DNA from: Candidatus Nanopelagicales bacterium
GTDB taxonomy: Bacteria > Actinomycetota > Actinomycetes > S36-B12 > UBA10799
NCBI GenBank assembly: GCA_018003655.1
Contig: JAGNDY010000001.1
Location: forward strand, 35,399 to 99,398
Length of the DNA: 64,000 nucleotides
Direction of reading: 5' to 3'
Of this stretch, positions 1 through 64,000 are shown piece by piece. The notes beneath the pieces were generated by a model. The model was not told where the DNA came from, did not search any database, and saw only the letters and a program-made list of their open reading frames with translations. The position numbers were made by a program, and so were the translations under genes. Numbering within the stretch: the stretch's first letter is position 1; each line of letters begins with the position of its first letter.

Positions 1-22
1 GCGAGCGTGTCATCATCGTCTG

Positions 23-610
23 ATGACGTCGACGCCGTTTGATCGTGACGCGCTGGGAACAGGCCGCACCCGCCTCGTCGCGCTCGAGGTTTCGCTGGCT
101 GACGCTCTGCTCAAGACGTTCGCCGATGAACGGGTGTGGCGATGGATGCCCGCAGCCAAGCCGGCAGGTTCCGCCGAGATGTTGGAGTGGATTGCGGTGT
201 GGCAGGACCGGCGTGCATCCGGTTGGGGTATCGCCTTCGCCATTGAATGTGATGGCGCGATAGTCGGCAGCACATCGTTGTACGACTACCAGCCAGCCAA
301 CGCGTCCGCGGAGGCGGGCTGGACGTGGCTGCAACCGAGCGTCTGGGGCACTGGGGTCAATCGAGATGCCAAGGTGGTGCTCTACGACTACGCGTTCAAT
401 GACCTCGGTTTAGGCCGCCTCGGCGTTCGCACCGACAACCTGAACACCGCTGCCCAGCGCTCGTTGGACTCGTTGGGTCTGCACCGTGAGGGTGTTCTTC
501 GACGCCACATTCGGAGACCAGACGGAACGATGCGCGACTCCGTCTACTACTCCGTGTTGGCCGACGAATGGCCCAGGCTCCGAGCCAGCTGGCTATCGCG
601 GGCCGGTTGA
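23..610 (+). CDS. GNAT family N-acetyltransferase (RimJ/RimL-like)
   Basis: A 195-aa ORF with ATG at 23. The layout is typical of Acetyltransf_3/RimJ: 'AIECDGAIVGSTSLY', 'GWTWLQPSVWGTGVN', and 'GVRTDNLNTAAQRSLDSLGLHREGVLR' as the C-terminal acetyl-CoA-fold segment. Confidence 0.75.
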   Translation: MTSTPFDRDALGTGRTRLVALEVSLADALLKTFADERVWRWMPAAKPAGSAEMLEWIAVWQDRRASGWGIAFAIECDGAIVGSTSLYDYQPANASAEAGWTWLQPSVWGTGVNRDAKVVLYDYAFNDLGLGRLGVRTDNLNTAAQRSLDSLGLHREGVLRRHIRRPDGTMRDSVYYSVLADEWPRLRASWLSRAG

Positions 611-632
611 CGCGTTGGCCACCGGGTCGCGC

Positions 633-3131
633 CTAGGCCTGTTCAACAACGATGGGGGTGTCGCCGAAGGCGTTGAGTGCCCGTACCGTCCCGGCAAATC
701 GCCCATTGGCGACCTGCGAGGAAACCGCGATGGTGCGTGTCTGGCCCGGGAGCAGGTGGAACCACGAGTCACTAGCCGTCAAACCGGGAACATCGATCGC
801 GACCCATTCGGCCAGCAGGTCAGCGGAGACCTGCACCAACCATTGACCCGCTGATACTTGTCGGGCTGTCGCCGACAGCGTCATCTCCCGCTGCTGACCA
901 CGCCATGGTGCGGCCAGCAGGTGAGTGCATGAGAACTCAGCAATCTCGGTGGTCAATGTCACCAAGACCGCGTCATACACCTGGGCGCCAAAGCGGTAGG
1001 CGTGGTTGATGTCACGGAAGCTGCCAATCAGGGAATCAAGGTCGAGTGTTAGCGACCCGTGCCCAGCGACTTCCACCTGTGTCGCCGCCTCGATAAGAAC
1101 CCGGCCGCGGCGATCGACCACTGTTGCGGTCAACTCGCCAGCCAGGGTGTCCGGCGGATCGTTGAACACATGGATGGCCAGCCCTTCGAGGCCCTCGTCA
1201 GTGACGCTCACGCACACCGGGGCGAGCACTCGGGACAGGGCGTACATGGCGGACTTCGGTCGTCCCAATGAGTCCACCACACCCCAACCAGCACCTGGAA
1301 TGAGGTCCCGCAGTGACAACACCAGGGCGCCGGCACAGGGTGATTCATAACGGCGCCACTCGGTGAAGGTCGTAGCCATCACGTGCGCGACAGCGGCTCG
1401 GCCGAGGTCCAGTGCTCGGGTCGGATCGCTGTAGCGAACAAGCATTGGATCGGTGTCGAAGAGTAGACGGGTGTAGAAGTCGCGAACGTCCTCGAAATCC
1501 CAGGAAGCGCCAGCGTCGCGTGGTACGGCTGCCTTCCAGTCGGGGCGCTGTCCAGCGGCCAGCGAACCACCGAAGTACTCATCGACGGTCTCGTTCTCAG
1601 GTGGATTCGAGAAGGCCAGACACTCGGTGGCAAACCGGACGTTCGCCAAGCGGGCGTCGCGCAGTGGCCGCAGGTACGCACCCACCCCGAAGTAGTGGGC
1701 GACCCCGGTGCTGCTGTGGGTAGGTAGTCCAGGTCCCGACGGACTCGATGTCACATAGGGAACGCCGGGCAGAGTCCGCGACACGACCGCTGGGATGATC
1801 TGGTGGATCGACGGCATGTCGTAGTCGGCGCGTTCCAGACCGAGCATCGCCGGTTGCTGTTCGGTCTCGCTACCGCCGCTGACGACCGCGATCGAGGGTC
1901 GGCCACTCAGTGGCGAGAGCACGCCAGTCACCTCCCGCCGCAGCGAGGCGAGCCAGTCGTCGTCACTTGGGGGGTCATAGGTAGTGATCATGGCGTCCTG
2001 CCAGACGAGGATTCCAAGCTCGTCGCAGCAGTCCCAGAAGTCCGGCGATTCGTACACCATCGTTCCCGGTACCCGAATCATGTTCATGCCGGCGGCTTTG
2101 ACCTGCTGCAACGCGGACCGGTTCGCCTCAGGTCCGGCATTGAGTGAGACGACATCCGGCGGCACCCAACAGGCGCCACGGGTAAAAAGCGATACATCGT
2201 TGACGACCAACGTGAACCCGTCGTCGGTGGTGTCGGCTGCGATGGTCCGAAAGCCCACCCGGCCCAACATGAATGTGTCACCGCCAACATCCAACCGGGC
2301 GTCATAAAGCGGTTGGGAACCGTGGGTGTGTGGCCACCACAGGTTGACCGAGTCGAGCGTGACAGTGCCGCCGGTTTGAGCAGCCGTTTGCGTCTTGTTG
2401 ACTGGCAGTTCCCACCTTGACTCACCGACATGCAGGGTCGCCGTGGCCGCTGCAACGGATCCGGTGAACGTTGCGTCGAGATGGACCTCGCCGCGTCCCG
2501 CGACCACCGCCGTCCGCAGCGTGTGGTGTTCGAGGGTGGGGGTGGTGATTTCACTAATCGTGATGGGCCGCCAGGGGCCGACTGGCGCAACGAATCCTGC
2601 CCACCCCGGCATGCGCCCTAGCGCCGTTGTGCGCCACCACCTCAAACCTCGAGCTGGTACGAGAGAACTGCGCCAACGCGGCCGCGGCCGTTTCTGTTTC
2701 AGCAGCGGGCCAAGGGCGTGGAAGTGGATCGCCAGGCGGTGGCTGCCCGGTGACATAGCTGCCGTGGCGTCGGCTTCCTCGAACATGGAGTCGCTATGCA
2801 GTAGCAATTGGTCGTCGAGCCAGACATCGGCGACCGTTGCCAGACCACCGAATTCGAATCGATATCGGCCACTGCTGCTCACCTCGATATCGGTGAGGAA
2901 CCACCAGTCGAATGCGTCGTAGTCCAACTGCATCGCGGCCGCGATACTGTCCGCGCCCCGTACCGCAGCGGCGGCCGTTCCGGGAACCGCGGCAGGTCGT
3001 GCGGTGCTGTCCGCAAGGTTCAGCCCGGCGGGCTCGGTGACCTGGTTCGGCATCGTCTGAACGCACCGCCAACTGAGCTGGTCGCTTGTCAGGGTCAGGG
3101 GATTGGTCGCGGCAGCGCGGTCATTCGGCAT
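633..3131 (-). CDS. Glycoside hydrolase family 2 protein (beta-mannosidase-like), no obvious signal peptide
   Basis: An 832-aa ORF with GH2/beta-mannosidase-like motifs: 'NLWWPHTHGSQPLY', 'VGFRTI...FTRGACWVP', 'GMNMIRVPG', 'LGILVWQD', 'VVSGGSETEQ' (candidate acid/base Glu) and 'RFATECLAF' (candidate nucleophile Glu). ATG at 3131 overlaps the upstream DUF1839 stop by 11 nt. An alternative ATG lies at 3053. Confidence 0.75.
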   Translation of the reverse strand: MPNDRAAATNPLTLTSDQLSWRCVQTMPNQVTEPAGLNLADSTARPAAVPGTAAAAVRGADSIAAAMQLDYDAFDWWFLTDIEVSSSGRYRFEFGGLATVADVWLDDQLLLHSDSMFEEADATAAMSPGSHRLAIHFHALGPLLKQKRPRPRWRSSLVPARGLRWWRTTALGRMPGWAGFVAPVGPWRPITISEITTPTLEHHTLRTAVVAGRGEVHLDATFTGSVAAATATLHVGESRWELPVNKTQTAAQTGGTVTLDSVNLWWPHTHGSQPLYDARLDVGGDTFMLGRVGFRTIAADTTDDGFTLVVNDVSLFTRGACWVPPDVVSLNAGPEANRSALQQVKAAGMNMIRVPGTMVYESPDFWDCCDELGILVWQDAMITTYDPPSDDDWLASLRREVTGVLSPLSGRPSIAVVSGGSETEQQPAMLGLERADYDMPSIHQIIPAVVSRTLPGVPYVTSSPSGPGLPTHSSTGVAHYFGVGAYLRPLRDARLANVRFATECLAFSNPPENETVDEYFGGSLAAGQRPDWKAAVPRDAGASWDFEDVRDFYTRLLFDTDPMLVRYSDPTRALDLGRAAVAHVMATTFTEWRRYESPCAGALVLSLRDLIPGAGWGVVDSLGRPKSAMYALSRVLAPVCVSVTDEGLEGLAIHVFNDPPDTLAGELTATVVDRRGRVLIEAATQVEVAGHGSLTLDLDSLIGSFRDINHAYRFGAQVYDAVLVTLTTEIAEFSCTHLLAAPWRGQQREMTLSATARQVSAGQWLVQVSADLLAEWVAIDVPGLTASDSWFHLLPGQTRTIAVSSQVANGRFAGTVRALNAFGDTPIVVEQA

Positions 3132-4104
3132 GCCACTGCCTCATCAGGTTCATTGCCCGCGTCCAGGACTCGGCGATCGCGTCGGTCGATGCTGCCACGT
3201 CGACGACCCGACCGCGTGCGGCCCGAGCGAGGCGCAACTGCAACGCTTTCATCCCTTGCGACACCTCGCGGAAGTGTGCCGCGGCTTCGGCCAGCGCGGT
3301 TGCGCCCGCGACCTCACGGTCGACCAGCCAGGTGCAGAAATCCGCGGCCATCTCCGCGGAGACTCCGCATTGGCGCAACATGCCGAACGCGTACAGGTGA
3401 AACGACTCCAACCCCTCTGCACCGATGGTCGGCAGGTCGTCGGTGATCCTTGCGGCGAGCGCGAGAATGGGATTGTCGGTTGGGGCGAGACCGATGTGGT
3501 GTTTACCCAGCTTTACTGCAATGTCGACAAGATCGGTCTTGACTTCCATCCGAGACAGGTCGACCACTTCGACGTAGGGAACCAGGACGCGTGGGTCTGG
3601 ATCGACCAAGTTGAAGATGCCGTCGAAGTCGTCGCCGGACAACGCGTAGTAGTCGGCGTTGTGGAAGTACTGCATGCGCCGCTCGGCGACGTCCACGAGA
3701 TTGGGAACGATCGTTGTCTTGGCGTGGGCAAGCTGGTAGGACACTCCGCTCGTGTCCGGCAGGTAGAACGAGTCGACCTCAACGGTGAGCAATCGACCGA
3801 ACTCGAGCTGGTCGAGCACATGGGTGAGAACGGGCTTCCAGAGGTTCAGCTCAGCGACGTCCACTCCGTAGAGATCGCGTAGATCCTCGGGCAGGTACTT
3901 CACGAAAGTCCATTGATCGCCGATGAACCCAGTGCTCAGTGCACAAGCACCAGCCGGATGCGGATCCAGTCCCAACGCGGACAGCACTTCGATCCACAGA
4001 TCGATGTAGCAGTTGGTCTCGGTCCAATCCCGATCCTGGTTATGCAGGCGGTGGCGTCGGTAGGTGTCGACATCAATTGGCAACAGCGACACGGCCTGGG
4101 TCAT
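3121..4104 (-). CDS. DUF1839 family protein
   Basis: I trimmed the 386-aa track ORF to the internal ATG at 4104 ('MTQAVSLLPIDVDTYRRHRL...'). This forms an ATGA overlap with the ligase stop (4101-4104) and gives about 327 aa, the usual size for DUF1839. I recognise the family from the N-terminal 'DWTETNCYIDLWIEVLSALGLDP' block and the overall layout. Confidence 0.7.
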   Translation of the reverse strand: MTQAVSLLPIDVDTYRRHRLHNQDRDWTETNCYIDLWIEVLSALGLDPHPAGACALSTGFIGDQWTFVKYLPEDLRDLYGVDVAELNLWKPVLTHVLDQLEFGRLLTVEVDSFYLPDTSGVSYQLAHAKTTIVPNLVDVAERRMQYFHNADYYALSGDDFDGIFNLVDPDPRVLVPYVEVVDLSRMEVKTDLVDIAVKLGKHHIGLAPTDNPILALAARITDDLPTIGAEGLESFHLYAFGMLRQCGVSAEMAADFCTWLVDREVAGATALAEAAAHFREVSQGMKALQLRLARAARGRVVDVAASTDAIAESWTRAMNLMRQWHAE

Positions 4105-5015
4105 GGCGAGATCAGTTCCCGGACTCGCTGTGGCCAGGTGGCGGTGTCCACGCCGTGCGTTGTGAGTAGTGCCAAGGCGATCCGCTCCATTCCAAATCCC
4201 ACGCAGGAGGAATGCGCGATTGCTCCGTCGGCGCTGAAGATCCCGAATGGTTTCCCGAAGTGGTCCTCGTGGTAGTTGCACGACACCACCGCGGTCTGCT
4301 GACCGGGGAAAGTCTGGACCGTCAATTCGTACTTGAGTTCGCCGTCACGTTGGTTGACAGCCAGCATGCGCCCTGCCCGGCCAAAGAATGGGTCGTTGGC
4401 GACCTCTTTTGCTGGCTCGAGGTCCAAATCGGACAGCAACTGCAACCCTCGCGGGACCCACTCCTGCCGATGGGCCAACGCACCTTCCGGCGTGCCGATG
4501 TAGACGTATTCATGCATCCGGAACGCCTGCATCCGGGTCGGGTCCAACGATGGCTCGTGGCGGAAGCAGTAGCCGTAGACGTCGAGCTTACGACCCCCTT
4601 CTGGCAGCGTCCCGGCCATCAGCGGATAGGAGGGATGGCAGGCCGCCGGGATGAGCATCACTTCCGACGGCTCGAGCAAGTCCGTCCAGTCTCCGCCCTC
4701 GGCGTAGATCCGCAGCATCTCCTTGTGCGCGAGGTCGTCGCCGGTGAAGGAGTGCACCGAACCGGTGAGATCGGGGAATGACGCGAGGTAGTCGGTCTTC
4801 TGGAACACCACCTCGGGCATCACGGGCGGGAACCGCAAGACGGTCGCATTCTGATCCTGCCCCAAGTCGACGACGAGCCGGTCGATGCCCTCGATAATGC
4901 GCTCGAACGCTGCGGTTCGCGCGTAGAGGCCATCCACGGACGCAGGGATGAGGAGGTCCGCATCGACCAGTTCGGCACGGAAGGCCTGGTACTGCGGGGT
5001 CAAGTCCTCAGCCAT
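4101..5015 (-). CDS. Amino acid--[acyl-carrier-protein] ligase (truncated class-II, SerRS-like, tRNA-independent)
   Basis: A 304-aa ORF with class II aaRS motif 2 'YGYCFRHEPS', motif 3 'GFGMERIALALL' and 'IPAACHPSYP' (a Zn-site-like Cys as in methanogen-type SerRS cores). It has no N-terminal tRNA-binding arm. It sits next to a dedicated carrier protein and a PPTase. Confidence 0.8.
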   Translation of the reverse strand: MAEDLTPQYQAFRAELVDADLLIPASVDGLYARTAAFERIIEGIDRLVVDLGQDQNATVLRFPPVMPEVVFQKTDYLASFPDLTGSVHSFTGDDLAHKEMLRIYAEGGDWTDLLEPSEVMLIPAACHPSYPLMAGTLPEGGRKLDVYGYCFRHEPSLDPTRMQAFRMHEYVYIGTPEGALAHRQEWVPRGLQLLSDLDLEPAKEVANDPFFGRAGRMLAVNQRDGELKYELTVQTFPGQQTAVVSCNYHEDHFGKPFGIFSADGAIAHSSCVGFGMERIALALLTTHGVDTATWPQRVRELISP

Positions 5016-5019
5016 TAAG

Positions 5020-6174
5020 TCAGTCCTTCGTCACGAGCAGCATCTGGGCGGTATTGAGCGCGATTCGATCGTTGTTGACCATGAGCGCACCGCCGTAGGA
5101 ATCACGCAGTTGAAGTCCGAGACCGAACTTGCCACCGTTGCGGTAGCCCGCGATTCCGACGATCAGCAGTGCCTTGCTGACGACCTCCATGACCAACGTC
5201 GAGGCCGAGACTTTGACCCCGTTCATGATGATCGCGACTTTGGGTGAACTTATCGCCTCGCGGTCATCGCCGAGTTCGTCGAAGCGCCTCGCCGCGCTGG
5301 AGACCAGATCGACGAACTCTTGTTGGGTGGTCATCAGGTCGGCCAGGCGAATCGCGCCGGGGGGCGTCGTGCCAGGGGATCGACGTGCCGCCGCACGAAT
5401 GAATAGGCGGGCGGTCTCCACAGCGGCGGTCGCGATGCCTAACCACACATGTCCCCACAGGGTGTGTGCGACTGGCAGCATTGTCTGGGCGGAAATGTCG
5501 CTGTAGGAATCGGGGAAGATGAGCGTCTTGGGACCGGTCGCGTTGAGGATGAAGCCCGGGCTGCACGTGCCGCGAAAGCCCAAGGTGTCCCACGAGCCCG
5601 TCGGTTCCAACGTCAGGCCGGCTTTGTCGCAGGCGACCAGCGATTGGTCGCTTGGCGGGCTGTCGGGGGTTCGACGCGCGGTCGTGAAGATGACGTCGGC
5701 GTACTCGCCGTAGGAAATCACCGGCGCGTCCTTGACCAGGACAAACTCGTCGCCGTCGACGTTGACAGCGCAGGTGCTGGAACGGACATCGCCACCGATG
5801 CCTTTCTCGGTGGTGGCGGATCCCAGCAGGAGCTGATCAGCAACCAATCGATCCTGTAGTTCCTGCAACGCGGGGGTGCGTTCGTGACGAACCAGGCACG
5901 CCACCTGAATTTGATGCATTGCAAAGATCATCGCCGTAGACGCGCAGTGCTGACTCAAACCGAGCACCGCCTGGCTCATCTCAGTGATGGAGGCGCCGCT
6001 GCCGCCCTCACTGACCGGAACCAGTGCGGACATCAGTTTTGCCTCGCGCAAGGCACTGATGGCCTCAATCGGAAAACGGGCGTCCCTGTCCACGTCGGCC
6101 GCTGCCGGGCCGGCGACCTCGCGACCGATGACAGCGGCGATCTCGACGATTGAACTGCTGCTAGGTGCACTCAT
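5020..6174 (-). CDS. Acyl-CoA dehydrogenase-fold flavoprotein (probably acting on an acyl/aminoacyl-S-carrier protein)
   Basis: A 384-aa ORF with ACAD family layout ('TTEKGIGGDVRSSTCAV', C-terminal helical domain). The start ATG forms an ATGA overlap with the ACP stop (6171-6174). The C-terminal segment reads 'RDSYGGALMVNNDRI' where classical ACADs have the 'YEG' catalytic Glu. Confidence 0.8.
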   Translation of the reverse strand: MSAPSSSSIVEIAAVIGREVAGPAAADVDRDARFPIEAISALREAKLMSALVPVSEGGSGASITEMSQAVLGLSQHCASTAMIFAMHQIQVACLVRHERTPALQELQDRLVADQLLLGSATTEKGIGGDVRSSTCAVNVDGDEFVLVKDAPVISYGEYADVIFTTARRTPDSPPSDQSLVACDKAGLTLEPTGSWDTLGFRGTCSPGFILNATGPKTLIFPDSYSDISAQTMLPVAHTLWGHVWLGIATAAVETARLFIRAAARRSPGTTPPGAIRLADLMTTQQEFVDLVSSAARRFDELGDDREAISSPKVAIIMNGVKVSASTLVMEVVSKALLIVGIAGYRNGGKFGLGLQLRDSYGGALMVNNDRIALNTAQMLLVTKD

Positions 6175-6416
6175 GATTCACTCTGGATCTGCTCGACGGC
6201 TTCGCTAATGGCAGCAATGCTGGCGAAGGTGGCCTTCTTCAGCATTGCGTCGGGAAACTCAATGTCGAACTCGTCCTCAAGGGCCAGCATGACGTTGACG
6301 CTCGCATGAGAGGTGAGCCCGGCTTGATAAAGGTCATCTGTTGCGGCAATTGAATCCGCGCCACCCGGCAACTTGCCGTACTGGGCAATGACCGCACGTA
6401 CTTGATCTTCACTCAT
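6171..6416 (-). CDS. Acyl/aminoacyl carrier protein (phosphopantetheine-binding)
   Basis: I trimmed the 127-aa track ORF to the internal ATG at 6416, which gives an 81-aa acidic four-helix-type protein: 'MSEDQVRAVIAQYGKL...DDLYQAGLTSHASVNVMLALEDEFDIEFP'. The candidate Ppant serine is in 'GLTSHA'. It is flanked by the PPTase and the ligase operon. Confidence 0.75.
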   Translation of the reverse strand: MSEDQVRAVIAQYGKLPGGADSIAATDDLYQAGLTSHASVNVMLALEDEFDIEFPDAMLKKATFASIAAISEAVEQIQSES

Positions 6417-6430
6417 CTGTCGGCTTTCTG

Positions 6431-6817
6431 CTAGGTGGCGATGACGACGGCTGTCGCCACGTCGTGCTCGTGGCTGACTGACAGGGCAAAATCCGATAGT
6501 TGATTTGCGTCCGCGAGTTCGCGCGCCGCGCCGCGCAGGTTTAGCTCGGTCCACCCCGAAGGATGAGAGCGAACCTCGATGCTGCGCCAGTCGGGTCCGT
6601 TCTCCGAGGGACGCAAGACCTTGATGGTCGCTTCCTTAGCTGCGAACCGGGCAGCCAATCGGAGCGACATCTGGGGCAGCGGCCCCGCGCAGGCAACGAG
6701 CTCCGCAGGTGTGTAGACACGTTGAAGGTAGCGATCACCAAAATCTTCGATGCTTTGGCGGACGTCGTTCGCGTAGACGACGTCGATGCCGACCCGGAGG
6801 TTCGAGGCCACGGACAT
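6431..6817 (-). CDS. Holo-ACP synthase / 4'-phosphopantetheinyl transferase (AcpS type)
   Basis: A 128-aa ORF with 'VGIDVV' (Mg/CoA-binding start), 'RFAAKEATIKVL' and 'LSVSHEHDVATAVVIA', the canonical AcpS motif pattern and size. Confidence 0.8.
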   Translation of the reverse strand: MSVASNLRVGIDVVYANDVRQSIEDFGDRYLQRVYTPAELVACAGPLPQMSLRLAARFAAKEATIKVLRPSENGPDWRSIEVRSHPSGWTELNLRGAARELADANQLSDFALSVSHEHDVATAVVIAT

Positions 6818-6995
6818 GAAGCTGCCTGCCTTGTTCGCATGCGAGAAGTAGTTGGCGGAGCGATTACCGACAACGGTAGCGAGTCGCAGTCATCCTCGCT
6901 CAACTGAAGCGGCTTCCAGGCCACTGATAGTGGGAGGATGCCGCTATGCGCGCGCGTCTTTGGGTGATGTGCTCATGGGTGTCACGTGATTTCCG

Positions 6996-8321
6996 TTGTG
7001 GTGCACCGTGAGCGAGTCGAAACGTCGGCTCGTGGGCAACGCGACTGCACTCATGGTTGCGACCGTCTCCACCTCGGCCCTCGGCCTGGTCTTTTGGGCC
7101 GTCGCGGCTCGGTTGTACACAGCTGGCGATGTCGGGCTTGGCACCGCGCAGATCAGCGCCGCCACCCTTGCCGCGACCGTCGCACAGTTGAGTTTGGGTT
7201 CGTTGTTTCTGCGCTATCTGCCCCAAGCGGGTAAATACGCGCCGTGGATCGTTCGCCGAGTCTTCGCCGTTGTGATCGCGGCGTCGGTGCTGACTGCGCT
7301 CGCGATCGTCGTGCTCGGTTTTGCCGACCTTTACCTCGTCGACCTGACCGCCGCCATCGTGTTCGTGGTCGCGGTGCCCTTCCTCGCCCTCTTCGTGGTG
7401 CAGGACTCAGCACTGCTGGGTCTCGGCGCAGCCAAGATCATTCCGATTGAGAATGTGCTGTTTGCTGCCGGCAAGCTGGTGCTCCTGCCAGTGTTTGCCG
7501 TGTCTGCGGCATACATCGGAATATTCATTTCCTGGGTGATTCCGGCAATCCTGGCGGTAGTGGGAATTGCTATCTACTTGAGTCGAACCAAGCTCTCGAG
7601 CAACGCACTGGGTGAGGAGGGAATGCCGCTGCCCAATCGCAAGGTGCTGTACCCAATGGTGGGCAAGCAGTACGTCGGGACGCTGGTGAGCCAGCTGGTC
7701 TTCCTCGCCGTCCCACTGATCATCATTCACCGCCTGGGCGCCGATGAGAATGGCTACTTGTCGATCGCGTGGATGATTGGTGGAGCCTTCAACGCATTGA
7801 CGGCGAACATCACCCAGTCATTCTCAAACGAGGTCCGCGGTGGTCAGCATGTGACCGTTGACCTGTTCAAGCGGCTGGCCCTGCTGCTGGCGGTAGTAGC
7901 CGGTCTGGGCGGACTTCTGTGTGCGGCGTTGGCACCCCTGATCCTGCGAATCCTGGCGCCAGATTTTGCCGAGCAATCCACCAATTTGTTGCGCTTGATC
8001 GGGCTGTCTGCACCCTTCCAAGCAGTAGTGCTACTGGTGGTCACTTTCTGGTGGTTGGAAGGCCGATTCGAGATCTTCGCAGTTATCCAAGGGCTCAATG
8101 CCGGTATCGCACTGGTGCTGACCTGGTGGCTCGCTCCCGACCTCGGCCTGAACTCAGCTGGCATTGCATTGCTGTCGACGAGTGTGGTCTTCGCGGCGGG
8201 CTGTGTGTGGCCGCTGGCCCGTCGGGTGATGATTATTCGCCGAGACGAAGGGCACGTTTGGACACCCGAACACGCCGACGCTTCGGCTGGACAGCAGCCA
8301 CCGACGGGTGACTCGTCATGA
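6996..8321 (+). CDS. Polysaccharide/oligosaccharide flippase (MOP/Wzx-like multi-pass membrane protein)
   Basis: A 441-aa ORF that is hydrophobic throughout, with about 12-14 predicted TM segments. It has the N-terminal 'RRLVGNATALMVATV' pattern typical of Wzx/PST family proteins. The track start at 6996 is TTG. GTG at 7008 is an equally good start. Its stop forms an ATGA overlap with the next gene. Confidence 0.65.
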   Translation: MWCTVSESKRRLVGNATALMVATVSTSALGLVFWAVAARLYTAGDVGLGTAQISAATLAATVAQLSLGSLFLRYLPQAGKYAPWIVRRVFAVVIAASVLTALAIVVLGFADLYLVDLTAAIVFVVAVPFLALFVVQDSALLGLGAAKIIPIENVLFAAGKLVLLPVFAVSAAYIGIFISWVIPAILAVVGIAIYLSRTKLSSNALGEEGMPLPNRKVLYPMVGKQYVGTLVSQLVFLAVPLIIIHRLGADENGYLSIAWMIGGAFNALTANITQSFSNEVRGGQHVTVDLFKRLALLLAVVAGLGGLLCAALAPLILRILAPDFAEQSTNLLRLIGLSAPFQAVVLLVVTFWWLEGRFEIFAVIQGLNAGIALVLTWWLAPDLGLNSAGIALLSTSVVFAAGCVWPLARRVMIIRRDEGHVWTPEHADASAGQQPPTGDSS

Positions 8322-9421
8322 CGGCCTCAGTTCCTCGGGGCGGTGGGCTCGACGGGAACTATCGGCTGACCCTCATCTCCGACAGTGACGAGGTGTGGGG
8401 GGCAGAACTGTTCTTGGCGACGCTAGCTGCGGCCCTGCCAGAGGAGGTCATGGTGTCTGTGATCGCCCCGGCGGTGGTGCGTGATCGGATCGAGAAGGGC
8501 CGCAAACTCGTGCGTCGGGGCCGGTACGTCAAGTCCGTCAAGGCGCTTCGTGCGCAATTGCGGGGACAGGTGCCGGACGTGGTGTTGGTCAATGCAACTC
8601 ATCCGCGTTCCTGTCGGCGGGCGCTGGTGGCCGCTCGCTCGTTGGGGATTCCGACGGTCGTGATCGATCATTCGCCCTATCAGGTCCTGACCAGTTCGGG
8701 CAAGGTCGCACAGCGGTTGATCTCGCGAACCGCGGCCCGGCGGTTAGCGGTCGGCTCAGCCACGGCGTCCGCGCTAGAACGGTCCATCGGCTTGGAACCC
8801 GGTGCGATTGGCGTGGTGCTCAACGGAACACCTGAGTGCGCTGCCTGTCCGCCGAGGGTTCGCGATGGCCAAGTCGTCTTGGGCACATTGGGTCGACTCT
8901 CGCAGGAGAAGGGCCTGCCAACGCTGCTGGCGGCGATGCCCGCGCTGCCCAGCCGATACGTGTTACGGATCGCCGGTAGTGGCCCGGATTCCAAAGCACT
9001 CGCCTCGGCGGTACAGGCTGCGGGGCTGGCCGATCGGGTGGATTTCGTCGGCTATTGCTCCGATGTGCGTGGTTTCCTGTGCGACATTGACGTGTTCGTT
9101 CAACCGTCATACTCCGAGGGGCTGCCGTTGACGATTGTGGAAGCGATGTTCTGTGGCCGGCCGGTGATCGCGTCCGATGTGGGCAGCATCAGCGACATCA
9201 TCGACCAGGGTGTGACCGGTTGGCTCGTCCCGCCGCAGGAGCCGCAGGCTTTGGCCGACGCACTGCTGCTCGTCGGTGACGATCCAGCCTTGGCGGCGAC
9301 CGTCGCAAGAGACGCTCGCAGCCTGGCAACACGGGAACTTAGCGACCAGCGGATGGCGACCCGCTACGACCAGATCTTCCGTTCTGTGTTAGGCGACGTG
9401 GCTGCGGTTGTGTCACCGTGA
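8318..9421 (+). CDS. Glycosyltransferase family 4 (GT-B, GT1 domain)
   Basis: A 367-aa ORF whose C-terminal half has the GT4 signature 'FVQPSYSEGLPLTIVEAMFCGRPVIASDVGSISDII..GVTGWLV' (EX7E region). It is coupled to both neighbours (ATGA at 8318-8321, GTGA at 9418-9421). Confidence 0.85.
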   Translation: MTASVPRGGGLDGNYRLTLISDSDEVWGAELFLATLAAALPEEVMVSVIAPAVVRDRIEKGRKLVRRGRYVKSVKALRAQLRGQVPDVVLVNATHPRSCRRALVAARSLGIPTVVIDHSPYQVLTSSGKVAQRLISRTAARRLAVGSATASALERSIGLEPGAIGVVLNGTPECAACPPRVRDGQVVLGTLGRLSQEKGLPTLLAAMPALPSRYVLRIAGSGPDSKALASAVQAAGLADRVDFVGYCSDVRGFLCDIDVFVQPSYSEGLPLTIVEAMFCGRPVIASDVGSISDIIDQGVTGWLVPPQEPQALADALLLVGDDPALAATVARDARSLATRELSDQRMATRYDQIFRSVLGDVAAVVSP

Positions 9422-10863
9422 CGGACACCGCCGTACAGTCGATCGCTTCCCGACGGGCGGCGGACACCCGATTCCTGCTGCCATTTGCCCCCAAAACTGC
9501 AGTGCTGCTTGGGACTCGCTCCGGTGACGCAGCGAGTTGGCAGGCCTGCGGAATCGATGTGCTGGCAGCGGACAGTGGCACCCCTGTCGACGTGGTCGTA
9601 ACCGACTCGAAGTCCCTACCCACTGCCCTGCAGCTCGACGCGCGGGCACTGATCATTCATTCAAAGCGCAGACGCGGCAGTGTGCTGGTGGACGCCGACT
9701 GGCGGGTCGAGCGGTACCTGCAGATGACCGGTTCGGATGGGCCAATCATCATCGCAACGCCCACGCGTGACGTATTGCGATACCTCGCGGTGGAATGGTC
9801 GCCACCGACAACGCTGGTGCAGACGGTTGCTCGACTGGGGCTGCGCTCGGTCACCGCCACTAGGAGTCACAACCTGACAATCGCGACCCGAGAGGCGGGT
9901 TCACCGCAAGCACTGGCGGCCGGATGTGCAGCGGCCGGGCTCGCTCAGCCTGACGGCTTCTTCATGTTCTTCGGCAGCGGGAACGATCGTCAGCGGCCGG
10001 TGGCCTTCGCATTCCCCGCTGCTGGTCGCGACCCGGAGTGGTTGGTCAAGTGGAGTCGCACCGACAACGAACCCGAGCGCGGAAGGCACGAACGCCACGT
10101 ACGAGCAGCGGTCGCCCGGTACCCCGACCTCAACGAACATGTGCCGAGGGATTTGGGTCGCCTGACCTTCGCCGGCTCACCCGCGTCCGTGGAGACGGTT
10201 GCCCCCGGCGTCTCGCTGGACGGGCTGTGGCAGCGCGGAGACGTTGAGAGGGCACTGGCGGTGGGGGAGCGAGTGCTGAAATGGCTGTGCGACTTGGCGC
10301 AGGCGTCCGCGGCTCCAGGTTCCGATGCCCGCGCCTTTGTCGTTGAGGACGCCGACGCGCTCGGGGTGGATGCGACACGACTGATTGATGCCATCGTTGA
10401 CGTGCCGAGGGTTGTTGCCCACAACGATTTGGGAACTGTGAATGTGCTGACGGACGGATCCCGGTTCACCGTCATTGACTGGGAGGATGGACTCATCGAG
10501 GGCTTGCCGGTCGTCGATGTGGCCTACTTCGTGACAACGCTGCTGGCGATGATTCATGCGCCGAGCGAGCCACGAGAGCGAGCGCGCTGGTGCTGCGCCC
10601 TGTGGCGTGGAGAACTCCCGGAGTCGCAATTTGCATTCCGGTGGCTGCGGCGGGCGGCGGACGGGCTGGGTCTCGATGGTGTGCAGACCGGCGCACTGGT
10701 AACGATGTCCTGGCTGCAGGGAGCCCACTCGGCAGGTGACCGCGAGCACTTGCAGACGGAGCGAACCCCGCACTTGGGCTACTACCGTGGGTTTGTCACG
10801 CAGTACTGGTTGGACGATGATCGGCTCGGGTTGGGGTGGCAGTTTGATGCAACTGCGAGTTGA
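9418..10863 (+). CDS. Aminoglycoside-phosphotransferase/choline-kinase-fold protein with an uncharacterised ~190-aa N-terminal region
   Basis: A 481-aa ORF with a kinase-fold catalytic block 'VVAHNDLGTVNVLTDGSRFTVIDWEDG' (HxDxxxxN ... D). The N-terminal part ('TAVLLGTRSGD...GIDVLAAD...VDVVVTD') resembles a degenerate Rossmann/methyltransferase-like fold. Confidence 0.6.
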   Translation: MTDTAVQSIASRRAADTRFLLPFAPKTAVLLGTRSGDAASWQACGIDVLAADSGTPVDVVVTDSKSLPTALQLDARALIIHSKRRRGSVLVDADWRVERYLQMTGSDGPIIIATPTRDVLRYLAVEWSPPTTLVQTVARLGLRSVTATRSHNLTIATREAGSPQALAAGCAAAGLAQPDGFFMFFGSGNDRQRPVAFAFPAAGRDPEWLVKWSRTDNEPERGRHERHVRAAVARYPDLNEHVPRDLGRLTFAGSPASVETVAPGVSLDGLWQRGDVERALAVGERVLKWLCDLAQASAAPGSDARAFVVEDADALGVDATRLIDAIVDVPRVVAHNDLGTVNVLTDGSRFTVIDWEDGLIEGLPVVDVAYFVTTLLAMIHAPSEPRERARWCCALWRGELPESQFAFRWLRRAADGLGLDGVQTGALVTMSWLQGAHSAGDREHLQTERTPHLGYYRGFVTQYWLDDDRLGLGWQFDATAS

Positions 10864-11854
10864 AACCGAGCTCGGGCGCTTTGCCGCACGGTGGGATGCG
10901 CTGCTTGATCAAGCGCCTCGGCCGTCTGTCTTCCTGCGCGCATGGTGGCTGGAAGCCGTCGCTTCGGGAACACCGCAATTCGTGCTCGTTTTCGACGGCG
11001 AGGACTTGGTCGGGGGCTGCCCCCTGCAGCAGGTCGACTGGCACGGGATCCCACTGCTCGAGTTCATGGGTAGCGGCCCGTTGGAAGCCGATCACCTAGA
11101 TGTGGTCGTTGCGGCCGGCTTCGAGGATCAGGTGCGTGACAAGGTGTTCGCCTGGCTTGGCAGGCGAGGCTCCCGAGTTGTGGATTTGCGAGGGCTGAAC
11201 GAACACGCGGTCTTGTTGTCCGGGCGTGAGGGAACAACTGCGGAGTTGCTGCAAGTCGCTCCCTTCTCCGATCTGTCCGGAGGCTTCGCTGAGTTCATGG
11301 CAGCGCGCTCCAAGAGCCTGCGTCGAGATATTCGACAGGCGCAGCGGCGGATGGAGGAAGGCGATGTCACATTCCAACTGTGTGGTCCGTCGGAGGCAGC
11401 GGGAGCGTTGAACGCACTGCGAGATATGCATGCCCAGCAGTGGGGCGACGAGTCCAGCTTTCTAGCCGGTTGGCCGCGTTTCCGCGCAGCTGCCATCGCC
11501 GGTTGTGAACGCGGAGAAGTCGTCGTGGGTCAGGCGACACTGCCCAGCGGCGAACCGATAGCCGCTGGCGTCGCCCTGCAATGCGGCTCCGTGATGTTCA
11601 ACTACCAGAGTGGCCGGTCGCAAGACCCGCGCTGGACTGGCTCAGGGACATTCGTCGACGCTGCCTTGATGCAGGCCAATCCGGCGACAGTCGAGATGGA
11701 TTGGCTTCGGGGCACCGAGAGGTACAAGTCCAAATGGGCAACCGGCGAGCGCCCGCTGTTCCGCCTGCGATTTGCGCACGGGTCGCGGGGATGGTTGGCG
11801 ATTCAGGCATCGAAGATGCTGCACTCCTGGCGCGAGCGCAGAGCCAGGCGCTAG
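10847..11854 (+). CDS. Fem/CelD (BioF2-like, Acetyltransf_6) GNAT-fold acyl/aminoacyl-transferase, paralogue 1
   Basis: I trimmed the track ORF to ATG 10847 ('MQLRVETELGRFAARWDALLDQAPRPSVFLRAWWLEAV'), which aligns with the start of paralogue 2. It has the CelD/BcsL-like layout ('FLRxWWL', 'RSKSLRRDIRQAQRRME', 'MHAQQWGDESSF', 'YQSGR...GSG', 'DWLRGTERYKSKW'). Confidence 0.7.
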   Translation: MQLRVETELGRFAARWDALLDQAPRPSVFLRAWWLEAVASGTPQFVLVFDGEDLVGGCPLQQVDWHGIPLLEFMGSGPLEADHLDVVVAAGFEDQVRDKVFAWLGRRGSRVVDLRGLNEHAVLLSGREGTTAELLQVAPFSDLSGGFAEFMAARSKSLRRDIRQAQRRMEEGDVTFQLCGPSEAAGALNALRDMHAQQWGDESSFLAGWPRFRAAAIAGCERGEVVVGQATLPSGEPIAAGVALQCGSVMFNYQSGRSQDPRWTGSGTFVDAALMQANPATVEMDWLRGTERYKSKWATGERPLFRLRFAHGSRGWLAIQASKMLHSWRERRARR

Positions 11855-11889
11855 CGATTTTGGTGGTTAGTTCAGGAGAGGGCGGTTCG

Positions 11890-13014
11890 ATGCAGGTACG
11901 AGTTGAGAGCGAGCTCGGGCACTTGGCCGCGCGGTGGGATGCGCTGCTTGATCAAGCGCCTCGGCCGTCGGTGTTCCTGCGCTCCTGGTGGCTGCAAGCG
12001 GTCGTGACCGGAACTGCGCAGTTTGTGCTGGTTTTCGACGGCGACGAACTGATCGGCGGGTGTCCGCTGCAAGAGGTCGAATGGCATGGACTGCCGCTCG
12101 TCGAGTTCGTTGGCACCGGGCCGCTGGAACCGGACCACCTCGATGTTGTGGCCGCTCGGGGCAAAGAGGTCCGGATCCGCGACGCGGTCCTGGCTTGGTT
12201 GCTGCGACCCGGTGCCCGAGTGATTGATCTACAGGGCTTGAACGCCGATTCGATCCTGCTCTCAGACCCCGATCAGCTGGCGGCGGCAGAGGTCATGGAA
12301 GCGGCGCCCTATGCCGATCTCGCTGTTGGGGTCGAGGCCTTCCTCGCATCAAGGCGCACCAGCATGCGCAGGCACTTCCGCCAGGCCGAAAGGCGGATGG
12401 AGCGGGCGCAGGTGGAGTTCCGCATGTGCGATGAGTTAACGATTGAGGCAGGGCTCGAGGCGCTGCGCAGCATGCACGAGCAACGGTGGGGAGATGAGTC
12501 GAGCTTCATCGCAGGTTGGGAGCAGTTCCGATCAGCCGCTTTGGCTGGGATCGCGATGGGGGAGGTTGTGCTGGCCGAGGCGCTGTTGCCGGATGGTCAA
12601 CCGATTGCGGCGGCCGTTGTGCTCACCTGTGGAACGATCGCGTACAACTACCAGGCAGGCCGACTGCAGGATCAGCGGTGGACGCGCTCAGGCCAATGGT
12701 TGGATTACCGCCTGCTGGTGGCCCACCCGAAGTGGTCGGAGTTGGACTGGCTGCGCGGTGATGAGCCCTACAAGTCCGATTGGACGACTGATAAGCGCAC
12801 CCTCTACCGACTGCGATTTGGCCACGGACCTAGGGCCAAGCTCGCGGTTGAGGCGTCCAGGGCGGTCACTTTCATCCACGAGCACGAACCCGGTCACCAT
12901 GGCGATGCAAACGACAAGCATGAATCGGTGCCGGTACCGGCTACGGGGTCGGAGGGCTATCCCCGATCGGCCGGGTCGCCACCAGCGGCGACGGGCTCCG
13001 CTGGACCCCAGTGA
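11890..13014 (+). CDS. Fem/CelD (BioF2-like, Acetyltransf_6) GNAT-fold acyl/aminoacyl-transferase, paralogue 2
   Basis: I trimmed the track ORF to ATG 11890 ('MQVRVESELGHLAARWDALLDQAPRPSVFLRSWWLQAV'). It is collinear with paralogue 1 over its whole length and adds a ~40-aa low-complexity C-terminal tail. Confidence 0.7.
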   Translation: MQVRVESELGHLAARWDALLDQAPRPSVFLRSWWLQAVVTGTAQFVLVFDGDELIGGCPLQEVEWHGLPLVEFVGTGPLEPDHLDVVAARGKEVRIRDAVLAWLLRPGARVIDLQGLNADSILLSDPDQLAAAEVMEAAPYADLAVGVEAFLASRRTSMRRHFRQAERRMERAQVEFRMCDELTIEAGLEALRSMHEQRWGDESSFIAGWEQFRSAALAGIAMGEVVLAEALLPDGQPIAAAVVLTCGTIAYNYQAGRLQDQRWTRSGQWLDYRLLVAHPKWSELDWLRGDEPYKSDWTTDKRTLYRLRFGHGPRAKLAVEASRAVTFIHEHEPGHHGDANDKHESVPVPATGSEGYPRSAGSPPAATGSAGPQ

Positions 13015-14579
13015 GCGAGGGGTTGCAGCCGTCGGCGAATCCCGGCCGGACTCAGACCCAGCAACCACCGTTCGTCATTTGCGGTGAGCATCCCAAACAG
13101 CCTGTTCGCTCCGAACAGGAAAATAAAGTCCAGCACCGTGAAGACGAAGACGCCCGGCAGGCCACCCAGTAGCCGCAGGCCGACCAGGTTGCCGGCTGCC
13201 ATCACCGCCGAGGCCGCGACTGCCACCCACACGCGGCCGAACAGGTCCCGGGGCTTGGGTGTGCGGCTCCAGGTGTAACCCACCACAACCAGACTGAACC
13301 CGACCTGGCCGGCGGTGTTGGCCATTGCCGCACCCCAGACTCCGTAGCTCTTGATCAGGGTGATTGACAGGCCGAGGTCGGCAATGCCGCCAACGATCAT
13401 GGCGACGGTGATCGGCCGCAGCCGCCCGCGGGCTGACCAATACGTCTGGCACAAGGTCGCGACAGGGAAGACCAGACAACTCAGAGCCAGGATCGGAACA
13501 ATGGCGGCGGCATCGGTAAACGCATCGCCGTACAACCACACAATGAACGGCGGAACAAGGGTTGCGGTGATGACGGCCAGGGGTGCAGATCCGGCCGCAA
13601 TCACCCTTGCCGCGGGTTTCAGATGGGTCTGGCCGACGTTGCTGTCGCCAGCGCTGACGGCGCGGACGATCGTGGGAAACGCCGAGCCGATCAGAGAACC
13701 GGGAATGAGCAGGATGGCATTCACGATCATGAAGGCGACCGAGAACATGGCGATCTGGGTGTCCGTCTGCCACCTGGCCAGGAAGAACAACTCGATGCGG
13801 TTGAAGACGACTGCCTTGAGTGCGGCCTGCACCATGAAGGCCATGGCGAGCCTGGTTATACCTGGCTGCAGCGGCCAGCGTGGTCCTCGCTCGACCCGAG
13901 GCGCACTGCGGCGGATCACCAGCGCGAGGCAAGTCTCGGAGAAAGCGTAGGCAACGAACACGCCAGCTACGCCCCAGCCGGCAAGCACTGCCAAAACGGC
14001 GAGTACCGGGGCGACAGACTGCCAGATGATGTTGTGTCGGGAGACCGCCGCCCAGCCGAAGGCCGCGACGGTTCTGGCGCCGTAGTTCAGTGCTGCGGCA
14101 TTGGCCAATGCCCAGATGGCACACGCCACCCAACTCACGATGTCGTCGGACCGCAAACCGATGGTCAGCAGAACAACGACGGAGATGCCGCCGCCGACCA
14201 GACCCGCGACGTTTGCCTGCCGGCTGAGCACCTCGACCATCGCCATATCGCCGACGGCTCGTGCTTCGGAAATCTGGCGTACCCACAGGCTAAACAGTGA
14301 ACCGACTAGCAGGGCAGAGAGCAGTGCTTGAACGAACGCGATATACGACTGCTGACCCAACTCGTCCGGGCCCAGGAATCGTCCCAGGACGACCGAGACC
14401 ATGGCGCCAGCCAACAGCGGGGTCAGGGTCGCTGCAGCGAGCCAGATGCCTCCCCGCCAAGGGGATTGGCCATCAACCTTGGTAGACGCCACGTGGAAAT
14501 ACCTGTCTGGAGCCGAGACGAGCAGGAGTCTGGACTCTAACGGTTCAATCGCGCGGAAAGACTGTCTTGTGGTGTGCAT
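12957..14579 (-). CDS. Polysaccharide biosynthesis protein / second MOP-type flippase
   Basis: I trimmed the 596-aa track ORF to ATG 14579, which avoids overlap with the divergent GT4. The protein is a multi-pass membrane protein with PST/MOP-like features ('LGRFLGPDELGQQSYI', many TM helices). Confidence 0.65.
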   Translation of the reverse strand: MHTTRQSFRAIEPLESRLLLVSAPDRYFHVASTKVDGQSPWRGGIWLAAATLTPLLAGAMVSVVLGRFLGPDELGQQSYIAFVQALLSALLVGSLFSLWVRQISEARAVGDMAMVEVLSRQANVAGLVGGGISVVVLLTIGLRSDDIVSWVACAIWALANAAALNYGARTVAAFGWAAVSRHNIIWQSVAPVLAVLAVLAGWGVAGVFVAYAFSETCLALVIRRSAPRVERGPRWPLQPGITRLAMAFMVQAALKAVVFNRIELFFLARWQTDTQIAMFSVAFMIVNAILLIPGSLIGSAFPTIVRAVSAGDSNVGQTHLKPAARVIAAGSAPLAVITATLVPPFIVWLYGDAFTDAAAIVPILALSCLVFPVATLCQTYWSARGRLRPITVAMIVGGIADLGLSITLIKSYGVWGAAMANTAGQVGFSLVVVGYTWSRTPKPRDLFGRVWVAVAASAVMAAGNLVGLRLLGGLPGVFVFTVLDFIFLFGANRLFGMLTANDERWLLGLSPAGIRRRLQPLAHWGPAEPVAAGGDPADRG

Positions 14580-14608
14580 GACGGACGCGACGTGGGAGGC
14601 TGAGCCGT

Positions 14609-15808
14609 ATGCTGAAAGCAAGATCACAACGCCGCGTGCTCGTGACGACGTGTGATCTTCCTTGGCCAGCGAACACCGGCAAGCGAATGCGATCACGACT
14701 GCTTTGCGAGGTTGCCGCCGAGTTCGGTGCCGTGGACGTGCTCGCACTCACCGAGATCGATCCGGCCCATCCCTCCGGTGCTGTGCCCGCTGAGTGGGGC
14801 ACGGTCGATGTCACGGTGATGCCTCCGCAGGTGCGGTCGATGGCAACCGGGGTCGTGCGCGTGGCTACCCATTGGTGGCCCGGAGTCATCGCGATTCGGG
14901 ACTGGTCGGCAGAGTTGGCATTCCTCCAGGCGCACGCGGGACAGTACGACCTGGTCATCTTTGGATCACTGGTCCACGCCGAGGCATTGGGGGAGGGTTC
15001 GACTGACCACGTCGTGGTCGACATGGACGACATCGAATCCGCGAAGATCACCGCAAACTTGGCCGTTCGTGGGCAGCAGCCCATGCCTGCGCACCGGCTC
15101 TGGCAACTGCGCGTCGATCGCAGGTTGTGGCGCCGGTTGGAACGTCGGTTCGTCACCTCCGCCGCGACGGCGTTGGTGGCCAGCGAGCTAGACCGGCGGC
15201 GGCTGGCCAAAACCAGGTCGTACGTCGTTCCCAACTACTACCCCGACGTTCATCCGATTGAGCCGTTGCCCCGGAACGCGTCGATCGCACTGGTCGGGAA
15301 CTTCGCCTACCCGCCCAACCGAGATGCGGCGCAGATGGCGGTCAGCGAGGTGCTGCCGCTCGTGCGTCGCGAGGTCCCCGATGTGCGCCTGCGCATCGTC
15401 GGTCGGGCAGCGCAGACTCTGCCCGATCAGTTGCTCACGGCGGTGGGTGTGGACCTTGTGGGCGAGGTTGATTCAATCGCGACCGAACTGTCGCACTGCG
15501 CGGTTTCGCTGGTACCGGTCCGTTACGGCGGGGGCACTCGAATCAAAATCATCGAATCGTTTGCGCTTGGGGTGCCGGTCGTGTCGACCAGTGTGGGTTG
15601 CGAAGGCCTCGCAGCCGCACCCGGGATTGACCTGCTTGTCGCTGACGACCCGGCCGGTCTCGCACAGGAGTGTTGTCACGTCTTGGCTGATCACCAGCTG
15701 GCTTCCAAGCTGGCCGCTTCAGGCCGCGAACTGTTCGAGCGGGAGTTCTCCTACGCACACGCCAAGGCCAGCCTGCGAGTTGCCCTCGACCAAGCCATCG
15801 GCGGCTGA
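14609..15808 (+). CDS. Glycosyltransferase family 4 (second copy)
   Basis: A 399-aa ORF with ATG 14609 preceded by GGGAGG at 14594-14599. It has the GT4 C-terminal signature 'VSLVPVRYGGGTRIKIIESFALGVPVVSTSVGCEGL'. Confidence 0.8.
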   Translation: MLKARSQRRVLVTTCDLPWPANTGKRMRSRLLCEVAAEFGAVDVLALTEIDPAHPSGAVPAEWGTVDVTVMPPQVRSMATGVVRVATHWWPGVIAIRDWSAELAFLQAHAGQYDLVIFGSLVHAEALGEGSTDHVVVDMDDIESAKITANLAVRGQQPMPAHRLWQLRVDRRLWRRLERRFVTSAATALVASELDRRRLAKTRSYVVPNYYPDVHPIEPLPRNASIALVGNFAYPPNRDAAQMAVSEVLPLVRREVPDVRLRIVGRAAQTLPDQLLTAVGVDLVGEVDSIATELSHCAVSLVPVRYGGGTRIKIIESFALGVPVVSTSVGCEGLAAAPGIDLLVADDPAGLAQECCHVLADHQLASKLAASGRELFEREFSYAHAKASLRVALDQAIGG

Positions 15809-15907
15809 GCAGCGACGCGGTGCCCACGGCACCTGTCGGATGTCACGTGGCTGGTCGCAACGCGCTCTCGTTGCGCGTCGTGGGGGGTCTGCGGGCAGAC
15901 TTCACGC

Positions 15908-17326
15908 ATGACAGTCCATCTCGATCCGCGCATGGACCGCTCCCACGCGAATGGCGAGGTGGTGCGAGCCGCACTGGAATTGGCTGGCGCCTGGCCGGAT
16001 CTGTCGACGGCCGACGTCACCTGGTTGTTGGCCGAATCGGTCTGTACCGCCGACAGGCCCTGCACCAGCACCGAATTGGCATTCTGGCTGACCGACGACA
16101 CCGGAACACCGATTGTGGCCTCCGATCGGCTGGTATGGCGCGGACCGGAACCCCAGCATCTCCAGGACGTGTTCCTGCACCTGTGTCGGCACGAAGGCGC
16201 GACGGTCAAAGTGGCCGGCAAGTTCGCGGCGACCCCGATCGCGGCCTATTCACTGGCCAACGCCGTGCGGGTCGCTCCCGTGATGTTGCGCCGGGCGAAG
16301 AGCGCCAACCCAGTTCAGTTGCTCGACGATCACGAGGTTTCCGGGATTCGGCCCCCGCCTACCGCGTCAACCGGCCGACTTCGCGCGGTGTTCAGGCGGT
16401 GGACGCGTTCGCGTGAGTGGCGAGTCGCCGTGGCGCACGACGTGAATCTCGGTGACATGTTGGACGGCAGGCTGGGTAGCCCACTGTGGTGGATAGGACC
16501 GCGATCGTGGCGCAGGTTCTGGGCCGATCCGTGTCCGGTGATCGACGCGGACGACGTGAGGTGGATCTTCGTCGAGGAGTACGACCGCCTGGCGGGTCGC
16601 GGCTGCATTGTGGCTCTGAAGGTGCGAGGCGGCCTTGTCATCGAACGGCGCGTGGTGCTTGCCGATCGCCACCACCGCGCACTTCCGCGGATACAGCACG
16701 TCGAGGGCCGGTGGTTGGCGACGACCGACAGTTGCGAGTTCCCCAGCCGCGTATACACCTTCGAGCAGCTCGGTGACCGCTGGCTTGCCGTCGAAGGCGC
16801 TGTGCTGCCTGGTTTCCTCAGCGATCCGGAGCTGATCCGCACGCCCGATGGTTGGACCGTCACGGGGACTAACTGGCTGGAAGACGACAACGCCGTGTCC
16901 GAGACCTGGGCGTCGCCGGACGGGCCGCCATTTGAGTGGACCCGCCGCGACGAGCTCGGTTACGCCGACGCAGCGATCGCGCGCAACGCCGGCACCACCG
17001 ATCCCGAACTCGGCGTGCGGGTAGCCCAGGACTCTGCGATGGAGTATGGCCGCAACATTGTGATGGGGCGGTTTCCGCGCTCAGCCGACCAACTGCCGCG
17101 CGCGGGTGCGCACGCCATGCGGGAGTACCCCGACAGGCCCGGGCGTCGCGGTGGCGCCCACACCCTGGCCTGGACCGCCGGAGCGCGCCTTGTCGCGACC
17201 GATATCTGGTGGGATCGCTTTGACCCGTTGGCCCGAGTCTGGCTGCGCCGCGACCAACGCCACCTGACCGCCTGTCGCGCTCAGACCAAAGCAGCCCACT
17301 CCACTGCGTGGGTCCTGCCGTCTTAA
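15908..17326 (+). CDS. Hypothetical protein (C-terminal region weakly reminiscent of ADPF-motif beta-propeller proteins found in capsule loci)
   Basis: A 472-aa ORF in the same direction as the upstream GT4. I recognise no family with confidence. 'FWADPCPVIDADDVRWIFVEEYD...GRGCIVAL' resembles the 'ADPF...FxE...G.I' start of GH43-like/GINT1-N-type propeller domains. Confidence 0.5.
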   Translation: MTVHLDPRMDRSHANGEVVRAALELAGAWPDLSTADVTWLLAESVCTADRPCTSTELAFWLTDDTGTPIVASDRLVWRGPEPQHLQDVFLHLCRHEGATVKVAGKFAATPIAAYSLANAVRVAPVMLRRAKSANPVQLLDDHEVSGIRPPPTASTGRLRAVFRRWTRSREWRVAVAHDVNLGDMLDGRLGSPLWWIGPRSWRRFWADPCPVIDADDVRWIFVEEYDRLAGRGCIVALKVRGGLVIERRVVLADRHHRALPRIQHVEGRWLATTDSCEFPSRVYTFEQLGDRWLAVEGAVLPGFLSDPELIRTPDGWTVTGTNWLEDDNAVSETWASPDGPPFEWTRRDELGYADAAIARNAGTTDPELGVRVAQDSAMEYGRNIVMGRFPRSADQLPRAGAHAMREYPDRPGRRGGAHTLAWTAGARLVATDIWWDRFDPLARVWLRRDQRHLTACRAQTKAAHSTAWVLPS

Positions 17327-17329
17327 CCG

Positions 17330-18823
17330 CTACCCGTTTGTCGGGAAGCCAAGATTGATTCCGCCGTGACTCGGGTCGAGCCAACGCGACGTCACGACCT
17401 TGCCGCGGGTGAAGAAGTGAACTCCCTCGGTTCCGTGGGCGTGGGTGTCGCCAAACAGTGACGACTTCCACCCACCGAAGGAGAAGTACGCCATCGGGAC
17501 GGGGATGGGCACATTGATGCCGATCATTCCGACTTGGACCTCGTTCTGGTACCTGCGGGCGGCCCCACCATCGTTGGTGAAGATCGCGGTGCCGTTGCCA
17601 TATGGATGATCATTGACCAGTTTCAGTGCATCCTCGTACGTGTCGACGCGGACGACCGATAACACCGGTCCGAAGATTTCATCGTGGTAGATCGACATGT
17701 CGGTGGTGACGTGGTCGAAAAGCGTGGGTCCGAGCCAGAAACCACCGGCGGCACCATCGGGTGCAACCTCGCGGCCATCGACCACCAGCGTCGCCCCTGC
17801 GGCGACGCCCGCATCGACGTATCCAGCAACCTTGTCTCGATGAACCGCAGAAACCAACGGGCCCATGTCGGAGTCACGTCGGCCGTCGCCGGTTCGCAGG
17901 GTCGCCATCCGGTCGCAGATCCGTCTGACCAACTCGTCCGCTACGTCACCCACGGCCACGAGTACCGAGATCGCCATGCAGCGTTCGCCCGCTGACCCGA
18001 AGCCAGCGTTCACTGCTGCGTCGGCGGCCAGATCGAGGTCGGCGTCGGGCAGCACGACCATGTGGTTCTTCGCGCCGCCAAGTGCTTGGATGCGCTTACC
18101 CGCCGCGGTTCCCGTCTCATAGACATACTTGGCGATCGCGGTTGAACCGACGAAGGACACGGACTTGATGTCCTCATGCTCCAAAATCCGATCGACGGCT
18201 TCCTTGTCGCCATGAACGACGTTGAACACACCGTCAGGCAATCCCGCCTCGGTCCACAACTGGGCTAGGAAGTTCGCCGGGGAAGGGTCCTTCTCGCTGG
18301 GCTTGAGGATGACCGCGTTGCCAGCGGCAATCGCGATTGGGAAGAACCACATGGGAACCATCGCCGGGAAGTTGAATGGCGAGATTATGCCGACCACTCC
18401 GAGTGGCTGGCGCATTGAGTAGACGTCCACTCCCGAGGAGACTCCCTCGCTGTACCCACCCTTGAGCAGGTGCGGAATCCCGCAAGCGAACTCGACGACC
18501 TCAAGTCCACGAGTGACTTCGCCGAGCGCGTCGGAGAGGACCTTGCCGTGCTCTGCTGTGATGAGCGCGGCGACCTCTTCCTTGCGCTCGTTGAGCAATT
18601 CCCGGAATGCAAACATCACCTGTGTGCGCTTGGTCAGCGAGGTGTTGCCCCAATCCTGCGCTGCTGCAGACGCTGCGGCCACCGCCTGATCAACGACGTC
18701 AACCGTGGCAAAGTCGACGGTGGCGCTGACCTCACCGGTTGCCGGGTCGAACACTTCCCCGTGGCGATCGGCGGTGCCGGCCCAGACAGAGCCGTTGATC
18801 CAGTGCGAAATTCGAGCAGTCAT
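17330..18823 (-). CDS. mmsA: CoA-acylating methylmalonate-semialdehyde dehydrogenase
   Basis: I trimmed the ORF to ATG 18823 ('MTARISHWINGS'). It has ALDH motifs 'FPAMVPMWFFPIAIAAGNAVILKPSEKDP', 'GGAKNHMVVLPDADLD' and 'GERCMA' typical of MmsA. Confidence 0.85.
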   Translation of the reverse strand: MTARISHWINGSVWAGTADRHGEVFDPATGEVSATVDFATVDVVDQAVAAASAAAQDWGNTSLTKRTQVMFAFRELLNERKEEVAALITAEHGKVLSDALGEVTRGLEVVEFACGIPHLLKGGYSEGVSSGVDVYSMRQPLGVVGIISPFNFPAMVPMWFFPIAIAAGNAVILKPSEKDPSPANFLAQLWTEAGLPDGVFNVVHGDKEAVDRILEHEDIKSVSFVGSTAIAKYVYETGTAAGKRIQALGGAKNHMVVLPDADLDLAADAAVNAGFGSAGERCMAISVLVAVGDVADELVRRICDRMATLRTGDGRRDSDMGPLVSAVHRDKVAGYVDAGVAAGATLVVDGREVAPDGAAGGFWLGPTLFDHVTTDMSIYHDEIFGPVLSVVRVDTYEDALKLVNDHPYGNGTAIFTNDGGAARRYQNEVQVGMIGINVPIPVPMAYFSFGGWKSSLFGDTHAHGTEGVHFFTRGKVVTSRWLDPSHGGINLGFPTNG

Positions 18824-18923
18824 GGCCCGATTCTGCGACCTGCGGTGGTCAGACTCAAAACCGACCCCACCATTTGGCACGGCTGCGTCCCATCCATCCG
18901 GTCGGGAAAGGCAAGATGGTCAG

Positions 18924-19721
18924 GTGCACAAATGGGGATGGCCGCTGGCCGTGGCGATTGCTGCGATCCTCGGCGCCATCGTCACGTGGATTGCAGTCAG
19001 TCCCCGAGTGGCCAGCGTCCCAGTTCCGGCGGGGGAATGGGATCAGGTCTTTGAGGACTCTTTTGACGGGCCGGAAGTCATAGGACCGAGCGGCGGGCAG
19101 TGGGGTGCGTACTCGGGCCAACCCGGCGGCAACCAGTGGGGTTTGTGGAAGCCCGCGAACGTCTCGATCGGTGGCGGACAGATGACCCTCAAGACCACTC
19201 GAGAGGGTTCAAACTGGGTCACCGGCGGAGCCGGAAACCGGACGGTGCAGATGTTCGGCCGGTGGGAAGTACGGATGCGGATGCCGAATTCGCCATCCGT
19301 CAAATTCGTGGTCCAGCTCTGGCCTGAGGGCACCTGGCCGCCGGAGATCGACTTTGCCGAGGGTGGCGGGAAGAGCAAGGTCACCGATGGCTTCAGTGCT
19401 TACATGCACTGGGGCACCCCGGCGGACCAGAAGACCGGCAGCAAGTTGCAGACCGTGAATCGCCTCACCGGCATCGATATGAACGATTGGCACGACGTTG
19501 GAGTGATGTGGCGGCCGGGGTCGCTGCAGTACACCATCGATGGCCGAGTCTGGGCCACGGTCAACGGGCCGAATGTACCGGCCGAGAACATGTGGCTGGC
19601 AATCCAGACTGAGGGCGTTGTCCCGGCGAAAGCCAGTGATCCCCAGCCCCCGAATATGGAGGTCGACAACGTCAAGATTTGGAAGTGGAAACCAGCGGCA
19701 GGCGCAACACCGAGCAAGTGA
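18924..19721 (+). CDS. Glycoside hydrolase family 16-like protein with N-terminal membrane anchor
   Basis: The catalytic ExDxxE motif 'EIDFAE' sits in 'QLWPEGTWPPEIDFAEGG', and 'FGRWEVRMRMP' fits the GH16 jelly-roll layout. The start is uncertain. The track ORF (18705) overlaps mmsA, and GTG 18924 gives 'VHKWGWPLAVAIAAILGAIVTWIAV' (signal anchor). Confidence 0.6.
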   Translation: MHKWGWPLAVAIAAILGAIVTWIAVSPRVASVPVPAGEWDQVFEDSFDGPEVIGPSGGQWGAYSGQPGGNQWGLWKPANVSIGGGQMTLKTTREGSNWVTGGAGNRTVQMFGRWEVRMRMPNSPSVKFVVQLWPEGTWPPEIDFAEGGGKSKVTDGFSAYMHWGTPADQKTGSKLQTVNRLTGIDMNDWHDVGVMWRPGSLQYTIDGRVWATVNGPNVPAENMWLAIQTEGVVPAKASDPQPPNMEVDNVKIWKWKPAAGATPSK

Positions 19722-19826
19722 GGCAGCTGTGAACGTCTCTAGCCGCGTTGTCGGATTGGGCAACTGCAGGTTCGACTCGTTACGCTGCCGTGGGCATGAA
19801 TTGAACAGTCGAAGGGAACCGAGCAC

Positions 19827-20264
19827 ATGGCCGACAAGACCAACGGCGAGATCGTCATCACTGCCAGTCCGCAGAAGGTGATGGATGTCATCGCGGATCT
19901 CGTCGTCTACCCGGAATGGGCCGACGGTGTGGAGAAGATTGAGGTTGAGGCAACATTCGAAGACGGCCGACCCAAGCTGGCTCGACTGTTCTTCTCGTCT
20001 GGACCGATCAAAGACGAATTCGTCCTGCTCTACGACTGGCACGGCACTGATTCCGTGGACTGGGAATTGACCGAAGGCAAGGTCATCAACCAAGAACAAG
20101 GCACGTACACGCTCGCGGACAACGGCGATGGCAGTGTGACCGTGACATATGACCTGGAGGTCGGCATCAATATGCCGCTACCGGGCTTCGTCAAGCGAAA
20201 GGCCGCCAAGCAAATGGTCAAGGTCGCCCTTGATGGTTTGAAGAAGCGCGTCGAGAGTCTCTAG
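19827..20264 (+). CDS. SRPBCC (cyclase/dehydrase, START-like) family protein
   Basis: A 145-aa ORF. 'ITASPQKVMDVIADLVVYPEWADGV' and the overall size are typical of the Polyketide_cyc2/SRPBCC family. Confidence 0.75.
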   Translation: MADKTNGEIVITASPQKVMDVIADLVVYPEWADGVEKIEVEATFEDGRPKLARLFFSSGPIKDEFVLLYDWHGTDSVDWELTEGKVINQEQGTYTLADNGDGSVTVTYDLEVGINMPLPGFVKRKAAKQMVKVALDGLKKRVESL

Positions 20265-20320
20265 GCACGAGCAGTTCGCTCTCTTGGTTCGTCAGTTCGC
20301 CGCTGGCACGACTTCCTGGG

Positions 20321-20626
20321 TCATGGCTTTCCGGCAGAACTGACTAGGTCGAATTCCAGCAGGCTGGCCCCGGTTGCGACCGGTCGTTGCTTATTGCTTG
20401 CGTGAGCCTCCCGCGCTGGGCCGCCGGCCCAGGCCTGATAGGCATCCTCAGATTCCCACTGGGTATAGACGAAGTAGCGGTCCTCGCCGGCCGTCGGGCG
20501 CAGCAACTCGAATCGAATGAATCCGGGGGAGTTCTCCACACTGCCCAGGCGAGCTGCGAATCGGGCTTCAAGTTCGGAACCGGCGCCCGCGGGCACCTCG
20601 ATTGCGTTGATCTTCACGATAGCCAT
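20321..20626 (-). CDS. mhuD: Haem-degrading monooxygenase (IsdG/MhuD family, ABM domain)
   Basis: A 101-aa ORF, 'MAIVKINAIEVPAGAGSELEARFA...VENSPGF..F.LLRP...RYFV.T.WES..A.QAW..GP...AH......PVATGASLLEF'. It is closely collinear with my recollection of mycobacterial MhuD. Confidence 0.7.
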   Translation of the reverse strand: MAIVKINAIEVPAGAGSELEARFAARLGSVENSPGFIRFELLRPTAGEDRYFVYTQWESEDAYQAWAGGPAREAHASNKQRPVATGASLLEFDLVSSAGKP

Positions 20627-20797
20627 GAATTCAGGCTAACTCAGGCGCCAGCAGCGTCGATGTCAGACCGAAGGTCCTCGCTGGCTGCGCCGCCGATAGC
20701 CGCAAGCAGACCGCGCCGGGCAAATGGGCGGGGAATGGTTCCCTCAGCAGTCTCGTTGGCCAATAATGAGCGCACACGACGGAGAGTGAGGCAGACA

Positions 20798-21373
20798 GTG
20801 AGCCGTAGGGAATTGTGGGATCAGGTCGACGGTGACCTGTACGCGATTCTCGGCGTAGTGCCGACGGCCACCGCAGAAGAGATTGCCCTCGCCTGGCGAA
20901 CTGCCGCGAAACGCAGCCACCCCGACCTCGGCGGTTCGATCCCTGACTTCCAGCGCATCGAGATCGCCTACCAGGTGCTCTCCAACCCGCTCGAACGCAA
21001 CAGGTATGACCGCGTGTTTGCCGCGACTGCGGCCTCGCCGAGGCAGGGTGCACCCGGTTCTGCTCCACCTGGTCACCGGGCAAACGGCCCTGGTAGTGCT
21101 CGCGCCCCCGGGTTCAGCGGGAGCTCCTGGGCCCCTCGCTCTAGCCAAAGCCCGTTTGCAAGCGGCAACTCTGTCCCCGATCCCTACGCGCTGCCGGACA
21201 CCAGTTGGAGTACCTGGCAGATTCTGCTCGCGGTGCTAGCCGGGATTGTCGGGCTCGTCGTGCTCGTGCTCGTTTTCTTTGCCTCTGCCGGAGCGGTGTT
21301 TGTGGCTATCGCCCTTGTCACCTTGGGTATCGGATCCGTACTGCGCCGAAGCCGCAGTCGAGATGGCTTCTAG
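20798..21373 (+). CDS. J-domain (DnaJ-like) protein with Pro/Ser/Gly-rich linker and C-terminal double-TM anchor
   Basis: J domain 'DLYAILGVVPTATAEEIALAWRTAAKRSHPDLGG...YQVLSNPLERNRYD' with the HPD motif. The C-terminal TM stretch is 'WQILLAVLAGIVGLVVLVLVFFASAGAVFVAIALVTLGIG'. The start is uncertain: GTG 20798 lies 13 nt after GGAG 20781-20784, and in-frame ATGs lie at 20660 and 20735. Confidence 0.6.
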   Translation: MSRRELWDQVDGDLYAILGVVPTATAEEIALAWRTAAKRSHPDLGGSIPDFQRIEIAYQVLSNPLERNRYDRVFAATAASPRQGAPGSAPPGHRANGPGSARAPGFSGSSWAPRSSQSPFASGNSVPDPYALPDTSWSTWQILLAVLAGIVGLVVLVLVFFASAGAVFVAIALVTLGIGSVLRRSRSRDGF

Positions 21374-21409
21374 CCGCCGCCAAACAGTCGTCAAACTGCC
21401 GATCGATAG

Positions 21410-22402
21410 TCAGCTAGTGGGAGTCCCGGTACCGGTGTCGCGGCTCACGCGATCCCACAGTGCCTCCGCTTGGGCCTGACCTGTGATTGTCCACGGGACC
21501 TTGCTGGTCTGGCGGACCCTTCGGTCAAGCCAGAGTTTTCCGTTGATCGCCTCGGCCTCCGCAGCGTTGGTCAGCCAGCAGATCGTGTCCGAACCCTGTT
21601 CGGGGGTTCGCAGCAGCGGACCAACGATGGAGTGGAAGCGGGGAAGTGACGAGGCCACGCCGGGGGTGTCCGCCCAACCCGGGTGCACAGCGTGGAAGAC
21701 GGCAACCCCCGGATACCTTCGGGCCCATTGCTCGGTGAGCACCACCTGTGCTCGCTTTGCTCGGGCATAGGCAACGACTCCGTCGTAGTCGTCAGCGGCC
21801 ATCTGTACCTTCTGAGCGTCGAGCCGTTCTGAGTACATGCCGCCGGAGGTCATCGTCAGCACCCGAGAGCGACCCGATTGCCGAAACGAGGGCAACAAGT
21901 CGTGGGTCATCCGGAACGGACCGAGGACGTGGCACGCGTACGTCACCTCGAAGCCGTCAGAGGTGGTTGTGTAGTCAGCCAGCAGGGCTCCCGCGTTATG
22001 GATCAAGACATCAACTGGCCCTGCTTTTCGAACGGCTGCTGATGCGGTTGCCACTTCACCGAGTTCGGACATGTCTGCGATGACCACCTGGACGTGTCCA
22101 TCACCGCGCCGAGCAAGGTCATGGGCGGTCGCTTCAGTCCGATCGGCACTGCGTCCCACGAGCACCAAGTCTGCGTTCAGCGACGCCAAGCGCTCAGCTG
22201 TTGCGCGACCGAGTCCGGAGGTCGGGCCAGTGATGACCACGCGGACTCCGGTCATGTCTGTCAGTGGGCCCCAGTGCTGGGTCTTACTCCGAGCAGCGAA
22301 TCCCACGCTCGTGAAGCTCCCGGCGACCGTCACCTCGAGAGCCTTGTCGAGCAGATTTGCGCCGACCGAGCCAACTGAACCAGTCGACGGTAGGCCGATC
22401 AT
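21410..22402 (-). CDS. Short-chain dehydrogenase/reductase (SDR) family oxidoreductase
   Basis: A 330-aa ORF with 'VVITGPTSGLGRATAERLA' (TGxxxGxG), 'IHNAG' and a 'Y..AK' catalytic region. Confidence 0.85.
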   Translation of the reverse strand: MIGLPSTGSVGSVGANLLDKALEVTVAGSFTSVGFAARSKTQHWGPLTDMTGVRVVITGPTSGLGRATAERLASLNADLVLVGRSADRTEATAHDLARRGDGHVQVVIADMSELGEVATASAAVRKAGPVDVLIHNAGALLADYTTTSDGFEVTYACHVLGPFRMTHDLLPSFRQSGRSRVLTMTSGGMYSERLDAQKVQMAADDYDGVVAYARAKRAQVVLTEQWARRYPGVAVFHAVHPGWADTPGVASSLPRFHSIVGPLLRTPEQGSDTICWLTNAAEAEAINGKLWLDRRVRQTSKVPWTITGQAQAEALWDRVSRDTGTGTPTS

Positions 22403-22842
22403 CGCGCTGCGGCGGCGCGCAATGCCCTGCGCATGCCCGCCTCTGCTCGTCGGCCGACGAGCTGGAACGTCACGTTGAGCGCCGGGTCGAGAACCTTGCG
22501 AAGACCGTTCAGTTCGAGCAGAGCGTCATACGTGACCGCCGATCCCAGCGGGGTCGGTGCCGTGCTAATCACGTCGTAGGAACGGAAGTCTCGGGTGCGG
22601 GCTTCCAACACCGCTCGATGATCAAAATCCCACTCAAGTACCTCATACTCAAGCGGGATGCGACGAGGCCCGAATGCGGTGACCACCCGGAATCGAGAAC
22701 CGACGCCCAGCTGGCCGGAGTCGAGGCGCTCAGCTGAGACTACGCCGGGGTCCCAATCGGCGATATTGCTGAAATCGGCCACGAGGGCATGAGCCGCCGA
22801 GGGACTTGCTGCTGATTCAACGGTCGTCCGAAAGTGCGCCAT
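22399..22842 (-). CDS. SRPBCC family protein
   Basis: A 147-aa ORF, 'VESAASPSAAHALVADFSNIADWDPGVV', that fits the SRPBCC ligand-binding fold pattern. It has a 4-nt overlap with the downstream SDR gene. Confidence 0.7.
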   Translation of the reverse strand: MAHFRTTVESAASPSAAHALVADFSNIADWDPGVVSAERLDSGQLGVGSRFRVVTAFGPRRIPLEYEVLEWDFDHRAVLEARTRDFRSYDVISTAPTPLGSAVTYDALLELNGLRKVLDPALNVTFQLVGRRAEAGMRRALRAAAAR

Positions 22843-22979
22843 TGAGCCACTATGGCAAGGTGCCGTGCGAGCTCCGACTCCGGTCTGTCCCCCGACGTCG
22901 TCGTCCGGATCGATCGCGACTGATGGCTGGCTTGCTCACGCTCTGCCGGTGGGGTGGCGGCGGCAGTTGGTTCCGGCAG

Positions 22980-24875
22980 TCACGGAGCCGTAATGGCGTC
23001 ACCGATCGTGGCTGCGTAGGCCCGTCCCCCCGCCATCGTCAGGTGAGTGCCATCGAAGACGAAGTACTCCCGATGGCCTGCTGACGCTGCGGCCCAGTCG
23101 GCAACCCGCACGTTGGGGAACTGCGCAGCGGCCGCCTGGATCGAGTTATTCGAGTCGGCCATCCACTTGTTCGGCATGTGGGTCGAGACCAGCACCACCC
23201 GCTGGCGGTCGGAAAGGTCACGAAGAAGGGGGAACAGGTCCTGCTTGTAGGCCGGACCGTTAGTCCCGGCGTGTATCACGACGACCGATGCGAGCTTGCC
23301 GGCGGCCTTGCGTTGGCGAATGCGCTGGTACATCTCGGTGGCCTGCCGACTCACAGCCGCGTCAAGCGTGGCCTTGGGAAGATCGCGCTCGACTGCAACC
23401 CGAGCCCCGAGCATCACTGAGTCACCGACTGCGGTGACCTTCAGAGTGTTCAGGTCAGCGCCTGGACCAACGACTTGGGATGGGTCGGCCACGTTGCTAT
23501 CAGTTGCATTTGTCGACTGTGATCCATCGGCCGTGCCGCTCTCCGTTGACGGTTGCTGCGGCGTGAGGACCTCGTCACCGACGGCGGTGGCTCCGCCGAG
23601 GTAGGTGTTGGCGTCAACGGGGGTGATCGAGCGCACGCCCATTGTCAGGCCGGCGATCAGGGTGAAGCTGGCCGCAGCGACGATCGCCACTCGACCGATC
23701 GCGAAGGGAATCCCTTCGCTGCGCCATTGCTGCCAGATGCGACCGAGCGCACCGTCGCGGACTGGCATTTCGACGTAGCGGTAGGAAAGCTCCGCCAGCA
23801 GCAATGTCAGCGACATCTGCAGGATGAACGCGGCCAGGCCGGTCCAGCCGATATCAATGCCAGGGCGCAGCACCATGAAGATCGGCCAATGCCAAAGGTA
23901 GAGGCCGTAGGATCGCTCGCCCAGGTATCGCAGTGGCTGCATACCCAGGATCTGCGACGCCGAGACGGCGGGGTGGCTGGCTACCGCGATCAGAACCGCA
24001 CAGGCGACTGAGAAGATGAGGAATCCACCTCGGAACAGCAGTGTCGACCCCTCGGCGACATTGGCGTAGGACCAGATGATTGCCGCGAGGGCGCCAGCGC
24101 CAATTGCGGTGAGGATCGCCGTCGGCGCGAGCGCAAGTCGGCGGGGTAACGCTGACGGTCGCCACACCGTGGCAAGTGCGGCGCCGGCCAGGATTCCCAT
24201 GGCGTGTGTATCGGTACCGAAGTACAGCCGGCTCGGGTCGGCCTCGCCAGGCATGTTCATCACGAAACTGAGCACCGTCATGAGCAGGGTGGAAACGATC
24301 GCGCCGATGATGGCCACGCGCCGCACACCGCCACGACCGCGCCAGCGATAGGCGAAGAACAGTACTGCCGGCCAGATGACGTAGAACTGCTCTTCGATCG
24401 CCAACGACCACAGATGCAGCAGCATGGGTGGTCGGCCGGTGGCCTCGAAATACGACTGGCCGCCGAAGATATTCGCCCAGTTGGTCACGTAGGTGAGGGC
24501 GGGAAGTACGTCTGTGCGGAAGCGTTCTGCTGCGTCGTGGGCGAACAACAGGACAAGTACTGCCGTGAATGCCAGGACGAGGAAGAGCGCTGGAAGCAGC
24601 CGCCGTGCCCGACGCAGATAGAACTGGCCGAACTTGATCCGCCCGTACTGGCGCATCTCCGTCAGCAAGATGGAGGTGATGAGGAAGCCGGAGAGGACGA
24701 AGAAGACATCGACGCCGAGGAATCCGCCGGGTAGCCAGGTGGCCGATCCGTGGAAGACGAGCACCCCGAGGACAGCGATCGCGCGGATGCCGTCGAGGGC
24801 GGGAATGTGTTTGGGGGCAGGCCACGAGGACGGGGGAGCGCTAGGCGCGCTGATCCGCGGCATCGTTTGTGTCAT
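22980..24875 (-). CDS. Acyltransferase-3 (AT3) membrane domain fused to SGNH domain (OafA/YrhL-like O-acyltransferase)
   Basis: A 631-aa ORF. The N-terminus is 'LDGIRAIAVLGVLVFH...GFLGVDVFFVLSGFLITSILL', the AT3 signature, followed by about 10 TM helices. The C-terminus is 'VTAVGDSVMLGA...VVIHAGTNG', an SGNH block. Confidence 0.85.
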   Translation of the reverse strand: MTQTMPRISAPSAPPSSWPAPKHIPALDGIRAIAVLGVLVFHGSATWLPGGFLGVDVFFVLSGFLITSILLTEMRQYGRIKFGQFYLRRARRLLPALFLVLAFTAVLVLLFAHDAAERFRTDVLPALTYVTNWANIFGGQSYFEATGRPPMLLHLWSLAIEEQFYVIWPAVLFFAYRWRGRGGVRRVAIIGAIVSTLLMTVLSFVMNMPGEADPSRLYFGTDTHAMGILAGAALATVWRPSALPRRLALAPTAILTAIGAGALAAIIWSYANVAEGSTLLFRGGFLIFSVACAVLIAVASHPAVSASQILGMQPLRYLGERSYGLYLWHWPIFMVLRPGIDIGWTGLAAFILQMSLTLLLAELSYRYVEMPVRDGALGRIWQQWRSEGIPFAIGRVAIVAAASFTLIAGLTMGVRSITPVDANTYLGGATAVGDEVLTPQQPSTESGTADGSQSTNATDSNVADPSQVVGPGADLNTLKVTAVGDSVMLGARVAVERDLPKATLDAAVSRQATEMYQRIRQRKAAGKLASVVVIHAGTNGPAYKQDLFPLLRDLSDRQRVVLVSTHMPNKWMADSNNSIQAAAAQFPNVRVADWAAASAGHREYFVFDGTHLTMAGGRAYAATIGDAITAP

Positions 24876-25002
24876 AGGACTTCCCGGCCGTTGTGCTTGT
24901 CGTCTCGACGAGCGTAGAACCCTGCGTGCCGTCGGCTGGGTATTGACAGGGCCGACTCAAGGCGGATATAGGTGCGGAGTCCGACGGTGGGCGTTGGCGC
25001 GT

Positions 25003-28000
25003 TCAATGGAAGTCCCGAGACGCGGGCGCGGCGGTGATCTGCAGATCCTCAAGCTCGCGGGCGACGATGTTGATGGCGCCGTCAGCGCTCTCCACGGTGC
25101 CGCGGACGAGCATGGCCACGGACGTGCGCGCAATGCTGCGCTGCTTGGTCCAGAGGTGTTGGGAACACACCACGTTGATCAGACCGGTTTGGTCCTCCAG
25201 ATTGATGAACGTCACGCCCGCCGCCGTCTCGGGTCGCTGCCGGTGAGTCACGATTCCGGCCACGGTTACCCGGGAACCATGCCGACGGCCGACCAGTTCG
25301 GCTGCCGGCACAACGGGGTAGCCGACGAGCCGCTGGCGCAGCAACTCCATCGGGGAGGAGTCCACTGTGACTCCGGTGGTTTCCAGATCGGCGATGAGTA
25401 GGTCATCGGCCGACATCGTCGGCAGCGTGGGCGCTTGATCCCCGATGGCCATGTCGGCGAACTGGCCTGCGGTGTGGCTACTGACAGCGCCAGCGCTCCA
25501 GAGGCTGGCCCGACGGTCGTTGTTGTCGAGGCTGGCGGTGGCCCCAGCCGTTGCCAACACCTCAAGTTGGGAACGACTCAATCCGGTGCGGACAGCCAGA
25601 TCATCCAAACTGCGGAAAGGGGATTCAGCGGCTATCCGCGCTGCGACCTCGGCCCCAATCCCCTTGATGCTGGTGAGTCCTAGCCGCACGACGGAGGCAA
25701 CAGGATCACGGGCAAGCGTTGCCTCGGCGTGACTGAAGTTCACGTCCGGCCGAGCCACGGTGACACCGTGCCGACGAGCATCAGATATCAACGTGGCAGG
25801 TGACCAGAAGCCCATCGGCTGGGAATTGAGCAAACTGGCCAGGAAGGCTGCCGGATAGTGCAATTTGAGCCACGAACTGGCGTAGACCAGGTAGGCAAAC
25901 GAGGCGGCGTGTGATTCTGGGAACCCGAAGCTGGCGAATGCGGCCAATGAATGAAAGACCTGATCAGCGACTGAGCCGGTGAGCCCTCGCTCGGCCATGC
26001 CGGCATAGAGGCGTTCCCGCAGTGCCTCCATCCGCTGGGCGGACCGTTTGGAACCCATTGCCTGGCGCAACTGGTCGGCGTCGGCTGGGCTGAAACCGGC
26101 GACATCGATCGCCATCTGCATCAGCTGCTCCTGGAAGATTGGCACGCCCAGGGTCTTGCGAAGCGAAGGTTCCAGGAGGGGATGCAGGTAGGTGATCGGT
26201 TCCTGGCCGTTGCGTCGCCGCAGATATGGGTGGACGGAGCCGCCCTGGATAGGTCCTGGCCGGATTAGCGCCACCTCGACGACTAGGTCGTAGAAGTTGC
26301 GAGGCTTGAGGCGGGGAAGAGTCGCCATCTGCGCTCGGGACTCGATCTGGAAAACCCCGACCGTGTCTGCCGCGCAGAGCCGTTGGTAAACCGCGTCCTC
26401 CTGCGGCATGGTCGCCAGATCGACGCTGACGCCGTGGAAGTCCTTTACCAAGTCCATGGTCCGGTGCAGCGCCTCCAACATCCCGAGGCCAAGTAGGTCA
26501 AATTTGACCAGGCCAACGGCGGCACAGTCCTCCTTGTCCCACTGCAGCACGGTTCGCCCCGGTGCGGTCGCCCACTCAACCGGACACACCTCGATCACGG
26601 GGCGATCACAGATGACCATGCCCCCCGAATGCACGCTCAGGTGTCGGGGGAAGTCGAGTAGCTGACCGGCCAACGTGACCACTTCCGGTGGAATCGTGGA
26701 CTCGGGAGTCAGGCTCGAGTGGGAACGACCGTGGTACTCCATGCTGGAGGTCCAGGAGTCGGCGCTGCCCTGTTCGTACCCGAGTGCCCGGGCGGCATCG
26801 CGAACCGCCGAGCGAGGCCGGTAGGTATTGACGTTGGCAACCTGCGCGGCGTGATGGCGACCGTGTCGTTCGTAGACGTATTGAATGACTTCTTCCCGAC
26901 GCCCACTCTCGATATCGATGTCGATGTCCGGCGGGCCATCGCGAGCGGGGGAGAGGAACCGTTCAAACAGCAGGCCGAGTGCCACCGGGTCGCAGTTGGT
27001 GATTCCCAGCGAGTAGCAAACCGCCGAGTTGGCGGCCGATCCTCTGCCCTGACACAGAATGTCGGACCGTCGACAGAACTGCACAATGTCCCAGACGATA
27101 AGGAAGTAGCCGGGAAAATCGAGATCTTCGATGATCGCTAATTCGTAGTCGATCTGCTTCCACGCGCCGGGTACCCGTTCGTGATCGCGAGGACCGTAGA
27201 GAGCGGTAGCGCCGACCTCGGTCAGTTCCCGCAGATAGCTCGCCTCGTTGTGACCGTCGGTGACGGGAAAGTCGGGTAGGCGGGGAGCCACTAGTCGCAG
27301 ATCGAAAGCGAGTTCCTGACCAAGCGCGTGGGCGCGATCCACGGCACCGGGGTAGGCAGCGAATCGACGCCGCTGTTCGGCCGCCGAGCGCAAGTATCCA
27401 GCCGGTGAAGCGGGCAACCAGCCATCCATCGCGCCAAGGTCTCGGCGAGCCCGGATTGCTGCGGTCGCGGTCGCAAGCGGGTGTTGCCCTGGGCTCGCGT
27501 AGTGGGCATTGGTGGTCGCAACGGTCGGCAGATTCCGCTGTTGCGCGAGGCGAGTGAGTTCGTCGTTGCGGTCATCGTCGGTCGGGTCGTGGTGATTCCA
27601 CAGTTCCACCATGAGGTTGTCGCGGCCGAACACCTCAATGAGCTCGTCCAGTGCTCGACCGCCGCTGGCCGAACCTTGCCGTGCAAGTCGGTTCGGCACA
27701 GTTCCCTTCCGGCAACCGGTCGACACCAACCATTGATCGTCGTGCGCATCGGCCAAGTCCCATAAGTTGAGAACCGGCCTGCCCTTGGATCCGGCCAGAT
27801 TGGCAGTCGCGATCGCCCGACTGAGGCGTGCGTAGCCGACCGGATTACGAGCCAAGACGAGTAAATGTTCACCCTCGGGGTCGGCTAAACCATTAGGTCG
27901 TTGGGTGGCGCCGATGGTGAGTTCAGCGCCGAACACGGTGGGTAAGCCGACTTTGCGAGCAGCCTCAGCAAATTTGACGACGCCATAGAAACCGTCATGG

Positions 28001-28131
28001 TCGACCAAACTCAAGGCAGATAAGTCGAGTCGGACCGCCTCGGCGACCATGTCTTCCGGTGAGCTGACGCCATCGAGGAAGCTGAAGTAGGAATGGGCAT
28101 GAAGCTCGGCATACCCGCTGCTATCAGCCAT
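25003..28131 (-). CDS. dnaE2: Error-prone DNA polymerase III alpha-like subunit DnaE2 (ImuC)
   Basis: A 1042-aa ORF with PHP domain start 'YAELHAHSYFSFLDGVSSPE', a Pol III alpha core and an OB-fold C-terminus. It lies downstream of imuA'-imuB. Confidence 0.9.
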   Translation of the reverse strand: MADSSGYAELHAHSYFSFLDGVSSPEDMVAEAVRLDLSALSLVDHDGFYGVVKFAEAARKVGLPTVFGAELTIGATQRPNGLADPEGEHLLVLARNPVGYARLSRAIATANLAGSKGRPVLNLWDLADAHDDQWLVSTGCRKGTVPNRLARQGSASGGRALDELIEVFGRDNLMVELWNHHDPTDDDRNDELTRLAQQRNLPTVATTNAHYASPGQHPLATATAAIRARRDLGAMDGWLPASPAGYLRSAAEQRRRFAAYPGAVDRAHALGQELAFDLRLVAPRLPDFPVTDGHNEASYLRELTEVGATALYGPRDHERVPGAWKQIDYELAIIEDLDFPGYFLIVWDIVQFCRRSDILCQGRGSAANSAVCYSLGITNCDPVALGLLFERFLSPARDGPPDIDIDIESGRREEVIQYVYERHGRHHAAQVANVNTYRPRSAVRDAARALGYEQGSADSWTSSMEYHGRSHSSLTPESTIPPEVVTLAGQLLDFPRHLSVHSGGMVICDRPVIEVCPVEWATAPGRTVLQWDKEDCAAVGLVKFDLLGLGMLEALHRTMDLVKDFHGVSVDLATMPQEDAVYQRLCAADTVGVFQIESRAQMATLPRLKPRNFYDLVVEVALIRPGPIQGGSVHPYLRRRNGQEPITYLHPLLEPSLRKTLGVPIFQEQLMQMAIDVAGFSPADADQLRQAMGSKRSAQRMEALRERLYAGMAERGLTGSVADQVFHSLAAFASFGFPESHAASFAYLVYASSWLKLHYPAAFLASLLNSQPMGFWSPATLISDARRHGVTVARPDVNFSHAEATLARDPVASVVRLGLTSIKGIGAEVAARIAAESPFRSLDDLAVRTGLSRSQLEVLATAGATASLDNNDRRASLWSAGAVSSHTAGQFADMAIGDQAPTLPTMSADDLLIADLETTGVTVDSSPMELLRQRLVGYPVVPAAELVGRRHGSRVTVAGIVTHRQRPETAAGVTFINLEDQTGLINVVCSQHLWTKQRSIARTSVAMLVRGTVESADGAINIVARELEDLQITAAPASRDFH

Positions 28132-28184
28132 TGATTCTTCCTCGCTGACGGCGCTTCGTCGCAGTAGTTCGCCGACGTGATGAC

Positions 28185-29753
28185 CTAGTCATAAGTGGCC
28201 TCGATCCACCATTGGTTGCTTCGCACGATGCAGAGATGGGCACTGTGATCGGTGGCCTCCCGGTTGGTGGTCAGCAGTTGAAACCGTGCCTGCCGACGAT
28301 GGGTGGGTGGGTCCCACCAACGTTCGTCGGCGAGCCAGGGCCCGGCCCAGGCGGTGATGGCTCGCCACTGCCCGCCAGGTACCTGGATGCGCGTGGGGGT
28401 ATCGCTGATATCGCCTCGACTGCTGATCCCCACTGGGCCGTTGCCACCGTGGACCTTCACCGGAACTGGCACCGGATGGATCAGAGCGGGGGCAGGCGGT
28501 GGAATCACCCCCGGCCACGGCATGGTTGGTGGGGCGGTCGGAGTCGGTTCACCCCAGGGGACGAGTTGCGTCTGCTCGGTGGGGGAGCGCCCACCCCGTG
28601 TCACCGCAGTCATGACGCCATCGGGGCCGAGTAGGCCGCGCACTCGATCAATCCCACGGATAGCTCGACGATCCCGCTCGGACAGTTCTCCCCAGAGGCT
28701 GATCTGTAGGTCGGCACAGTCGGCGACCTCGTCGGCCGCCAACCGCAGTACGGCGATGCCAGCGGTGGGAACGGGATCGCTTCCACCCGGCTCAAGCCAG
28801 CCCGTTAGTTGCCAGCGAACACGCTCCACAATGGTGCTGACATCGAACACTGTGGTTGCTCGCCACAACCGTGACAACACTTCCGCGTGTTCGGTCTCTA
28901 CCTCGATTCGTAGCTGCGTGCAGGCTAAACCGCGGCGGGTCAATAGTGCGATGAGGTCCTCTGCCAGTGGCCGCGCGGCGAAAGCTGCCATCGCAACTTG
29001 TTGTGCGGGTGGGTCTAACTCCGTGCTGACCAGCAATGGTTCGGCCTGCTCGTGGATAGCCAATGGTCGATCGGTAAACCCAGCCGCCAGGCGATGGGCG
29101 GCGGCCGCTGCTGTGCCAAACCGGGACAGGACCGCAGCTGCTGGTAGCGCGGCGAATTGGCCTAGCGTGTGCAGACCGAGCCGACGCGACAAGGTGGTGA
29201 GTTCATCAATGCCAAGGGTCGCGATCGGGAAGGGCGCCAAGAAATCGCTGGTCTGACCGGCCGGGACTACATGGACCGGAGTTGGTGGCTGATCCGGTGG
29301 TTGAGTGCTGGCGGCCAGTTGAGCAGCGAAGCGACTGTCGGCAAGGCCAATCCGAACCAGATCGGTGCCTTCTGGTAGCACCTCACTGACTGATTGCTGC
29401 AGTCGTTGCGCCAACTGCGATTCGTCGCCGTAGTAGCGTGCCGGCCCATCCGCCGCGATAGTGCACAGCCCGGGACTGGTCACCTCAAGTCGGGGGACAG
29501 CGAGGGTCAGGGCAGCGACCACAGGCTCAAAGGAGGTGATGTCTCGTTGCGGTTCGTCATCGAGGATGACGACGAGGGGGCTGTGCCGCTTCGCCTCTCG
29601 CCGACGTTGTCCCACCTGCACGCCCTCTCGGCGCGCTGCTGCCGAACAGGCCACTACCTGTCCGCCGGTGATAACTGCGACCGGTTCGGTGGGCCGATAC
29701 CCGGCAGCCGTCACTGACCAGTCGGGAAACCACGCGGCGAGGAAACGCGCCAT
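28185..29753 (-). CDS. imuB: ImuB, Y-family-polymerase-like mutasome subunit
   Basis: I trimmed the 698-aa track ORF to ATG 29753 ('MARFLAAWFPDWSVTAAG...'), the canonical ImuB N-terminus. This gives a TGATG stop/start junction with imuA' at 29751-29755. Confidence 0.85.
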   Translation of the reverse strand: MARFLAAWFPDWSVTAAGYRPTEPVAVITGGQVVACSAAARREGVQVGQRRREAKRHSPLVVILDDEPQRDITSFEPVVAALTLAVPRLEVTSPGLCTIAADGPARYYGDESQLAQRLQQSVSEVLPEGTDLVRIGLADSRFAAQLAASTQPPDQPPTPVHVVPAGQTSDFLAPFPIATLGIDELTTLSRRLGLHTLGQFAALPAAAVLSRFGTAAAAAHRLAAGFTDRPLAIHEQAEPLLVSTELDPPAQQVAMAAFAARPLAEDLIALLTRRGLACTQLRIEVETEHAEVLSRLWRATTVFDVSTIVERVRWQLTGWLEPGGSDPVPTAGIAVLRLAADEVADCADLQISLWGELSERDRRAIRGIDRVRGLLGPDGVMTAVTRGGRSPTEQTQLVPWGEPTPTAPPTMPWPGVIPPPAPALIHPVPVPVKVHGGNGPVGISSRGDISDTPTRIQVPGGQWRAITAWAGPWLADERWWDPPTHRRQARFQLLTTNREATDHSAHLCIVRSNQWWIEATYD

Positions 29754-30460
29754 CAGCGACCTGCCCGTAGTTGACCCACTCGCCGTGGGCCGTTGAGGCG
29801 TCGACCGGCAGTCGCAACGGTGATGCAGCGATGGCGGAGGGAGCCGTGCCCCACCCGCAGACCCTGCCAATCGACCTCGGTTGCCTCGACGGTGAGATCG
29901 GGGGACTCCGGCCAGCAGGCGGTCGGTGAAGTTCCTGGGGACATGGCGGTCGATGTCCAGCCGTCCACGATGATCAACACACTCTGTCGCTGCCGAGCGC
30001 GAGCAAGTAGTCGCCGAGCATCGGTTGGGCGACAACGCTTGGGTGGGCTCAACACCACGATGTCCAGGCAGTCCAGCAGCGCCGCGGTGACATCGAGCCA
30101 AGGTGTTCCTGGATCGGGGACTAGCGCCAAATGATCTAGCGTGACACCAAGTTCTGCCGCTGCCAGTGCACTCAACTCGGGAATTCCGATTACTGCTGCC
30201 CAGCTTCCAGCCGCCATGGGCCCGGCAAGTAGTCGCAGGAGTAGTGAGGTTCGACCGGATCGGCCAGCGACCCCGACGCAACCACCCCGTTTCAAGACCC
30301 CACCAGGCAACAACTCACCCAACTCCGGAACGAGTTGAAGGTGGCCGTCGAGAACCGCTGAGCTGTTCGGTTGTTCGCCAGGGCGGTAGCTAACCGGACG
30401 CGCAGAATCGATCAATTCAGCGGTTTTCGCCGGTAGAGGGGTAGCCGTAGCGAGTGCCAT
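29753..30460 (-). CDS. imuA': ImuA' (RecA-fold-like mutasome accessory protein)
   Basis: A 235-aa ORF and the first gene of the cassette. It has a degenerate P-loop-like 'VGVAGRSGRTSLLLRLLAG' and sits immediately downstream of the LexA box. Position and size match actinobacterial imuA'. Confidence 0.7.
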   Translation of the reverse strand: MALATATPLPAKTAELIDSARPVSYRPGEQPNSSAVLDGHLQLVPELGELLPGGVLKRGGCVGVAGRSGRTSLLLRLLAGPMAAGSWAAVIGIPELSALAAAELGVTLDHLALVPDPGTPWLDVTAALLDCLDIVVLSPPKRCRPTDARRLLARARQRQSVLIIVDGWTSTAMSPGTSPTACWPESPDLTVEATEVDWQGLRVGHGSLRHRCITVATAGRRLNGPRRVGQLRAGR

Positions 30461-30472
30461 GAAGGAAGTTTA

Positions 30473-30488
30473 TCGAACATATGTTCGA
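30473..30488. promoter_or_regulatory. LexA (SOS) box, TCGAAC-N4-GTTCGA
   Basis: A perfect palindrome TCGAACATATGTTCGA is read directly at 30473-30488, 13 nt upstream of the imuA' ATG (30460). It matches the actinobacterial/mycobacterial SOS-box consensus. Confidence 0.8.
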
Positions 30489-30614
30489 ACACCATGGTCT
30501 CTTTGGCCCATTTAGGGGATGGTCGGCTGCGATTGCTCGTGAGTCAAAGCAATGCAAGAGGAATAGACTGATCACGCCCAGTGGGTGTTGGGTTGCTTGG
30601 CCGATGGGAGTGTC

Positions 30615-32420
30615 ATGTCCGGTAAGCGAGTGTTCTTCTTAGTTCTGCTGGTCGTTGGGGCGCTGATCGGTCTGCTGCACCCGCTGGTTACCGGCAGCAG
30701 TTCCAGCGGAACTGTCTCCGAAGTGACCACCATCAGCAAATACACCGGCGACATTCAGGTTGCTGCCGACGGCAACATGACCGCCACCGAAACCATCGCA
30801 GTGAACTTTCCCGTTGCCCGCCATGGCATCTTCCGGTACTTCGACGTCCAAGATCCTTCTGATCCGCACGTCCGCTACATCCCCACGATCAAGTCGATCA
30901 CCATGGACGGCGCCGCTGCGCAATACAGCACGAGCTGGGAAAAGGGTAAGCAGTTCTACGTCGCCAAAATCGGCGATCCCGATGCCTTACTCAATACCGG
31001 CACGCACACCTACGTCATTTCCTATTCGATCCCCGGAGTCATCTCACCGACGAGCGCCGGCAAAGACAAAACCTTCGCCACGACCATGGGGACCGCTGCA
31101 ACGCCGCCCCAATCGGTCTTCTTCTGGAATGTGATCGCCAACGGATGGCAAATGACCATCAAGCAGGCAGATGTTCAGATTTCGCTGCCCGCCGCGAGTG
31201 AGCAAGTGCAGTGTTCCGCTGGCACCGGCACCGGCGCCAACGCAGCCGCAGGACCCTGCAAGGTCACCGGTGCCGGCACGCAGACCCTGAATGTCTCGGC
31301 CGCCGGGATCCCACCATTCACTGGCATGACTGTTCGGGCTGGCCTGCCCACACCGGCCCCCGCGCGCACGACCGTGCCGTGGTCGGTGGCGTGGGATCCC
31401 ATCCTCGGCCGCAACCTGCCAGTCGTCATCATCGTGGTCCTACTCACTGGCGTGGGCCTGGTGGTCGGTTTCCTCTGGGCCCGCAAATCCAAGGAGGACG
31501 AACCGGGTTTCCCTGTCATGTATGCGCCACCGGAAGGCCTCGGCCCACCTCAGGTTGTATACATGGCCAGCGAAGAGACTGGCAAGCACGCCCTGGCCGC
31601 GACGTTGTTCTACTTGGCGGACAAACGCCTGGTCACGTTGGAGCAGCGGGGCGACAAGTCCTGGCTGGTAACCGGCGCTGGCACACCGGAAATGTGGAAC
31701 GGCATCGACGGAACCACCATTGCCGTCGCCACCAAACTGGGGGTCACGGCACCGGGATATTGGTTCCTGGCCGACCGCACCAAGGCCTCTGGTGAGGTTC
31801 TTGCTGGCGCAAAGTCAGAAATCGGCAGCGCGACGAAGAACTGGGCCAAGAGCGGCGGATTCGTCAAGACCAGTGGCATCGAAATGCTCGGCAAAGCACT
31901 CTGGTTCGCCGCTTTCGTCCTCGCCATCGTGGGCTTCATTGGTTTTGTCGGGCCAACGATGCTTGGCTTGCCCTTCGCCGGATTCGCCATCGGTGGGTTC
32001 GGCCTGCTGGCCACCGGCGTGGGCACCCGCCGAACAGACACGGGCCGGGACTTGTGGTCGCGCTCGGTCGGATTCGAACGGCTCCTGTCGACACCGTCGT
32101 CGCAGGATCGGTTCGATTTCGCCGCCAACAAGGATCTGTTCATCAGCTACATCCCGTTTGCCGTTGCGTTCGGTGTGGCGGACAAGTGGGCAGAGAAGTA
32201 CCGGATGTACACCAACAGCGAACCTCCGCTGCCCTTCTGGTACCCGTACGGCTACGGGGTATGGGGCAATCCGTACGACGCGGGCGGTAGTTTCGGTTCT
32301 GACTTCGACTCCACGCTGTCTGCTTCAATCAGCACCTACCAAGCCTCGCAGTCCTCATCCAGTGGTGGCGGCGGCGGAATGGGCGGCGGCGGCGGCGGTG
32401 GCGGCGGCGGGTCCTGGTGA
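30615..32420 (+). CDS. DUF2207 domain-containing membrane protein with C-terminal poly-Gly tail
   Basis: I trimmed the ORF to ATG 30615 (GGGAG lies 4 nt upstream). It has an N-terminal signal anchor 'VFFLVLLVVGALIGL', an extracellular beta-rich domain, a central and C-terminal TM cluster, and the tail 'SSSSGGGGGMGGGGGGGGGGSW' typical of DUF2207. It is adjacent to LemA. Confidence 0.7.
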   Translation: MSGKRVFFLVLLVVGALIGLLHPLVTGSSSSGTVSEVTTISKYTGDIQVAADGNMTATETIAVNFPVARHGIFRYFDVQDPSDPHVRYIPTIKSITMDGAAAQYSTSWEKGKQFYVAKIGDPDALLNTGTHTYVISYSIPGVISPTSAGKDKTFATTMGTAATPPQSVFFWNVIANGWQMTIKQADVQISLPAASEQVQCSAGTGTGANAAAGPCKVTGAGTQTLNVSAAGIPPFTGMTVRAGLPTPAPARTTVPWSVAWDPILGRNLPVVIIVVLLTGVGLVVGFLWARKSKEDEPGFPVMYAPPEGLGPPQVVYMASEETGKHALAATLFYLADKRLVTLEQRGDKSWLVTGAGTPEMWNGIDGTTIAVATKLGVTAPGYWFLADRTKASGEVLAGAKSEIGSATKNWAKSGGFVKTSGIEMLGKALWFAAFVLAIVGFIGFVGPTMLGLPFAGFAIGGFGLLATGVGTRRTDTGRDLWSRSVGFERLLSTPSSQDRFDFAANKDLFISYIPFAVAFGVADKWAEKYRMYTNSEPPLPFWYPYGYGVWGNPYDAGGSFGSDFDSTLSASISTYQASQSSSSGGGGGMGGGGGGGGGGSW

Positions 32421-32469
32421 GTCCACGTAACGATAGGTTTCGACTTCAGAGCGAACGGGAGTGGTCCGA

Positions 32470-33036
32470 ATGACGATAGTCCTGATCATCATCATCGTGT
32501 TGATCGTGCTGGCAGCGATCTTTGCGGTGGTTGGCTTCAACAAGCTTCGCAGAGCTGATATCTCGGCCCAGGAGGCGCTCGGCGGCATCGACGTGCAATT
32601 GACTCGCCGTGCTGACTTGGTGCCCAACCTGGTCGAGACAGTGAAGGGCTACGCCTCCCACGAGAAGGGCGTATTCGAGGCCGTGACCGAGGCTCGGGCG
32701 CAGGTCAGTAAGGCGGCCGCCAGCGGCACTGTCGAACAGAAGGCAACCGCCGAGGCAGCGTTGGATCGTTCTCTGGTCAACGTCATGGCGGTAGCGGAGA
32801 ACTACCCCGACCTCAAGGCGTCGACGAACTTCCTGCAACTGCAGGGCCAGCTCAGCGACACTGAGAACCAGTTGGCGTTCGCCCGGCAGTACTACAACGA
32901 CGCTGTTTCCCGCCTGAATACCCTGGTCGTGACGATGCCATGGATGTTCTTCAACGGGTTCGCCAAAGTCAGCAAGCGCGACTTCTACCAGGCGCCGGAA
33001 GGCCAGGCCTCGCCGCCACAGGTGTCGTTCAGCTAG
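32470..33036 (+). CDS. lemA: LemA family protein
   Basis: 'MTIVLIIIIVLIVLAAIFAVVGFNKLRR...QLTRRADLVPNLVETVKGYASHEK.VFE.VT.AR', the classic LemA pattern. I prefer ATG 32470 (GGGAG 8 nt upstream) to the track GTG at 32461. Confidence 0.85.
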   Translation: MTIVLIIIIVLIVLAAIFAVVGFNKLRRADISAQEALGGIDVQLTRRADLVPNLVETVKGYASHEKGVFEAVTEARAQVSKAAASGTVEQKATAEAALDRSLVNVMAVAENYPDLKASTNFLQLQGQLSDTENQLAFARQYYNDAVSRLNTLVVTMPWMFFNGFAKVSKRDFYQAPEGQASPPQVSFS

Positions 33037-33053
33037 GCGGAGTGGCCACCACG

Positions 33054-33890
33054 ATGTCGTCGGTGGATGCCGCGTCATCACCAGCGGAGGCTTGGTACCC
33101 GGGCAGTCCCTACGACCCCGACGATTCAGTACCCGGGTTGACCACGCCGTTGCCCTTCTTCTTGACCGACCATGCGCGGTCGATTGCCACCTTTGGTTGT
33201 CTGGCGGCGGCGTGGCCGTGGTTGTCCACCGCGCCGAGGGCCCACGGTCAGCCAGTGTTGGCGCTGCCCGGCTTCGGCGCCGGCGACATCTCCACTCTCC
33301 CTTTGCGCCGTTACCTGAAGAGACTCGGATACAACGTCTCTGGGTGGGGCTTTGGGGTCAACGTTGGTCCGACGCGCAGAGTGCTGAAGGGTCTACTACC
33401 GCTCGTCGAGCAGTTGGCTGACCAGTTTGGCCAGCCTGTGTCGATCGTGGGCTGGAGCCTAGGAGGTGTATTCGCCCGCGCGGTCGCCCGGCAGACCCCG
33501 GATGCTGTTCGCCAAGTGATCACCATGGGTAGCCCGTATGCGCTGAACCATCCGCGGCAAGCCCGCTCCGTGCGCCTGTACTCTCGGTTCACTCGCTTCC
33601 ACGCGTTGCCGCACGAGATGCCCGAGCATGAGTCCGTGCTGCCGCCACTGCCGGTGCCCTCTACGTCGATCTACTCACGCCTCGACGGCATCGTCGATTG
33701 GCGCGCTTGCGTCGAACCAGCCGACGACACCCACGAGAACATCTCCGTCTGGTCGAGTCACCTCGGCTATGGCCATGACCCTGCGGTGCTGTGGGCTGTG
33801 GCTGATCGGCTGGGTCAACGCGAAGGAACCTGGGAGCAGTTCCGGCCACCGTTGGTTGCTCGCGCGCTCTATCCCACCCCGTTTGGGTAG
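33054..33890 (+). CDS. Alpha/beta hydrolase fold protein
   Basis: I trimmed the ORF to ATG 33054. It has the nucleophile elbow 'IVGWSLGGVFA' (GxSxG) and 'ITMGSPY'. Confidence 0.7.
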   Translation: MSSVDAASSPAEAWYPGSPYDPDDSVPGLTTPLPFFLTDHARSIATFGCLAAAWPWLSTAPRAHGQPVLALPGFGAGDISTLPLRRYLKRLGYNVSGWGFGVNVGPTRRVLKGLLPLVEQLADQFGQPVSIVGWSLGGVFARAVARQTPDAVRQVITMGSPYALNHPRQARSVRLYSRFTRFHALPHEMPEHESVLPPLPVPSTSIYSRLDGIVDWRACVEPADDTHENISVWSSHLGYGHDPAVLWAVADRLGQREGTWEQFRPPLVARALYPTPFG

Positions 33891-33933
33891 CTGGCCTCGC
33901 CAGCGCTTGGTGCCTCGACCGGTATCCGTTTGA

Positions 33934-34728
33934 CTACATCGGTTCGAAGGTGGGGCGCTTGGGGTCAACGTCGTCGCCGGAGCTGCGGCCGGTGACCCGG
34001 CGACCGATCCAGGGGGCAAGGTGTTTGCCTGTCCATCGGGCATGGCCGCGCAGGGCCTGGGCTCGGGAGAGCGGGTCGGTGGGTTCCAGCGGTGCCCGCC
34101 AGGATCCATCGCCGAGTCCGAGGACCTCCAGCGCGGCCGCGGCGGCTCGCTCGTGTCCCGAAGCGTTGAGATGGAGTCGGTCCTCGGCCCAGAAGCGCGG
34201 ATCATCGAAAGCTGTCTCCGGCCAGAAGTCGAGCATGTAGCACTGCTGGTCATGGGCTATGGCGAGCAGGATCTCTCGGTACTCAGCGAGCCGTCTGGTG
34301 ATCGTGCGCAGACTGGCTGATCGCCGGCTTGGGTTGCCGAATGACACGAGTAGGACATCGGTACCGTGTGCTTTCGCGTCGCGAACGGCGTCCTCCATCA
34401 ACTCGGCAGTAGCGGGTAGGTCCCAGGACGTGCGCATCGCGTCGTTGACACCAGCGGCGATGCTCAGCAAGTCAGGTTCGAGGGCGATAGCAGCCGGAAC
34501 TTGCTCGCTCACGATCGCTGGAACTCTTCGACCTCGGATCGCAAGGTTCGCGTAGTGGAAATCCGGGTTGATAGCGCCGAGCTGCTCGGCGAGCCGGTCG
34601 GCCCAACCGCGGTGGCGGCCGTCGGTTCCGGGATCCTCGAGGCCTTCGGTGAAGGAATCACCTACCGCTACAAAGCGGCTCCACGTGTGTGGCGCCTCGT
34701 TCGGAGGCCCGTCGGGGGTTGAGATCAT
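33934..34728 (-). CDS. SGNH/GDSL hydrolase family protein
   Basis: A 264-aa ORF with block I 'FVAVGDSFTEG', block III 'AGVND' and block V 'DRLHLNASGH'. Confidence 0.8.
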   Translation of the reverse strand: MISTPDGPPNEAPHTWSRFVAVGDSFTEGLEDPGTDGRHRGWADRLAEQLGAINPDFHYANLAIRGRRVPAIVSEQVPAAIALEPDLLSIAAGVNDAMRTSWDLPATAELMEDAVRDAKAHGTDVLLVSFGNPSRRSASLRTITRRLAEYREILLAIAHDQQCYMLDFWPETAFDDPRFWAEDRLHLNASGHERAAAAALEVLGLGDGSWRAPLEPTDPLSRAQALRGHARWTGKHLAPWIGRRVTGRSSGDDVDPKRPTFEPM

Positions 34729-34936
34729 CCCGACAGGCTAACGAGCCGAACCGATCGAGCCGCATTGGCATCGGCCGATCGTCTCGGGCACTCGTCGAAC
34801 CATCCGAACCGGGAGCCACGCCAGTGGCCAGAGGGTTGGGGAATCGAGATCGCATGGGTATGCTGCCACAAACGCCTGGACTTCAAGGGCTCACAGGACG
34901 CTGGGGAAGGCGAACCTGAGAGCAAGGAGGTCAAAG

Positions 34937-35473
34937 GTGTCAGTCATGCACCCTGTTTCGGTGCGGAGTGGTTCTGACGTGCCCGCTTTGCGTGGTGTGG
35001 TCTTCATTCACTCCTGCCCGCGATCCTTGCTGCCCCACGTCGAATGGGCACTGGCCAATCTGCTCGGAACGAGCTTTCGGCTCAACTGGTCCGCGCAGCC
35101 CGTCTTGCCGGGGACTCATCGCGCGGACTCCGCATTCACGGCTGCAGCCGGAATGGCTGGCCAGATCGCGTCAGAACTGCGGGCTTTTCCGGGGCTTCGC
35201 TTTGAGGTCACGCAGAACCCAGGAGTTCACACCGAAGGGGAGCGGTACGCCTGCACGCCCAGCCTGGGAATCTTCCGTGGGTCAATGGGTGCTCACGGTG
35301 ACGTCGTGGTCAACGAGGAGCAACTGCGGTCGGCGATGTCGAGGGCATCCGGTGGTGCGGACCTGGCGTCGCAGATTCAGGCGCTGATCGGCACGGCGTG
35401 GGACGAGGAGTTGGAAGTGTTCCGATACGCCGGGGACGGCGCACCGGTGCGCTGGATGCACGACGTCGGCTAG
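34937..35473 (+). CDS. DUF3145 domain-containing protein (actinobacterial conserved)
   Basis: A 178-aa ORF with GTG 34937 lying 6 nt after AAGGAGG. 'RGVVFIHSCPRSLLPHVEWALANLLG' matches my recollection of the DUF3145 N-terminal signature. Confidence 0.7.
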   Translation: MSVMHPVSVRSGSDVPALRGVVFIHSCPRSLLPHVEWALANLLGTSFRLNWSAQPVLPGTHRADSAFTAAAGMAGQIASELRAFPGLRFEVTQNPGVHTEGERYACTPSLGIFRGSMGAHGDVVVNEEQLRSAMSRASGGADLASQIQALIGTAWDEELEVFRYAGDGAPVRWMHDVG

Positions 35474-35520
35474 ATCCCTGTCTGCAGTGTCTGCAGTCAG
35501 TTCTGGTCACTGGGTGATCA

Positions 35521-37086
35521 TTGGCTTCGTTGCACCATGATGGGCCGGTGAGCCAGGAATCCGTGCCGGTCGGGCAGCGAGACCCGCGCAGGTGGTGGGC
35601 CCTAGCTGCTCTGAGCCTGGCAGTTCTGCTGGTCGCGGTCGATAACACGATTCTGGCGCTGGCAATTCCGAGCCTGTCTGCCGATCTGGCTCCAACTCCC
35701 ACCGAGTTGCTGTGGATCGGCGACATCTACTCGTTCGTGCTCGCCGGTCTGCTCATCACGATGGGCAACATCGGCGACCGCATCGGACGCAAGCGGTTAC
35801 TGATCATCGGACTGGTGTTTTTCGGGCTGGTCTCGGTGCTCGCGGCGTTCTCGCCGACAGCAGCCACGCTGATCGCATCGCGGGCGCTGCTCGGCGTTGC
35901 TGGCGCGACGCTCATGCCTTCCACACTGTCGCTTATTCGCCACACCTTTCCCGACGCCAAGGAGCGAAGCTTCGCAATCGGGGTATGGGCCGCCGTGGCT
36001 GCTGCCGGTGGTGGACTCGGTCCGTTGCTCGGCGGCGTCCTGCTGGAGCACTTCTGGTGGGGTTCGGTGTTCTTGGTCAACGTGCCCATCGTGATCGTGA
36101 TCATTGGCATCGGCTGGTGGGCGCTGCGCGAGTCGCGCAATCCGAACCCGGGGCCGATCGACCTTCTCAGCGTGGCGCTCTCGCTGGTGGGAATCATCGC
36201 GTTCATCGCCGGTGTCAAGGAACTGGCGATCTCCGGGCTGGGGAACACCGATGCGTGGGCGATGCTGGTGGTCGGGATCGCGTTGATGGTGTGGTTTGCG
36301 CGTAGACAGTTGTATCTGGAAACCCCCTTGATCGACATCAGGCTGTTCAGGATCCCGGCCTTCGGCGGAGCGGTTTCCGCCGACCTGATCAGCGTTTTCG
36401 GGCTGATGGGGGTGTATTTCTTCCTCGCTCAGCAATTCCAGCTTGCCCTTGGCGATAGCCCGTTGCAGGCAGGCTTCCAGTTGCTGCCGGCAGAAATCGG
36501 CGCGCTCGTCGGCGCATTGAGTGCGAGTCGCATCATCGCCATCTATGGCCGGCGGATGGCAATTGGTGGTGGCATCACCCTGGGTGCGTTCGGTCTGTTG
36601 ATCTTGGGCCTGGTTCACGCGACTGGGGTTGCACCGGTGACCTTCGCGATCGTGCTGGTCGGCCTCGGCTTCGGGGTCTCCCTCACCGGGACGTCGGATG
36701 CGATTCTGGCGGCGGCCCCACCGGATCGGGCGGGTGCTGCCGCAGCGGTGTCCGAGACTGCCTACGAGCTAGGCGCCGCGCTCGGAATTGCCATCCTGGG
36801 GACCGTCCTCGGTGCGTACTACCGGGCAATTGTGGTCGTACCGGCGGGCTTGCCAACCGATGCCAGCGCGGCAGTGGACGACTCCCTGAGCTCAACCGTT
36901 GGGGCAATAGCGGAGCAGCCGCAAGACATTGCCGACCAGATGTTGCTCGCAGCCCGCACGGCCTTCACCGATGCCTTCAGCGTCACCAGCATCGTTGCCG
37001 CAGTCATCTGTTTCGCAGGTGCCATCGTCGCCTTCCGAGTCTTGCCGACCAAGGCGGAGGAACGGCAGGTCCTCATTGACCACTGA
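35521..37086 (+). CDS. MFS transporter, DHA2 (EmrB/QacA, 14-TMS) family
   Basis: A 521-aa ORF. 'LAVLLVAVDNTILALAIPSLSADL' and 'GNIGDRIGRKRLLIIGL' (motif A) are typical of DHA2 drug:H+ antiporters. Confidence 0.8.
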   Translation: MASLHHDGPVSQESVPVGQRDPRRWWALAALSLAVLLVAVDNTILALAIPSLSADLAPTPTELLWIGDIYSFVLAGLLITMGNIGDRIGRKRLLIIGLVFFGLVSVLAAFSPTAATLIASRALLGVAGATLMPSTLSLIRHTFPDAKERSFAIGVWAAVAAAGGGLGPLLGGVLLEHFWWGSVFLVNVPIVIVIIGIGWWALRESRNPNPGPIDLLSVALSLVGIIAFIAGVKELAISGLGNTDAWAMLVVGIALMVWFARRQLYLETPLIDIRLFRIPAFGGAVSADLISVFGLMGVYFFLAQQFQLALGDSPLQAGFQLLPAEIGALVGALSASRIIAIYGRRMAIGGGITLGAFGLLILGLVHATGVAPVTFAIVLVGLGFGVSLTGTSDAILAAAPPDRAGAAAAVSETAYELGAALGIAILGTVLGAYYRAIVVVPAGLPTDASAAVDDSLSSTVGAIAEQPQDIADQMLLAARTAFTDAFSVTSIVAAVICFAGAIVAFRVLPTKAEERQVLIDH

Positions 37087-37132
37087 AGGCGGGGGCGCTC
37101 GGTCGGGCCGTGTTGGCGCCAAGGTCGTCGTC

Positions 37133-37861
37133 GTGCCGGCGCTCCAGCGTTTCTCGACAGACACGCAGTGGCTGACCTCGCGGCACTCGTTCTCGTTCGG
37201 GCAGCACTACGACCCCCTGAACACTCACTTCGGCCATTTACTCGTCTCAAACGATGATGTCGTTGCGCCGGGAACCGGGTTTGACACCCACCCGCACCGA
37301 GACATGGAGATCGTGACCTGGGTCCTGTCTGGTTCCTTGGTTCACCAGGACTCAGCGGGAAACAGCGGAGTTATCTACCCGGGCCTGGCGCAACGGATGA
37401 GCGCAGGACGGGGGATTCACCACTCGGAGAAGAACGACTCGTGGCGGATCGACGGTCACGAACACGCCGAACCAGTGCACTTCGTGCAGATGTGGGTCGC
37501 ACCCGAGCAGCGTGGAATCGAACCTAGCTACCAGCATCTCGACATCTCCAACGAGCTTGATGGGGGCGAACTCGTGGTGGTCGCGTCAGGACTGCCCAAG
37601 CACGCCGACGTCCGTGCCATTGCCCTTCGTCAGCGGGGCGCGGGTCTACTGGCCGGCAGACTCCCGGCGGGGCGGCGCAGTCAGTTGCCGGACGCACGGT
37701 TCTTGCACGTCTTTGTTGCGCGTGGGCAGATTCAACTGGAAAGTGGGCAGATCCTGCTCACCGGCGATGCGGCCAGGATTACCGATGCAGGACAACTCAG
37801 CATAGTCGCGGGCGAACCCGGTGCCGAGGTCTTGGTATGGGAGATGCACTCCTCGCTGTAG
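37133..37861 (+). CDS. Pirin family protein
   Basis: 'WLTSRHSFSFGQHYDP', 'FDTHPHRDMEIVTWVLSG.L.HQDS.GN' and 'QRMSAGRGIHHSEKN' are pirin cupin motifs. The track ORF (36929) overlaps the MFS gene, and GTG 37133 gives a family-typical N-terminus. Confidence 0.75.
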   Translation: MPALQRFSTDTQWLTSRHSFSFGQHYDPLNTHFGHLLVSNDDVVAPGTGFDTHPHRDMEIVTWVLSGSLVHQDSAGNSGVIYPGLAQRMSAGRGIHHSEKNDSWRIDGHEHAEPVHFVQMWVAPEQRGIEPSYQHLDISNELDGGELVVVASGLPKHADVRAIALRQRGAGLLAGRLPAGRRSQLPDARFLHVFVARGQIQLESGQILLTGDAARITDAGQLSIVAGEPGAEVLVWEMHSSL

Positions 37862-37877
37862 CCAACGCCTGTCGGCG

Positions 37878-38636
37878 CTACTTGCGTCTGGCTGACGACC
37901 CACCAGGAGAACCTCGCCGAGCAGCTTCGGACAGCTTGTCCGCCGCCGCCAACACCTGTGCCGCGTGGAGCCGCCCGGGAGTTCGGCTCAACCGCTCCAG
38001 TGGGCCACTGACGCAAATCGCCGCGATCACGCGCCCGCCGGAACCACGAATGGGCGCTGACACACTGGCGACACCCGCCTCGCGCTCGGCAACGCTTTGT
38101 GCCCACCCGCGCTTCCTGACCGTGACCAACTCGCTGGCAGAAAAGCGCGCGTCCTGCAGGCCATTGTTGATTCGCTCGGGATCTTCCCACGCCAGCAGCA
38201 CTTGAGCAGCTGACCCTGCGTTCATGGAGAGAACTGATCCAACCGGGACGGTGTCGCGCAGGCCTGAGGAACGCTCCGCCGCCGCAATACATATCCGTTG
38301 GTCACCACGGCGCTTGTACAACTGGGTGCTTTCGCCCGTCTGCTGGCGCAGCACATTGAGGATCGGAGCGGAGGCAGCCAGCAGTCGATCGTCGCCACTG
38401 GCAGCGGCGAGTTCCGCGAGGCGGGGCCCGAGGGTGAAACGACCCTTGGCGTCACGGCCGATGAGCCGATGGTGCTCCAGGGCCATGGCGAGTCGATGCA
38501 CGGTAGGCCGGGGGAGTTTGGTCGTTGAGACCAGCCCCGCAAGGTTTAGTGGCCCATCTTCGAGGGCACCAAGCACTAGGACGGACTTATCAATAACGCC
38601 CACCCCGCTGCCGGCCGAATCCTCGAAAATGTCCAT
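37878..38636 (-). CDS. IclR family transcriptional regulator (LtbR-like, divergent from leuCD)
   Basis: I trimmed the ORF to ATG 38636 ('[36 protein letters not shown]'). It has an IclR wHTH followed by a C-terminal effector domain ('ERE.GV.SV.APIR'). Its position next to leuC is conserved in actinobacteria. Confidence 0.8.
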
Positions 38637-38650
38637 ACAATGATACTGCT

Positions 38651-38667
38651 GTCTCGCATAGTGAGAC
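38651..38667. promoter_or_regulatory. Imperfect palindrome GTCTC-N7-GAGAC in the IclR/leuC divergent region (candidate operator)
   Basis: Read directly: GTCTCGCATAGTGAGAC at 38651-38667, between the IclR start (38636) and the leuC start (38750). I do not know a consensus for this site. Confidence 0.25.
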
Positions 38668-38749
38668 GTCAAGTCCACGAATGGGTGAAAGGGTGCGCAC
38701 AATAGCGATCCGCCCGCCAACGACGGGTCTTGGTCGAGCAGGAGGAATC

Positions 38750-40162
38750 ATGGGCCGCACATTGGCGCAGAAGGTGTGGGATCAGCACGTTGTCCGGAGT
38801 GCGGCTGGCGAACCAGATCTGCTCTACATCGACCTTCACCTCATCCACGAGGTGACCAGTCCACAGGCATTTGATGGCCTTCGTGAGGCTGGGCGTCCGG
38901 TGCGTCGCCCCGAGCTGACGGTAGCGACCGAGGATCACAACGTTCCGACCGTGGATATCGACAAGCCGATAGCCGATCCCGTATCGCGCACCCAGGTGGA
39001 GACCCTGCGACGCAACTGCGAGGAGTTCGGCGTGCCCATCTATTCGCTGGGAAACGTTGAGCAAGGCATCGTGCACGTCGTCGGTCCGCAGTTGGGTCTT
39101 ACTCAACCGGGCATGACGGTCGTGTGCGGGGACAGCCATACGTCCACACACGGAGCGTTCGGTGCCTTGGCATTCGGCATCGGAACCAGCGAAGTCGAGC
39201 ACGTCCTGGCGACGCAGACCCTGCCGTTGAAGCCCTTCAAGACAATGGCGATAACTATCGATGGTGCGTTGCCGGAGGGTGTCACGGCCAAGGATCTGAT
39301 CCTGGCGGTGATTGCCGAAATCGGCACCGGCGGTGGCCAGGGTTTTGTCCTGGAATATCGCGGAGAGGCAATCCGAGCCCTGTCCATGGAAGCCCGAATG
39401 ACGATCTGCAACATGTCGATCGAGGCCGGAGCGCGGGCAGGCATGATCGCGCCTGACGAGACGACGTTCGCCTATCTGGCGGGTCGACCCAAGGCACCGG
39501 TGGGCGCGCAATGGGATGAGGCGATGGCAGCGTGGCGAGCTTTGTCCACCGACGATGATGCCGAGTTCGACGCTGAGGTGGTCATCGACGCGTCCTCGCT
39601 CTCGCCATTCGTCACCTGGGGCACCAACCCGGGCCAGGGCGTGCCCTTGTCGGCGAGCGTGCCAAACCCGGCTGACTTTACCGATCCCGGCCAGGCCGCT
39701 GCGGCCCGTCGAGCACTTGAGTACATGGGACTCGAAGCCGGAACACCACTTCGAGACATCGCCGTTGACACGGTGTTTCTTGGCTCGTGCACGAACGGTC
39801 GGATCGAAGACCTGCGAGCGGCGGCCGACGTTGTCCGCGACCGCAAGGTGGCAGACAACGTCACCATGCTGGTTGTCCCTGGCTCGGTTCGGGTGCGCCT
39901 TGCTGCCGAGGCCGAGGGCCTGGACAAGGTATTCATCGAAGCGGGAGCCCAGTGGCGTCAGGCGGGTTGCTCAATGTGTCTGGCGATGAATCCGGACAAG
40001 TTGACCCCTGGCGAGCGGAGTGCCTCCACCTCGAATCGCAACTTCGAGGGTCGGCAGGGGCCTGGCGGGCGAACGCACCTCGTATCGCCGCCAGTCGCGG
40101 CCGCCACCGCCGTCCTTGGCCACCTGGCCGCACCCACCGACCTTGAGCCGCTGGCCGGCTGA
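38750..40162 (+). CDS. leuC: 3-isopropylmalate dehydratase large subunit
   Basis: ATG 38750 follows AGGAGG. '[15 protein letters not shown]', '[14 protein letters not shown]', '[14 protein letters not shown]' and '[11 protein letters not shown]' are aconitase-family LeuC motifs. Confidence 0.9.
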
Positions 40163-40186
40163 CGGTCAACAGACTGAGGAGTTGTC

Positions 40187-40774
40187 ATGAAGAAGTTCAC
40201 GGTTCACACCGGCGTTGGAGTCCCGTTGCAACGCAGCAACGTCGACACCGACCAGATCATCCCGGCCGCCTACCTCAAGCGGGTCACTCGTCACGGATAT
40301 GAAGATGCGCTCTTCTCGGCTTGGCGCAACGATCCGGATTTCGTGTTGAATGATCAGGCGTTCAGTTCCGGATCGGTGCTGGTGGCCGGACCCGAATTCG
40401 GCACGGGGTCCTCTCGCGAACATGCTGTGTGGGCGCTACAGGACTACGGCTTCAAGGTCGTGTTGTCGAGTCGGTACGCGGACATCTTCCGTGGCAATGC
40501 GGGAAAGGGTGGACTGCTTGCCGCGGAGGTTGACCAAGCGGTGATTGAGCGATTGTGGCAACTCATGGCCGAGCAGCCCGGTGCGCACATCACGGTCAAT
40601 CTGGTGGAGCGTCGAGTCCAAGCAGACGGAATTGATGAGCCGTTCATCATTGATGACTATGTGCGATGGCGATTGCTGGAAGGTCTCGATGACATTGGTA
40701 TCACCTTGCGCCATGAGCCGGACATCACGGCTTTCGAGGCATCGCGGCCGTCGTACTTGCCGACGACCATCTGA
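40187..40774 (+). CDS. leuD: 3-isopropylmalate dehydratase small subunit
   Basis: A 195-aa ORF. '[14 protein letters not shown]', '[17 protein letters not shown]' and 'ADIFRGN' are LeuD motifs. Confidence 0.9.
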
Positions 40775-40967
40775 AGTCATTCGGTGCGTTCTCGTTGCCT
40801 GTTGATCTCGGACGTGGAAGCATGGATGCGCTGTGCGGTAGGCACTTGTGGCGATCTTTCGTCGGGAGCGGTTACGGCGTGGCATCCAATTAGACCTGTG
40901 TGCTCCGTCTAGCCTCGCGCTTGCCGGGCACAACAGCCCGGAGAAGCCCCCCGACGGAGGATTTGTT

Positions 40968-41561
40968 GTGAACAAGGCAGAACTCATTGATCGTGTTGCA
41001 GAACGACTAGAGCTCAATCGCAAGCAGGCGCAGGACGCGGTGGAAGAGGTCATTGGTTCCATCCAACAGGCAGTCGCGAGCGGTGAGAAAGTTGCGATCA
41101 CCGGATTCGGAATCTTCGAGAAGGCGTCGCGACGTGCACGTACGGGGCGCAACCCGTCCACGGGTGCCATCGTCAAGATCAAGGCGACCCACGTTCCACG
41201 CTTCCGCGCCGGAGCGGAGTTCAAGAGTGTGGTGAAGACCGGCCGTGCCGCCGCTGCGAAGAAAGCAGCACCGGTGAAGAAGGCAGTGGCGAAGCAGGCG
41301 GCGGCAGTTAAGAAGGCCGCACCAGCCAAGAAGGCGCCAGCTAAGAAGGCGCCAGCTAAGAAGGCACCGGCGAAGAAGGCACCGGCGAAGAAGGCGCCAG
41401 CTAAGAAGGCGCCCGCCAAGAAGGCGCCCGCCAAGAAGGCACCGGCGAAGAAGGCACCGGCCAAGAAGGCACCGGCCAAGAAGGCACCGGCCAAGAAGGC
41501 ACCGGCCAAGAAGGCACCGGCCAAGAAGGCACCGGCCAAGAAGGCATCAGCCAAGAAGTGA
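40968..41561 (+). CDS. hupB: Nucleoid-associated HU protein with Lys/Ala/Pro-rich histone-like C-terminal tail (HupB/Hlp type)
   Basis: GTG 40968 lies 7 nt after GGAGG. The HU fold reads '[13 protein letters not shown]...[51 protein letters not shown]', followed by a PAKKA repeat tail. Confidence 0.9.
41322..41558 (+). repeat. 15-nt tandem repeat inside hupB: 15 PAKKA units plus a terminal SAKK
   Basis: I counted this directly. There are 15 consecutive 15-nt units (CCN GCN AAG AAG GCN) from 41322 to 41546. Units 10-15 (41457-41546) are six identical copies of CCGGCCAAGAAGGCA. A degenerate TCAGCCAAGAAG follows. Confidence 0.95.
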
Positions 41562-41574
41562 CGTAACGACTTGG

Positions 41575-41630
41575 CAACAACGCAGGAGCGGGATCGGACC
41601 CCAAGGTTCGATCCCGCTCCTGCGTTGTTG
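41575..41630. terminator. Perfect 22-bp inverted repeat between convergent hupB and fbiD (candidate bidirectional intrinsic terminator)
   Basis: Left arm CAACAACGCAGGAGCGGGATCG (41575-41596), a 12-nt loop, then right arm CGATCCCGCTCCTGCGTTGTTG (41609-41630). The right arm is followed by GGGCGCTTTAA. No strong U-tract is present. Confidence 0.6.
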
Positions 41631-41655
41631 GGCGCTTTAAAACCCCGAGCGCGGT

Positions 41656-42342
41656 TTAGTCCAACAGCAGCGAACCCTGCTGACGCAGGACCCGTCGACT
41701 GTTTGGGCCGAGTCCTGATTCGGCAGCGCGCCGGAGATCGTCCGCTGTGTCGACGTCGAGACGAAGTTGCGCGGGAGTGCCGACCGTCAAATCTCGAGCA
41801 CCCGACCGACGATGCTCCGCGGCCGATCCATCGCCAAACATCGGGCGGAGGAGTTGGTGCGTGTTAGCGGTCAATACCGTGGTGCCAGTGCCTGAATGGT
41901 CCGAGACGAAGCAGCGCGGGTAACTGGCCGCCGATGCCAGGGCTTGGTCGATGCTCTCAGGTGTCGCGCAAGCTAGATCGCCCGCAATCACAGCCAAGCG
42001 TGCACCCGCGTCCAGTTGGCGGATCCAGTCTTCCGCTCGCCCAAGCGCGGCGTTCAACGAACTGCGTGCGGAATCTGCGCCCTCGTCATCGCGGTCGGTG
42101 ATTGCTTGCGCCCCCGCTGCTCTAGCTGTCGCCAAGACCGTTGCGTCACCGGAAACAACGAAAACGCGAGTGACGCCTGACGCGGTCAGGCAGGCGTGCA
42201 GGACATCCTTGGCGAACGCGAGGGCCAGTGGTGCTCGCTGGCCATCGTGGGATAAACCAAGGCGGCTCTTTGCACGTGCGAGTTCTTTGACCGGCACCAC
42301 GACGGTCCATCCGCCGCTGTTGTTTGGTTGCTTCGGGTGCAC
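41656..42342 (-). CDS. fbiD: Phosphoenolpyruvate/2-phospho-L-lactate guanylyltransferase (F420 biosynthesis, CofC/FbiD)
   Basis: A 228-aa ORF. '[16 protein letters not shown]' (the CofC signature PxK..AKSRL) and '[14 protein letters not shown]'. Its position near hupB/leuCD matches mycobacterial synteny. Confidence 0.75.
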
Positions 42343-42467
42343 CGTGGAATGGTGTCACTACGGTTCGATGACATCGATGGCGCGTGGCACCGATGTCGGT
42401 ATTCGGATCGACACAGCGACACAAACCCGGCACGATCAGGCGCAACTAGAAAGGGGGAGATCGCCAA

Positions 42468-43247
42468 GTGGGAGCGCGCAGGCACGGGGCTCGACACCTC
42501 GGTCCGTTCTATCGGTTTGCGGTCATGACCATTGCACCGTTCATGACAGTCTGGACCCGTCGTGAACGCCGCAACCTCGAGATCCTCAGCGCAACCTATC
42601 CACCCAACGACGGCGTCATCGTGGCGATCAACCACATGTCCTGGTTCGACCCGATGAATGTGTGCCACACGCTGTGGGACGCCGGGCGGCCACCGCGATT
42701 CATGGCCAAGGAGAAGCTGTTCCGGGTTCCTTTTCTCGGACAGATCATGAGCGGCGCAGGCCAGATACCGGTCTTCCGCGAGTCCGACGACCCCAGGGCT
42801 GCAATCAGCGCCGCGATTGACGCCATCAACGCGGGCGAGTGCGTCGTCGTCTATCCGGAGGGAACCATGACGCGGGACCCCGAGTACTGGGTCATGAAGG
42901 GCAGAACTGGAGCGGCCCACTTGGCGCTGGAGACCGGTGCCCCGGTCATCCCGATGGCCCAGTGGGGTCCCCAGGAGGTGATGGGCGCTTACAAGAACGA
43001 ATTCAAGATCCTTCCACGCAAACTCATGCGCACGAATGTTGGTCCGCCTGTTGATCTCGACGACTTTCGCGGGAAGGAGATCACCCGCGAGTTGTTACAT
43101 GAAGCCACCGACCGGATCATTGAAGCGATCACCGTTCTGCTGGCGGAGTTGCGCGGTGAAGACGCACCCCCCGATCATCTTGACTACCGAGAATGGCGCA
43201 AGGCCCAGGCCGGAGGTCAACCCGGTTCAGCCACAGCGAGCACATAG
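42468..43247 (+). CDS. 1-acyl-sn-glycerol-3-phosphate (lysophospholipid) acyltransferase
   Basis: A 259-aa ORF with 'AINHMSWFDP' (HX4D) and 'VVVYPEGTMTRD' (PEGT) acyltransferase motifs. The GTG start follows AAAGGGGGAG. Confidence 0.8.
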   Translation: MGARRHGARHLGPFYRFAVMTIAPFMTVWTRRERRNLEILSATYPPNDGVIVAINHMSWFDPMNVCHTLWDAGRPPRFMAKEKLFRVPFLGQIMSGAGQIPVFRESDDPRAAISAAIDAINAGECVVVYPEGTMTRDPEYWVMKGRTGAAHLALETGAPVIPMAQWGPQEVMGAYKNEFKILPRKLMRTNVGPPVDLDDFRGKEITRELLHEATDRIIEAITVLLAELRGEDAPPDHLDYREWRKAQAGGQPGSATAST

Positions 43248-43331
43248 CCCGCGACCAGCTAGGCAGTACTACCGACCAGACAGCAACACTCAACCAAAAG
43301 AACCACCGAGAAGCACGACAGGAGTCAAGCG

Positions 43332-44348
43332 ATGACACGGGTAACGATTATGGGTAGCGGCTCGATGGGAACTGCCATGGCAATGGTGACCGCTGACGCT
43401 GGCGGTGAGGTCGTGACCTGGGCATTGGAACCTGAAGTCGCCGATAGCATCACGCGCTTGCACGAGAACAAGGTCTACCAACCCGGTTTTGAGTTGCCCC
43501 CGAGCATTACGTCTACCACTGACCCCGAGGAGGCGCTGCGAGACGCGGAGATCGTCCTCCTGGCGATCCCCTCTCAAACATTGCGTGAGAATCTGAAGGC
43601 TTGGAAGAGCTTCATTCCGGAAGGCGCGATCCTGGTCAGCCTGATGAAAGGCATCGAACTCGGAACCTGCCTGCGGATGACCCAGGTCATTGCGGAGGTC
43701 GCTGAAGTCTCGCCCGAATACGCCGCCACAATGTCAGGCCCCAATCTGGCCCGAGAGATCGTCCAGCGCCAGCCCGCTGCGACCACGGTTGCGTGCGCGA
43801 GCCCCGAGAATGCGCAGAAGTTGGCCCTCGCCGTCACCACGGCATACTTCCGGCCCTACTGGACCCCCGATGTGGTGGGCACCGAGCTGGCCGGGGCGGT
43901 CAAGAACGTCATCGCGTTGGCCAACGGCATGGCCTACGGAATGGGATTCGGTGAGAACTCCCAGGCATCCATGATCACCCGTGGTTTGGCTGAGATGTCG
44001 CGCCTCGGCGCAGCCCTCGGCGCGAATCCGCTGACATTCCTCGGTCTTGCCGGGATCGGCGACATGATCGCCACCTGCACATCACCGCTGTCTCGTAACC
44101 GCACGTTCGGCGAGAACCTGGGCCGCGGGCTCACGGTCGAGGAGACCATCGAGCAAACCAAGCAGACGTGCGAGGGCGTCAAAAGTTGCCAGTCCGTGCT
44201 GGACCTCGCCACCCGCAACGGTGTCGACATGCCCATCACCGAACAGGTCGTCCAGGTGGTGCACCACGGGATGCCGCCTCGGGAGATGCTGGGCAACTTG
44301 ATGTCGCGCGACCCGAAGGCGGAACAAGGAAGCGGTGCAGCGGAATAG
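43332..44348 (+). CDS. gpsA: NAD(P)H-dependent glycerol-3-phosphate dehydrogenase
   Basis: A 338-aa ORF. 'VTIMGSGSMGTAMA', 'GPNLAREI', 'GAVKNVIALA.GM..G.GFG.N' and 'CTS..SRN...G..LG.G' are GpsA motifs. Confidence 0.9.
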   Translation: MTRVTIMGSGSMGTAMAMVTADAGGEVVTWALEPEVADSITRLHENKVYQPGFELPPSITSTTDPEEALRDAEIVLLAIPSQTLRENLKAWKSFIPEGAILVSLMKGIELGTCLRMTQVIAEVAEVSPEYAATMSGPNLAREIVQRQPAATTVACASPENAQKLALAVTTAYFRPYWTPDVVGTELAGAVKNVIALANGMAYGMGFGENSQASMITRGLAEMSRLGAALGANPLTFLGLAGIGDMIATCTSPLSRNRTFGENLGRGLTVEETIEQTKQTCEGVKSCQSVLDLATRNGVDMPITEQVVQVVHHGMPPREMLGNLMSRDPKAEQGSGAAE

Positions 44349-44363
44349 CCAGCCGCGGCGCGT

Positions 44364-45476
44364 ATGGTCTGCACCGTGACGTCTGTCGGCTCGAATGTGC
44401 GCGTGCGCGTTGCGGTCATTTTCGGTGGCCAAAGCAGCGAGCACAGCATCTCTTGTCTGTCGGCAGCCAGCGTCTTGGCCGCCATCGACCGGACACGGTA
44501 CGACGTTACGGCAGTCGGGATCAGTCGGACCGGTTCTTGGCACCGCGTCAGTGATGACCCAGCCGACTGGGCTCGCCAGGGTGACAATTTGCCCAGCATC
44601 ACCGGTGATGAGCCTGCCGCGACGATCGGCTTGGGTCCCAGTGCCACGGCCGGATCTGCCTCGACGATCGATGTCGATGTTGTGTTTCCTGTTCTGCACG
44701 GTCCCTTTGGCGAGGACGGCACGATCCAGGGTGCGCTGGAACTGGCCCACGTGCCTTACGTGGGTTCCGGTGTCCTTGCCTCGGCAGCCACCATGGATAA
44801 GCAGACGACCAAACTCCTGCTGGCCGCCTTCGGACTGCCGGTCGGCCGTTATGTTGGAATCAGCGACAGCAAATGGACCAGAGACCGCGAGGAGGCGCTT
44901 GCGCAGATCGCAACGTTGCGGTTCCCTGTCTTCGTCAAGCCGGCACGGGCTGGATCAAGTGTTGGCATCTCCAAGGTGCACGACCTCGATGCTGTTCCAG
45001 CCGCCATCGAGGAGGCCCGCAAACAGGATCACAAACTGATCATCGAAGAGTCGGTGGAGCACGCTCGAGAGATCGAATGTGGGGTCTTGGCCAGCCTGGG
45101 CTACGAGCCACCGCTGTCCAGTCGTTGTGCGGAAATCACTGTCCATGGCGGCCACGAGTTCTACGACTTCGCGGCAAAGTATCTGGACGACTCCGCGACC
45201 CTGACAGTCCCGGCTGATTTACCCGAAGCGGTCCATAAGGAACTCGGCGAACTCGCCGTTCGGGCGTTCGATGCGCTGGGATGTGACGGTCTGGCGAGGG
45301 TCGATTTCTTCCTGACCGAGGACGGTGATGCCGTCATTAACGAGATCAACACCATGCCCGGCTTCACGTCGATCTCGTTGTTCCCACGCATGTGGCAGGA
45401 CTCAGGCGTCTCCTACCCCGAACTCATCGATCACCTCATCAAAATCGCCTTGGAGCGAGGGACGGGCCTGCAATGA
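44364..45476 (+). CDS. ddl: D-alanine--D-alanine ligase
   Basis: A 370-aa ORF. 'RVAVIFGGQSSEHSISCLSA', 'VFPVLHGPFGEDGTIQG.LE', 'FVKPARAGSSVGISKV' and 'EINTMPGFT..S.FP.MW' are Ddl/ATP-grasp motifs. Confidence 0.9.
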   Translation: MVCTVTSVGSNVRVRVAVIFGGQSSEHSISCLSAASVLAAIDRTRYDVTAVGISRTGSWHRVSDDPADWARQGDNLPSITGDEPAATIGLGPSATAGSASTIDVDVVFPVLHGPFGEDGTIQGALELAHVPYVGSGVLASAATMDKQTTKLLLAAFGLPVGRYVGISDSKWTRDREEALAQIATLRFPVFVKPARAGSSVGISKVHDLDAVPAAIEEARKQDHKLIIEESVEHAREIECGVLASLGYEPPLSSRCAEITVHGGHEFYDFAAKYLDDSATLTVPADLPEAVHKELGELAVRAFDALGCDGLARVDFFLTEDGDAVINEINTMPGFTSISLFPRMWQDSGVSYPELIDHLIKIALERGTGLQ

Positions 45477-46189
45477 CCACGGTTCGAACGTTTGCCACAG
45501 TCGGAGTTGCCGCGGTTTCACTACTTCTCGGCGGCATGGTTGGTGAGCCTGCCTTCGGCATAGCATCCATGACCGCGACCGGACCTGCGGCCGAACGCCT
45601 GCCGACAATCGCCGGTGCGCCCCGGCCAACGATTGTCGCTGACCCGATTCCCTACGGAGCCAAGCGCAAGCGCCAGATGGCCGGTTACGCGTGGCGGCAC
45701 TATCGCACGAGGACGTGGAGACTGACCACCGTTAGGCAAATCGTGCTGCACTACACCGTCAGCAACGACTACACCTCCGTCCACAACTTCTTCGCAAACA
45801 ACTCTCGCGGGCTGGGCCCAGCTGGGAGCAAACCGGAAAGTCCAGGCAACTGCACACACTTCGTCGTCGCAAAGTCCGGCAGGATCTACCAGCAAGCGCC
45901 CCTGCGGATCATGTGCAGGGGGGCGATCGGACTTAACCACCGCAGTATCGGCATCGAGTTCGTCGAGATGCGTTCAGCGAACAACATCCTGGCCCGCAAA
46001 CGACAGGTGCGCGCAGGCCAGGCCCTCGTTCGGTGGTTGCAGGCGAAGTACCGGGTGAGGTCCTCGGACGTTATTGGACACGCCATGGTCAATCGGTCCA
46101 GGTTCTTCGTTGACTACGAAGGCTGGCACAACGATCACTCCGATTGGCGCACCGGCCAGGTACGCAAATTCCGCCGTGGTTTGCGGTAA
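45473..46189 (+). CDS. N-acetylmuramoyl-L-alanine amidase (Amidase_2/PGRP fold), secreted
   Basis: I trimmed the ORF to ATG 45473, which forms an ATGA overlap with the ddl stop. It has a signal-like 'FATVGVAAVSLLLGG' and 'IVLHYTVSNDY...HFVVAKSGRIYQ...NHRSIGIEFV...VIGHAM'. Confidence 0.75.
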   Translation: MTTVRTFATVGVAAVSLLLGGMVGEPAFGIASMTATGPAAERLPTIAGAPRPTIVADPIPYGAKRKRQMAGYAWRHYRTRTWRLTTVRQIVLHYTVSNDYTSVHNFFANNSRGLGPAGSKPESPGNCTHFVVAKSGRIYQQAPLRIMCRGAIGLNHRSIGIEFVEMRSANNILARKRQVRAGQALVRWLQAKYRVRSSDVIGHAMVNRSRFFVDYEGWHNDHSDWRTGQVRKFRRGLR

Positions 46190-46198
46190 CGGCACGTG

Positions 46199-46663
46199 CT
46201 ACGAGGCTCCCGGATCCGACGCGGTCACGGCGGTCGCCAAATCGACGAGGGCGTTCGTCTCGGGTTGGTACTTGGCCGGGACTGACACCTCCACGTTGGC
46301 CATTCGGCCCGTCGTCGTGAATCGGTACCCGGCCGAGAGCTGTTCTGGATACCAATCGACACCGTTGATCGTGATCAACTCGCTCGTCGGAGTCAGACCC
46401 GCCGGTTGGTCCACACCGCATCGCAGCGTTATGGGTGGCGAGCCCCAGGCGGCAGTGGTGCTGATCTGAGGGTCTGTGGTTCGCCGTCGCTGGCCGTCTA
46501 CCTCGGTCGGCAGTTGGCCCGACAACGCTGTGCAGACGTCCTGAATCTGGGGGGCGGTCGGAGCGGGCGCCGGCACTGCGACCGGTCGCGAGCACCCTGC
46601 GAGAACGAGTATCAATGCCGTCCCAAGCCCTAGGTGGACGCGACCAAGAGCGGCCCGGCCCAT
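46199..46663 (-). CDS. DUF3515 domain-containing lipoprotein
   Basis: I trimmed the ORF to ATG 46663 ('MGRAALGRVHLGLGTALILVLAGCS', lipobox LAGC). 'AAWGSPPITLRCGV' matches my recollection of the DUF3515 core. Confidence 0.7.
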   Translation of the reverse strand: MGRAALGRVHLGLGTALILVLAGCSRPVAVPAPAPTAPQIQDVCTALSGQLPTEVDGQRRRTTDPQISTTAAWGSPPITLRCGVDQPAGLTPTSELITINGVDWYPEQLSAGYRFTTTGRMANVEVSVPAKYQPETNALVDLATAVTASDPGAS

Positions 46664-46727
46664 GATTGCCGACGGTCGGTACACAAGGATGAGCGTAGAC
46701 GCGTGTGACATTGACAGGGGAGCAGCC

Positions 46728-47699
46728 GTGGATGAGGTAACACCCGATCAGTTGGTTGGTGACCTCGGCGAGCACCAGCTGATCGATGTATTGACGCGGC
46801 GACTGGAGCAGAACGAATCGGTGCTCGTCGGCCCCGGTGACGATGCCGCGGTCATTGCTACCCCCGATGCACGCTGCGTCGTGAGTACGGACTTGATGGT
46901 GGAAGGCAAGCATTTCAAGCGGGAGTGGTCTCGTGGGCACGACGTTGGCCGTCGACTGGCCGGCGCCAACCTCAGCGACATCTGCGCCATGGGTGCAGAC
47001 CCGACTGCCTTGGTTGTTGGTCTCGTGCTCCCAGCGACGACGACGGTAGCTTGGGTGCTGGACTTCGCCGACGGCCTCGTCGTGGAGTGCCGAATGGTGA
47101 ATGCCGCGGTGGTGGGTGGCGACCTTTCTGGTGGTGCCGCAATCACGGTGGCGGCAACGGCGCTAGGCGATCTTGGCGGCCGTGACGCGGTCCGTCGAGC
47201 TGGGGCCAAACCAGGAGATGTAGTTGCGCTGGCTGGCCGCGTTGGCTGGGCTGCTGCTGGATTATTCATCCTTGGCCGCGGATTCACTGCACCGAGGGCA
47301 TTGGTCGCCGCCCACCGGTTCCCGGAACCGCCCTACGCGGCCGGGAAGGCGGCTGCGTTGGCGGGAGCGACATCAATGATCGATGTCAGCGATGGTTTGG
47401 TCGCCGACATCGGCCACCTTGCCCGCGCATCGGGGGCGGTGATGGCGGTCAGCACCGACTCGCTACCCGTTGATGCACCTGTCCAGGACGCCGCCTCAGC
47501 GTTCAACGCCGATCCGATGGACTGGATTCTAACCGGCGGAGACGACCACGGCCTCGTGGCAACATTCCCACCAGGCATCGTCATGCCGGAAGGATTCCGA
47601 CCAATAGGAGTGGTGGAGGAGCTTGCGGGACGCTCACCGGAGGTTCGTGTTGACGGTGCGCAGTGGCAGAGTCCGGGCGGTTTTGACCACTTCAGCTAA
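46728..47699 (+). CDS. thiL: Thiamine-monophosphate kinase
   Basis: 'GEHQLIDVL', 'GDDAAV', 'DLMVEGKHF', 'G.RLAGANLSDI.AMGA.P' and 'GGDL' are the AIR-synthase-fold ThiL pattern. The start is uncertain: GTG 46728 lies 5 nt after GGGGAG, and the alternatives are ATG 46689 and 46662. Confidence 0.8.
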   Translation: MDEVTPDQLVGDLGEHQLIDVLTRRLEQNESVLVGPGDDAAVIATPDARCVVSTDLMVEGKHFKREWSRGHDVGRRLAGANLSDICAMGADPTALVVGLVLPATTTVAWVLDFADGLVVECRMVNAAVVGGDLSGGAAITVAATALGDLGGRDAVRRAGAKPGDVVALAGRVGWAAAGLFILGRGFTAPRALVAAHRFPEPPYAAGKAAALAGATSMIDVSDGLVADIGHLARASGAVMAVSTDSLPVDAPVQDAASAFNADPMDWILTGGDDHGLVATFPPGIVMPEGFRPIGVVEELAGRSPEVRVDGAQWQSPGGFDHFS

Positions 47700-47741
47700 C
47701 GGGGGTCACTGACTGGTCGTTCGGTTGCGAAGTCGACGACG

Positions 47742-47933
47742 TCAGACGGCGCGGGTGACCTTGCCAGCCTTGAGGCAAGCAGTGCAGACGTTCAATCGCT
47801 TCGGTGCTCCACCAACTAGTGTGCGCACGCGCTGGATATTGGGGTTCCAGCGGCGCTTAGTGCGTCGGTGTGAGTGCGAGATGCTGTGGCCGAAGCCTGG
47901 GCCTTTGCCGCACACGTCGCAATTCGCAGCCAC
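47742..47933 (-). CDS. rpmB: 50S ribosomal protein L28 (Zn-ribbon C+ form)
   Basis: A 63-aa ORF, '[37 protein letters not shown]...[10 protein letters not shown]'. The GTG start lies 6 nt after AGGAG on the minus strand. Confidence 0.9.
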
Positions 47934-47956
47934 GGTTAACTCCTGTTGATCGTCTC

Positions 47957-47979
47957 ATTGCCGTTGATCCAACGGCAAT
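47957..47979 (-). other. Perfect 9-bp stem / 5-nt loop hairpin in the rpmB 5' leader
   Basis: Read directly: ATTGCCGTT-GATCC-AACGGCAAT at 47957-47979, 24 nt upstream of the rpmB start codon. Its function is unknown. Confidence 0.4.
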
Positions 47980-48042
47980 CACAGTTACGGGGCGTACGGC
48001 CGCGCCAAATCCGATGCGACCGTGCCTTGGGTTGTCTACTCA

Positions 48043-48095
48043 GTCGTTCTGGGCTTGCTAGTCACTCTGTGCTTACTTGTCGTTCTGGGCTTGCT
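48043..48095. repeat. 17-nt direct repeat (GTCGTTCTGGGCTTGCT x2, 36-nt period) in the rpmB/DAK2 intergenic region
   Basis: Copies at 48043-48059 and 48079-48095 were read directly. The region is visibly less GC-rich than its flanks. Confidence 0.9.
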
Positions 48096-48249
48096 TGTTC
48101 TCAGTCCTACTTGTGGGCAGGGTGAAACCCACGCTCCTGTCAAAGCGTACCCGAGGGGTGCAAGATGCAGGCAGTCAGGCGTCTGATCGGACTAGGCTGC
48201 TGGGACTGATGAGAACGCGCCCGCACGAGCAAGGCTGGACGGAGACGGT

Positions 48250-49911
48250 ATGAGCGAGTCACTGGACGCCTCGGTAATCCGATCGTGGGCTTTGAAGTCA
48301 CTCGAGGGTCTGGGCGAAACCCGTGCGGAAATCGACGGACTCAACGTTTTCCCGGTCCCTGACGGTGACACCGGCACGAACCTGTTCCTCACGATGGAGT
48401 CGGCCTTTCAAGCGGTAGAAGTAGTCATGCCGGAGGCTGTTGTTGCCGGAGCTGCCCTGCCACCAGCGGGTGCGGTCATGAAAGCGTTTGCCCAGGGAGC
48501 GCTGCTCGGTGCCCGGGGTAATTCCGGCGTCATCACCAGCCAGCTTCTGCGTGGGTTTTCCGATGTCGTCAATGGGGCGGTCAACGGCACACCCTTGCAG
48601 GCCAGTGGGCTCGTTGAGGCGCTCACGTTGGCGTCCGAGCTTGCCTACGGAGCGGTTGGCGAACCTCGCGAGGGCACGGTGTTGACGGTATCCAGAGTTG
48701 CTGCCGAGTCGGCCAGCGCGGCCTTGGCGGACGATCCGAGCGCAGGTCTGACGGCAGTTGCGGCCGCAGCCGTGGATGGTGCACAGATTGCCCTCGATGA
48801 CACGCCAAATCTGCTGCCAGTACTCAAAGAGGCCGGTGTCGTGGACTCCGGGGGACGCGGATTGGTCGTCATTCTGGACGCATTGCTGGAGGCGATCACC
48901 GGCGAGCATCGGGCGCGCCAAGAGTACGCGCGCGCTGACGCGTCAATGACCATGGAAGCTCACACGGTGACCTATGGAGGCCCTGGTTACGAGGTCATGT
49001 ACCTGCTCGAGAGTCGGGACTCAGCGGTACCGGCGCTGCGAACTCAGCTCGGCGCGCTCGGGGACTCCCTGGTCGTCGTCGGCGGTGACGACCTGTGGAA
49101 CGTGCATGTGCACGTCGACGATGTCGGCGCGGCCATTGAGGCAGGTATCGAGGCCGGTCGGCCGTACCGGATCAAGGTCACCCACCTTGAGCAAGCCGAA
49201 GCGATTTTGCGGTCTGGCCGAGGAGAGTCCGTGGCGGACTCAACGCGACACGGTCGGGGTCTGATCGCGGTCGCGCACGGACCAGGAGTGAAGCAACTGC
49301 TGTTGGAAAACGCCGTCACCGTCGTTGACGCACTGCCCGGTCGTCGGCCATCGACGGCCGAGTTGCTCGATGGAGTCGCCCGATCTGGTGCCCGTGAGGT
49401 GGTGCTGTTGCCCAGCGATGGTGACACTCGGACTGTCGCGGAGGCCGCAGCGGAGCAAGCGCGCGAAGATGGTCTGCGAGTCGCCGTCATTCCCACGCGG
49501 TCCATCGTTCAGACGCTGGCCGCCGTGGCCGTGCATGATCAGGGCGCACACTTCGATGATGCAATCGTCTCGATGGGACGTGCGGCGGCCGCCACCCGCT
49601 ACGGAGCCGTGACCGTTGCCGTGAAGGATGCGGTCACCACTGCCGGGACCTGCCACGTGGACGACGTTTTGGGTCTGGTCGACGGCGACATTGTCGAGAT
49701 CGAGGATTCGCTGATCAGCGCCGCCGATCGGGTCATCGAGCGCATGCTCGCCAGTGGCGGCGAGCTGATCACCGTGGTGTCTGGCCAGGATGCCGACGCG
49801 AAGCTCGTCGCGTCGGTCGTCGCCACCGCGGAGCGGGTCAATCCGGACGTTGAGGTTGAGGTTATCGAGGGTCGCCAGCCGCTATGGCCGCTGATCCTCG
49901 GCGTCGAGTAG
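48250..49911 (+). CDS. DAK2 domain-containing protein (YloV-like, DegV-associated)
   Basis: A 553-aa ORF. 'VFPVPDGDTGTNL' and 'GARGNSGVI.SQ..RG' are Dak2 motifs. Its position immediately upstream of recG is conserved. Confidence 0.85.
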   Translation: MSESLDASVIRSWALKSLEGLGETRAEIDGLNVFPVPDGDTGTNLFLTMESAFQAVEVVMPEAVVAGAALPPAGAVMKAFAQGALLGARGNSGVITSQLLRGFSDVVNGAVNGTPLQASGLVEALTLASELAYGAVGEPREGTVLTVSRVAAESASAALADDPSAGLTAVAAAAVDGAQIALDDTPNLLPVLKEAGVVDSGGRGLVVILDALLEAITGEHRARQEYARADASMTMEAHTVTYGGPGYEVMYLLESRDSAVPALRTQLGALGDSLVVVGGDDLWNVHVHVDDVGAAIEAGIEAGRPYRIKVTHLEQAEAILRSGRGESVADSTRHGRGLIAVAHGPGVKQLLLENAVTVVDALPGRRPSTAELLDGVARSGAREVVLLPSDGDTRTVAEAAAEQAREDGLRVAVIPTRSIVQTLAAVAVHDQGAHFDDAIVSMGRAAAATRYGAVTVAVKDAVTTAGTCHVDDVLGLVDGDIVEIEDSLISAADRVIERMLASGGELITVVSGQDADAKLVASVVATAERVNPDVEVEVIEGRQPLWPLILGVE

Positions 49912-52200
49912 GTGGCGTTACACCCCGATCGGCAACCCTTGGGTAAGGATGAGCCGGTGACCGGTTCAGGCGTGCAACTGTCGACGCCACTACGTGACTG
50001 CGTCGGAGGCAGAACGGCCAAGGCGCTGGAAACTGGCTTCGGGATGACAACGGTTCGGGACCTGTTGCTGCACGCGCCCAGGCGCTACGTCGAACGCGGT
50101 CAACTCAGCGATCTGTCATCTCTGCACGAGGGTGATGAAGTGACCGTCGTGGCCGAAGTTCGGTCCGCGAGAGTCAAGCCGATGCGTGGCGGTCGCAACC
50201 AGATGCTGGAAGTCATCGTGACCGACGGGACAGCAGAGTTGAGTCTGACGTTCTTCCGACAGGCCTGGCGGGCCAAGGATTTGAGCCCCGGTCGGCGTGG
50301 GCTCTTCGCCGGGAAGGTGAATCGGTTCAACCGACGCCTGCAGCTGACACACCCCGACTATCTGATTTTGTCGGAGGACGACGCGGCCGCCGCTGGCATC
50401 GCTGCTGCGCGAGACTTTGCCGGCTCGCTCATTCCGGTCTACCCAGCAACAGGATCGATGAAGACGTGGAAGATCTCCAACGCCGTGACGATCGCCCTCG
50501 ACCAGGTCGTGTGGGAACTCGAACCGGACCCGCTTGGGCAGAAACTTCGGGAGCGACACGGCTTGGTCGACGCTGCTTGCGCATTCGAAGGCATCCATCG
50601 GCCCAAGGACATGGCCGATGTGCGCGCGGGTCAACGACGGTTGCGATGGGAGGAGGCCCTCGCGCTGCAAACTGTGCTGGCGGTCCGTCGATCGCAGTGG
50701 CGGGCACAGCCAGCTGTCGCGCGATCAGGTGGTGAGGGCGCCCTGGTGGCGGCGCTCGACGATCGATTGCCATTTGAGCTAACTGCGGGTCAGCGCGAGG
50801 TGAGCAAGGAGATCATGGGGGAGTTGGCATCAGTACACCCGATGCATCGACTCCTCCAAGGGGAGGTGGGTTCCGGGAAGACGATCGTGGCGCTGCGTGC
50901 GATGCTCGCGGTGGTGGAGTCCGGTGGCCAAGCGGCGTTACTCGCCCCCACAGAGGTGCTCGCGAGCCAGCACTACCGATCAATCACCACCGTGCTCGGC
51001 CCGATTGCTGCCCGGGGGATGTTAGGCGGTGACCAGGCAGGTACCGAGGTCGTCCTCGTCACCGGATCACAGCCGACGGCGGCCCGCCGTGGCGCGCTGC
51101 TCAAAGCCGCCAGCGGCGAGGCGGGAATCGTCATCGGAACGCACGCGCTGCTGGAAGACCGCGTCGTCTTCGCAGATCTTGGTCTGGTAGTGGTCGATGA
51201 GCAACACAGGTTCGGCGTGGAACAGCGTGCGGCTCTGACGGGCAAATCCATCGACGGTTTACGTCCCCATGTGCTGGTCATGACGGCAACGCCGATCCCG
51301 CGCACAGTTGCGATGACGGTCTTTGGTGACCTTGAGACCTCGACGTTGCGCGAGTTGCCGGCCGGACGCACGCCCATTGCTACGCATGTCGTGCCTGTTC
51401 GAGAGAAGCCCGGGTACCTGACTCGGACCTGGGAGCGAATCCGCGAGGAGGTCGCCCGAGGCCGACAGGCGTACGTGGTCTGCCCGAGAATCGGCTCCGC
51501 GGAGGATTCCGATGAGGGGCTGGAGCCGATGGTGGACGTCGGTGGGGACGGTGATTCACCGCCAGCCGCGGTGGTGACCGCCAGCGTTGAGGAGACGTTG
51601 GAACAACTATCCCGCGGGCCGCTGGCTGGCCTTCGGCTTTCCGCGCTGCACGGCCGAATGTCCGGAGAGGACAAGGACCTGACGATGCGCCGGTTCTCCG
51701 GCGATCCCACCGCCGCTGACGGGCTCGATGTACTGGTCTCGACGACCGTGATCGAGGTCGGAGTCGACGTTGCCAATGCGACGGTCATGGTCATCATGGA
51801 CGCCGACCGGTTCGGTGTCTCTCAACTGCATCAACTCCGGGGCCGGGTAGGCCGCGGGTCAGAACCAGGCTTGTGCCTGCTCGTGACCTCCACAGAAGCC
51901 GATTCCGCTGCACGGCAGCGACTGGAGGCCGTGTCGGCCACGACTGACGGTTTCGAATTATCCGTACTGGACCTGCAGAATCGGCGGGAAGGCGATGTCT
52001 TGGGCGCCGAACAGTCTGGGCGCAAATCGTCCCTGCGCAGCTTGTCGCTTCTGCGCGACGAGCTGATCATCGCCGACGCGAGGCTAGAGGCGGTCTCAAT
52101 CGTTGAGGCCGACCCGCAGTTGACCAAGACGCCGGCCTTGCGTGACCTCGCGGCGCAGATCGTCGGGCCGGATGCGGTGGACTGGTTGGATCGGTCGTAA
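49912..52200 (+). CDS. recG: ATP-dependent DNA helicase RecG
   Basis: A 762-aa ORF with a wedge domain and an SF2 helicase: 'LLQGEVGSGKT', 'VVVDEQHRFGV', 'MTATPIPRT' and 'LHQLRGRVGRG'. The start is uncertain (GTG 49912 or GTG 49957). Confidence 0.9.
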   Translation: MALHPDRQPLGKDEPVTGSGVQLSTPLRDCVGGRTAKALETGFGMTTVRDLLLHAPRRYVERGQLSDLSSLHEGDEVTVVAEVRSARVKPMRGGRNQMLEVIVTDGTAELSLTFFRQAWRAKDLSPGRRGLFAGKVNRFNRRLQLTHPDYLILSEDDAAAAGIAAARDFAGSLIPVYPATGSMKTWKISNAVTIALDQVVWELEPDPLGQKLRERHGLVDAACAFEGIHRPKDMADVRAGQRRLRWEEALALQTVLAVRRSQWRAQPAVARSGGEGALVAALDDRLPFELTAGQREVSKEIMGELASVHPMHRLLQGEVGSGKTIVALRAMLAVVESGGQAALLAPTEVLASQHYRSITTVLGPIAARGMLGGDQAGTEVVLVTGSQPTAARRGALLKAASGEAGIVIGTHALLEDRVVFADLGLVVVDEQHRFGVEQRAALTGKSIDGLRPHVLVMTATPIPRTVAMTVFGDLETSTLRELPAGRTPIATHVVPVREKPGYLTRTWERIREEVARGRQAYVVCPRIGSAEDSDEGLEPMVDVGGDGDSPPAAVVTASVEETLEQLSRGPLAGLRLSALHGRMSGEDKDLTMRRFSGDPTAADGLDVLVSTTVIEVGVDVANATVMVIMDADRFGVSQLHQLRGRVGRGSEPGLCLLVTSTEADSAARQRLEAVSATTDGFELSVLDLQNRREGDVLGAEQSGRKSSLRSLSLLRDELIIADARLEAVSIVEADPQLTKTPALRDLAAQIVGPDAVDWLDRS

Positions 52201-52202
52201 GG

Positions 52203-52772
52203 ATGCCAAGGATCATCTCCGGCTCGGCTGGAGGCCGCCGTCTACTCGTTCCCAAGCATGGGACGAGGCCCACTTCCGATCGGGTGCGGGAGTCGCTGTT
52301 CTCTTCGCTTGATCACCGACTCGGGGGTTGGCAGGGCCTGCGAGTGCTCGACTTGTTCGCCGGCTCGGGTGCGCTGGGCCTGGAGGCGTTGTCGCGGGGT
52401 GCTGCCCACGCAACTCTGGTCGATTCTGCCCGCGACGCGGTTCGGCTATGCCGAGAGAACGTCGGGAAGACCGGGCTGCCGGCTGATGTCGTGAGTTCCG
52501 ATGTGACGCGTTACGTCACCCGGCCGGGCGATTCACGGTTTGACGTGGTCTTCGCTGATCCGCCCTACGACCTGCCCGCCAAGGTACTGGAGAGCGTGCT
52601 GATCAACCTGGCCACAAACGGCTGGTTAGCCAGCGACGCCACCTTGATCCTTGAGCGCGATGCTGCCGATTCCCAGATCACCTGGCCACCGGGCTTCAGC
52701 CAGGTGGCCGAGCGCCGGATGGGCGACACGATGGTGAGATTCGCCCATTGGACCGATCTCGATGGGAATTAG
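52203..52772 (+). CDS. rsmD: 16S rRNA (guanine966-N2)-methyltransferase
   Basis: A 189-aa ORF. 'RPTSDRVRESLFS', 'LDLFAGSGALGLEALSRGA' and 'VFADPPY' are RsmD motifs. Confidence 0.85.
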   Translation: MPRIISGSAGGRRLLVPKHGTRPTSDRVRESLFSSLDHRLGGWQGLRVLDLFAGSGALGLEALSRGAAHATLVDSARDAVRLCRENVGKTGLPADVVSSDVTRYVTRPGDSRFDVVFADPPYDLPAKVLESVLINLATNGWLASDATLILERDAADSQITWPPGFSQVAERRMGDTMVRFAHWTDLDGN

Positions 52773-52859
52773 TGAACAATAGGCTCACAGGCGGTCCGGC
52801 CAAGCCGGGCGACGTCCGGCAAAACGACCGAAGTGAGCGATCGAACGGAGTGCCGCCAG

Positions 52860-53345
52860 GTGCGCAAAGCAGTGTGTCCCGGGTCTTTCGATCCGGTGAC
52901 CTTCGGTCATCTGGACATCGTCAGTCGAGCGGCATCGCTGTTCGACGAGGTCACAGTCGCGGTTCTCATCAACAAGCGGAAGGCGAGCTTGTTCACCGTC
53001 GACGAGCGGATCGAGATGCTCAAAGAGGCCACGGCCGATCACGAGAACGTCGTGGTCGATGCCTTTCACGGGCTGTTGGTTGACTTCTGCCGCGAAAAGC
53101 AGATCTCCGCGATCGTCAAGGGCCTACGGGCAGTCAGCGACTTCGACTACGAACTGCAGATGGCGCAAATGAATAACCGATTGACCGGCGTGGAGACGCT
53201 CTTTGTTTCCACCAACCCGCTTTACAGTTACTTGTCCTCTTCCCTGGTCAAGGACGTCGCCACGTATGGCGGCGACGTCACCGGTCTCGTCCCGGACGCG
53301 GTACTCGAACAGATGAACGTGAAGTTGGCCGAGCGCGGTCAATAG
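52860..53345 (+). CDS. coaD: Phosphopantetheine adenylyltransferase
   Basis: 'AVCPGSFDPVTFGHLDIV', 'KGLRAVSDFDYE.QMA.MN' and 'SSS.VK' are CoaD motifs. I prefer GTG 52860 (9 nt after GGAG). The track start at 52833 is also GTG. Confidence 0.9.
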   Translation: MRKAVCPGSFDPVTFGHLDIVSRAASLFDEVTVAVLINKRKASLFTVDERIEMLKEATADHENVVVDAFHGLLVDFCREKQISAIVKGLRAVSDFDYELQMAQMNNRLTGVETLFVSTNPLYSYLSSSLVKDVATYGGDVTGLVPDAVLEQMNVKLAERGQ

Positions 53346-53391
53346 CGACTAGTGACCGACGATCCTCCACCGGATCGTCAGGAAGGCAGAC

Positions 53392-54075
53392 ATGGACATT
53401 CACGATCGCCTTGATGACATTGCCAGCTTGCTGGAAACGGCACGCGCGGTGCCACTGTCAACGTCTTGCGTGGTCCCACGGCATGAGGCACTGGACCTGA
53501 TCGAGGACGCTCGCGCCGCCTTGCCCGATGCCATCGTGGAAGCGGACGACATTCTCGCCGAGCGTGAGGACCTGCTTGAGGAGGCCCAACGCGAGGCTGG
53601 CGAGACTCTTCACGGCGCCCACGCCGAGGCGACTCAGTTGGTGACGGCGGCCCAACAAGACGCCGACCGCATCGTCGACAACGCCCGCTCCGACGCCGAT
53701 GAGTTCCTTGACCGTGCGCGCGCTGAGGGTCGGCGGATGATTGACGAGCAAGAAGTCCTGATCATCGCCCAGCAGGAGGCGGCCTCGCTCATCGAGGACG
53801 CCGAACTGCGGGCGAGGGCTATCGTTGAGGACGCTGCCCAAGAGGCGGAGGCGCTGGCAGCCCAGGCTCGCGAACAGACATCCGCCGAACGACTGCAGAC
53901 CGACGAGTTCGTCGATGGAAAGCTCGCGGACCTCGAGGAGTCGCTCGCGACCTCGCTATCGGCGGTCCGTCGCGGACGCGACCGCGTCCATGCTCGGCGC
54001 GCGGCTTTTGATCCCGTCGACTTGCGTTCGTCGAACGAGGACCCAGCCATGATTTTCGATCAGGTCTTCGAATGA
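53392..54075 (+). CDS. Coiled-coil DivIVA-related protein (SepIVA/Rv2927c-like)
   Basis: A 227-aa acidic, Ala/Glu/Arg-rich helical protein. The N-terminal 'LETARAVPLSTSCVVPRHEALDLIEDARAALP' and C-terminal 'DEFVDGKLADLEESL...LSAVRRGRDRV' blocks match my recollection of the mycobacterial protein encoded upstream of the DUF177 gene. Confidence 0.55.
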   Translation: MDIHDRLDDIASLLETARAVPLSTSCVVPRHEALDLIEDARAALPDAIVEADDILAEREDLLEEAQREAGETLHGAHAEATQLVTAAQQDADRIVDNARSDADEFLDRARAEGRRMIDEQEVLIIAQQEAASLIEDAELRARAIVEDAAQEAEALAAQAREQTSAERLQTDEFVDGKLADLEESLATSLSAVRRGRDRVHARRAAFDPVDLRSSNEDPAMIFDQVFE

Positions 54076-54241
54076 GCTCGCGCTAGCGACGCGGGCGTCA
54101 CCCGTAGCGGCTACTTGCCCGCTACCCGATCGGCGAATCCGCACGTGGCCGCGAGGGTGCGTACCGGATTTGTCGGGCTGCTAGCCTTAGACCACGTCCT
54201 CTTTCATGGATTGATCCATCCACACTGCCGCGGGAGCCATT

Positions 54242-54820
54242 GTGTCAGCCCTCGACGGTCGCGCACCGTTCGTTCTTGATGTCCGAGAACTAGGTCGTCG
54301 CGCCGGCGCGATGCTGACTTTGGCGATCACGCAACCGGCACCGGCGGATCTGCACAATCCCATGATCGGGGTTCCCGAGGGATCCGATGTTGCCATGAAC
54401 CTGATGGCCGAGTCGGTGATCGAAGGGGTGCTCATCACGGGCACCGTCGAGGTGACGATCGCTGGCTCATGCAGCCGGTGCTTGGAACCGGTGACCGATT
54501 CACTTGAGGTCGACATACAGGAACTATTCCGGTACGCCGACCTCGACGACGGCAACGAAGACGACGACAACGAACTGCCGACGCTCGACGACGATTTGAT
54601 CAACATCGAGCCGACGCTTCGCGACGCGGTTGTGTTAGCACTACCGCTCGCACCGGTGTGTAGCGAGGAATGCCAGGGTCTGTGTCCCGACTGCGGGATC
54701 CGCTTGGCTGACGAACCTGGGCACCAGCACGAACAGCTCGACCCACGGTGGGCCGCGCTCACTGGGCTGTTGACCGAGACCAACAGCGGCGAGAGCCGCG
54801 AAGAAGATGTGAAGGACTGA
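54242..54820 (+). CDS. yceD: YceD/DUF177 family protein (23S rRNA/large-subunit accumulation protein)
   Basis: A 192-aa ORF with two Cys pairs, 'CSRCLEP' and 'CSEECQGLCPDCG', in an acidic protein located immediately upstream of rpmF. Confidence 0.85.
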   Translation: MSALDGRAPFVLDVRELGRRAGAMLTLAITQPAPADLHNPMIGVPEGSDVAMNLMAESVIEGVLITGTVEVTIAGSCSRCLEPVTDSLEVDIQELFRYADLDDGNEDDDNELPTLDDDLINIEPTLRDAVVLALPLAPVCSEECQGLCPDCGIRLADEPGHQHEQLDPRWAALTGLLTETNSGESREEDVKD

Positions 54821-54823
54821 GCA

Positions 54824-55000
54824 GTGGCTGTCCCCAAGCGCAAGATGTCGCGAAGCAACACCCGTTCCAGGCGATCGCAGTGGAAGGGCAAGCTGCCGCA
54901 GATCAACAAGACCGTCCGCAACGGACGCACCGAGTACTCGGTGTCGCACCGGGTCGATTCAGACGGCCGTTACAACAATCGCCAGGTCCTCGAGGACTAA
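54824..55000 (+). CDS. rpmF: 50S ribosomal protein L32
   Basis: This gene is absent from the ORF track because it is under 60 aa. I translated it by hand from GTG 54824: '[58 protein letters not shown]', 58 aa, TAA at 54998-55000. It has the canonical L32 N-terminus and the canonical yceD-rpmF arrangement. Confidence 0.85.
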
Positions 55001-55018
55001 TCGACCGTTCGAGTCGTT

Positions 55019-55309
55019 ATGGCGCAATCAGCTGAGCCGCAGGATCATGCTCCGGTCATTCCATCCTCGATGGACGTGACCTGTCGAGCGCTCGCGCACG
55101 TCTTGGACATTTCGCCAACCAACCTGCGCGCTGACACTCCGCTAGCCGACATCGGCGCGGACTCGGTGGCGGTCATCGTCTTCGCCGACGTTGCGCTCGG
55201 GTTTGGCGCCTATCCCGGTGCGCCCAGGATTCGCGTCGACAATGACGCCCTGCGAGTCGCGGCATCGGTCGGCGATCTTGCTGACTGTCTTACGGTCAGC
55301 CAACCGTGA
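55019..55309 (+). CDS. Hypothetical small protein with carrier-protein-like 'GADS' motif
   Basis: A 96-aa ORF that fills the otherwise empty 305-nt rpmF-rnc gap. Its stop overlaps the rnc GTG (GTGA at 55306-55309). '[17 protein letters not shown]' resembles the (D/E)LGxDS Ppant-attachment motif. The assignment is tentative. Confidence 0.4.
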
Positions 55310-56028
55310 AGACCGATAGCGGGCCGCTCGCGCAGATCATCGGCGTGGCACTGTCTCCGGCGTTGCTCAGCTTGGCGCTGACTCACCGATCGTTCGCCTA
55401 CGAGAATGGCGGGATCGCCACCAACGAACGGTTGGAGTTCCTCGGCGACTCGGTGCTGGGCCTGGTTGTCACCGACACGCTCTACCGGGATTTTCCAGAA
55501 CTTCCTGAGGGTCAACTGGCGAAGATGCGGGCCTCCATCGTCAACTCCAAGTCGCTTGCTCAGGTTGCCCGGACAGTTGGCCTCGGCGAGTACATCCGGT
55601 TGGGCCGAGGTGAGCTGGGAACCGGTGGAGCGGACAAATCCTCAATCCTGGCCGACACGCTTGAGGCGGTCATCGGCGCCGTTTATATGGAATGTGGTCT
55701 GGAGGAAGTCAGAGCCCTCCTGCACCGGCTATTCGATCCGGTAATCGAGCGCGCCGCTGGTCTCGGCGCTGGCCTCGATTGGAAGACCAGCCTGCAGGAG
55801 TTATCGGCCACCTGCGGCCTGGGGGTGCCCGAATATATGGTGACCGATTCGGGACCCGATCACAGCAAGAGATTCGCAGCGCACGTGAGGCTTGGTGACA
55901 CCGACTACCCATCACGTCCAGGAGGGTCAAAGAAGGAGGCCGAGCAGCGCGCTGCGGAGGCAGCCTGGAAGCACATCGACCGTGCCCGAGGCGGTCACGC
56001 GGCGGACACGGATGCCAGAACTTCCTGA
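55306..56028 (+). CDS. rnc: Ribonuclease III
   Basis: A 240-aa ORF. 'LALTHRSF', '[16 protein letters not shown]' (the RNase III signature) and a C-terminal dsRBD ('GPDHSKRF...[12 protein letters not shown]'). Confidence 0.9.
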
Positions 56029-56905
56029 GGTCGAGGTTGTTCGGCGAGGGGTCGACGATTGGACTACCTCGCGGCGGATCGAGACGGTTTCGGTCCATCA
56101 TCCGCGGGCGGTCCGCCGACATCTGGCGGGGCCGCAGGACTTTGTCGGCCGATTAACGGGCGCATTGGTGCGTGGAACGGGCCGCCGTGGCAAGTACATG
56201 TGGCTTGACCTGGACTCCGGGGATCTGCTGGTGGTTCACCTGGGGATGAGCGGCCAGTTGCGCATTGTCGCGCCGGGCACCATCGCCGACCCGCACCTGC
56301 GTGTGCGGATAGGTTTCGCCGACGGCCGCGACGAGCTGCATTTCATCGATCAACGAACCTTTGGCGCTCTCTTCCTCGACCAGCCCGTCGGCCCCGACGG
56401 GGTGCCCTCCCGAATTGCCCACATCGCTCGGGACCCGTTCGATCCGCTCTTCGATGCCAGCGAAGTCACGCGACGAATCAGGTTGAGTTCGAGTCCGATC
56501 AAGGCGCTCCTGCTTGACCAGAACATCGTGGCAGGCGTCGGCAACATCTATGCGGACGAGGCTCTGTGGCGCTCCAAGATCAACTGGGAGCGACCCGGCC
56601 GAAGTCTGCCAACTGCCAGGGTCAAGCATTTGTTGGCTAACGCCGCGCAGGTGATGACCGAGGCGCTTGAGGTCGGCGGGACGTCCTTCGACGCCTTGTA
56701 CGTGAACATCAATGGCACTAGTGGCTACTTCAGTCGCAGTCTGGTTGCCTACGGGCAGGCGGGGATGCCGTGCCCGCGGTGCGGGACGGTGATCATTCGG
56801 GAGAGGTTCGCGAACAGGTCGTCCTTCCGCTGCCCACGGTGCCAACGGCGTTCACGGCGACCGGTGACGGGCGGAGGCAGGGCGGCGAGCAGCGTCGGCG
56901 ATTGA
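56012..56905 (+). CDS. mutM: Formamidopyrimidine-DNA glycosylase
   Basis: I trimmed the ORF to ATG 56012. '[13 protein letters not shown]' is the canonical Fpg N-terminus. The H2TH motif and a C-terminal zinc finger 'CPRCG......R.S..CP.CQ' are present. It overlaps rnc by 17 nt. Confidence 0.9.
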
Positions 56906-57088
56906 GCCGGACCAGGTCAGCGATCCTCACCTGACGTCGACGCGATGATCGTCACGTCGTGTTGTGCTTGACGCTCTGCGGGGGGACTGTCACCCTGAGG
57001 TTCAGGTCAGAACACTCACTGGCGTCGTCAAGGTTGTCGAGATGGCCGGGTGTTTCCAATTGTCGTCATTTGGTCTCAAGGGAGAGTC

Positions 57089-57310
57089 ATGGCTAAGGCC
57101 CTGCTGGGTCACGTCGGAAGCGACCACCTGTTGCGCGGCGAGGTGCTGAGCTTGCGCGCGCGTGTTCGCCAACTAGAGGCGGAAATCGACCAACTGCGCT
57201 GCGAACTGGCCGCCCAGTCGGTCGCCTTAAATTCAGTCGTCGATGTCAAAGACGCCGACCTGCATGCCGAGCTCGCTGGTCTCGATCACGCCACGCCTGC
57301 ACTGGCCTAA
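57089..57310 (+). CDS. Hypothetical small coiled-coil protein
   Basis: I trimmed the ORF to ATG 57089, which follows AAGGGAGAG. It encodes 73 aa, 'MAKALLGHVGSDHLLRGEVLSLRARVRQLEAEIDQLRCELAAQ...'. I recognise no family. Confidence 0.4.
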   Translation: MAKALLGHVGSDHLLRGEVLSLRARVRQLEAEIDQLRCELAAQSVALNSVVDVKDADLHAELAGLDHATPALA

Positions 57311-57394
57311 CCAACAGATAGTCGATTCGCGGTTACGCTGGGGTCTCTTCCCCGCATTATCCGTCGATGGCGCGCGCCATCATGATCGGCTGGA

Positions 57395-60300
57395 GTGGGC
57401 TTGCATCTCAAGAGCCTGACCATCAAGGGTTTCAAATCCTTCGCGTCAGCAACCACGCTGGACTTCGAACCGGGAATCACCTGCGTGGTGGGCCCGAACG
57501 GTTCAGGCAAGTCCAACGTTGTGGATGCCATCGCCTGGGTCATGGGAGAGCAGGGAGCCAAGTCTCTGCGTGGCGGCAAGATGGACGACGTCATCTTCGC
57601 CGGCACCTCCGGTCGTGCGCCACTCGGGCGAGCCGAGGTTATCCTCACGATCGACAACAGCGACGGCGCTCTGCCGATCGACTACACCGAAGTGACCATT
57701 GCCCGCACCTTGTTCCGAACCGGCGGATCTGAGTACGCGATCAACGCCACGCCCTGCCGCCTGCTCGACGTGCAGGAGTTGCTGTCGGATTCAGGTATTG
57801 GCCGCGAGATGCATGTCATCGTCGGCCAAGGTCGGCTCGATTCGATTCTGCACGCCACTGCGGAGGATCGCCGCGGCTTCATCGAGGAGGCAGCCGGGGT
57901 TCTCAAACATCGCAAGCGCAAGGAGAAGGCGCTACGCAAGCTTGACGCGATGTCGGCGAATCTGACCAGGCTGCAAGACTTGACGGGAGAGCTCCGCCGT
58001 CAACTCAAACCCCTCGGACGCCAGGCTGAAGTGGCCCGCCGGGCGCAGGTCATTCAGTCCGATGTCCGGGACGCTCGGTTGCGCCTTTTGGCCGACGACC
58101 TGCTCCTGCTCCAAGGGGCGCTGCAGCAAGAGGAAGCCGACGAGGCGATGTTGCGTGAGCGGCGCGACTCGCTGGAGAAGCAGCTCAATGACGCCCGTGA
58201 TCGGGAGTCATTGGTCGAGGCCGCAGTCAACGATGAGGCACCGCAACTGCAACGTGTGAACGACGTTCATCTGCGGTTGACGGCTCTTCGTGAGAGGTTC
58301 GCCGGGTTGATCAGCCTGGCCAGCGAGCGAGCCAAACACCTCGACGAGGTGGAGCTGGAGCGGGGTGGGTCTGACCCCGACGAGTTGGATCGGCAGGCAG
58401 ATTCGCTCGCCGCCGATGCGCAGACGTTGGCCTCGCAGATCGCGACACTCGAAGGTGCCCTGACCGAACGAGTGACCGAATCCAGCGCCGCCGACGACGA
58501 ACTTGCCACGGCTACCGCCCTGGTTACCGAGCTCGAGGCCGCGCGGGCGAAGCGGCGCGAGACCCACGCGCGCTTGGAGGGTGACCTGCGAACGGCCACC
58601 TCCGTGGTGACTGCGCGCGAGGCCGAACTTGATGGACTAACCGAACAGTTGGCGCAATCCGAGCGACGCCTCGTCCCGCTTCGCAACGAGGTCGATCGGC
58701 TGACCACGTCCACGCAGCCTGAGCAAGCCTTGGTCGCTCCAGTTCAGCGCCGCCACGATGAGGCGGTCGCCGAGAGGAACGTTGCCCACGCCGCTGTGGA
58801 AGCGGCTCGGGATGAGTTCCAGCGCGCTTCTCGCGATCACGCAGGAGTCTGCGCGCGGATTGAAGCGCTGACGATGAGCCTCAAACAGGGCGGGCCGCAG
58901 TCGCTCGACGATGCCCCGGTTCGGCTGCTCGGACTGGTCTCAGACGCCCTCCGGATCGATAGCGGCTGGGAGACTGCGGTCGAGGCTGCGCTTGCGTGGA
59001 CAACGGATGCTCAAGCACTGGCAGTCGCCGACATCGCGGACGCGGTCGCCACCCTGCGCCACATCCGGAACGGCTCGAACGGGCGCGCCACGCTGGTTAT
59101 CGCCAACGAAGACCCTACACGCGAGTTCGCCGGTAAGGCGCCGCTGTCCGAAGGCACTTGGGCGGCGACTGCTATCTCTGCTGCTCACGCCGACGGAGCC
59201 GCCCGGGTGGCAGCGGCTGTGCAGCGGCTCCTGGGTAACGTCGTGTTGGTCGATGATCTGGAGGCTGCGGCACGGGTTGTCGCTCGCGAATCCGGTGTGG
59301 TGGCCGCAACCCGCGGCGGTGACATCTTGTCCCCCACGGCTGCGTCCGGTGGCGACGCCGCCGCCGGTCGGCTGCTGCTGATTGGCGAGGTGCAGTCCGC
59401 CGAGGCCAAGGCACATGGCCTGTCTGTCGGATTGCCTGTGCTGGAACGGAAGTTGACGCAGGCGACCGAAGCTTTTGAAGACGCCCGCGGCCAGGTCAAA
59501 GCAGTTGCCCAAGAGGTTGCCGCAGTCTCGGCCGAGGCGAGCGCACAGGCCTCGGAACTGACAGTTGCCAACTCACGATTGGCAAGTGCAACCGAAGAGG
59601 CCGACCGCCTATCTGCAGCTGAGCAGCGTGCCCGGTTGGCCATCCATGCCGAAGTGCAGGCAGTTGAACTGGCTCGGCAGCGACTCATCGACCATGAGCA
59701 GTCGCAGTCGCAATCTGAGCAGGTGACCCTGGACGGTTTGCCGAATCTCGATGAACTCAGAGAGACTGTGGTCCTGCGACGCCAGCAGGAGATGGACGCG
59801 CGGCTTGCCGTGCGCACGGCGCAGGAGCGCAAGGCAGCGATCGAGGCACGGGAACGGGATCTGCGAACCAGCGCCCACGCCGAGCGGGAAGCATCGCAGC
59901 GAGCGATCGAGGCCCGCGCACAGCGCGTCGCCCGCGCCAAGACAGCCGTTCGAGTGCTGGACGTCGCCCGCGCGGGTGCCGGTCTTGTTGAGCAGGCGTT
60001 GTCGCAATCGGCGGTGCGCCGCCTGGCCGGGGAGCAAGCGAGCCAGGAGCGCACCCAGGAGTTGGCGGGGCTCAGATCGACAATTCGGGAGTTGGCCGGT
60101 CACATTGCCGAACTGACCAGCGATGTCCACCGCGACGAGATCGCCCGTGCCGAGCAGCGACTGCGGGTGGAGCAGTTGGAAGCCAAGGCGCTGGAGGAGC
60201 ATGGTGTTGGCTTAGCGGAATTGATTGCCGAATACGGCCCGGAAGTGCCGGTACCGCCGTCAGCAGCTGCGCCGGGCGACGAGGTCGATCCGGAAGAACC

Positions 60301-60982
60301 CGAACCTCAGCCCTACCCGTTTGTGCGTTCCGAGCAGGAGAAGCGGCTGCGGCTCGCGGAGAGGTCCATGGCGTTACTCGGTCGGGTGAATCCATTGGCG
60401 CTTGAGGAGTTCGCTGCCATGGAGGAGCGCCATGTGTTCCTCACCACCCAACTCGAGGATCTCAAGCAAAGCCGCAGGGACTTGCTCGACATCGTCGCCG
60501 AGGTCGATGAGCGGGTTCAGCAAGTCTTCGCAGAGGCTTTTGCCGACGTAACCAGAGAGTTCAGTGAGGTGTTCGAGCGCTTGTTCCCAGGTGGCGAAGG
60601 CCGCCTGGTCTTGACCGAGCCGGATGATCTGTTGGCGACCGGAGTGGAAGTTGAAGCACGACCGGCGGGCAAGCGGGTCAAGCGCCTGTCGCTGCTTTCC
60701 GGCGGTGAGAGGTCACTGACCGCGGTCGCGTTCCTGGTTGCACTGTTCAAGGCCCGACCTAGCCCGTTCTATCTACTCGACGAGGTCGAAGCTGCGCTCG
60801 ACGATGTCAACCTCGGTCGCCTCATCGGACTGCTAGCTGAGTTGCGCGACACCAGCCAGCTGCTGGTGATCACTCACCAGAAACGGACGATGGAGATCGC
60901 CGACGCCCTTTACGGAGTCACCATGCGTGAGGGTGTGACGCAGGTAATCAGTCAGCGGATGCGGGAGCTGACTCCCGCGTAG
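57395..60982 (+). CDS. smc: Chromosome segregation protein SMC
   Basis: A 1195-aa ORF. 'LKSLTIKGFKSFA....L.F.PGIT.VVGPNGSGKSNV.DA', long coiled coils, a central hinge, then C-terminal 'LSGGE.SLTA.A....F...PSPFY.LDEV.AALDD'. The start could be GTG 57395 or TTG 57401. Confidence 0.9.
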   Translation: MGLHLKSLTIKGFKSFASATTLDFEPGITCVVGPNGSGKSNVVDAIAWVMGEQGAKSLRGGKMDDVIFAGTSGRAPLGRAEVILTIDNSDGALPIDYTEVTIARTLFRTGGSEYAINATPCRLLDVQELLSDSGIGREMHVIVGQGRLDSILHATAEDRRGFIEEAAGVLKHRKRKEKALRKLDAMSANLTRLQDLTGELRRQLKPLGRQAEVARRAQVIQSDVRDARLRLLADDLLLLQGALQQEEADEAMLRERRDSLEKQLNDARDRESLVEAAVNDEAPQLQRVNDVHLRLTALRERFAGLISLASERAKHLDEVELERGGSDPDELDRQADSLAADAQTLASQIATLEGALTERVTESSAADDELATATALVTELEAARAKRRETHARLEGDLRTATSVVTAREAELDGLTEQLAQSERRLVPLRNEVDRLTTSTQPEQALVAPVQRRHDEAVAERNVAHAAVEAARDEFQRASRDHAGVCARIEALTMSLKQGGPQSLDDAPVRLLGLVSDALRIDSGWETAVEAALAWTTDAQALAVADIADAVATLRHIRNGSNGRATLVIANEDPTREFAGKAPLSEGTWAATAISAAHADGAARVAAAVQRLLGNVVLVDDLEAAARVVARESGVVAATRGGDILSPTAASGGDAAAGRLLLIGEVQSAEAKAHGLSVGLPVLERKLTQATEAFEDARGQVKAVAQEVAAVSAEASAQASELTVANSRLASATEEADRLSAAEQRARLAIHAEVQAVELARQRLIDHEQSQSQSEQVTLDGLPNLDELRETVVLRRQQEMDARLAVRTAQERKAAIEARERDLRTSAHAEREASQRAIEARAQRVARAKTAVRVLDVARAGAGLVEQALSQSAVRRLAGEQASQERTQELAGLRSTIRELAGHIAELTSDVHRDEIARAEQRLRVEQLEAKALEEHGVGLAELIAEYGPEVPVPPSAAAPGDEVDPEEPEPQPYPFVRSEQEKRLRLAERSMALLGRVNPLALEEFAAMEERHVFLTTQLEDLKQSRRDLLDIVAEVDERVQQVFAEAFADVTREFSEVFERLFPGGEGRLVLTEPDDLLATGVEVEARPAGKRVKRLSLLSGGERSLTAVAFLVALFKARPSPFYLLDEVEAALDDVNLGRLIGLLAELRDTSQLLVITHQKRTMEIADALYGVTMREGVTQVISQRMRELTPA

Positions 60983-61018
60983 TTCCGCACGACAACAACA
61001 TGGTGGAACACTGTCCTC

Positions 61019-62182
61019 GTGGACTCCATCGTGCTGTACATCATTATCGGCGTTGTCATCCTGCTGTTCCTCGCGGTTGCCGTCGTTGGACTTGTTCGCG
61101 GCCGTGGCAAGCAAGGACCTCCCAAAGGCCTGACCGGTGGGGGAGCGTCCACCGATGAGGTGCAGACAGGCGTCCAAGTGCCCGCGCCGCGCGGCGTTGA
61201 ACCGGAGACTCCGGACACCGGTGAGGCCGCCGCCGGGGTTGGTCTGCTTGAGCGACCAGAGGCAGCAGCGGGTCGGTTGGCGCGGCTGCGGGCGCGGCTG
61301 GCCGGCAGCAGCAAACTCGGCCAGGGGCTGCTCGCCCTGCTCTCGCGTGGACAGTTGGACGCCGACACTTGGGATGAGATCGAAGAGACGCTGCTGATGT
61401 CCGATCTCGGCATTGGGCCAACGACCGAACTCATGGAGCGCCTTCGGACGGAAGTGAAAGTCCAGGGCACCCGCGACCCGGTCGAGATCAAAGCGATCCT
61501 GCGGGCCGAACTCCTCCGACTCATCGACCCGCAGATGGACCGATCGCTCGCTGACAAACGAAACATGGTCCTCGACGTTCCCGCCGTCATGCTGATCGTG
61601 GGGGTCAACGGGACGGGCAAGACGACTACCACTGGAAAGCTTGCCCGACTGCTCGTGGCCAGCGATGAGGACGTGGTCTTGGGCGCGGCCGACACCTTCC
61701 GGGCGGCTGCTGCCGAGCAACTGACGACGTGGGGTCAGCGCGTAGGTGTGCCGGTGGTTCGCGGACCAGAGGGCGGGGATCCCGCATCCGTCGCATTCGA
61801 GGCAGTCACCGCGGGAATCGAGAGTGAGTCCGACGTGGTGCTGATCGACACTGCAGGCCGGCTCCATACCAAAGTCGGCCTCATGGACGAGCTCGGAAAG
61901 GTCAAGCGAGTCATCGAGAAGCAAGCGCCGGTAACCGAGGTGCTGCTGGTGCTGGACGCGACAACTGGTCAGAACGGCCTGACTCAGGCCAGGGTCTTCG
62001 GTGAAGTGGTCAACGTGACCGGTGTCGTGCTCACCAAGCTCGACGGCACCGCCAAGGGCGGCATCGTGATCGCCGTGCAACGTGAACTCGGCGTTCCGGT
62101 CAAACTCGTGGGCCTGGGCGAAGGTCCCGACGACCTGGCTGCGTTTGAGCCAGAGGTGTTCGTCGACGCCATGCTTGGCTGA
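61019..62182 (+). CDS. ftsY: Signal recognition particle receptor FtsY (with N-terminal TM helix)
   Basis: A 387-aa ORF. 'IVGVNGTGKTTTTGKLA', 'DTFRAAA.EQL', 'IDTAGRLH' and 'TKLDGTAKGG' are SRP-GTPase motifs. The N-terminus 'IVLYIIIGVVILLFLAVAVVGLV' is hydrophobic. Confidence 0.9.
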   Translation: MDSIVLYIIIGVVILLFLAVAVVGLVRGRGKQGPPKGLTGGGASTDEVQTGVQVPAPRGVEPETPDTGEAAAGVGLLERPEAAAGRLARLRARLAGSSKLGQGLLALLSRGQLDADTWDEIEETLLMSDLGIGPTTELMERLRTEVKVQGTRDPVEIKAILRAELLRLIDPQMDRSLADKRNMVLDVPAVMLIVGVNGTGKTTTTGKLARLLVASDEDVVLGAADTFRAAAAEQLTTWGQRVGVPVVRGPEGGDPASVAFEAVTAGIESESDVVLIDTAGRLHTKVGLMDELGKVKRVIEKQAPVTEVLLVLDATTGQNGLTQARVFGEVVNVTGVVLTKLDGTAKGGIVIAVQRELGVPVKLVGLGEGPDDLAAFEPEVFVDAMLG

Positions 62183-62302
62183 GTCGCGCCTGTGCACACC
62201 ACAGTGGGCAACCGCGCCGGACAAGCAATTCTGAACGCCCGACACATCGTCGTAACACGGCCGAGGCGACTGCAACGCCGGTGAAACAACTCCCTTCATA
62301 AC

Positions 62303-62340
62303 GTCACTTGCCGGAAATGCCGCCGGTGACTTTGCGAAAC
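62303..62340. promoter_or_regulatory. Candidate GlnR-type operator (a/b half-sites) upstream of amt-glnB
   Basis: Read directly: GTCAC(62303)-N6-GAAAT(62314)-N7-GTGAC(62326)-N5-GAAAC(62336). A further GCAAC-N6-GAAAC lies at 62272-62287. This resembles the actinomycete GlnR consensus gTnAc-n6-GaAAc, but the spacings are imperfect. Confidence 0.4.
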
Positions 62341-62397
62341 AGCCTTTCCGCAGAGTTGCCGCTGTCAACCCGGATAGATTCTGAAAGGAGTTGGGAG

Positions 62398-64000
<1,603 letters not shown>

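What the first reader, a model, noticed from the sequence alone, without database searches (positions are those of the whole stretch)
6996..17326. Atypical glycoconjugate locus that may use aminoacyl-S-ACP instead of aminoacyl-tRNA
Seen in the sequence: a coupled plus-strand operon lies divergent from the carrier-protein operon, across a 178-bp shared control region at 6818-6995. It runs flippase, then ATGA overlap, GT4, then GTGA overlap, kinase-like protein, then a 17-nt overlap, Fem/CelD-like GNAT 1, then a 35-nt gap, GNAT 2. A second MOP flippase (minus strand), a second GT4 and a 472-aa orphan protein follow.

Not seen anywhere in this locus: a priming phosphoglycosyl transferase (WbaP/WecA type), a Wzy polymerase, a chain-length regulator, or nucleotide-sugar synthesis genes.

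Established knowledge: the Acetyltransf_6/FemABX-related GNAT fold includes enzymes that transfer amino acids from aminoacyl-tRNA onto cell-wall precursors.

Inference: the ligase next door is an aaRS that has swapped tRNA for a carrier protein. The two Fem-like enzymes may correspondingly have swapped aminoacyl-tRNA for aminoacyl-S-ACP as donor. They would then add one or two amino-acid-derived groups to a short glycan or glycolipid that is exported by the flippases. The lack of priming and polymerase genes suggests decoration of an existing envelope polymer or a small glycolipid rather than a classical capsule.
Basis: inference. Interest (0 to 1): 0.75.

Follow-up and report, generated by a model that had tools for sequence, protein, structure and literature searches.

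The report
Envelope-glycan operon beside aminoacyl-carrier cassette
This is a real, lineage-specific gene cluster for building and decorating a cell-envelope sugar chain that sits next to an amino-acid-loading carrier-protein cassette, but comparison with 160 related loci gives no support for the idea that its two Fem-like enzymes draw amino acids from that carrier protein.

Summary
The gene map is correct. All junctions are as described: ATGA, GTGA, a 17-nt overlap and a 35-nt gap. Two GT4s, two Acetyltransf_6 paralogues (59% identical) and an APH-motif kinase-like protein are confirmed. The two "MOP flippases" are polytopic membrane proteins with no significant family match.

The neighbouring ligase is a bona fide amino acid:[carrier protein] ligase.

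- Of 80 ligase loci from other species, none carries a GNAT1/2 homologue; one has a remote Acetyltransf_6.
- Of 80 loci with GNAT relatives, none carries the ligase, carrier, ACAD, DUF1839 or GH2 genes.

The ligase instead travels with CP (74/80), an ACAD-like protein (71), the invariant-Cys papain-like DUF1839 (61) and a β-mannosidase-like GH2 (54). This cassette lies beside polysaccharide genes in 36/80 loci.

GNAT1 models as a FemX-like double GNAT. Its closest solved relatives are aminoacyl-tRNA-dependent.

Best reading: two independently mobile modules are juxtaposed in three Nanopelagicales-type species. The GNATs most likely use aminoacyl-tRNA or acyl-CoA. DUF1839 is the likelier outlet for the carrier-bound amino acid.

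The plus operon is of ordinary kind. The cassette–polysaccharide link is the useful lead.

The parts
6818..6995 (.). Divergent intergenic region between the carrier-protein operon and the glycan operon (runs to 7007 if the membrane protein starts at GTG 7008)
   Evidence: Sequence read. No sigma-70-like site was found in it and there is no enrichment over shuffles. No Rfam match.
6996..8321 (+). Polytopic membrane protein (437-441 aa), putative exporter/flippase. Of the plus-operon genes, this one has the most recurrent link to the ligase cassette.
   Evidence: At least 9 hydrophobic segments. No Pfam, NCBIfam or PDB match. Homologues lie next to the ligase cassette in a Micrococcales MAG (L012, 58% id, divergent as here) and in four Rhodococcus species (27-30% id, same operon).
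8318..9421 (+). GT4 glycosyltransferase (GT4a); ATGA overlap with the upstream gene
   Evidence: Pfam Glyco_trans_1_4 1.6e-37 and Glycos_transf_1 1.1e-36. Homologue directly upstream of the cassette in L008 (201 bits) and in L095 (300 bits).
9418..10863 (+). 481-aa protein with an APH/choline-kinase-type catalytic motif in its C-terminal half; GTGA overlap upstream and 17-nt overlap with GNAT1
   Evidence: Motif HNDLGTVN...IDWE. Hygromycin-B kinase 3w0r E 0.009. Sub-threshold TCAD9 and Choline_kinase hits. Orthologue in L095 (323 bits). APH-motif genes sit directly upstream of GNAT relatives in L099 and L107, but pairwise similarity to the L099 protein is not significant.
10847..11854 (+). GNAT1: Acetyltransf_6 (CelD/Fem-like) double-GNAT transferase, 335 aa
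   Evidence: Pfam PF13480, 44.3 bits against cutoff 22. AF2 model pLDDT 68.8. Best PDB fold match FemX of W. viridescens, TM 0.64, E 1.8e-12. Keeps all 11 family-invariant residues, including Y293-K294.
11890..13014 (+). GNAT2: paralogue of GNAT1 (59% identity), 374 aa with a low-complexity C-terminal tail
   Evidence: Pfam PF13480, 44 bits. Identity. Identical to P0004 from Ca. Nanopelagicales MAGs. L095 has a single GNAT of this type.
12957..14579 (-). Second polytopic membrane protein (511-540 aa depending on start); convergent with and overlapping the GNAT2 3' end, divergent from GT4b
   Evidence: At least 11 hydrophobic segments. Candidate starts at 14579 and 14492. No family match. Weak collinear similarity to a Polysacc_synt_3 family (hhalign E 0.0084, probability 4.7%). 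Orthologue in L095 (551 bits).
14609..15808 (+). GT4 glycosyltransferase (GT4b)
   Evidence: Pfam Glyco_trans_1_4 2.7e-21. Full-length but sub-threshold similarity to TIGR03087. Orthologue in L095 (367 bits).
15908..17326 (+). 472-aa orphan; very rare family; possible beta-propeller glycosidase/phosphorylase-like core (weak)
   Evidence: Only 4 relatives in 5.8 billion proteins. Homologues lie directly upstream of the cassette in L008 (226 bits) and in L095 (374 bits). AF2 model is poor (pLDDT 45.8). Low-TM matches to GH43, GH130 and sialidase propellers.
6431..6817 (-). 4'-phosphopantetheinyl transferase (first gene of the divergent cassette)
   Evidence: Pfam ACPS 3.8e-14. Present in 40 of 80 ligase loci.
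6171..6416 (-). Carrier protein (81 aa)
   Evidence: Pfam PP-binding 2.2e-07. 81-aa gene called in relatives. Present in 74 of 80 ligase loci.
5020..6174 (-). Acyl-CoA-dehydrogenase-like flavoprotein
   Evidence: Pfam Acyl-CoA_dh_N, _M and _1. Present in 71 of 80 ligase loci.
4101..5015 (-). Amino acid:[carrier protein] ligase (SerRS-derived)
   Evidence: NCBIfam NF005479, 437 bits against cutoff 357. Homologous to Bll0957 structures (4h2w/3mey, E 7e-78), with the Cys/Glu/Cys positions aligned.
3121..4104 (-). DUF1839 papain-like protein; 4-nt overlap with the ligase gene; candidate aminoacyl/acyl transferase or thioesterase for the loaded carrier protein
   Evidence: Pfam PF08893 1.4e-103. 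Present in 61 of 80 ligase loci. Cys32 is invariant in 62 of 62 sequences, together with T118, H148 and H236. Classified as papain-like with a C-(T/S)-H triad in PMC10318531.
633..3131 (-). GH2 beta-mannosidase-like protein; no obvious signal peptide; 11-nt overlap with DUF1839
   Evidence: Full-length match to B. thetaiotaomicron beta-mannosidase (2vqu, E 2.5e-36). Pfam Glyco_hydro_2_N2 and Ig_mannosidase. Present in 54 of 80 ligase loci. Candidate catalytic Glu motifs GGSE422 and TE503C (inference).
23..610 (+). Acetyltransf_3 (RimJ/RimL-type) GNAT flanking the cassette
   Evidence: Pfam 5.2e-21. Also flanks the cassette in L008 and in the P0010 contig.

Best explanation
The region is a composite envelope-glycan locus specific to this lineage. 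It is made of modules that occur separately elsewhere.

**Module B (6996-17326)** builds and decorates a short glycan or glycolipid.
- Two GT4 enzymes add sugars.
- An APH-fold kinase-like protein phosphorylates a sugar or intermediate.
- Two FemX-like double-GNAT transferases N-acylate an amine on it, one or two residues. The donor is most probably aminoacyl-tRNA, or otherwise an acyl-CoA.
- Two polytopic membrane proteins export or flip it.
- A rare 472-aa protein with a possible glycosidase-like propeller processes it.
- Priming, polymerisation and sugar-nucleotide supply come from elsewhere in the genome.

**Module A (633-6817)** is a widespread, self-contained cassette.
- An aaRS-derived ligase loads a small amino acid on a dedicated carrier protein.
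- An ACAD-like flavoenzyme may modify the loaded group.
- The translationally coupled papain-like DUF1839 (invariant Cys) takes the group off the carrier.
- The group probably goes onto a glycan that is recognised or trimmed by the coupled beta-mannosidase-like GH2.

Module A is often recruited to polysaccharide loci, so here it probably contributes a second, independent decoration to the same envelope glycan. It probably does not feed the GNATs.

**Shown:** the gene content, the family assignments and the co-occurrence counts.
**Inferred:** every substrate, every donor, the role of DUF1839 and the shared target.
For: **Gene map and family assignments:**

**Module A is a conserved unit.** In 80 ligase loci from other species, CP occurs in 74, ACAD in 71, DUF1839 in 61, GH2 in 54 and PPTase in 40. 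The same order is seen in L008-L011.
- DUF1839 overlaps the ligase stop and has an invariant Cys32 in 62 of 62 sequences. It is classed as papain-like in PMC10318531.
- GH2 is a full-length beta-mannosidase homologue.

**Module A sits in polysaccharide loci.** Bac_transf occurs in 23 loci, GT4 in 20 and 13, GT2 in 9, Wzy_C in 9 and a homologue of the 441-aa membrane protein in 5. The union is 36 of 80.

**The modules separate.**
- L008 has GT4a + orphan + cassette, without GNAT or kinase.
- L012 has the membrane-protein homologue + 2 GT2 + cassette, without GNAT.
- L095 has GT4a-kinase-GNAT-membrane-GT4b-orphan, without the cassette, on a 12.4-kb contig.

**The GNAT family is a general component of polysaccharide loci.**
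- 27,128 cluster representatives match at E<=1e-3.
- Recurring neighbours in the 80 loci are GT4, polysaccharide deacetylase (12 loci), a cupin/JmjC-like protein (17 loci), GT2, a Polysacc_synt_3 flippase, Bac_transf and methyltransferases.
- In single loci there is a DegT aminotransferase (L099) and a direct GNAT-GT4 fusion (L097).
- None of the 80 loci contains the cassette.

**GNAT1 fold.** The best matches are FemX (TM 0.64), aaPGS/MprF and Sba18/Sbb17. Characterised members of this double-GNAT group use aminoacyl-tRNA and a catalytic Lys that follows an aromatic residue (PMC12945691). Y293-K294 is invariant in this family.
Against: - No member of the Acetyltransf_6/CelD subfamily found here has a demonstrated donor, so aminoacyl-tRNA is assigned by fold analogy only.
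- The GNAT1 model is of medium quality (pLDDT 68.8, with a poor N-terminal domain).
- The tight divergent arrangement of A and B is conserved in three species. This is compatible with a direct functional link.
- The metagenomic GNAT loci are often short. Only 10 have at least 5 kb on both sides.
- L095 could carry the cassette beyond its contig ends.
- No tRNA gene is nearby.
- The roles of the membrane proteins, the kinase-like protein and the orphan are not established.
- DUF1839 has no biochemical characterisation.
Confidence: 0.5

Rival explanations
1. The two Fem-like GNATs have swapped aminoacyl-tRNA for aminoacyl-S-carrier protein. They add one or two amino-acid-derived groups, supplied by the divergent ligase/CP operon, to the glycan.
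For: - The two operons are divergent across 178 bp, and this arrangement is conserved in three species.
- A bona fide aa:CP ligase and carrier protein are present.
- The GNATs have a Fem-like fold suited to aminoacyl transfer.
- One distant ligase locus (L037) does contain an Acetyltransf_6 gene 5.5 kb away.
Against: - None of 80 ligase loci has a GNAT1/2 homologue.
- None of 80 GNAT loci has ligase, CP, ACAD, DUF1839 or GH2.
- L095 keeps the GNAT operon without the cassette on its contig.
- L008 and L012 keep the cassette with glycan genes but without a GNAT.
- The cassette already has a conserved Cys enzyme, DUF1839, coupled to the ligase.
- The Fem-type double-GNAT enzymes with known donors reviewed in PMC12945691 all use aa-tRNA.
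- The three syntenic genomes are close relatives, so they count as roughly one observation.
Confidence: 0.1
2. The GNATs are ordinary acyl-CoA-dependent N-acyltransferases, for example acetyl or succinyl transfer onto a de-N-acetylated or transaminated amino sugar. No amino acid is transferred by them. Any amino-acid chemistry in the locus belongs to the cassette alone.
For: - Pfam places them in an acetyltransferase GNAT family.
- GNAT relatives co-occur with polysaccharide deacetylases (12 loci), and one locus (L099) carries a DegT aminotransferase. Both enzyme types create free sugar amines.
- Fold hits include acetyl-CoA-binding tandem GNATs: the clavulanic-acid pathway protein 2wpw/2wpx, and Eis.
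Against: - The best fold matches are to aa-tRNA-dependent FemX, aaPGS and Sba18/Sbb17, with higher TM scores (0.56-0.64) than Eis or VipF (0.36-0.43).
- The family-invariant aromatic-Lys pair near the C-terminus resembles the Fem catalytic Lys (PMC12945691).
- Having two tandem paralogues fits stepwise addition, as in FemA/FemB.
Confidence: 0.2
3. The two operons are functionally unrelated neighbours. The cassette acts on another substrate, such as a small metabolite or a different polymer, and merely landed beside a glycan island.
For: - The cassette occurs without any glycan genes within 10 kb in 44 of 80 loci, and also in L010 (MarR, oxidoreductases, peptidase).
- The modules separate in L008, L012 and L095.
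Against: - The cassette always carries a GH2 glycosidase-like gene when DUF1839 is present and the contig allows (54 of 61).
- It neighbours polysaccharide genes in 36 of 80 loci across several phyla.
- Individual plus-operon genes (GT4a, the orphan, the 441-aa membrane protein) recur directly beside the cassette in L008, L012 and Rhodococcus.
Confidence: 0.15

Closest known systems
FemX/FemABX aminoacyl-tRNA-dependent transferases (W. viridescens FemX, S. aureus FemX/FemA)
   Same: GNAT1 models as a double-GNAT protein of the same length. FemX is the best PDB fold match (TM 0.64, E 1.8e-12). An aromatic-Lys pair (Y293-K294) is invariant near the C-terminus, as with F304-K305 in FemX (PMC12945691).
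   Different: It hits Pfam Acetyltransf_6 (CelD-like), not FemAB. Sequence identity to FemX is about 14%. It is encoded in a glycosyltransferase operon, not a peptidoglycan context. Donor and acceptor are unknown.
Orf11/Sba18/Sbb17 of streptothricin-type pathways (Gly-tRNA-dependent acylation of the amino sugar streptothrisamine)
   Same: This is the only PDB sequence-profile hit for the GNAT family (E 0.025-0.038) and also a fold match (TM 0.57-0.62). It is a precedent for a Fem-like enzyme aminoacylating an amino sugar (PMC12945691).
   Different: That system is an antibiotic pathway acting on a soluble small molecule. Here the context is envelope glycan genes. The similarity is marginal.
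Amino acid:[carrier protein] ligases Bll0957/Atu2573 (Mocibob et al. 2010, 2013)
   Same: The window's ligase passes the NCBIfam equivalog cutoff and is homologous to Bll0957 (265 bits, E 7e-78) with the zinc-ligand positions aligned. A dedicated CP and a PPTase lie alongside.
   Different: Their biological role was still described as unknown in 2022 (PMC9437257). This work adds a comparative observation only: the cassette includes DUF1839 and a GH2 and often lies in polysaccharide loci.
Dlt D-alanylation system (DltA ligase, DltC carrier protein, DltB/DltD)
   Same: Same logic for Module A: a dedicated ligase loads a small amino acid on a dedicated carrier protein for transfer to an envelope polymer. 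This is analogy from established knowledge, not tested here.
   Different: The ligase here is aaRS-derived, not ANL-type. The 441-aa membrane-protein family has no invariant His of the MBOAT type among its conserved residues. The candidate transferase is a cytoplasmic papain-like Cys enzyme.
BtrI/BtrH of butirosin biosynthesis (ACP-to-aminoglycoside acyl transfer by a papain-like enzyme)
   Same: It is a precedent for a papain-superfamily enzyme moving an aminoacyl-type group from a carrier protein onto an amino sugar. BtrH_N is in the same superfamily as DUF1839 according to PMC10318531.
   Different: DUF1839 is a separate family with a rearranged C-(T/S)-H triad. No direct similarity to BtrH was tested here.
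Wzx/Wzy-dependent polysaccharide loci containing CelD/FemAB-like GNATs (including PEP-CTERM/XrtA-type EPS loci)
   Same: GNAT relatives sit with GT4, GT2, Polysacc_synt_3 flippase, Bac_transf and polysaccharide deacetylase. The window's GT4s give their best NCBIfam similarity to TIGR03087/TIGR03088.
   Different: All NCBIfam scores are far below the cutoffs. The window has no PGT, Wzy or chain-length regulator. The GNATs do not hit any NCBIfam model.

Membership tests
Acetyltransf_6 (PF13480, CelD/BcsL-like GNAT) | Pfam score above the gathering threshold | tested here: met
   GNAT1 scores 44.3 bits and GNAT2 44.0 bits against a cutoff of 22.
FemABX aminoacyl-tRNA transferases | Double-GNAT fold | tested here: met
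   AF2 model (pLDDT 68.8). Best PDB matches are FemX_Wv at TM 0.64 and S. aureus FemX at TM 0.64.
FemABX aminoacyl-tRNA transferases | Sequence membership (Pfam FemAB or an NCBIfam Fem model) | tested here: not met
   No FemAB or NCBIfam hit. The PDB sequence profile does not reach FemX.
FemABX aminoacyl-tRNA transferases | Catalytic Lys preceded by an aromatic residue in GNAT domain 2 | tested here: inconclusive
   Y293-K294 is invariant in 22 family members. Equivalence to F304-K305 is inferred from position only, without residue-level superposition.
FemABX aminoacyl-tRNA transferases | Aminoacyl-tRNA as donor | not testable with these tools
   This needs an enzyme assay. There is no tRNA gene in the window, which is uninformative.
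Amino acid:[carrier protein] ligase | Equivalog model above cutoff; truncated class II core without a tRNA-binding domain; Zn ligands; adjacent CP | tested here: met
   NF005479 scores 437 bits against 357. The protein is 304 aa and aligns to Bll0957 with Cys/Glu/Cys conserved. CP and PPTase are adjacent.
MOP (Wzx/MurJ-type) flippases - both membrane proteins | Significant match to Polysacc_synt, Polysacc_synt_3, MurJ/MVIN or a solved MOP structure | tested here: not met
   No Pfam or NCBIfam hit even at E<=10. No PDB profile hit.
MOP (Wzx/MurJ-type) flippases - both membrane proteins | 12-14 TM polytopic topology and profile similarity to verified flippases | tested here: inconclusive
   At least 9 and at least 11 strongly hydrophobic segments. 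hhalign to a Pfam-verified Polysacc_synt_3 family is collinear, but probability is 0.6% and 4.7%. No structure model could be made.
APH/choline-kinase-fold phosphotransferases | HxDxxxxN catalytic loop and a downstream D-x-E/D metal-binding motif | tested here: met
   HNDLGTVN...IDWE aligns to hygromycin-B kinase residues 187-231.
APH/choline-kinase-fold phosphotransferases | Pfam APH or Choline_kinase above threshold | tested here: not met
   Only Choline_kinase at 10.3 bits and TCAD9 at 17 bits, both far below their cutoffs.
Classical Wzx/Wzy-dependent capsule/O-antigen locus | Priming phosphoglycosyl transferase, Wzy polymerase, chain-length regulator and sugar-nucleotide genes in the locus | tested here: not met
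   None in 1-17.3 kb nor in the flanking ~17-55 kb.
DUF1839 papain-like enzymes | Pfam match and conserved catalytic Cys with Thr/Ser and His | tested here: met
   PF08893 at 1.4e-103. C32 is invariant in 62 of 62; T118, H148 and H236 are invariant. Triad as described in PMC10318531.
GH2 beta-mannosidases | Full-length homology and both catalytic glutamates | tested here: inconclusive
   Full-length match to BtMan2A at E 2.5e-36. Candidate Glu422 and Glu503 motifs were located by eye and not checked by residue-level alignment.

The most novel reading that the evidence does not exclude
The aaRS-derived ligase cassette (PPTase-CP-ACAD-ligase-DUF1839-GH2) is a previously unrecognised glycan-modification system. 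It would be a functional analogue of Dlt or BtrI/BtrH: a carrier-bound, possibly oxidised, small amino acid is transferred by the papain-like DUF1839 onto a (beta-mannoside-type?) envelope polysaccharide. In this clade it would cooperate with Fem-like GNATs, so that one glycan carries amino-acid-derived groups from both a carrier-protein route and a tRNA route.
Probability: 0.3. Interest if true: 0.7.

Novelty: new member of a known kind. Interest (0 to 1): 0.38.

Why it matters
Amino acid:[carrier protein] ligases have been structurally characterised since 2010, yet a 2022 review still describes their biological role as unknown (PMC9437257).

The finding's specific hypothesis, Fem-like enzymes fed by a carrier protein, would have been a new donor class for that fold, but it is not supported here.

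What the follow-up does yield is a concrete, testable direction for the open question:
- The ligase travels as a fixed cassette with an invariant-Cys papain-like protein and a beta-mannosidase-like GH2.
- In 36 of 80 species examined the cassette is embedded among polysaccharide genes.
- Some of these species are culturable and potentially tractable, including Rhodococcus, Burkholderia, Paraburkholderia and Azospirillum.

The plus-strand operon itself is an ordinary, if poorly annotated, envelope-glycan cluster.

Tried and rejected
- **Family assignment of the two membrane proteins as MOP flippases.** Pfam/NCBIfam at E<=10, a PDB profile search and hhalign against a verified flippase family were all negative or non-significant.
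- **Structure of the 472-aa orphan.** The 5-sequence alignment gave pLDDT 45.8. The fold hits (GH43, GH130 and sialidase propellers, TM 0.2-0.37) are only a hint. The PDB sequence profile found nothing.
- **Homology of the window's kinase-like protein to the APH gene upstream of the GNAT in L099.** Pairwise BLAST is not significant and only the catalytic motif aligns. The 'kinase+GNAT pair' recurrence rests on position and motif alone.
- **PEP-CTERM/XrtA EPS membership.** The GT4 hits to TIGR03087/TIGR03088 are far below cutoff, and the GNATs hit no NCBIfam model. Rejected.
- **Regulatory features in the divergent spacer.** No promoter-like site was found there, terminator and promoter counts are not above shuffles, there is no Rfam hit and there are no tRNA genes.
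- **Literature.** Mocibob 2010 is not held. Searches for locus tags and for ligase plus polysaccharide found nothing relevant.
- **My first greedy gene caller** mis-called overlapping genes. It was replaced by stop-to-stop ORF clustering. That method merges some antisense or fused ORFs, so the cluster counts are approximate.

Full report
**1. Observation**

The reported gene map is accurate.

Plus-strand ORFs lie at 6996-8321, 8318-9421, 9418-10863, 10847-11854, 11890-13014, 14609-15808 and 15908-17326. One long minus-strand ORF ends at 12957.

The junctions are exactly as described:
- ATGA at 8318-8321
- GTGA at 9418-9421
- a 17-nt overlap between the 481-aa protein and GNAT1
- a 35-nt gap before GNAT2

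The first gene may start at GTG 7008 rather than TTG 6996. Relatives are called at 437 aa.

Family assignments:
- Pfam confirms two GT4 enzymes and two Acetyltransf_6 proteins above threshold.
- The two GNATs are 59% identical.
- The 481-aa protein has no significant family hit. It does carry the APH/choline-kinase catalytic motif HNDLGTVN...IDWE, which aligns to hygromycin-B kinase (E 0.009).
- The 472-aa protein is a true orphan.
- The two 'MOP flippases' could not be verified. They have no Pfam, NCBIfam or PDB hit, and profile-profile comparison with a verified flippase family is non-significant. Both are polytopic.

The divergent operon is PPTase, 81-aa carrier protein, ACAD-like protein, amino acid:[carrier protein] ligase, DUF1839 and a GH2 protein. 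All are tightly coupled.

The absence of a priming transferase, Wzy, a chain-length regulator and sugar-nucleotide genes holds for the locus. It also holds for the flanking ~17-55 kb, which is housekeeping DNA.

**2. Provenance and conservation**

GNAT2 is identical to a protein from Candidatus Nanopelagicales MAGs, and window proteins are found on those contigs.

Three species-level lineages share the complete 14-gene arrangement, with GNAT1 identity of 99%, 80% and 72%. These are close relatives, so they count as roughly one independent observation.

**3. The ligase cassette is a conserved, self-contained unit**

The ligase passes the NCBIfam equivalog cutoff (437 against 357 bits). It is homologous to the crystallised Bll0957 (265 bits, E 7e-78) with the Cys/Glu/Cys positions aligned.

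I scanned one genome per species and fetched 80 ligase loci with 49-78% identity. They come from Actinomycetota, Proteobacteria, Planctomycetota, Gemmatimonadota and Acidobacteriota. I then searched their ORFs with every window protein.

| Window protein | Ligase loci with a homologue (of 80) |
|---|---|
| CP | 74 |
| ACAD-like | 71 |
| DUF1839 | 61 |
| GH2 | 54 |
| PPTase | 40 |
| 441-aa membrane protein | 5 |
| GNAT1/GNAT2 | 0 |
| kinase-like | 0 |
| second membrane protein | 0 |
| orphan | 0 |

A GNAT-family HMM found a single remote Acetyltransf_6, in L037. It lies 5.5 kb from the ligase inside a peptide-like cluster with three ATP-grasp ligases.

DUF1839 overlaps the ligase stop codon. 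It has Cys32 invariant in 62 of 62 sequences, together with T118, H148 and H236. It has been classified as papain-like with a C-(T/S)-H triad and a glycan-related genomic context (PMC10318531).

The GH2 is a full-length beta-mannosidase homologue without an evident signal peptide.

Clustering the remaining neighbours showed polysaccharide genes beside the cassette in 36 of 80 loci:
- Bac_transf in 23 loci
- GT4 in 20 and 13 loci
- GT2 in 9 loci
- Wzy_C in 9 loci

A 2022 review still calls the role of these ligases unknown (PMC9437257).

**4. The GNAT family is a general polysaccharide-locus component without the cassette**

An exhaustive profile search finds 27,128 cluster representatives at E<=1e-3 and 2,398 at E<=1e-30. 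Many have two matched stretches in ~750-800-aa proteins.

Eighty metagenomic loci encoding relatives (22-54% identity; 32 loci of at least 8 kb; 433 kb of flank) contain no ligase, CP, ACAD, DUF1839, GH2 or PPTase homologue.

Their recurrent neighbours are GT4 (36 loci), a cupin/JmjC-like protein (17), polysaccharide deacetylase (12), GT2, a Polysacc_synt_3 flippase, Bac_transf and methyltransferases. L099 also carries a DegT aminotransferase. In L097 the GNAT is fused to a GT4.

An APH-motif gene sits directly upstream of the GNAT in L099 and L107, as in the window. Pairwise similarity to the window's protein is not significant.

**5. Mosaic loci show that the modules separate**

| Locus | Relation to window | Gene content |
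|---|---|---|
| L008 | ligase 68% identical | GT4a-like and orphan-like genes immediately upstream of the cassette; no GNAT or kinase; a Bac_transf nearby |
| L012 / P0010 contig | ligase 78% identical | homologue of the 441-aa membrane protein plus two GT2s beside the cassette; nothing Fem-like |
| Rhodococcus loci | ligase 55-59% identical | CP-ACAD-ligase-alpha/beta-hydrolase-membrane-protein homologue-...-GH16-GT2; no DUF1839 or GH2 |
| L095 | orphan 45% identical | GT2-GT2-GT4a-kinase-one GNAT-membrane protein-GT4b-orphan; no cassette on its 12.4-kb contig |

So GT4a, the orphan and the 441-aa membrane protein each recur next to the cassette. The kinase+GNAT pair does not.

**6. Fold of the GNATs**

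The GNAT1 model has pLDDT 68.8, with a well-resolved C-terminal domain.

Its PDB fold matches:
- FemX of W. viridescens is best (TM 0.64, E 1.8e-12).
- Then come aa-phosphatidylglycerol synthases/MprF, S. aureus FemX/FemA and the aminoacyl-tRNA-dependent Sba18/Sbb17.
- Acetyl-CoA tandem GNATs score lower.

The only PDB sequence-profile hits are Sba18/Sbb17 (E 0.025-0.038).

[quoted passage not shown] Y293-K294 is invariant in this family; I infer its equivalence to that Lys from position only.

An Arg-rich helix (residues 156-171) could bind either tRNA or an acidic carrier protein, so it does not discriminate between donors.

**7. Interpretation**

The plus operon is a lineage-specific member of the common class of envelope-glycan clusters that include CelD/Fem-like GNATs. 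It relies on priming and polymerisation functions encoded elsewhere.

The adjacent cassette is an independent module with its own probable transferase. It is frequently recruited to polysaccharide loci, so a shared target glycan is plausible.

It has only clade-restricted adjacency in its favour. I put it at about 0.1.

The more interesting lead is the cassette itself as a candidate aaRS-derived glycan-modification system. That idea can be tested in culturable hosts.

**8. Limits**

- All substrates and donors are inferred.
- Many metagenomic loci are short.
- The ORF clustering used stop-to-stop ORFs, so the counts are approximate.
- The orphan model is poor.
- The membrane proteins remain unassigned.

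Noticed in passing
L037:1590-12793: An aa:CP ligase + CP + PPTase (no ACAD, DUF1839 or GH2) sits in a peptide-like cluster. The cluster has three ATP-grasp ligases, an Acetyltransf_6 protein (3403-4470), a homoserine O-succinyltransferase-like protein, a Cys/Met PLP enzyme and an alpha/beta hydrolase. It may be a small-peptide natural-product pathway. It is the only ligase locus of 80 with any Acetyltransf_6 nearby.
   Followed up: partly
L015, L017, L018, L019 (e.g. L019:8440-20288): Rhodococcus has a variant cassette: CP-ACAD-ligase-alpha/beta hydrolase-homologue of the window's 441-aa membrane protein-426-aa unknown-DUF998-GH16-GT2. It lacks DUF1839 and GH2, which suggests the hydrolase and membrane protein replace them.
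   Followed up: partly
L097:4755-7169: A single 805-aa protein fuses an Acetyltransf_6 GNAT to a GT4 glycosyltransferase. This is direct evidence that this GNAT family works in the same pathway step-set as GT4 enzymes.
   Followed up: no
L099:8419-10152 and L107:7096-8586: APH-motif phosphotransferase genes lie directly upstream of GNAT relatives (overlapping in L099), mirroring the kinase-like/GNAT1 overlap in the window. The kinase+Fem-like GNAT pair may be a recurring sub-module of polysaccharide loci.
   Followed up: partly
L012-L091 (80 ligase loci): The ligase cassette neighbours Bac_transf (23 loci), GT4, GT2 and Wzy_C genes; the union is 36 of 80 loci across several phyla. I found no paper that states this association for aa:CP ligases, apart from a one-line context remark on DUF1839 in PMC10318531.
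   Followed up: partly
window:633-3131 (-): The GH2 of the cassette is a full-length beta-mannosidase homologue with no evident signal peptide. Motifs suggest that both catalytic glutamates are retained (GGSE422, TE503C). A cytoplasmic glycosidase inside a biosynthetic cassette is odd.
   Followed up: partly
window:15908-17326 (+): The 472-aa orphan belongs to an extremely rare family, with 4 relatives in 5.8 billion proteins. It has invariant Cys209, His255-His256 and Cys276 and a beta-rich core. Homologues always sit beside GT4 genes, and in L008 directly beside the cassette.
   Followed up: partly
window:25003-30460 (-): A DnaE2 (1042 aa) - ImuB-like (IMS) - MT3502_N-domain gene set, i.e. 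an SOS mutagenesis-type cassette.
   Followed up: no
window:18924-19721 (+) and 22980-24875 (-): A GH16 glycoside hydrolase and a 631-aa Acyl_transf_3 membrane acyltransferase lie just downstream of the locus. GH16 also accompanies the Rhodococcus variant cassette, so these may belong to the same glycan system.
   Followed up: no
P0133-P0281 (one search list): Many GNAT-family representatives are 700-1160 aa with two to four matched stretches. These are fused tandem copies, and they echo the tandem GNAT1/GNAT2 paralogues here.
   Followed up: no
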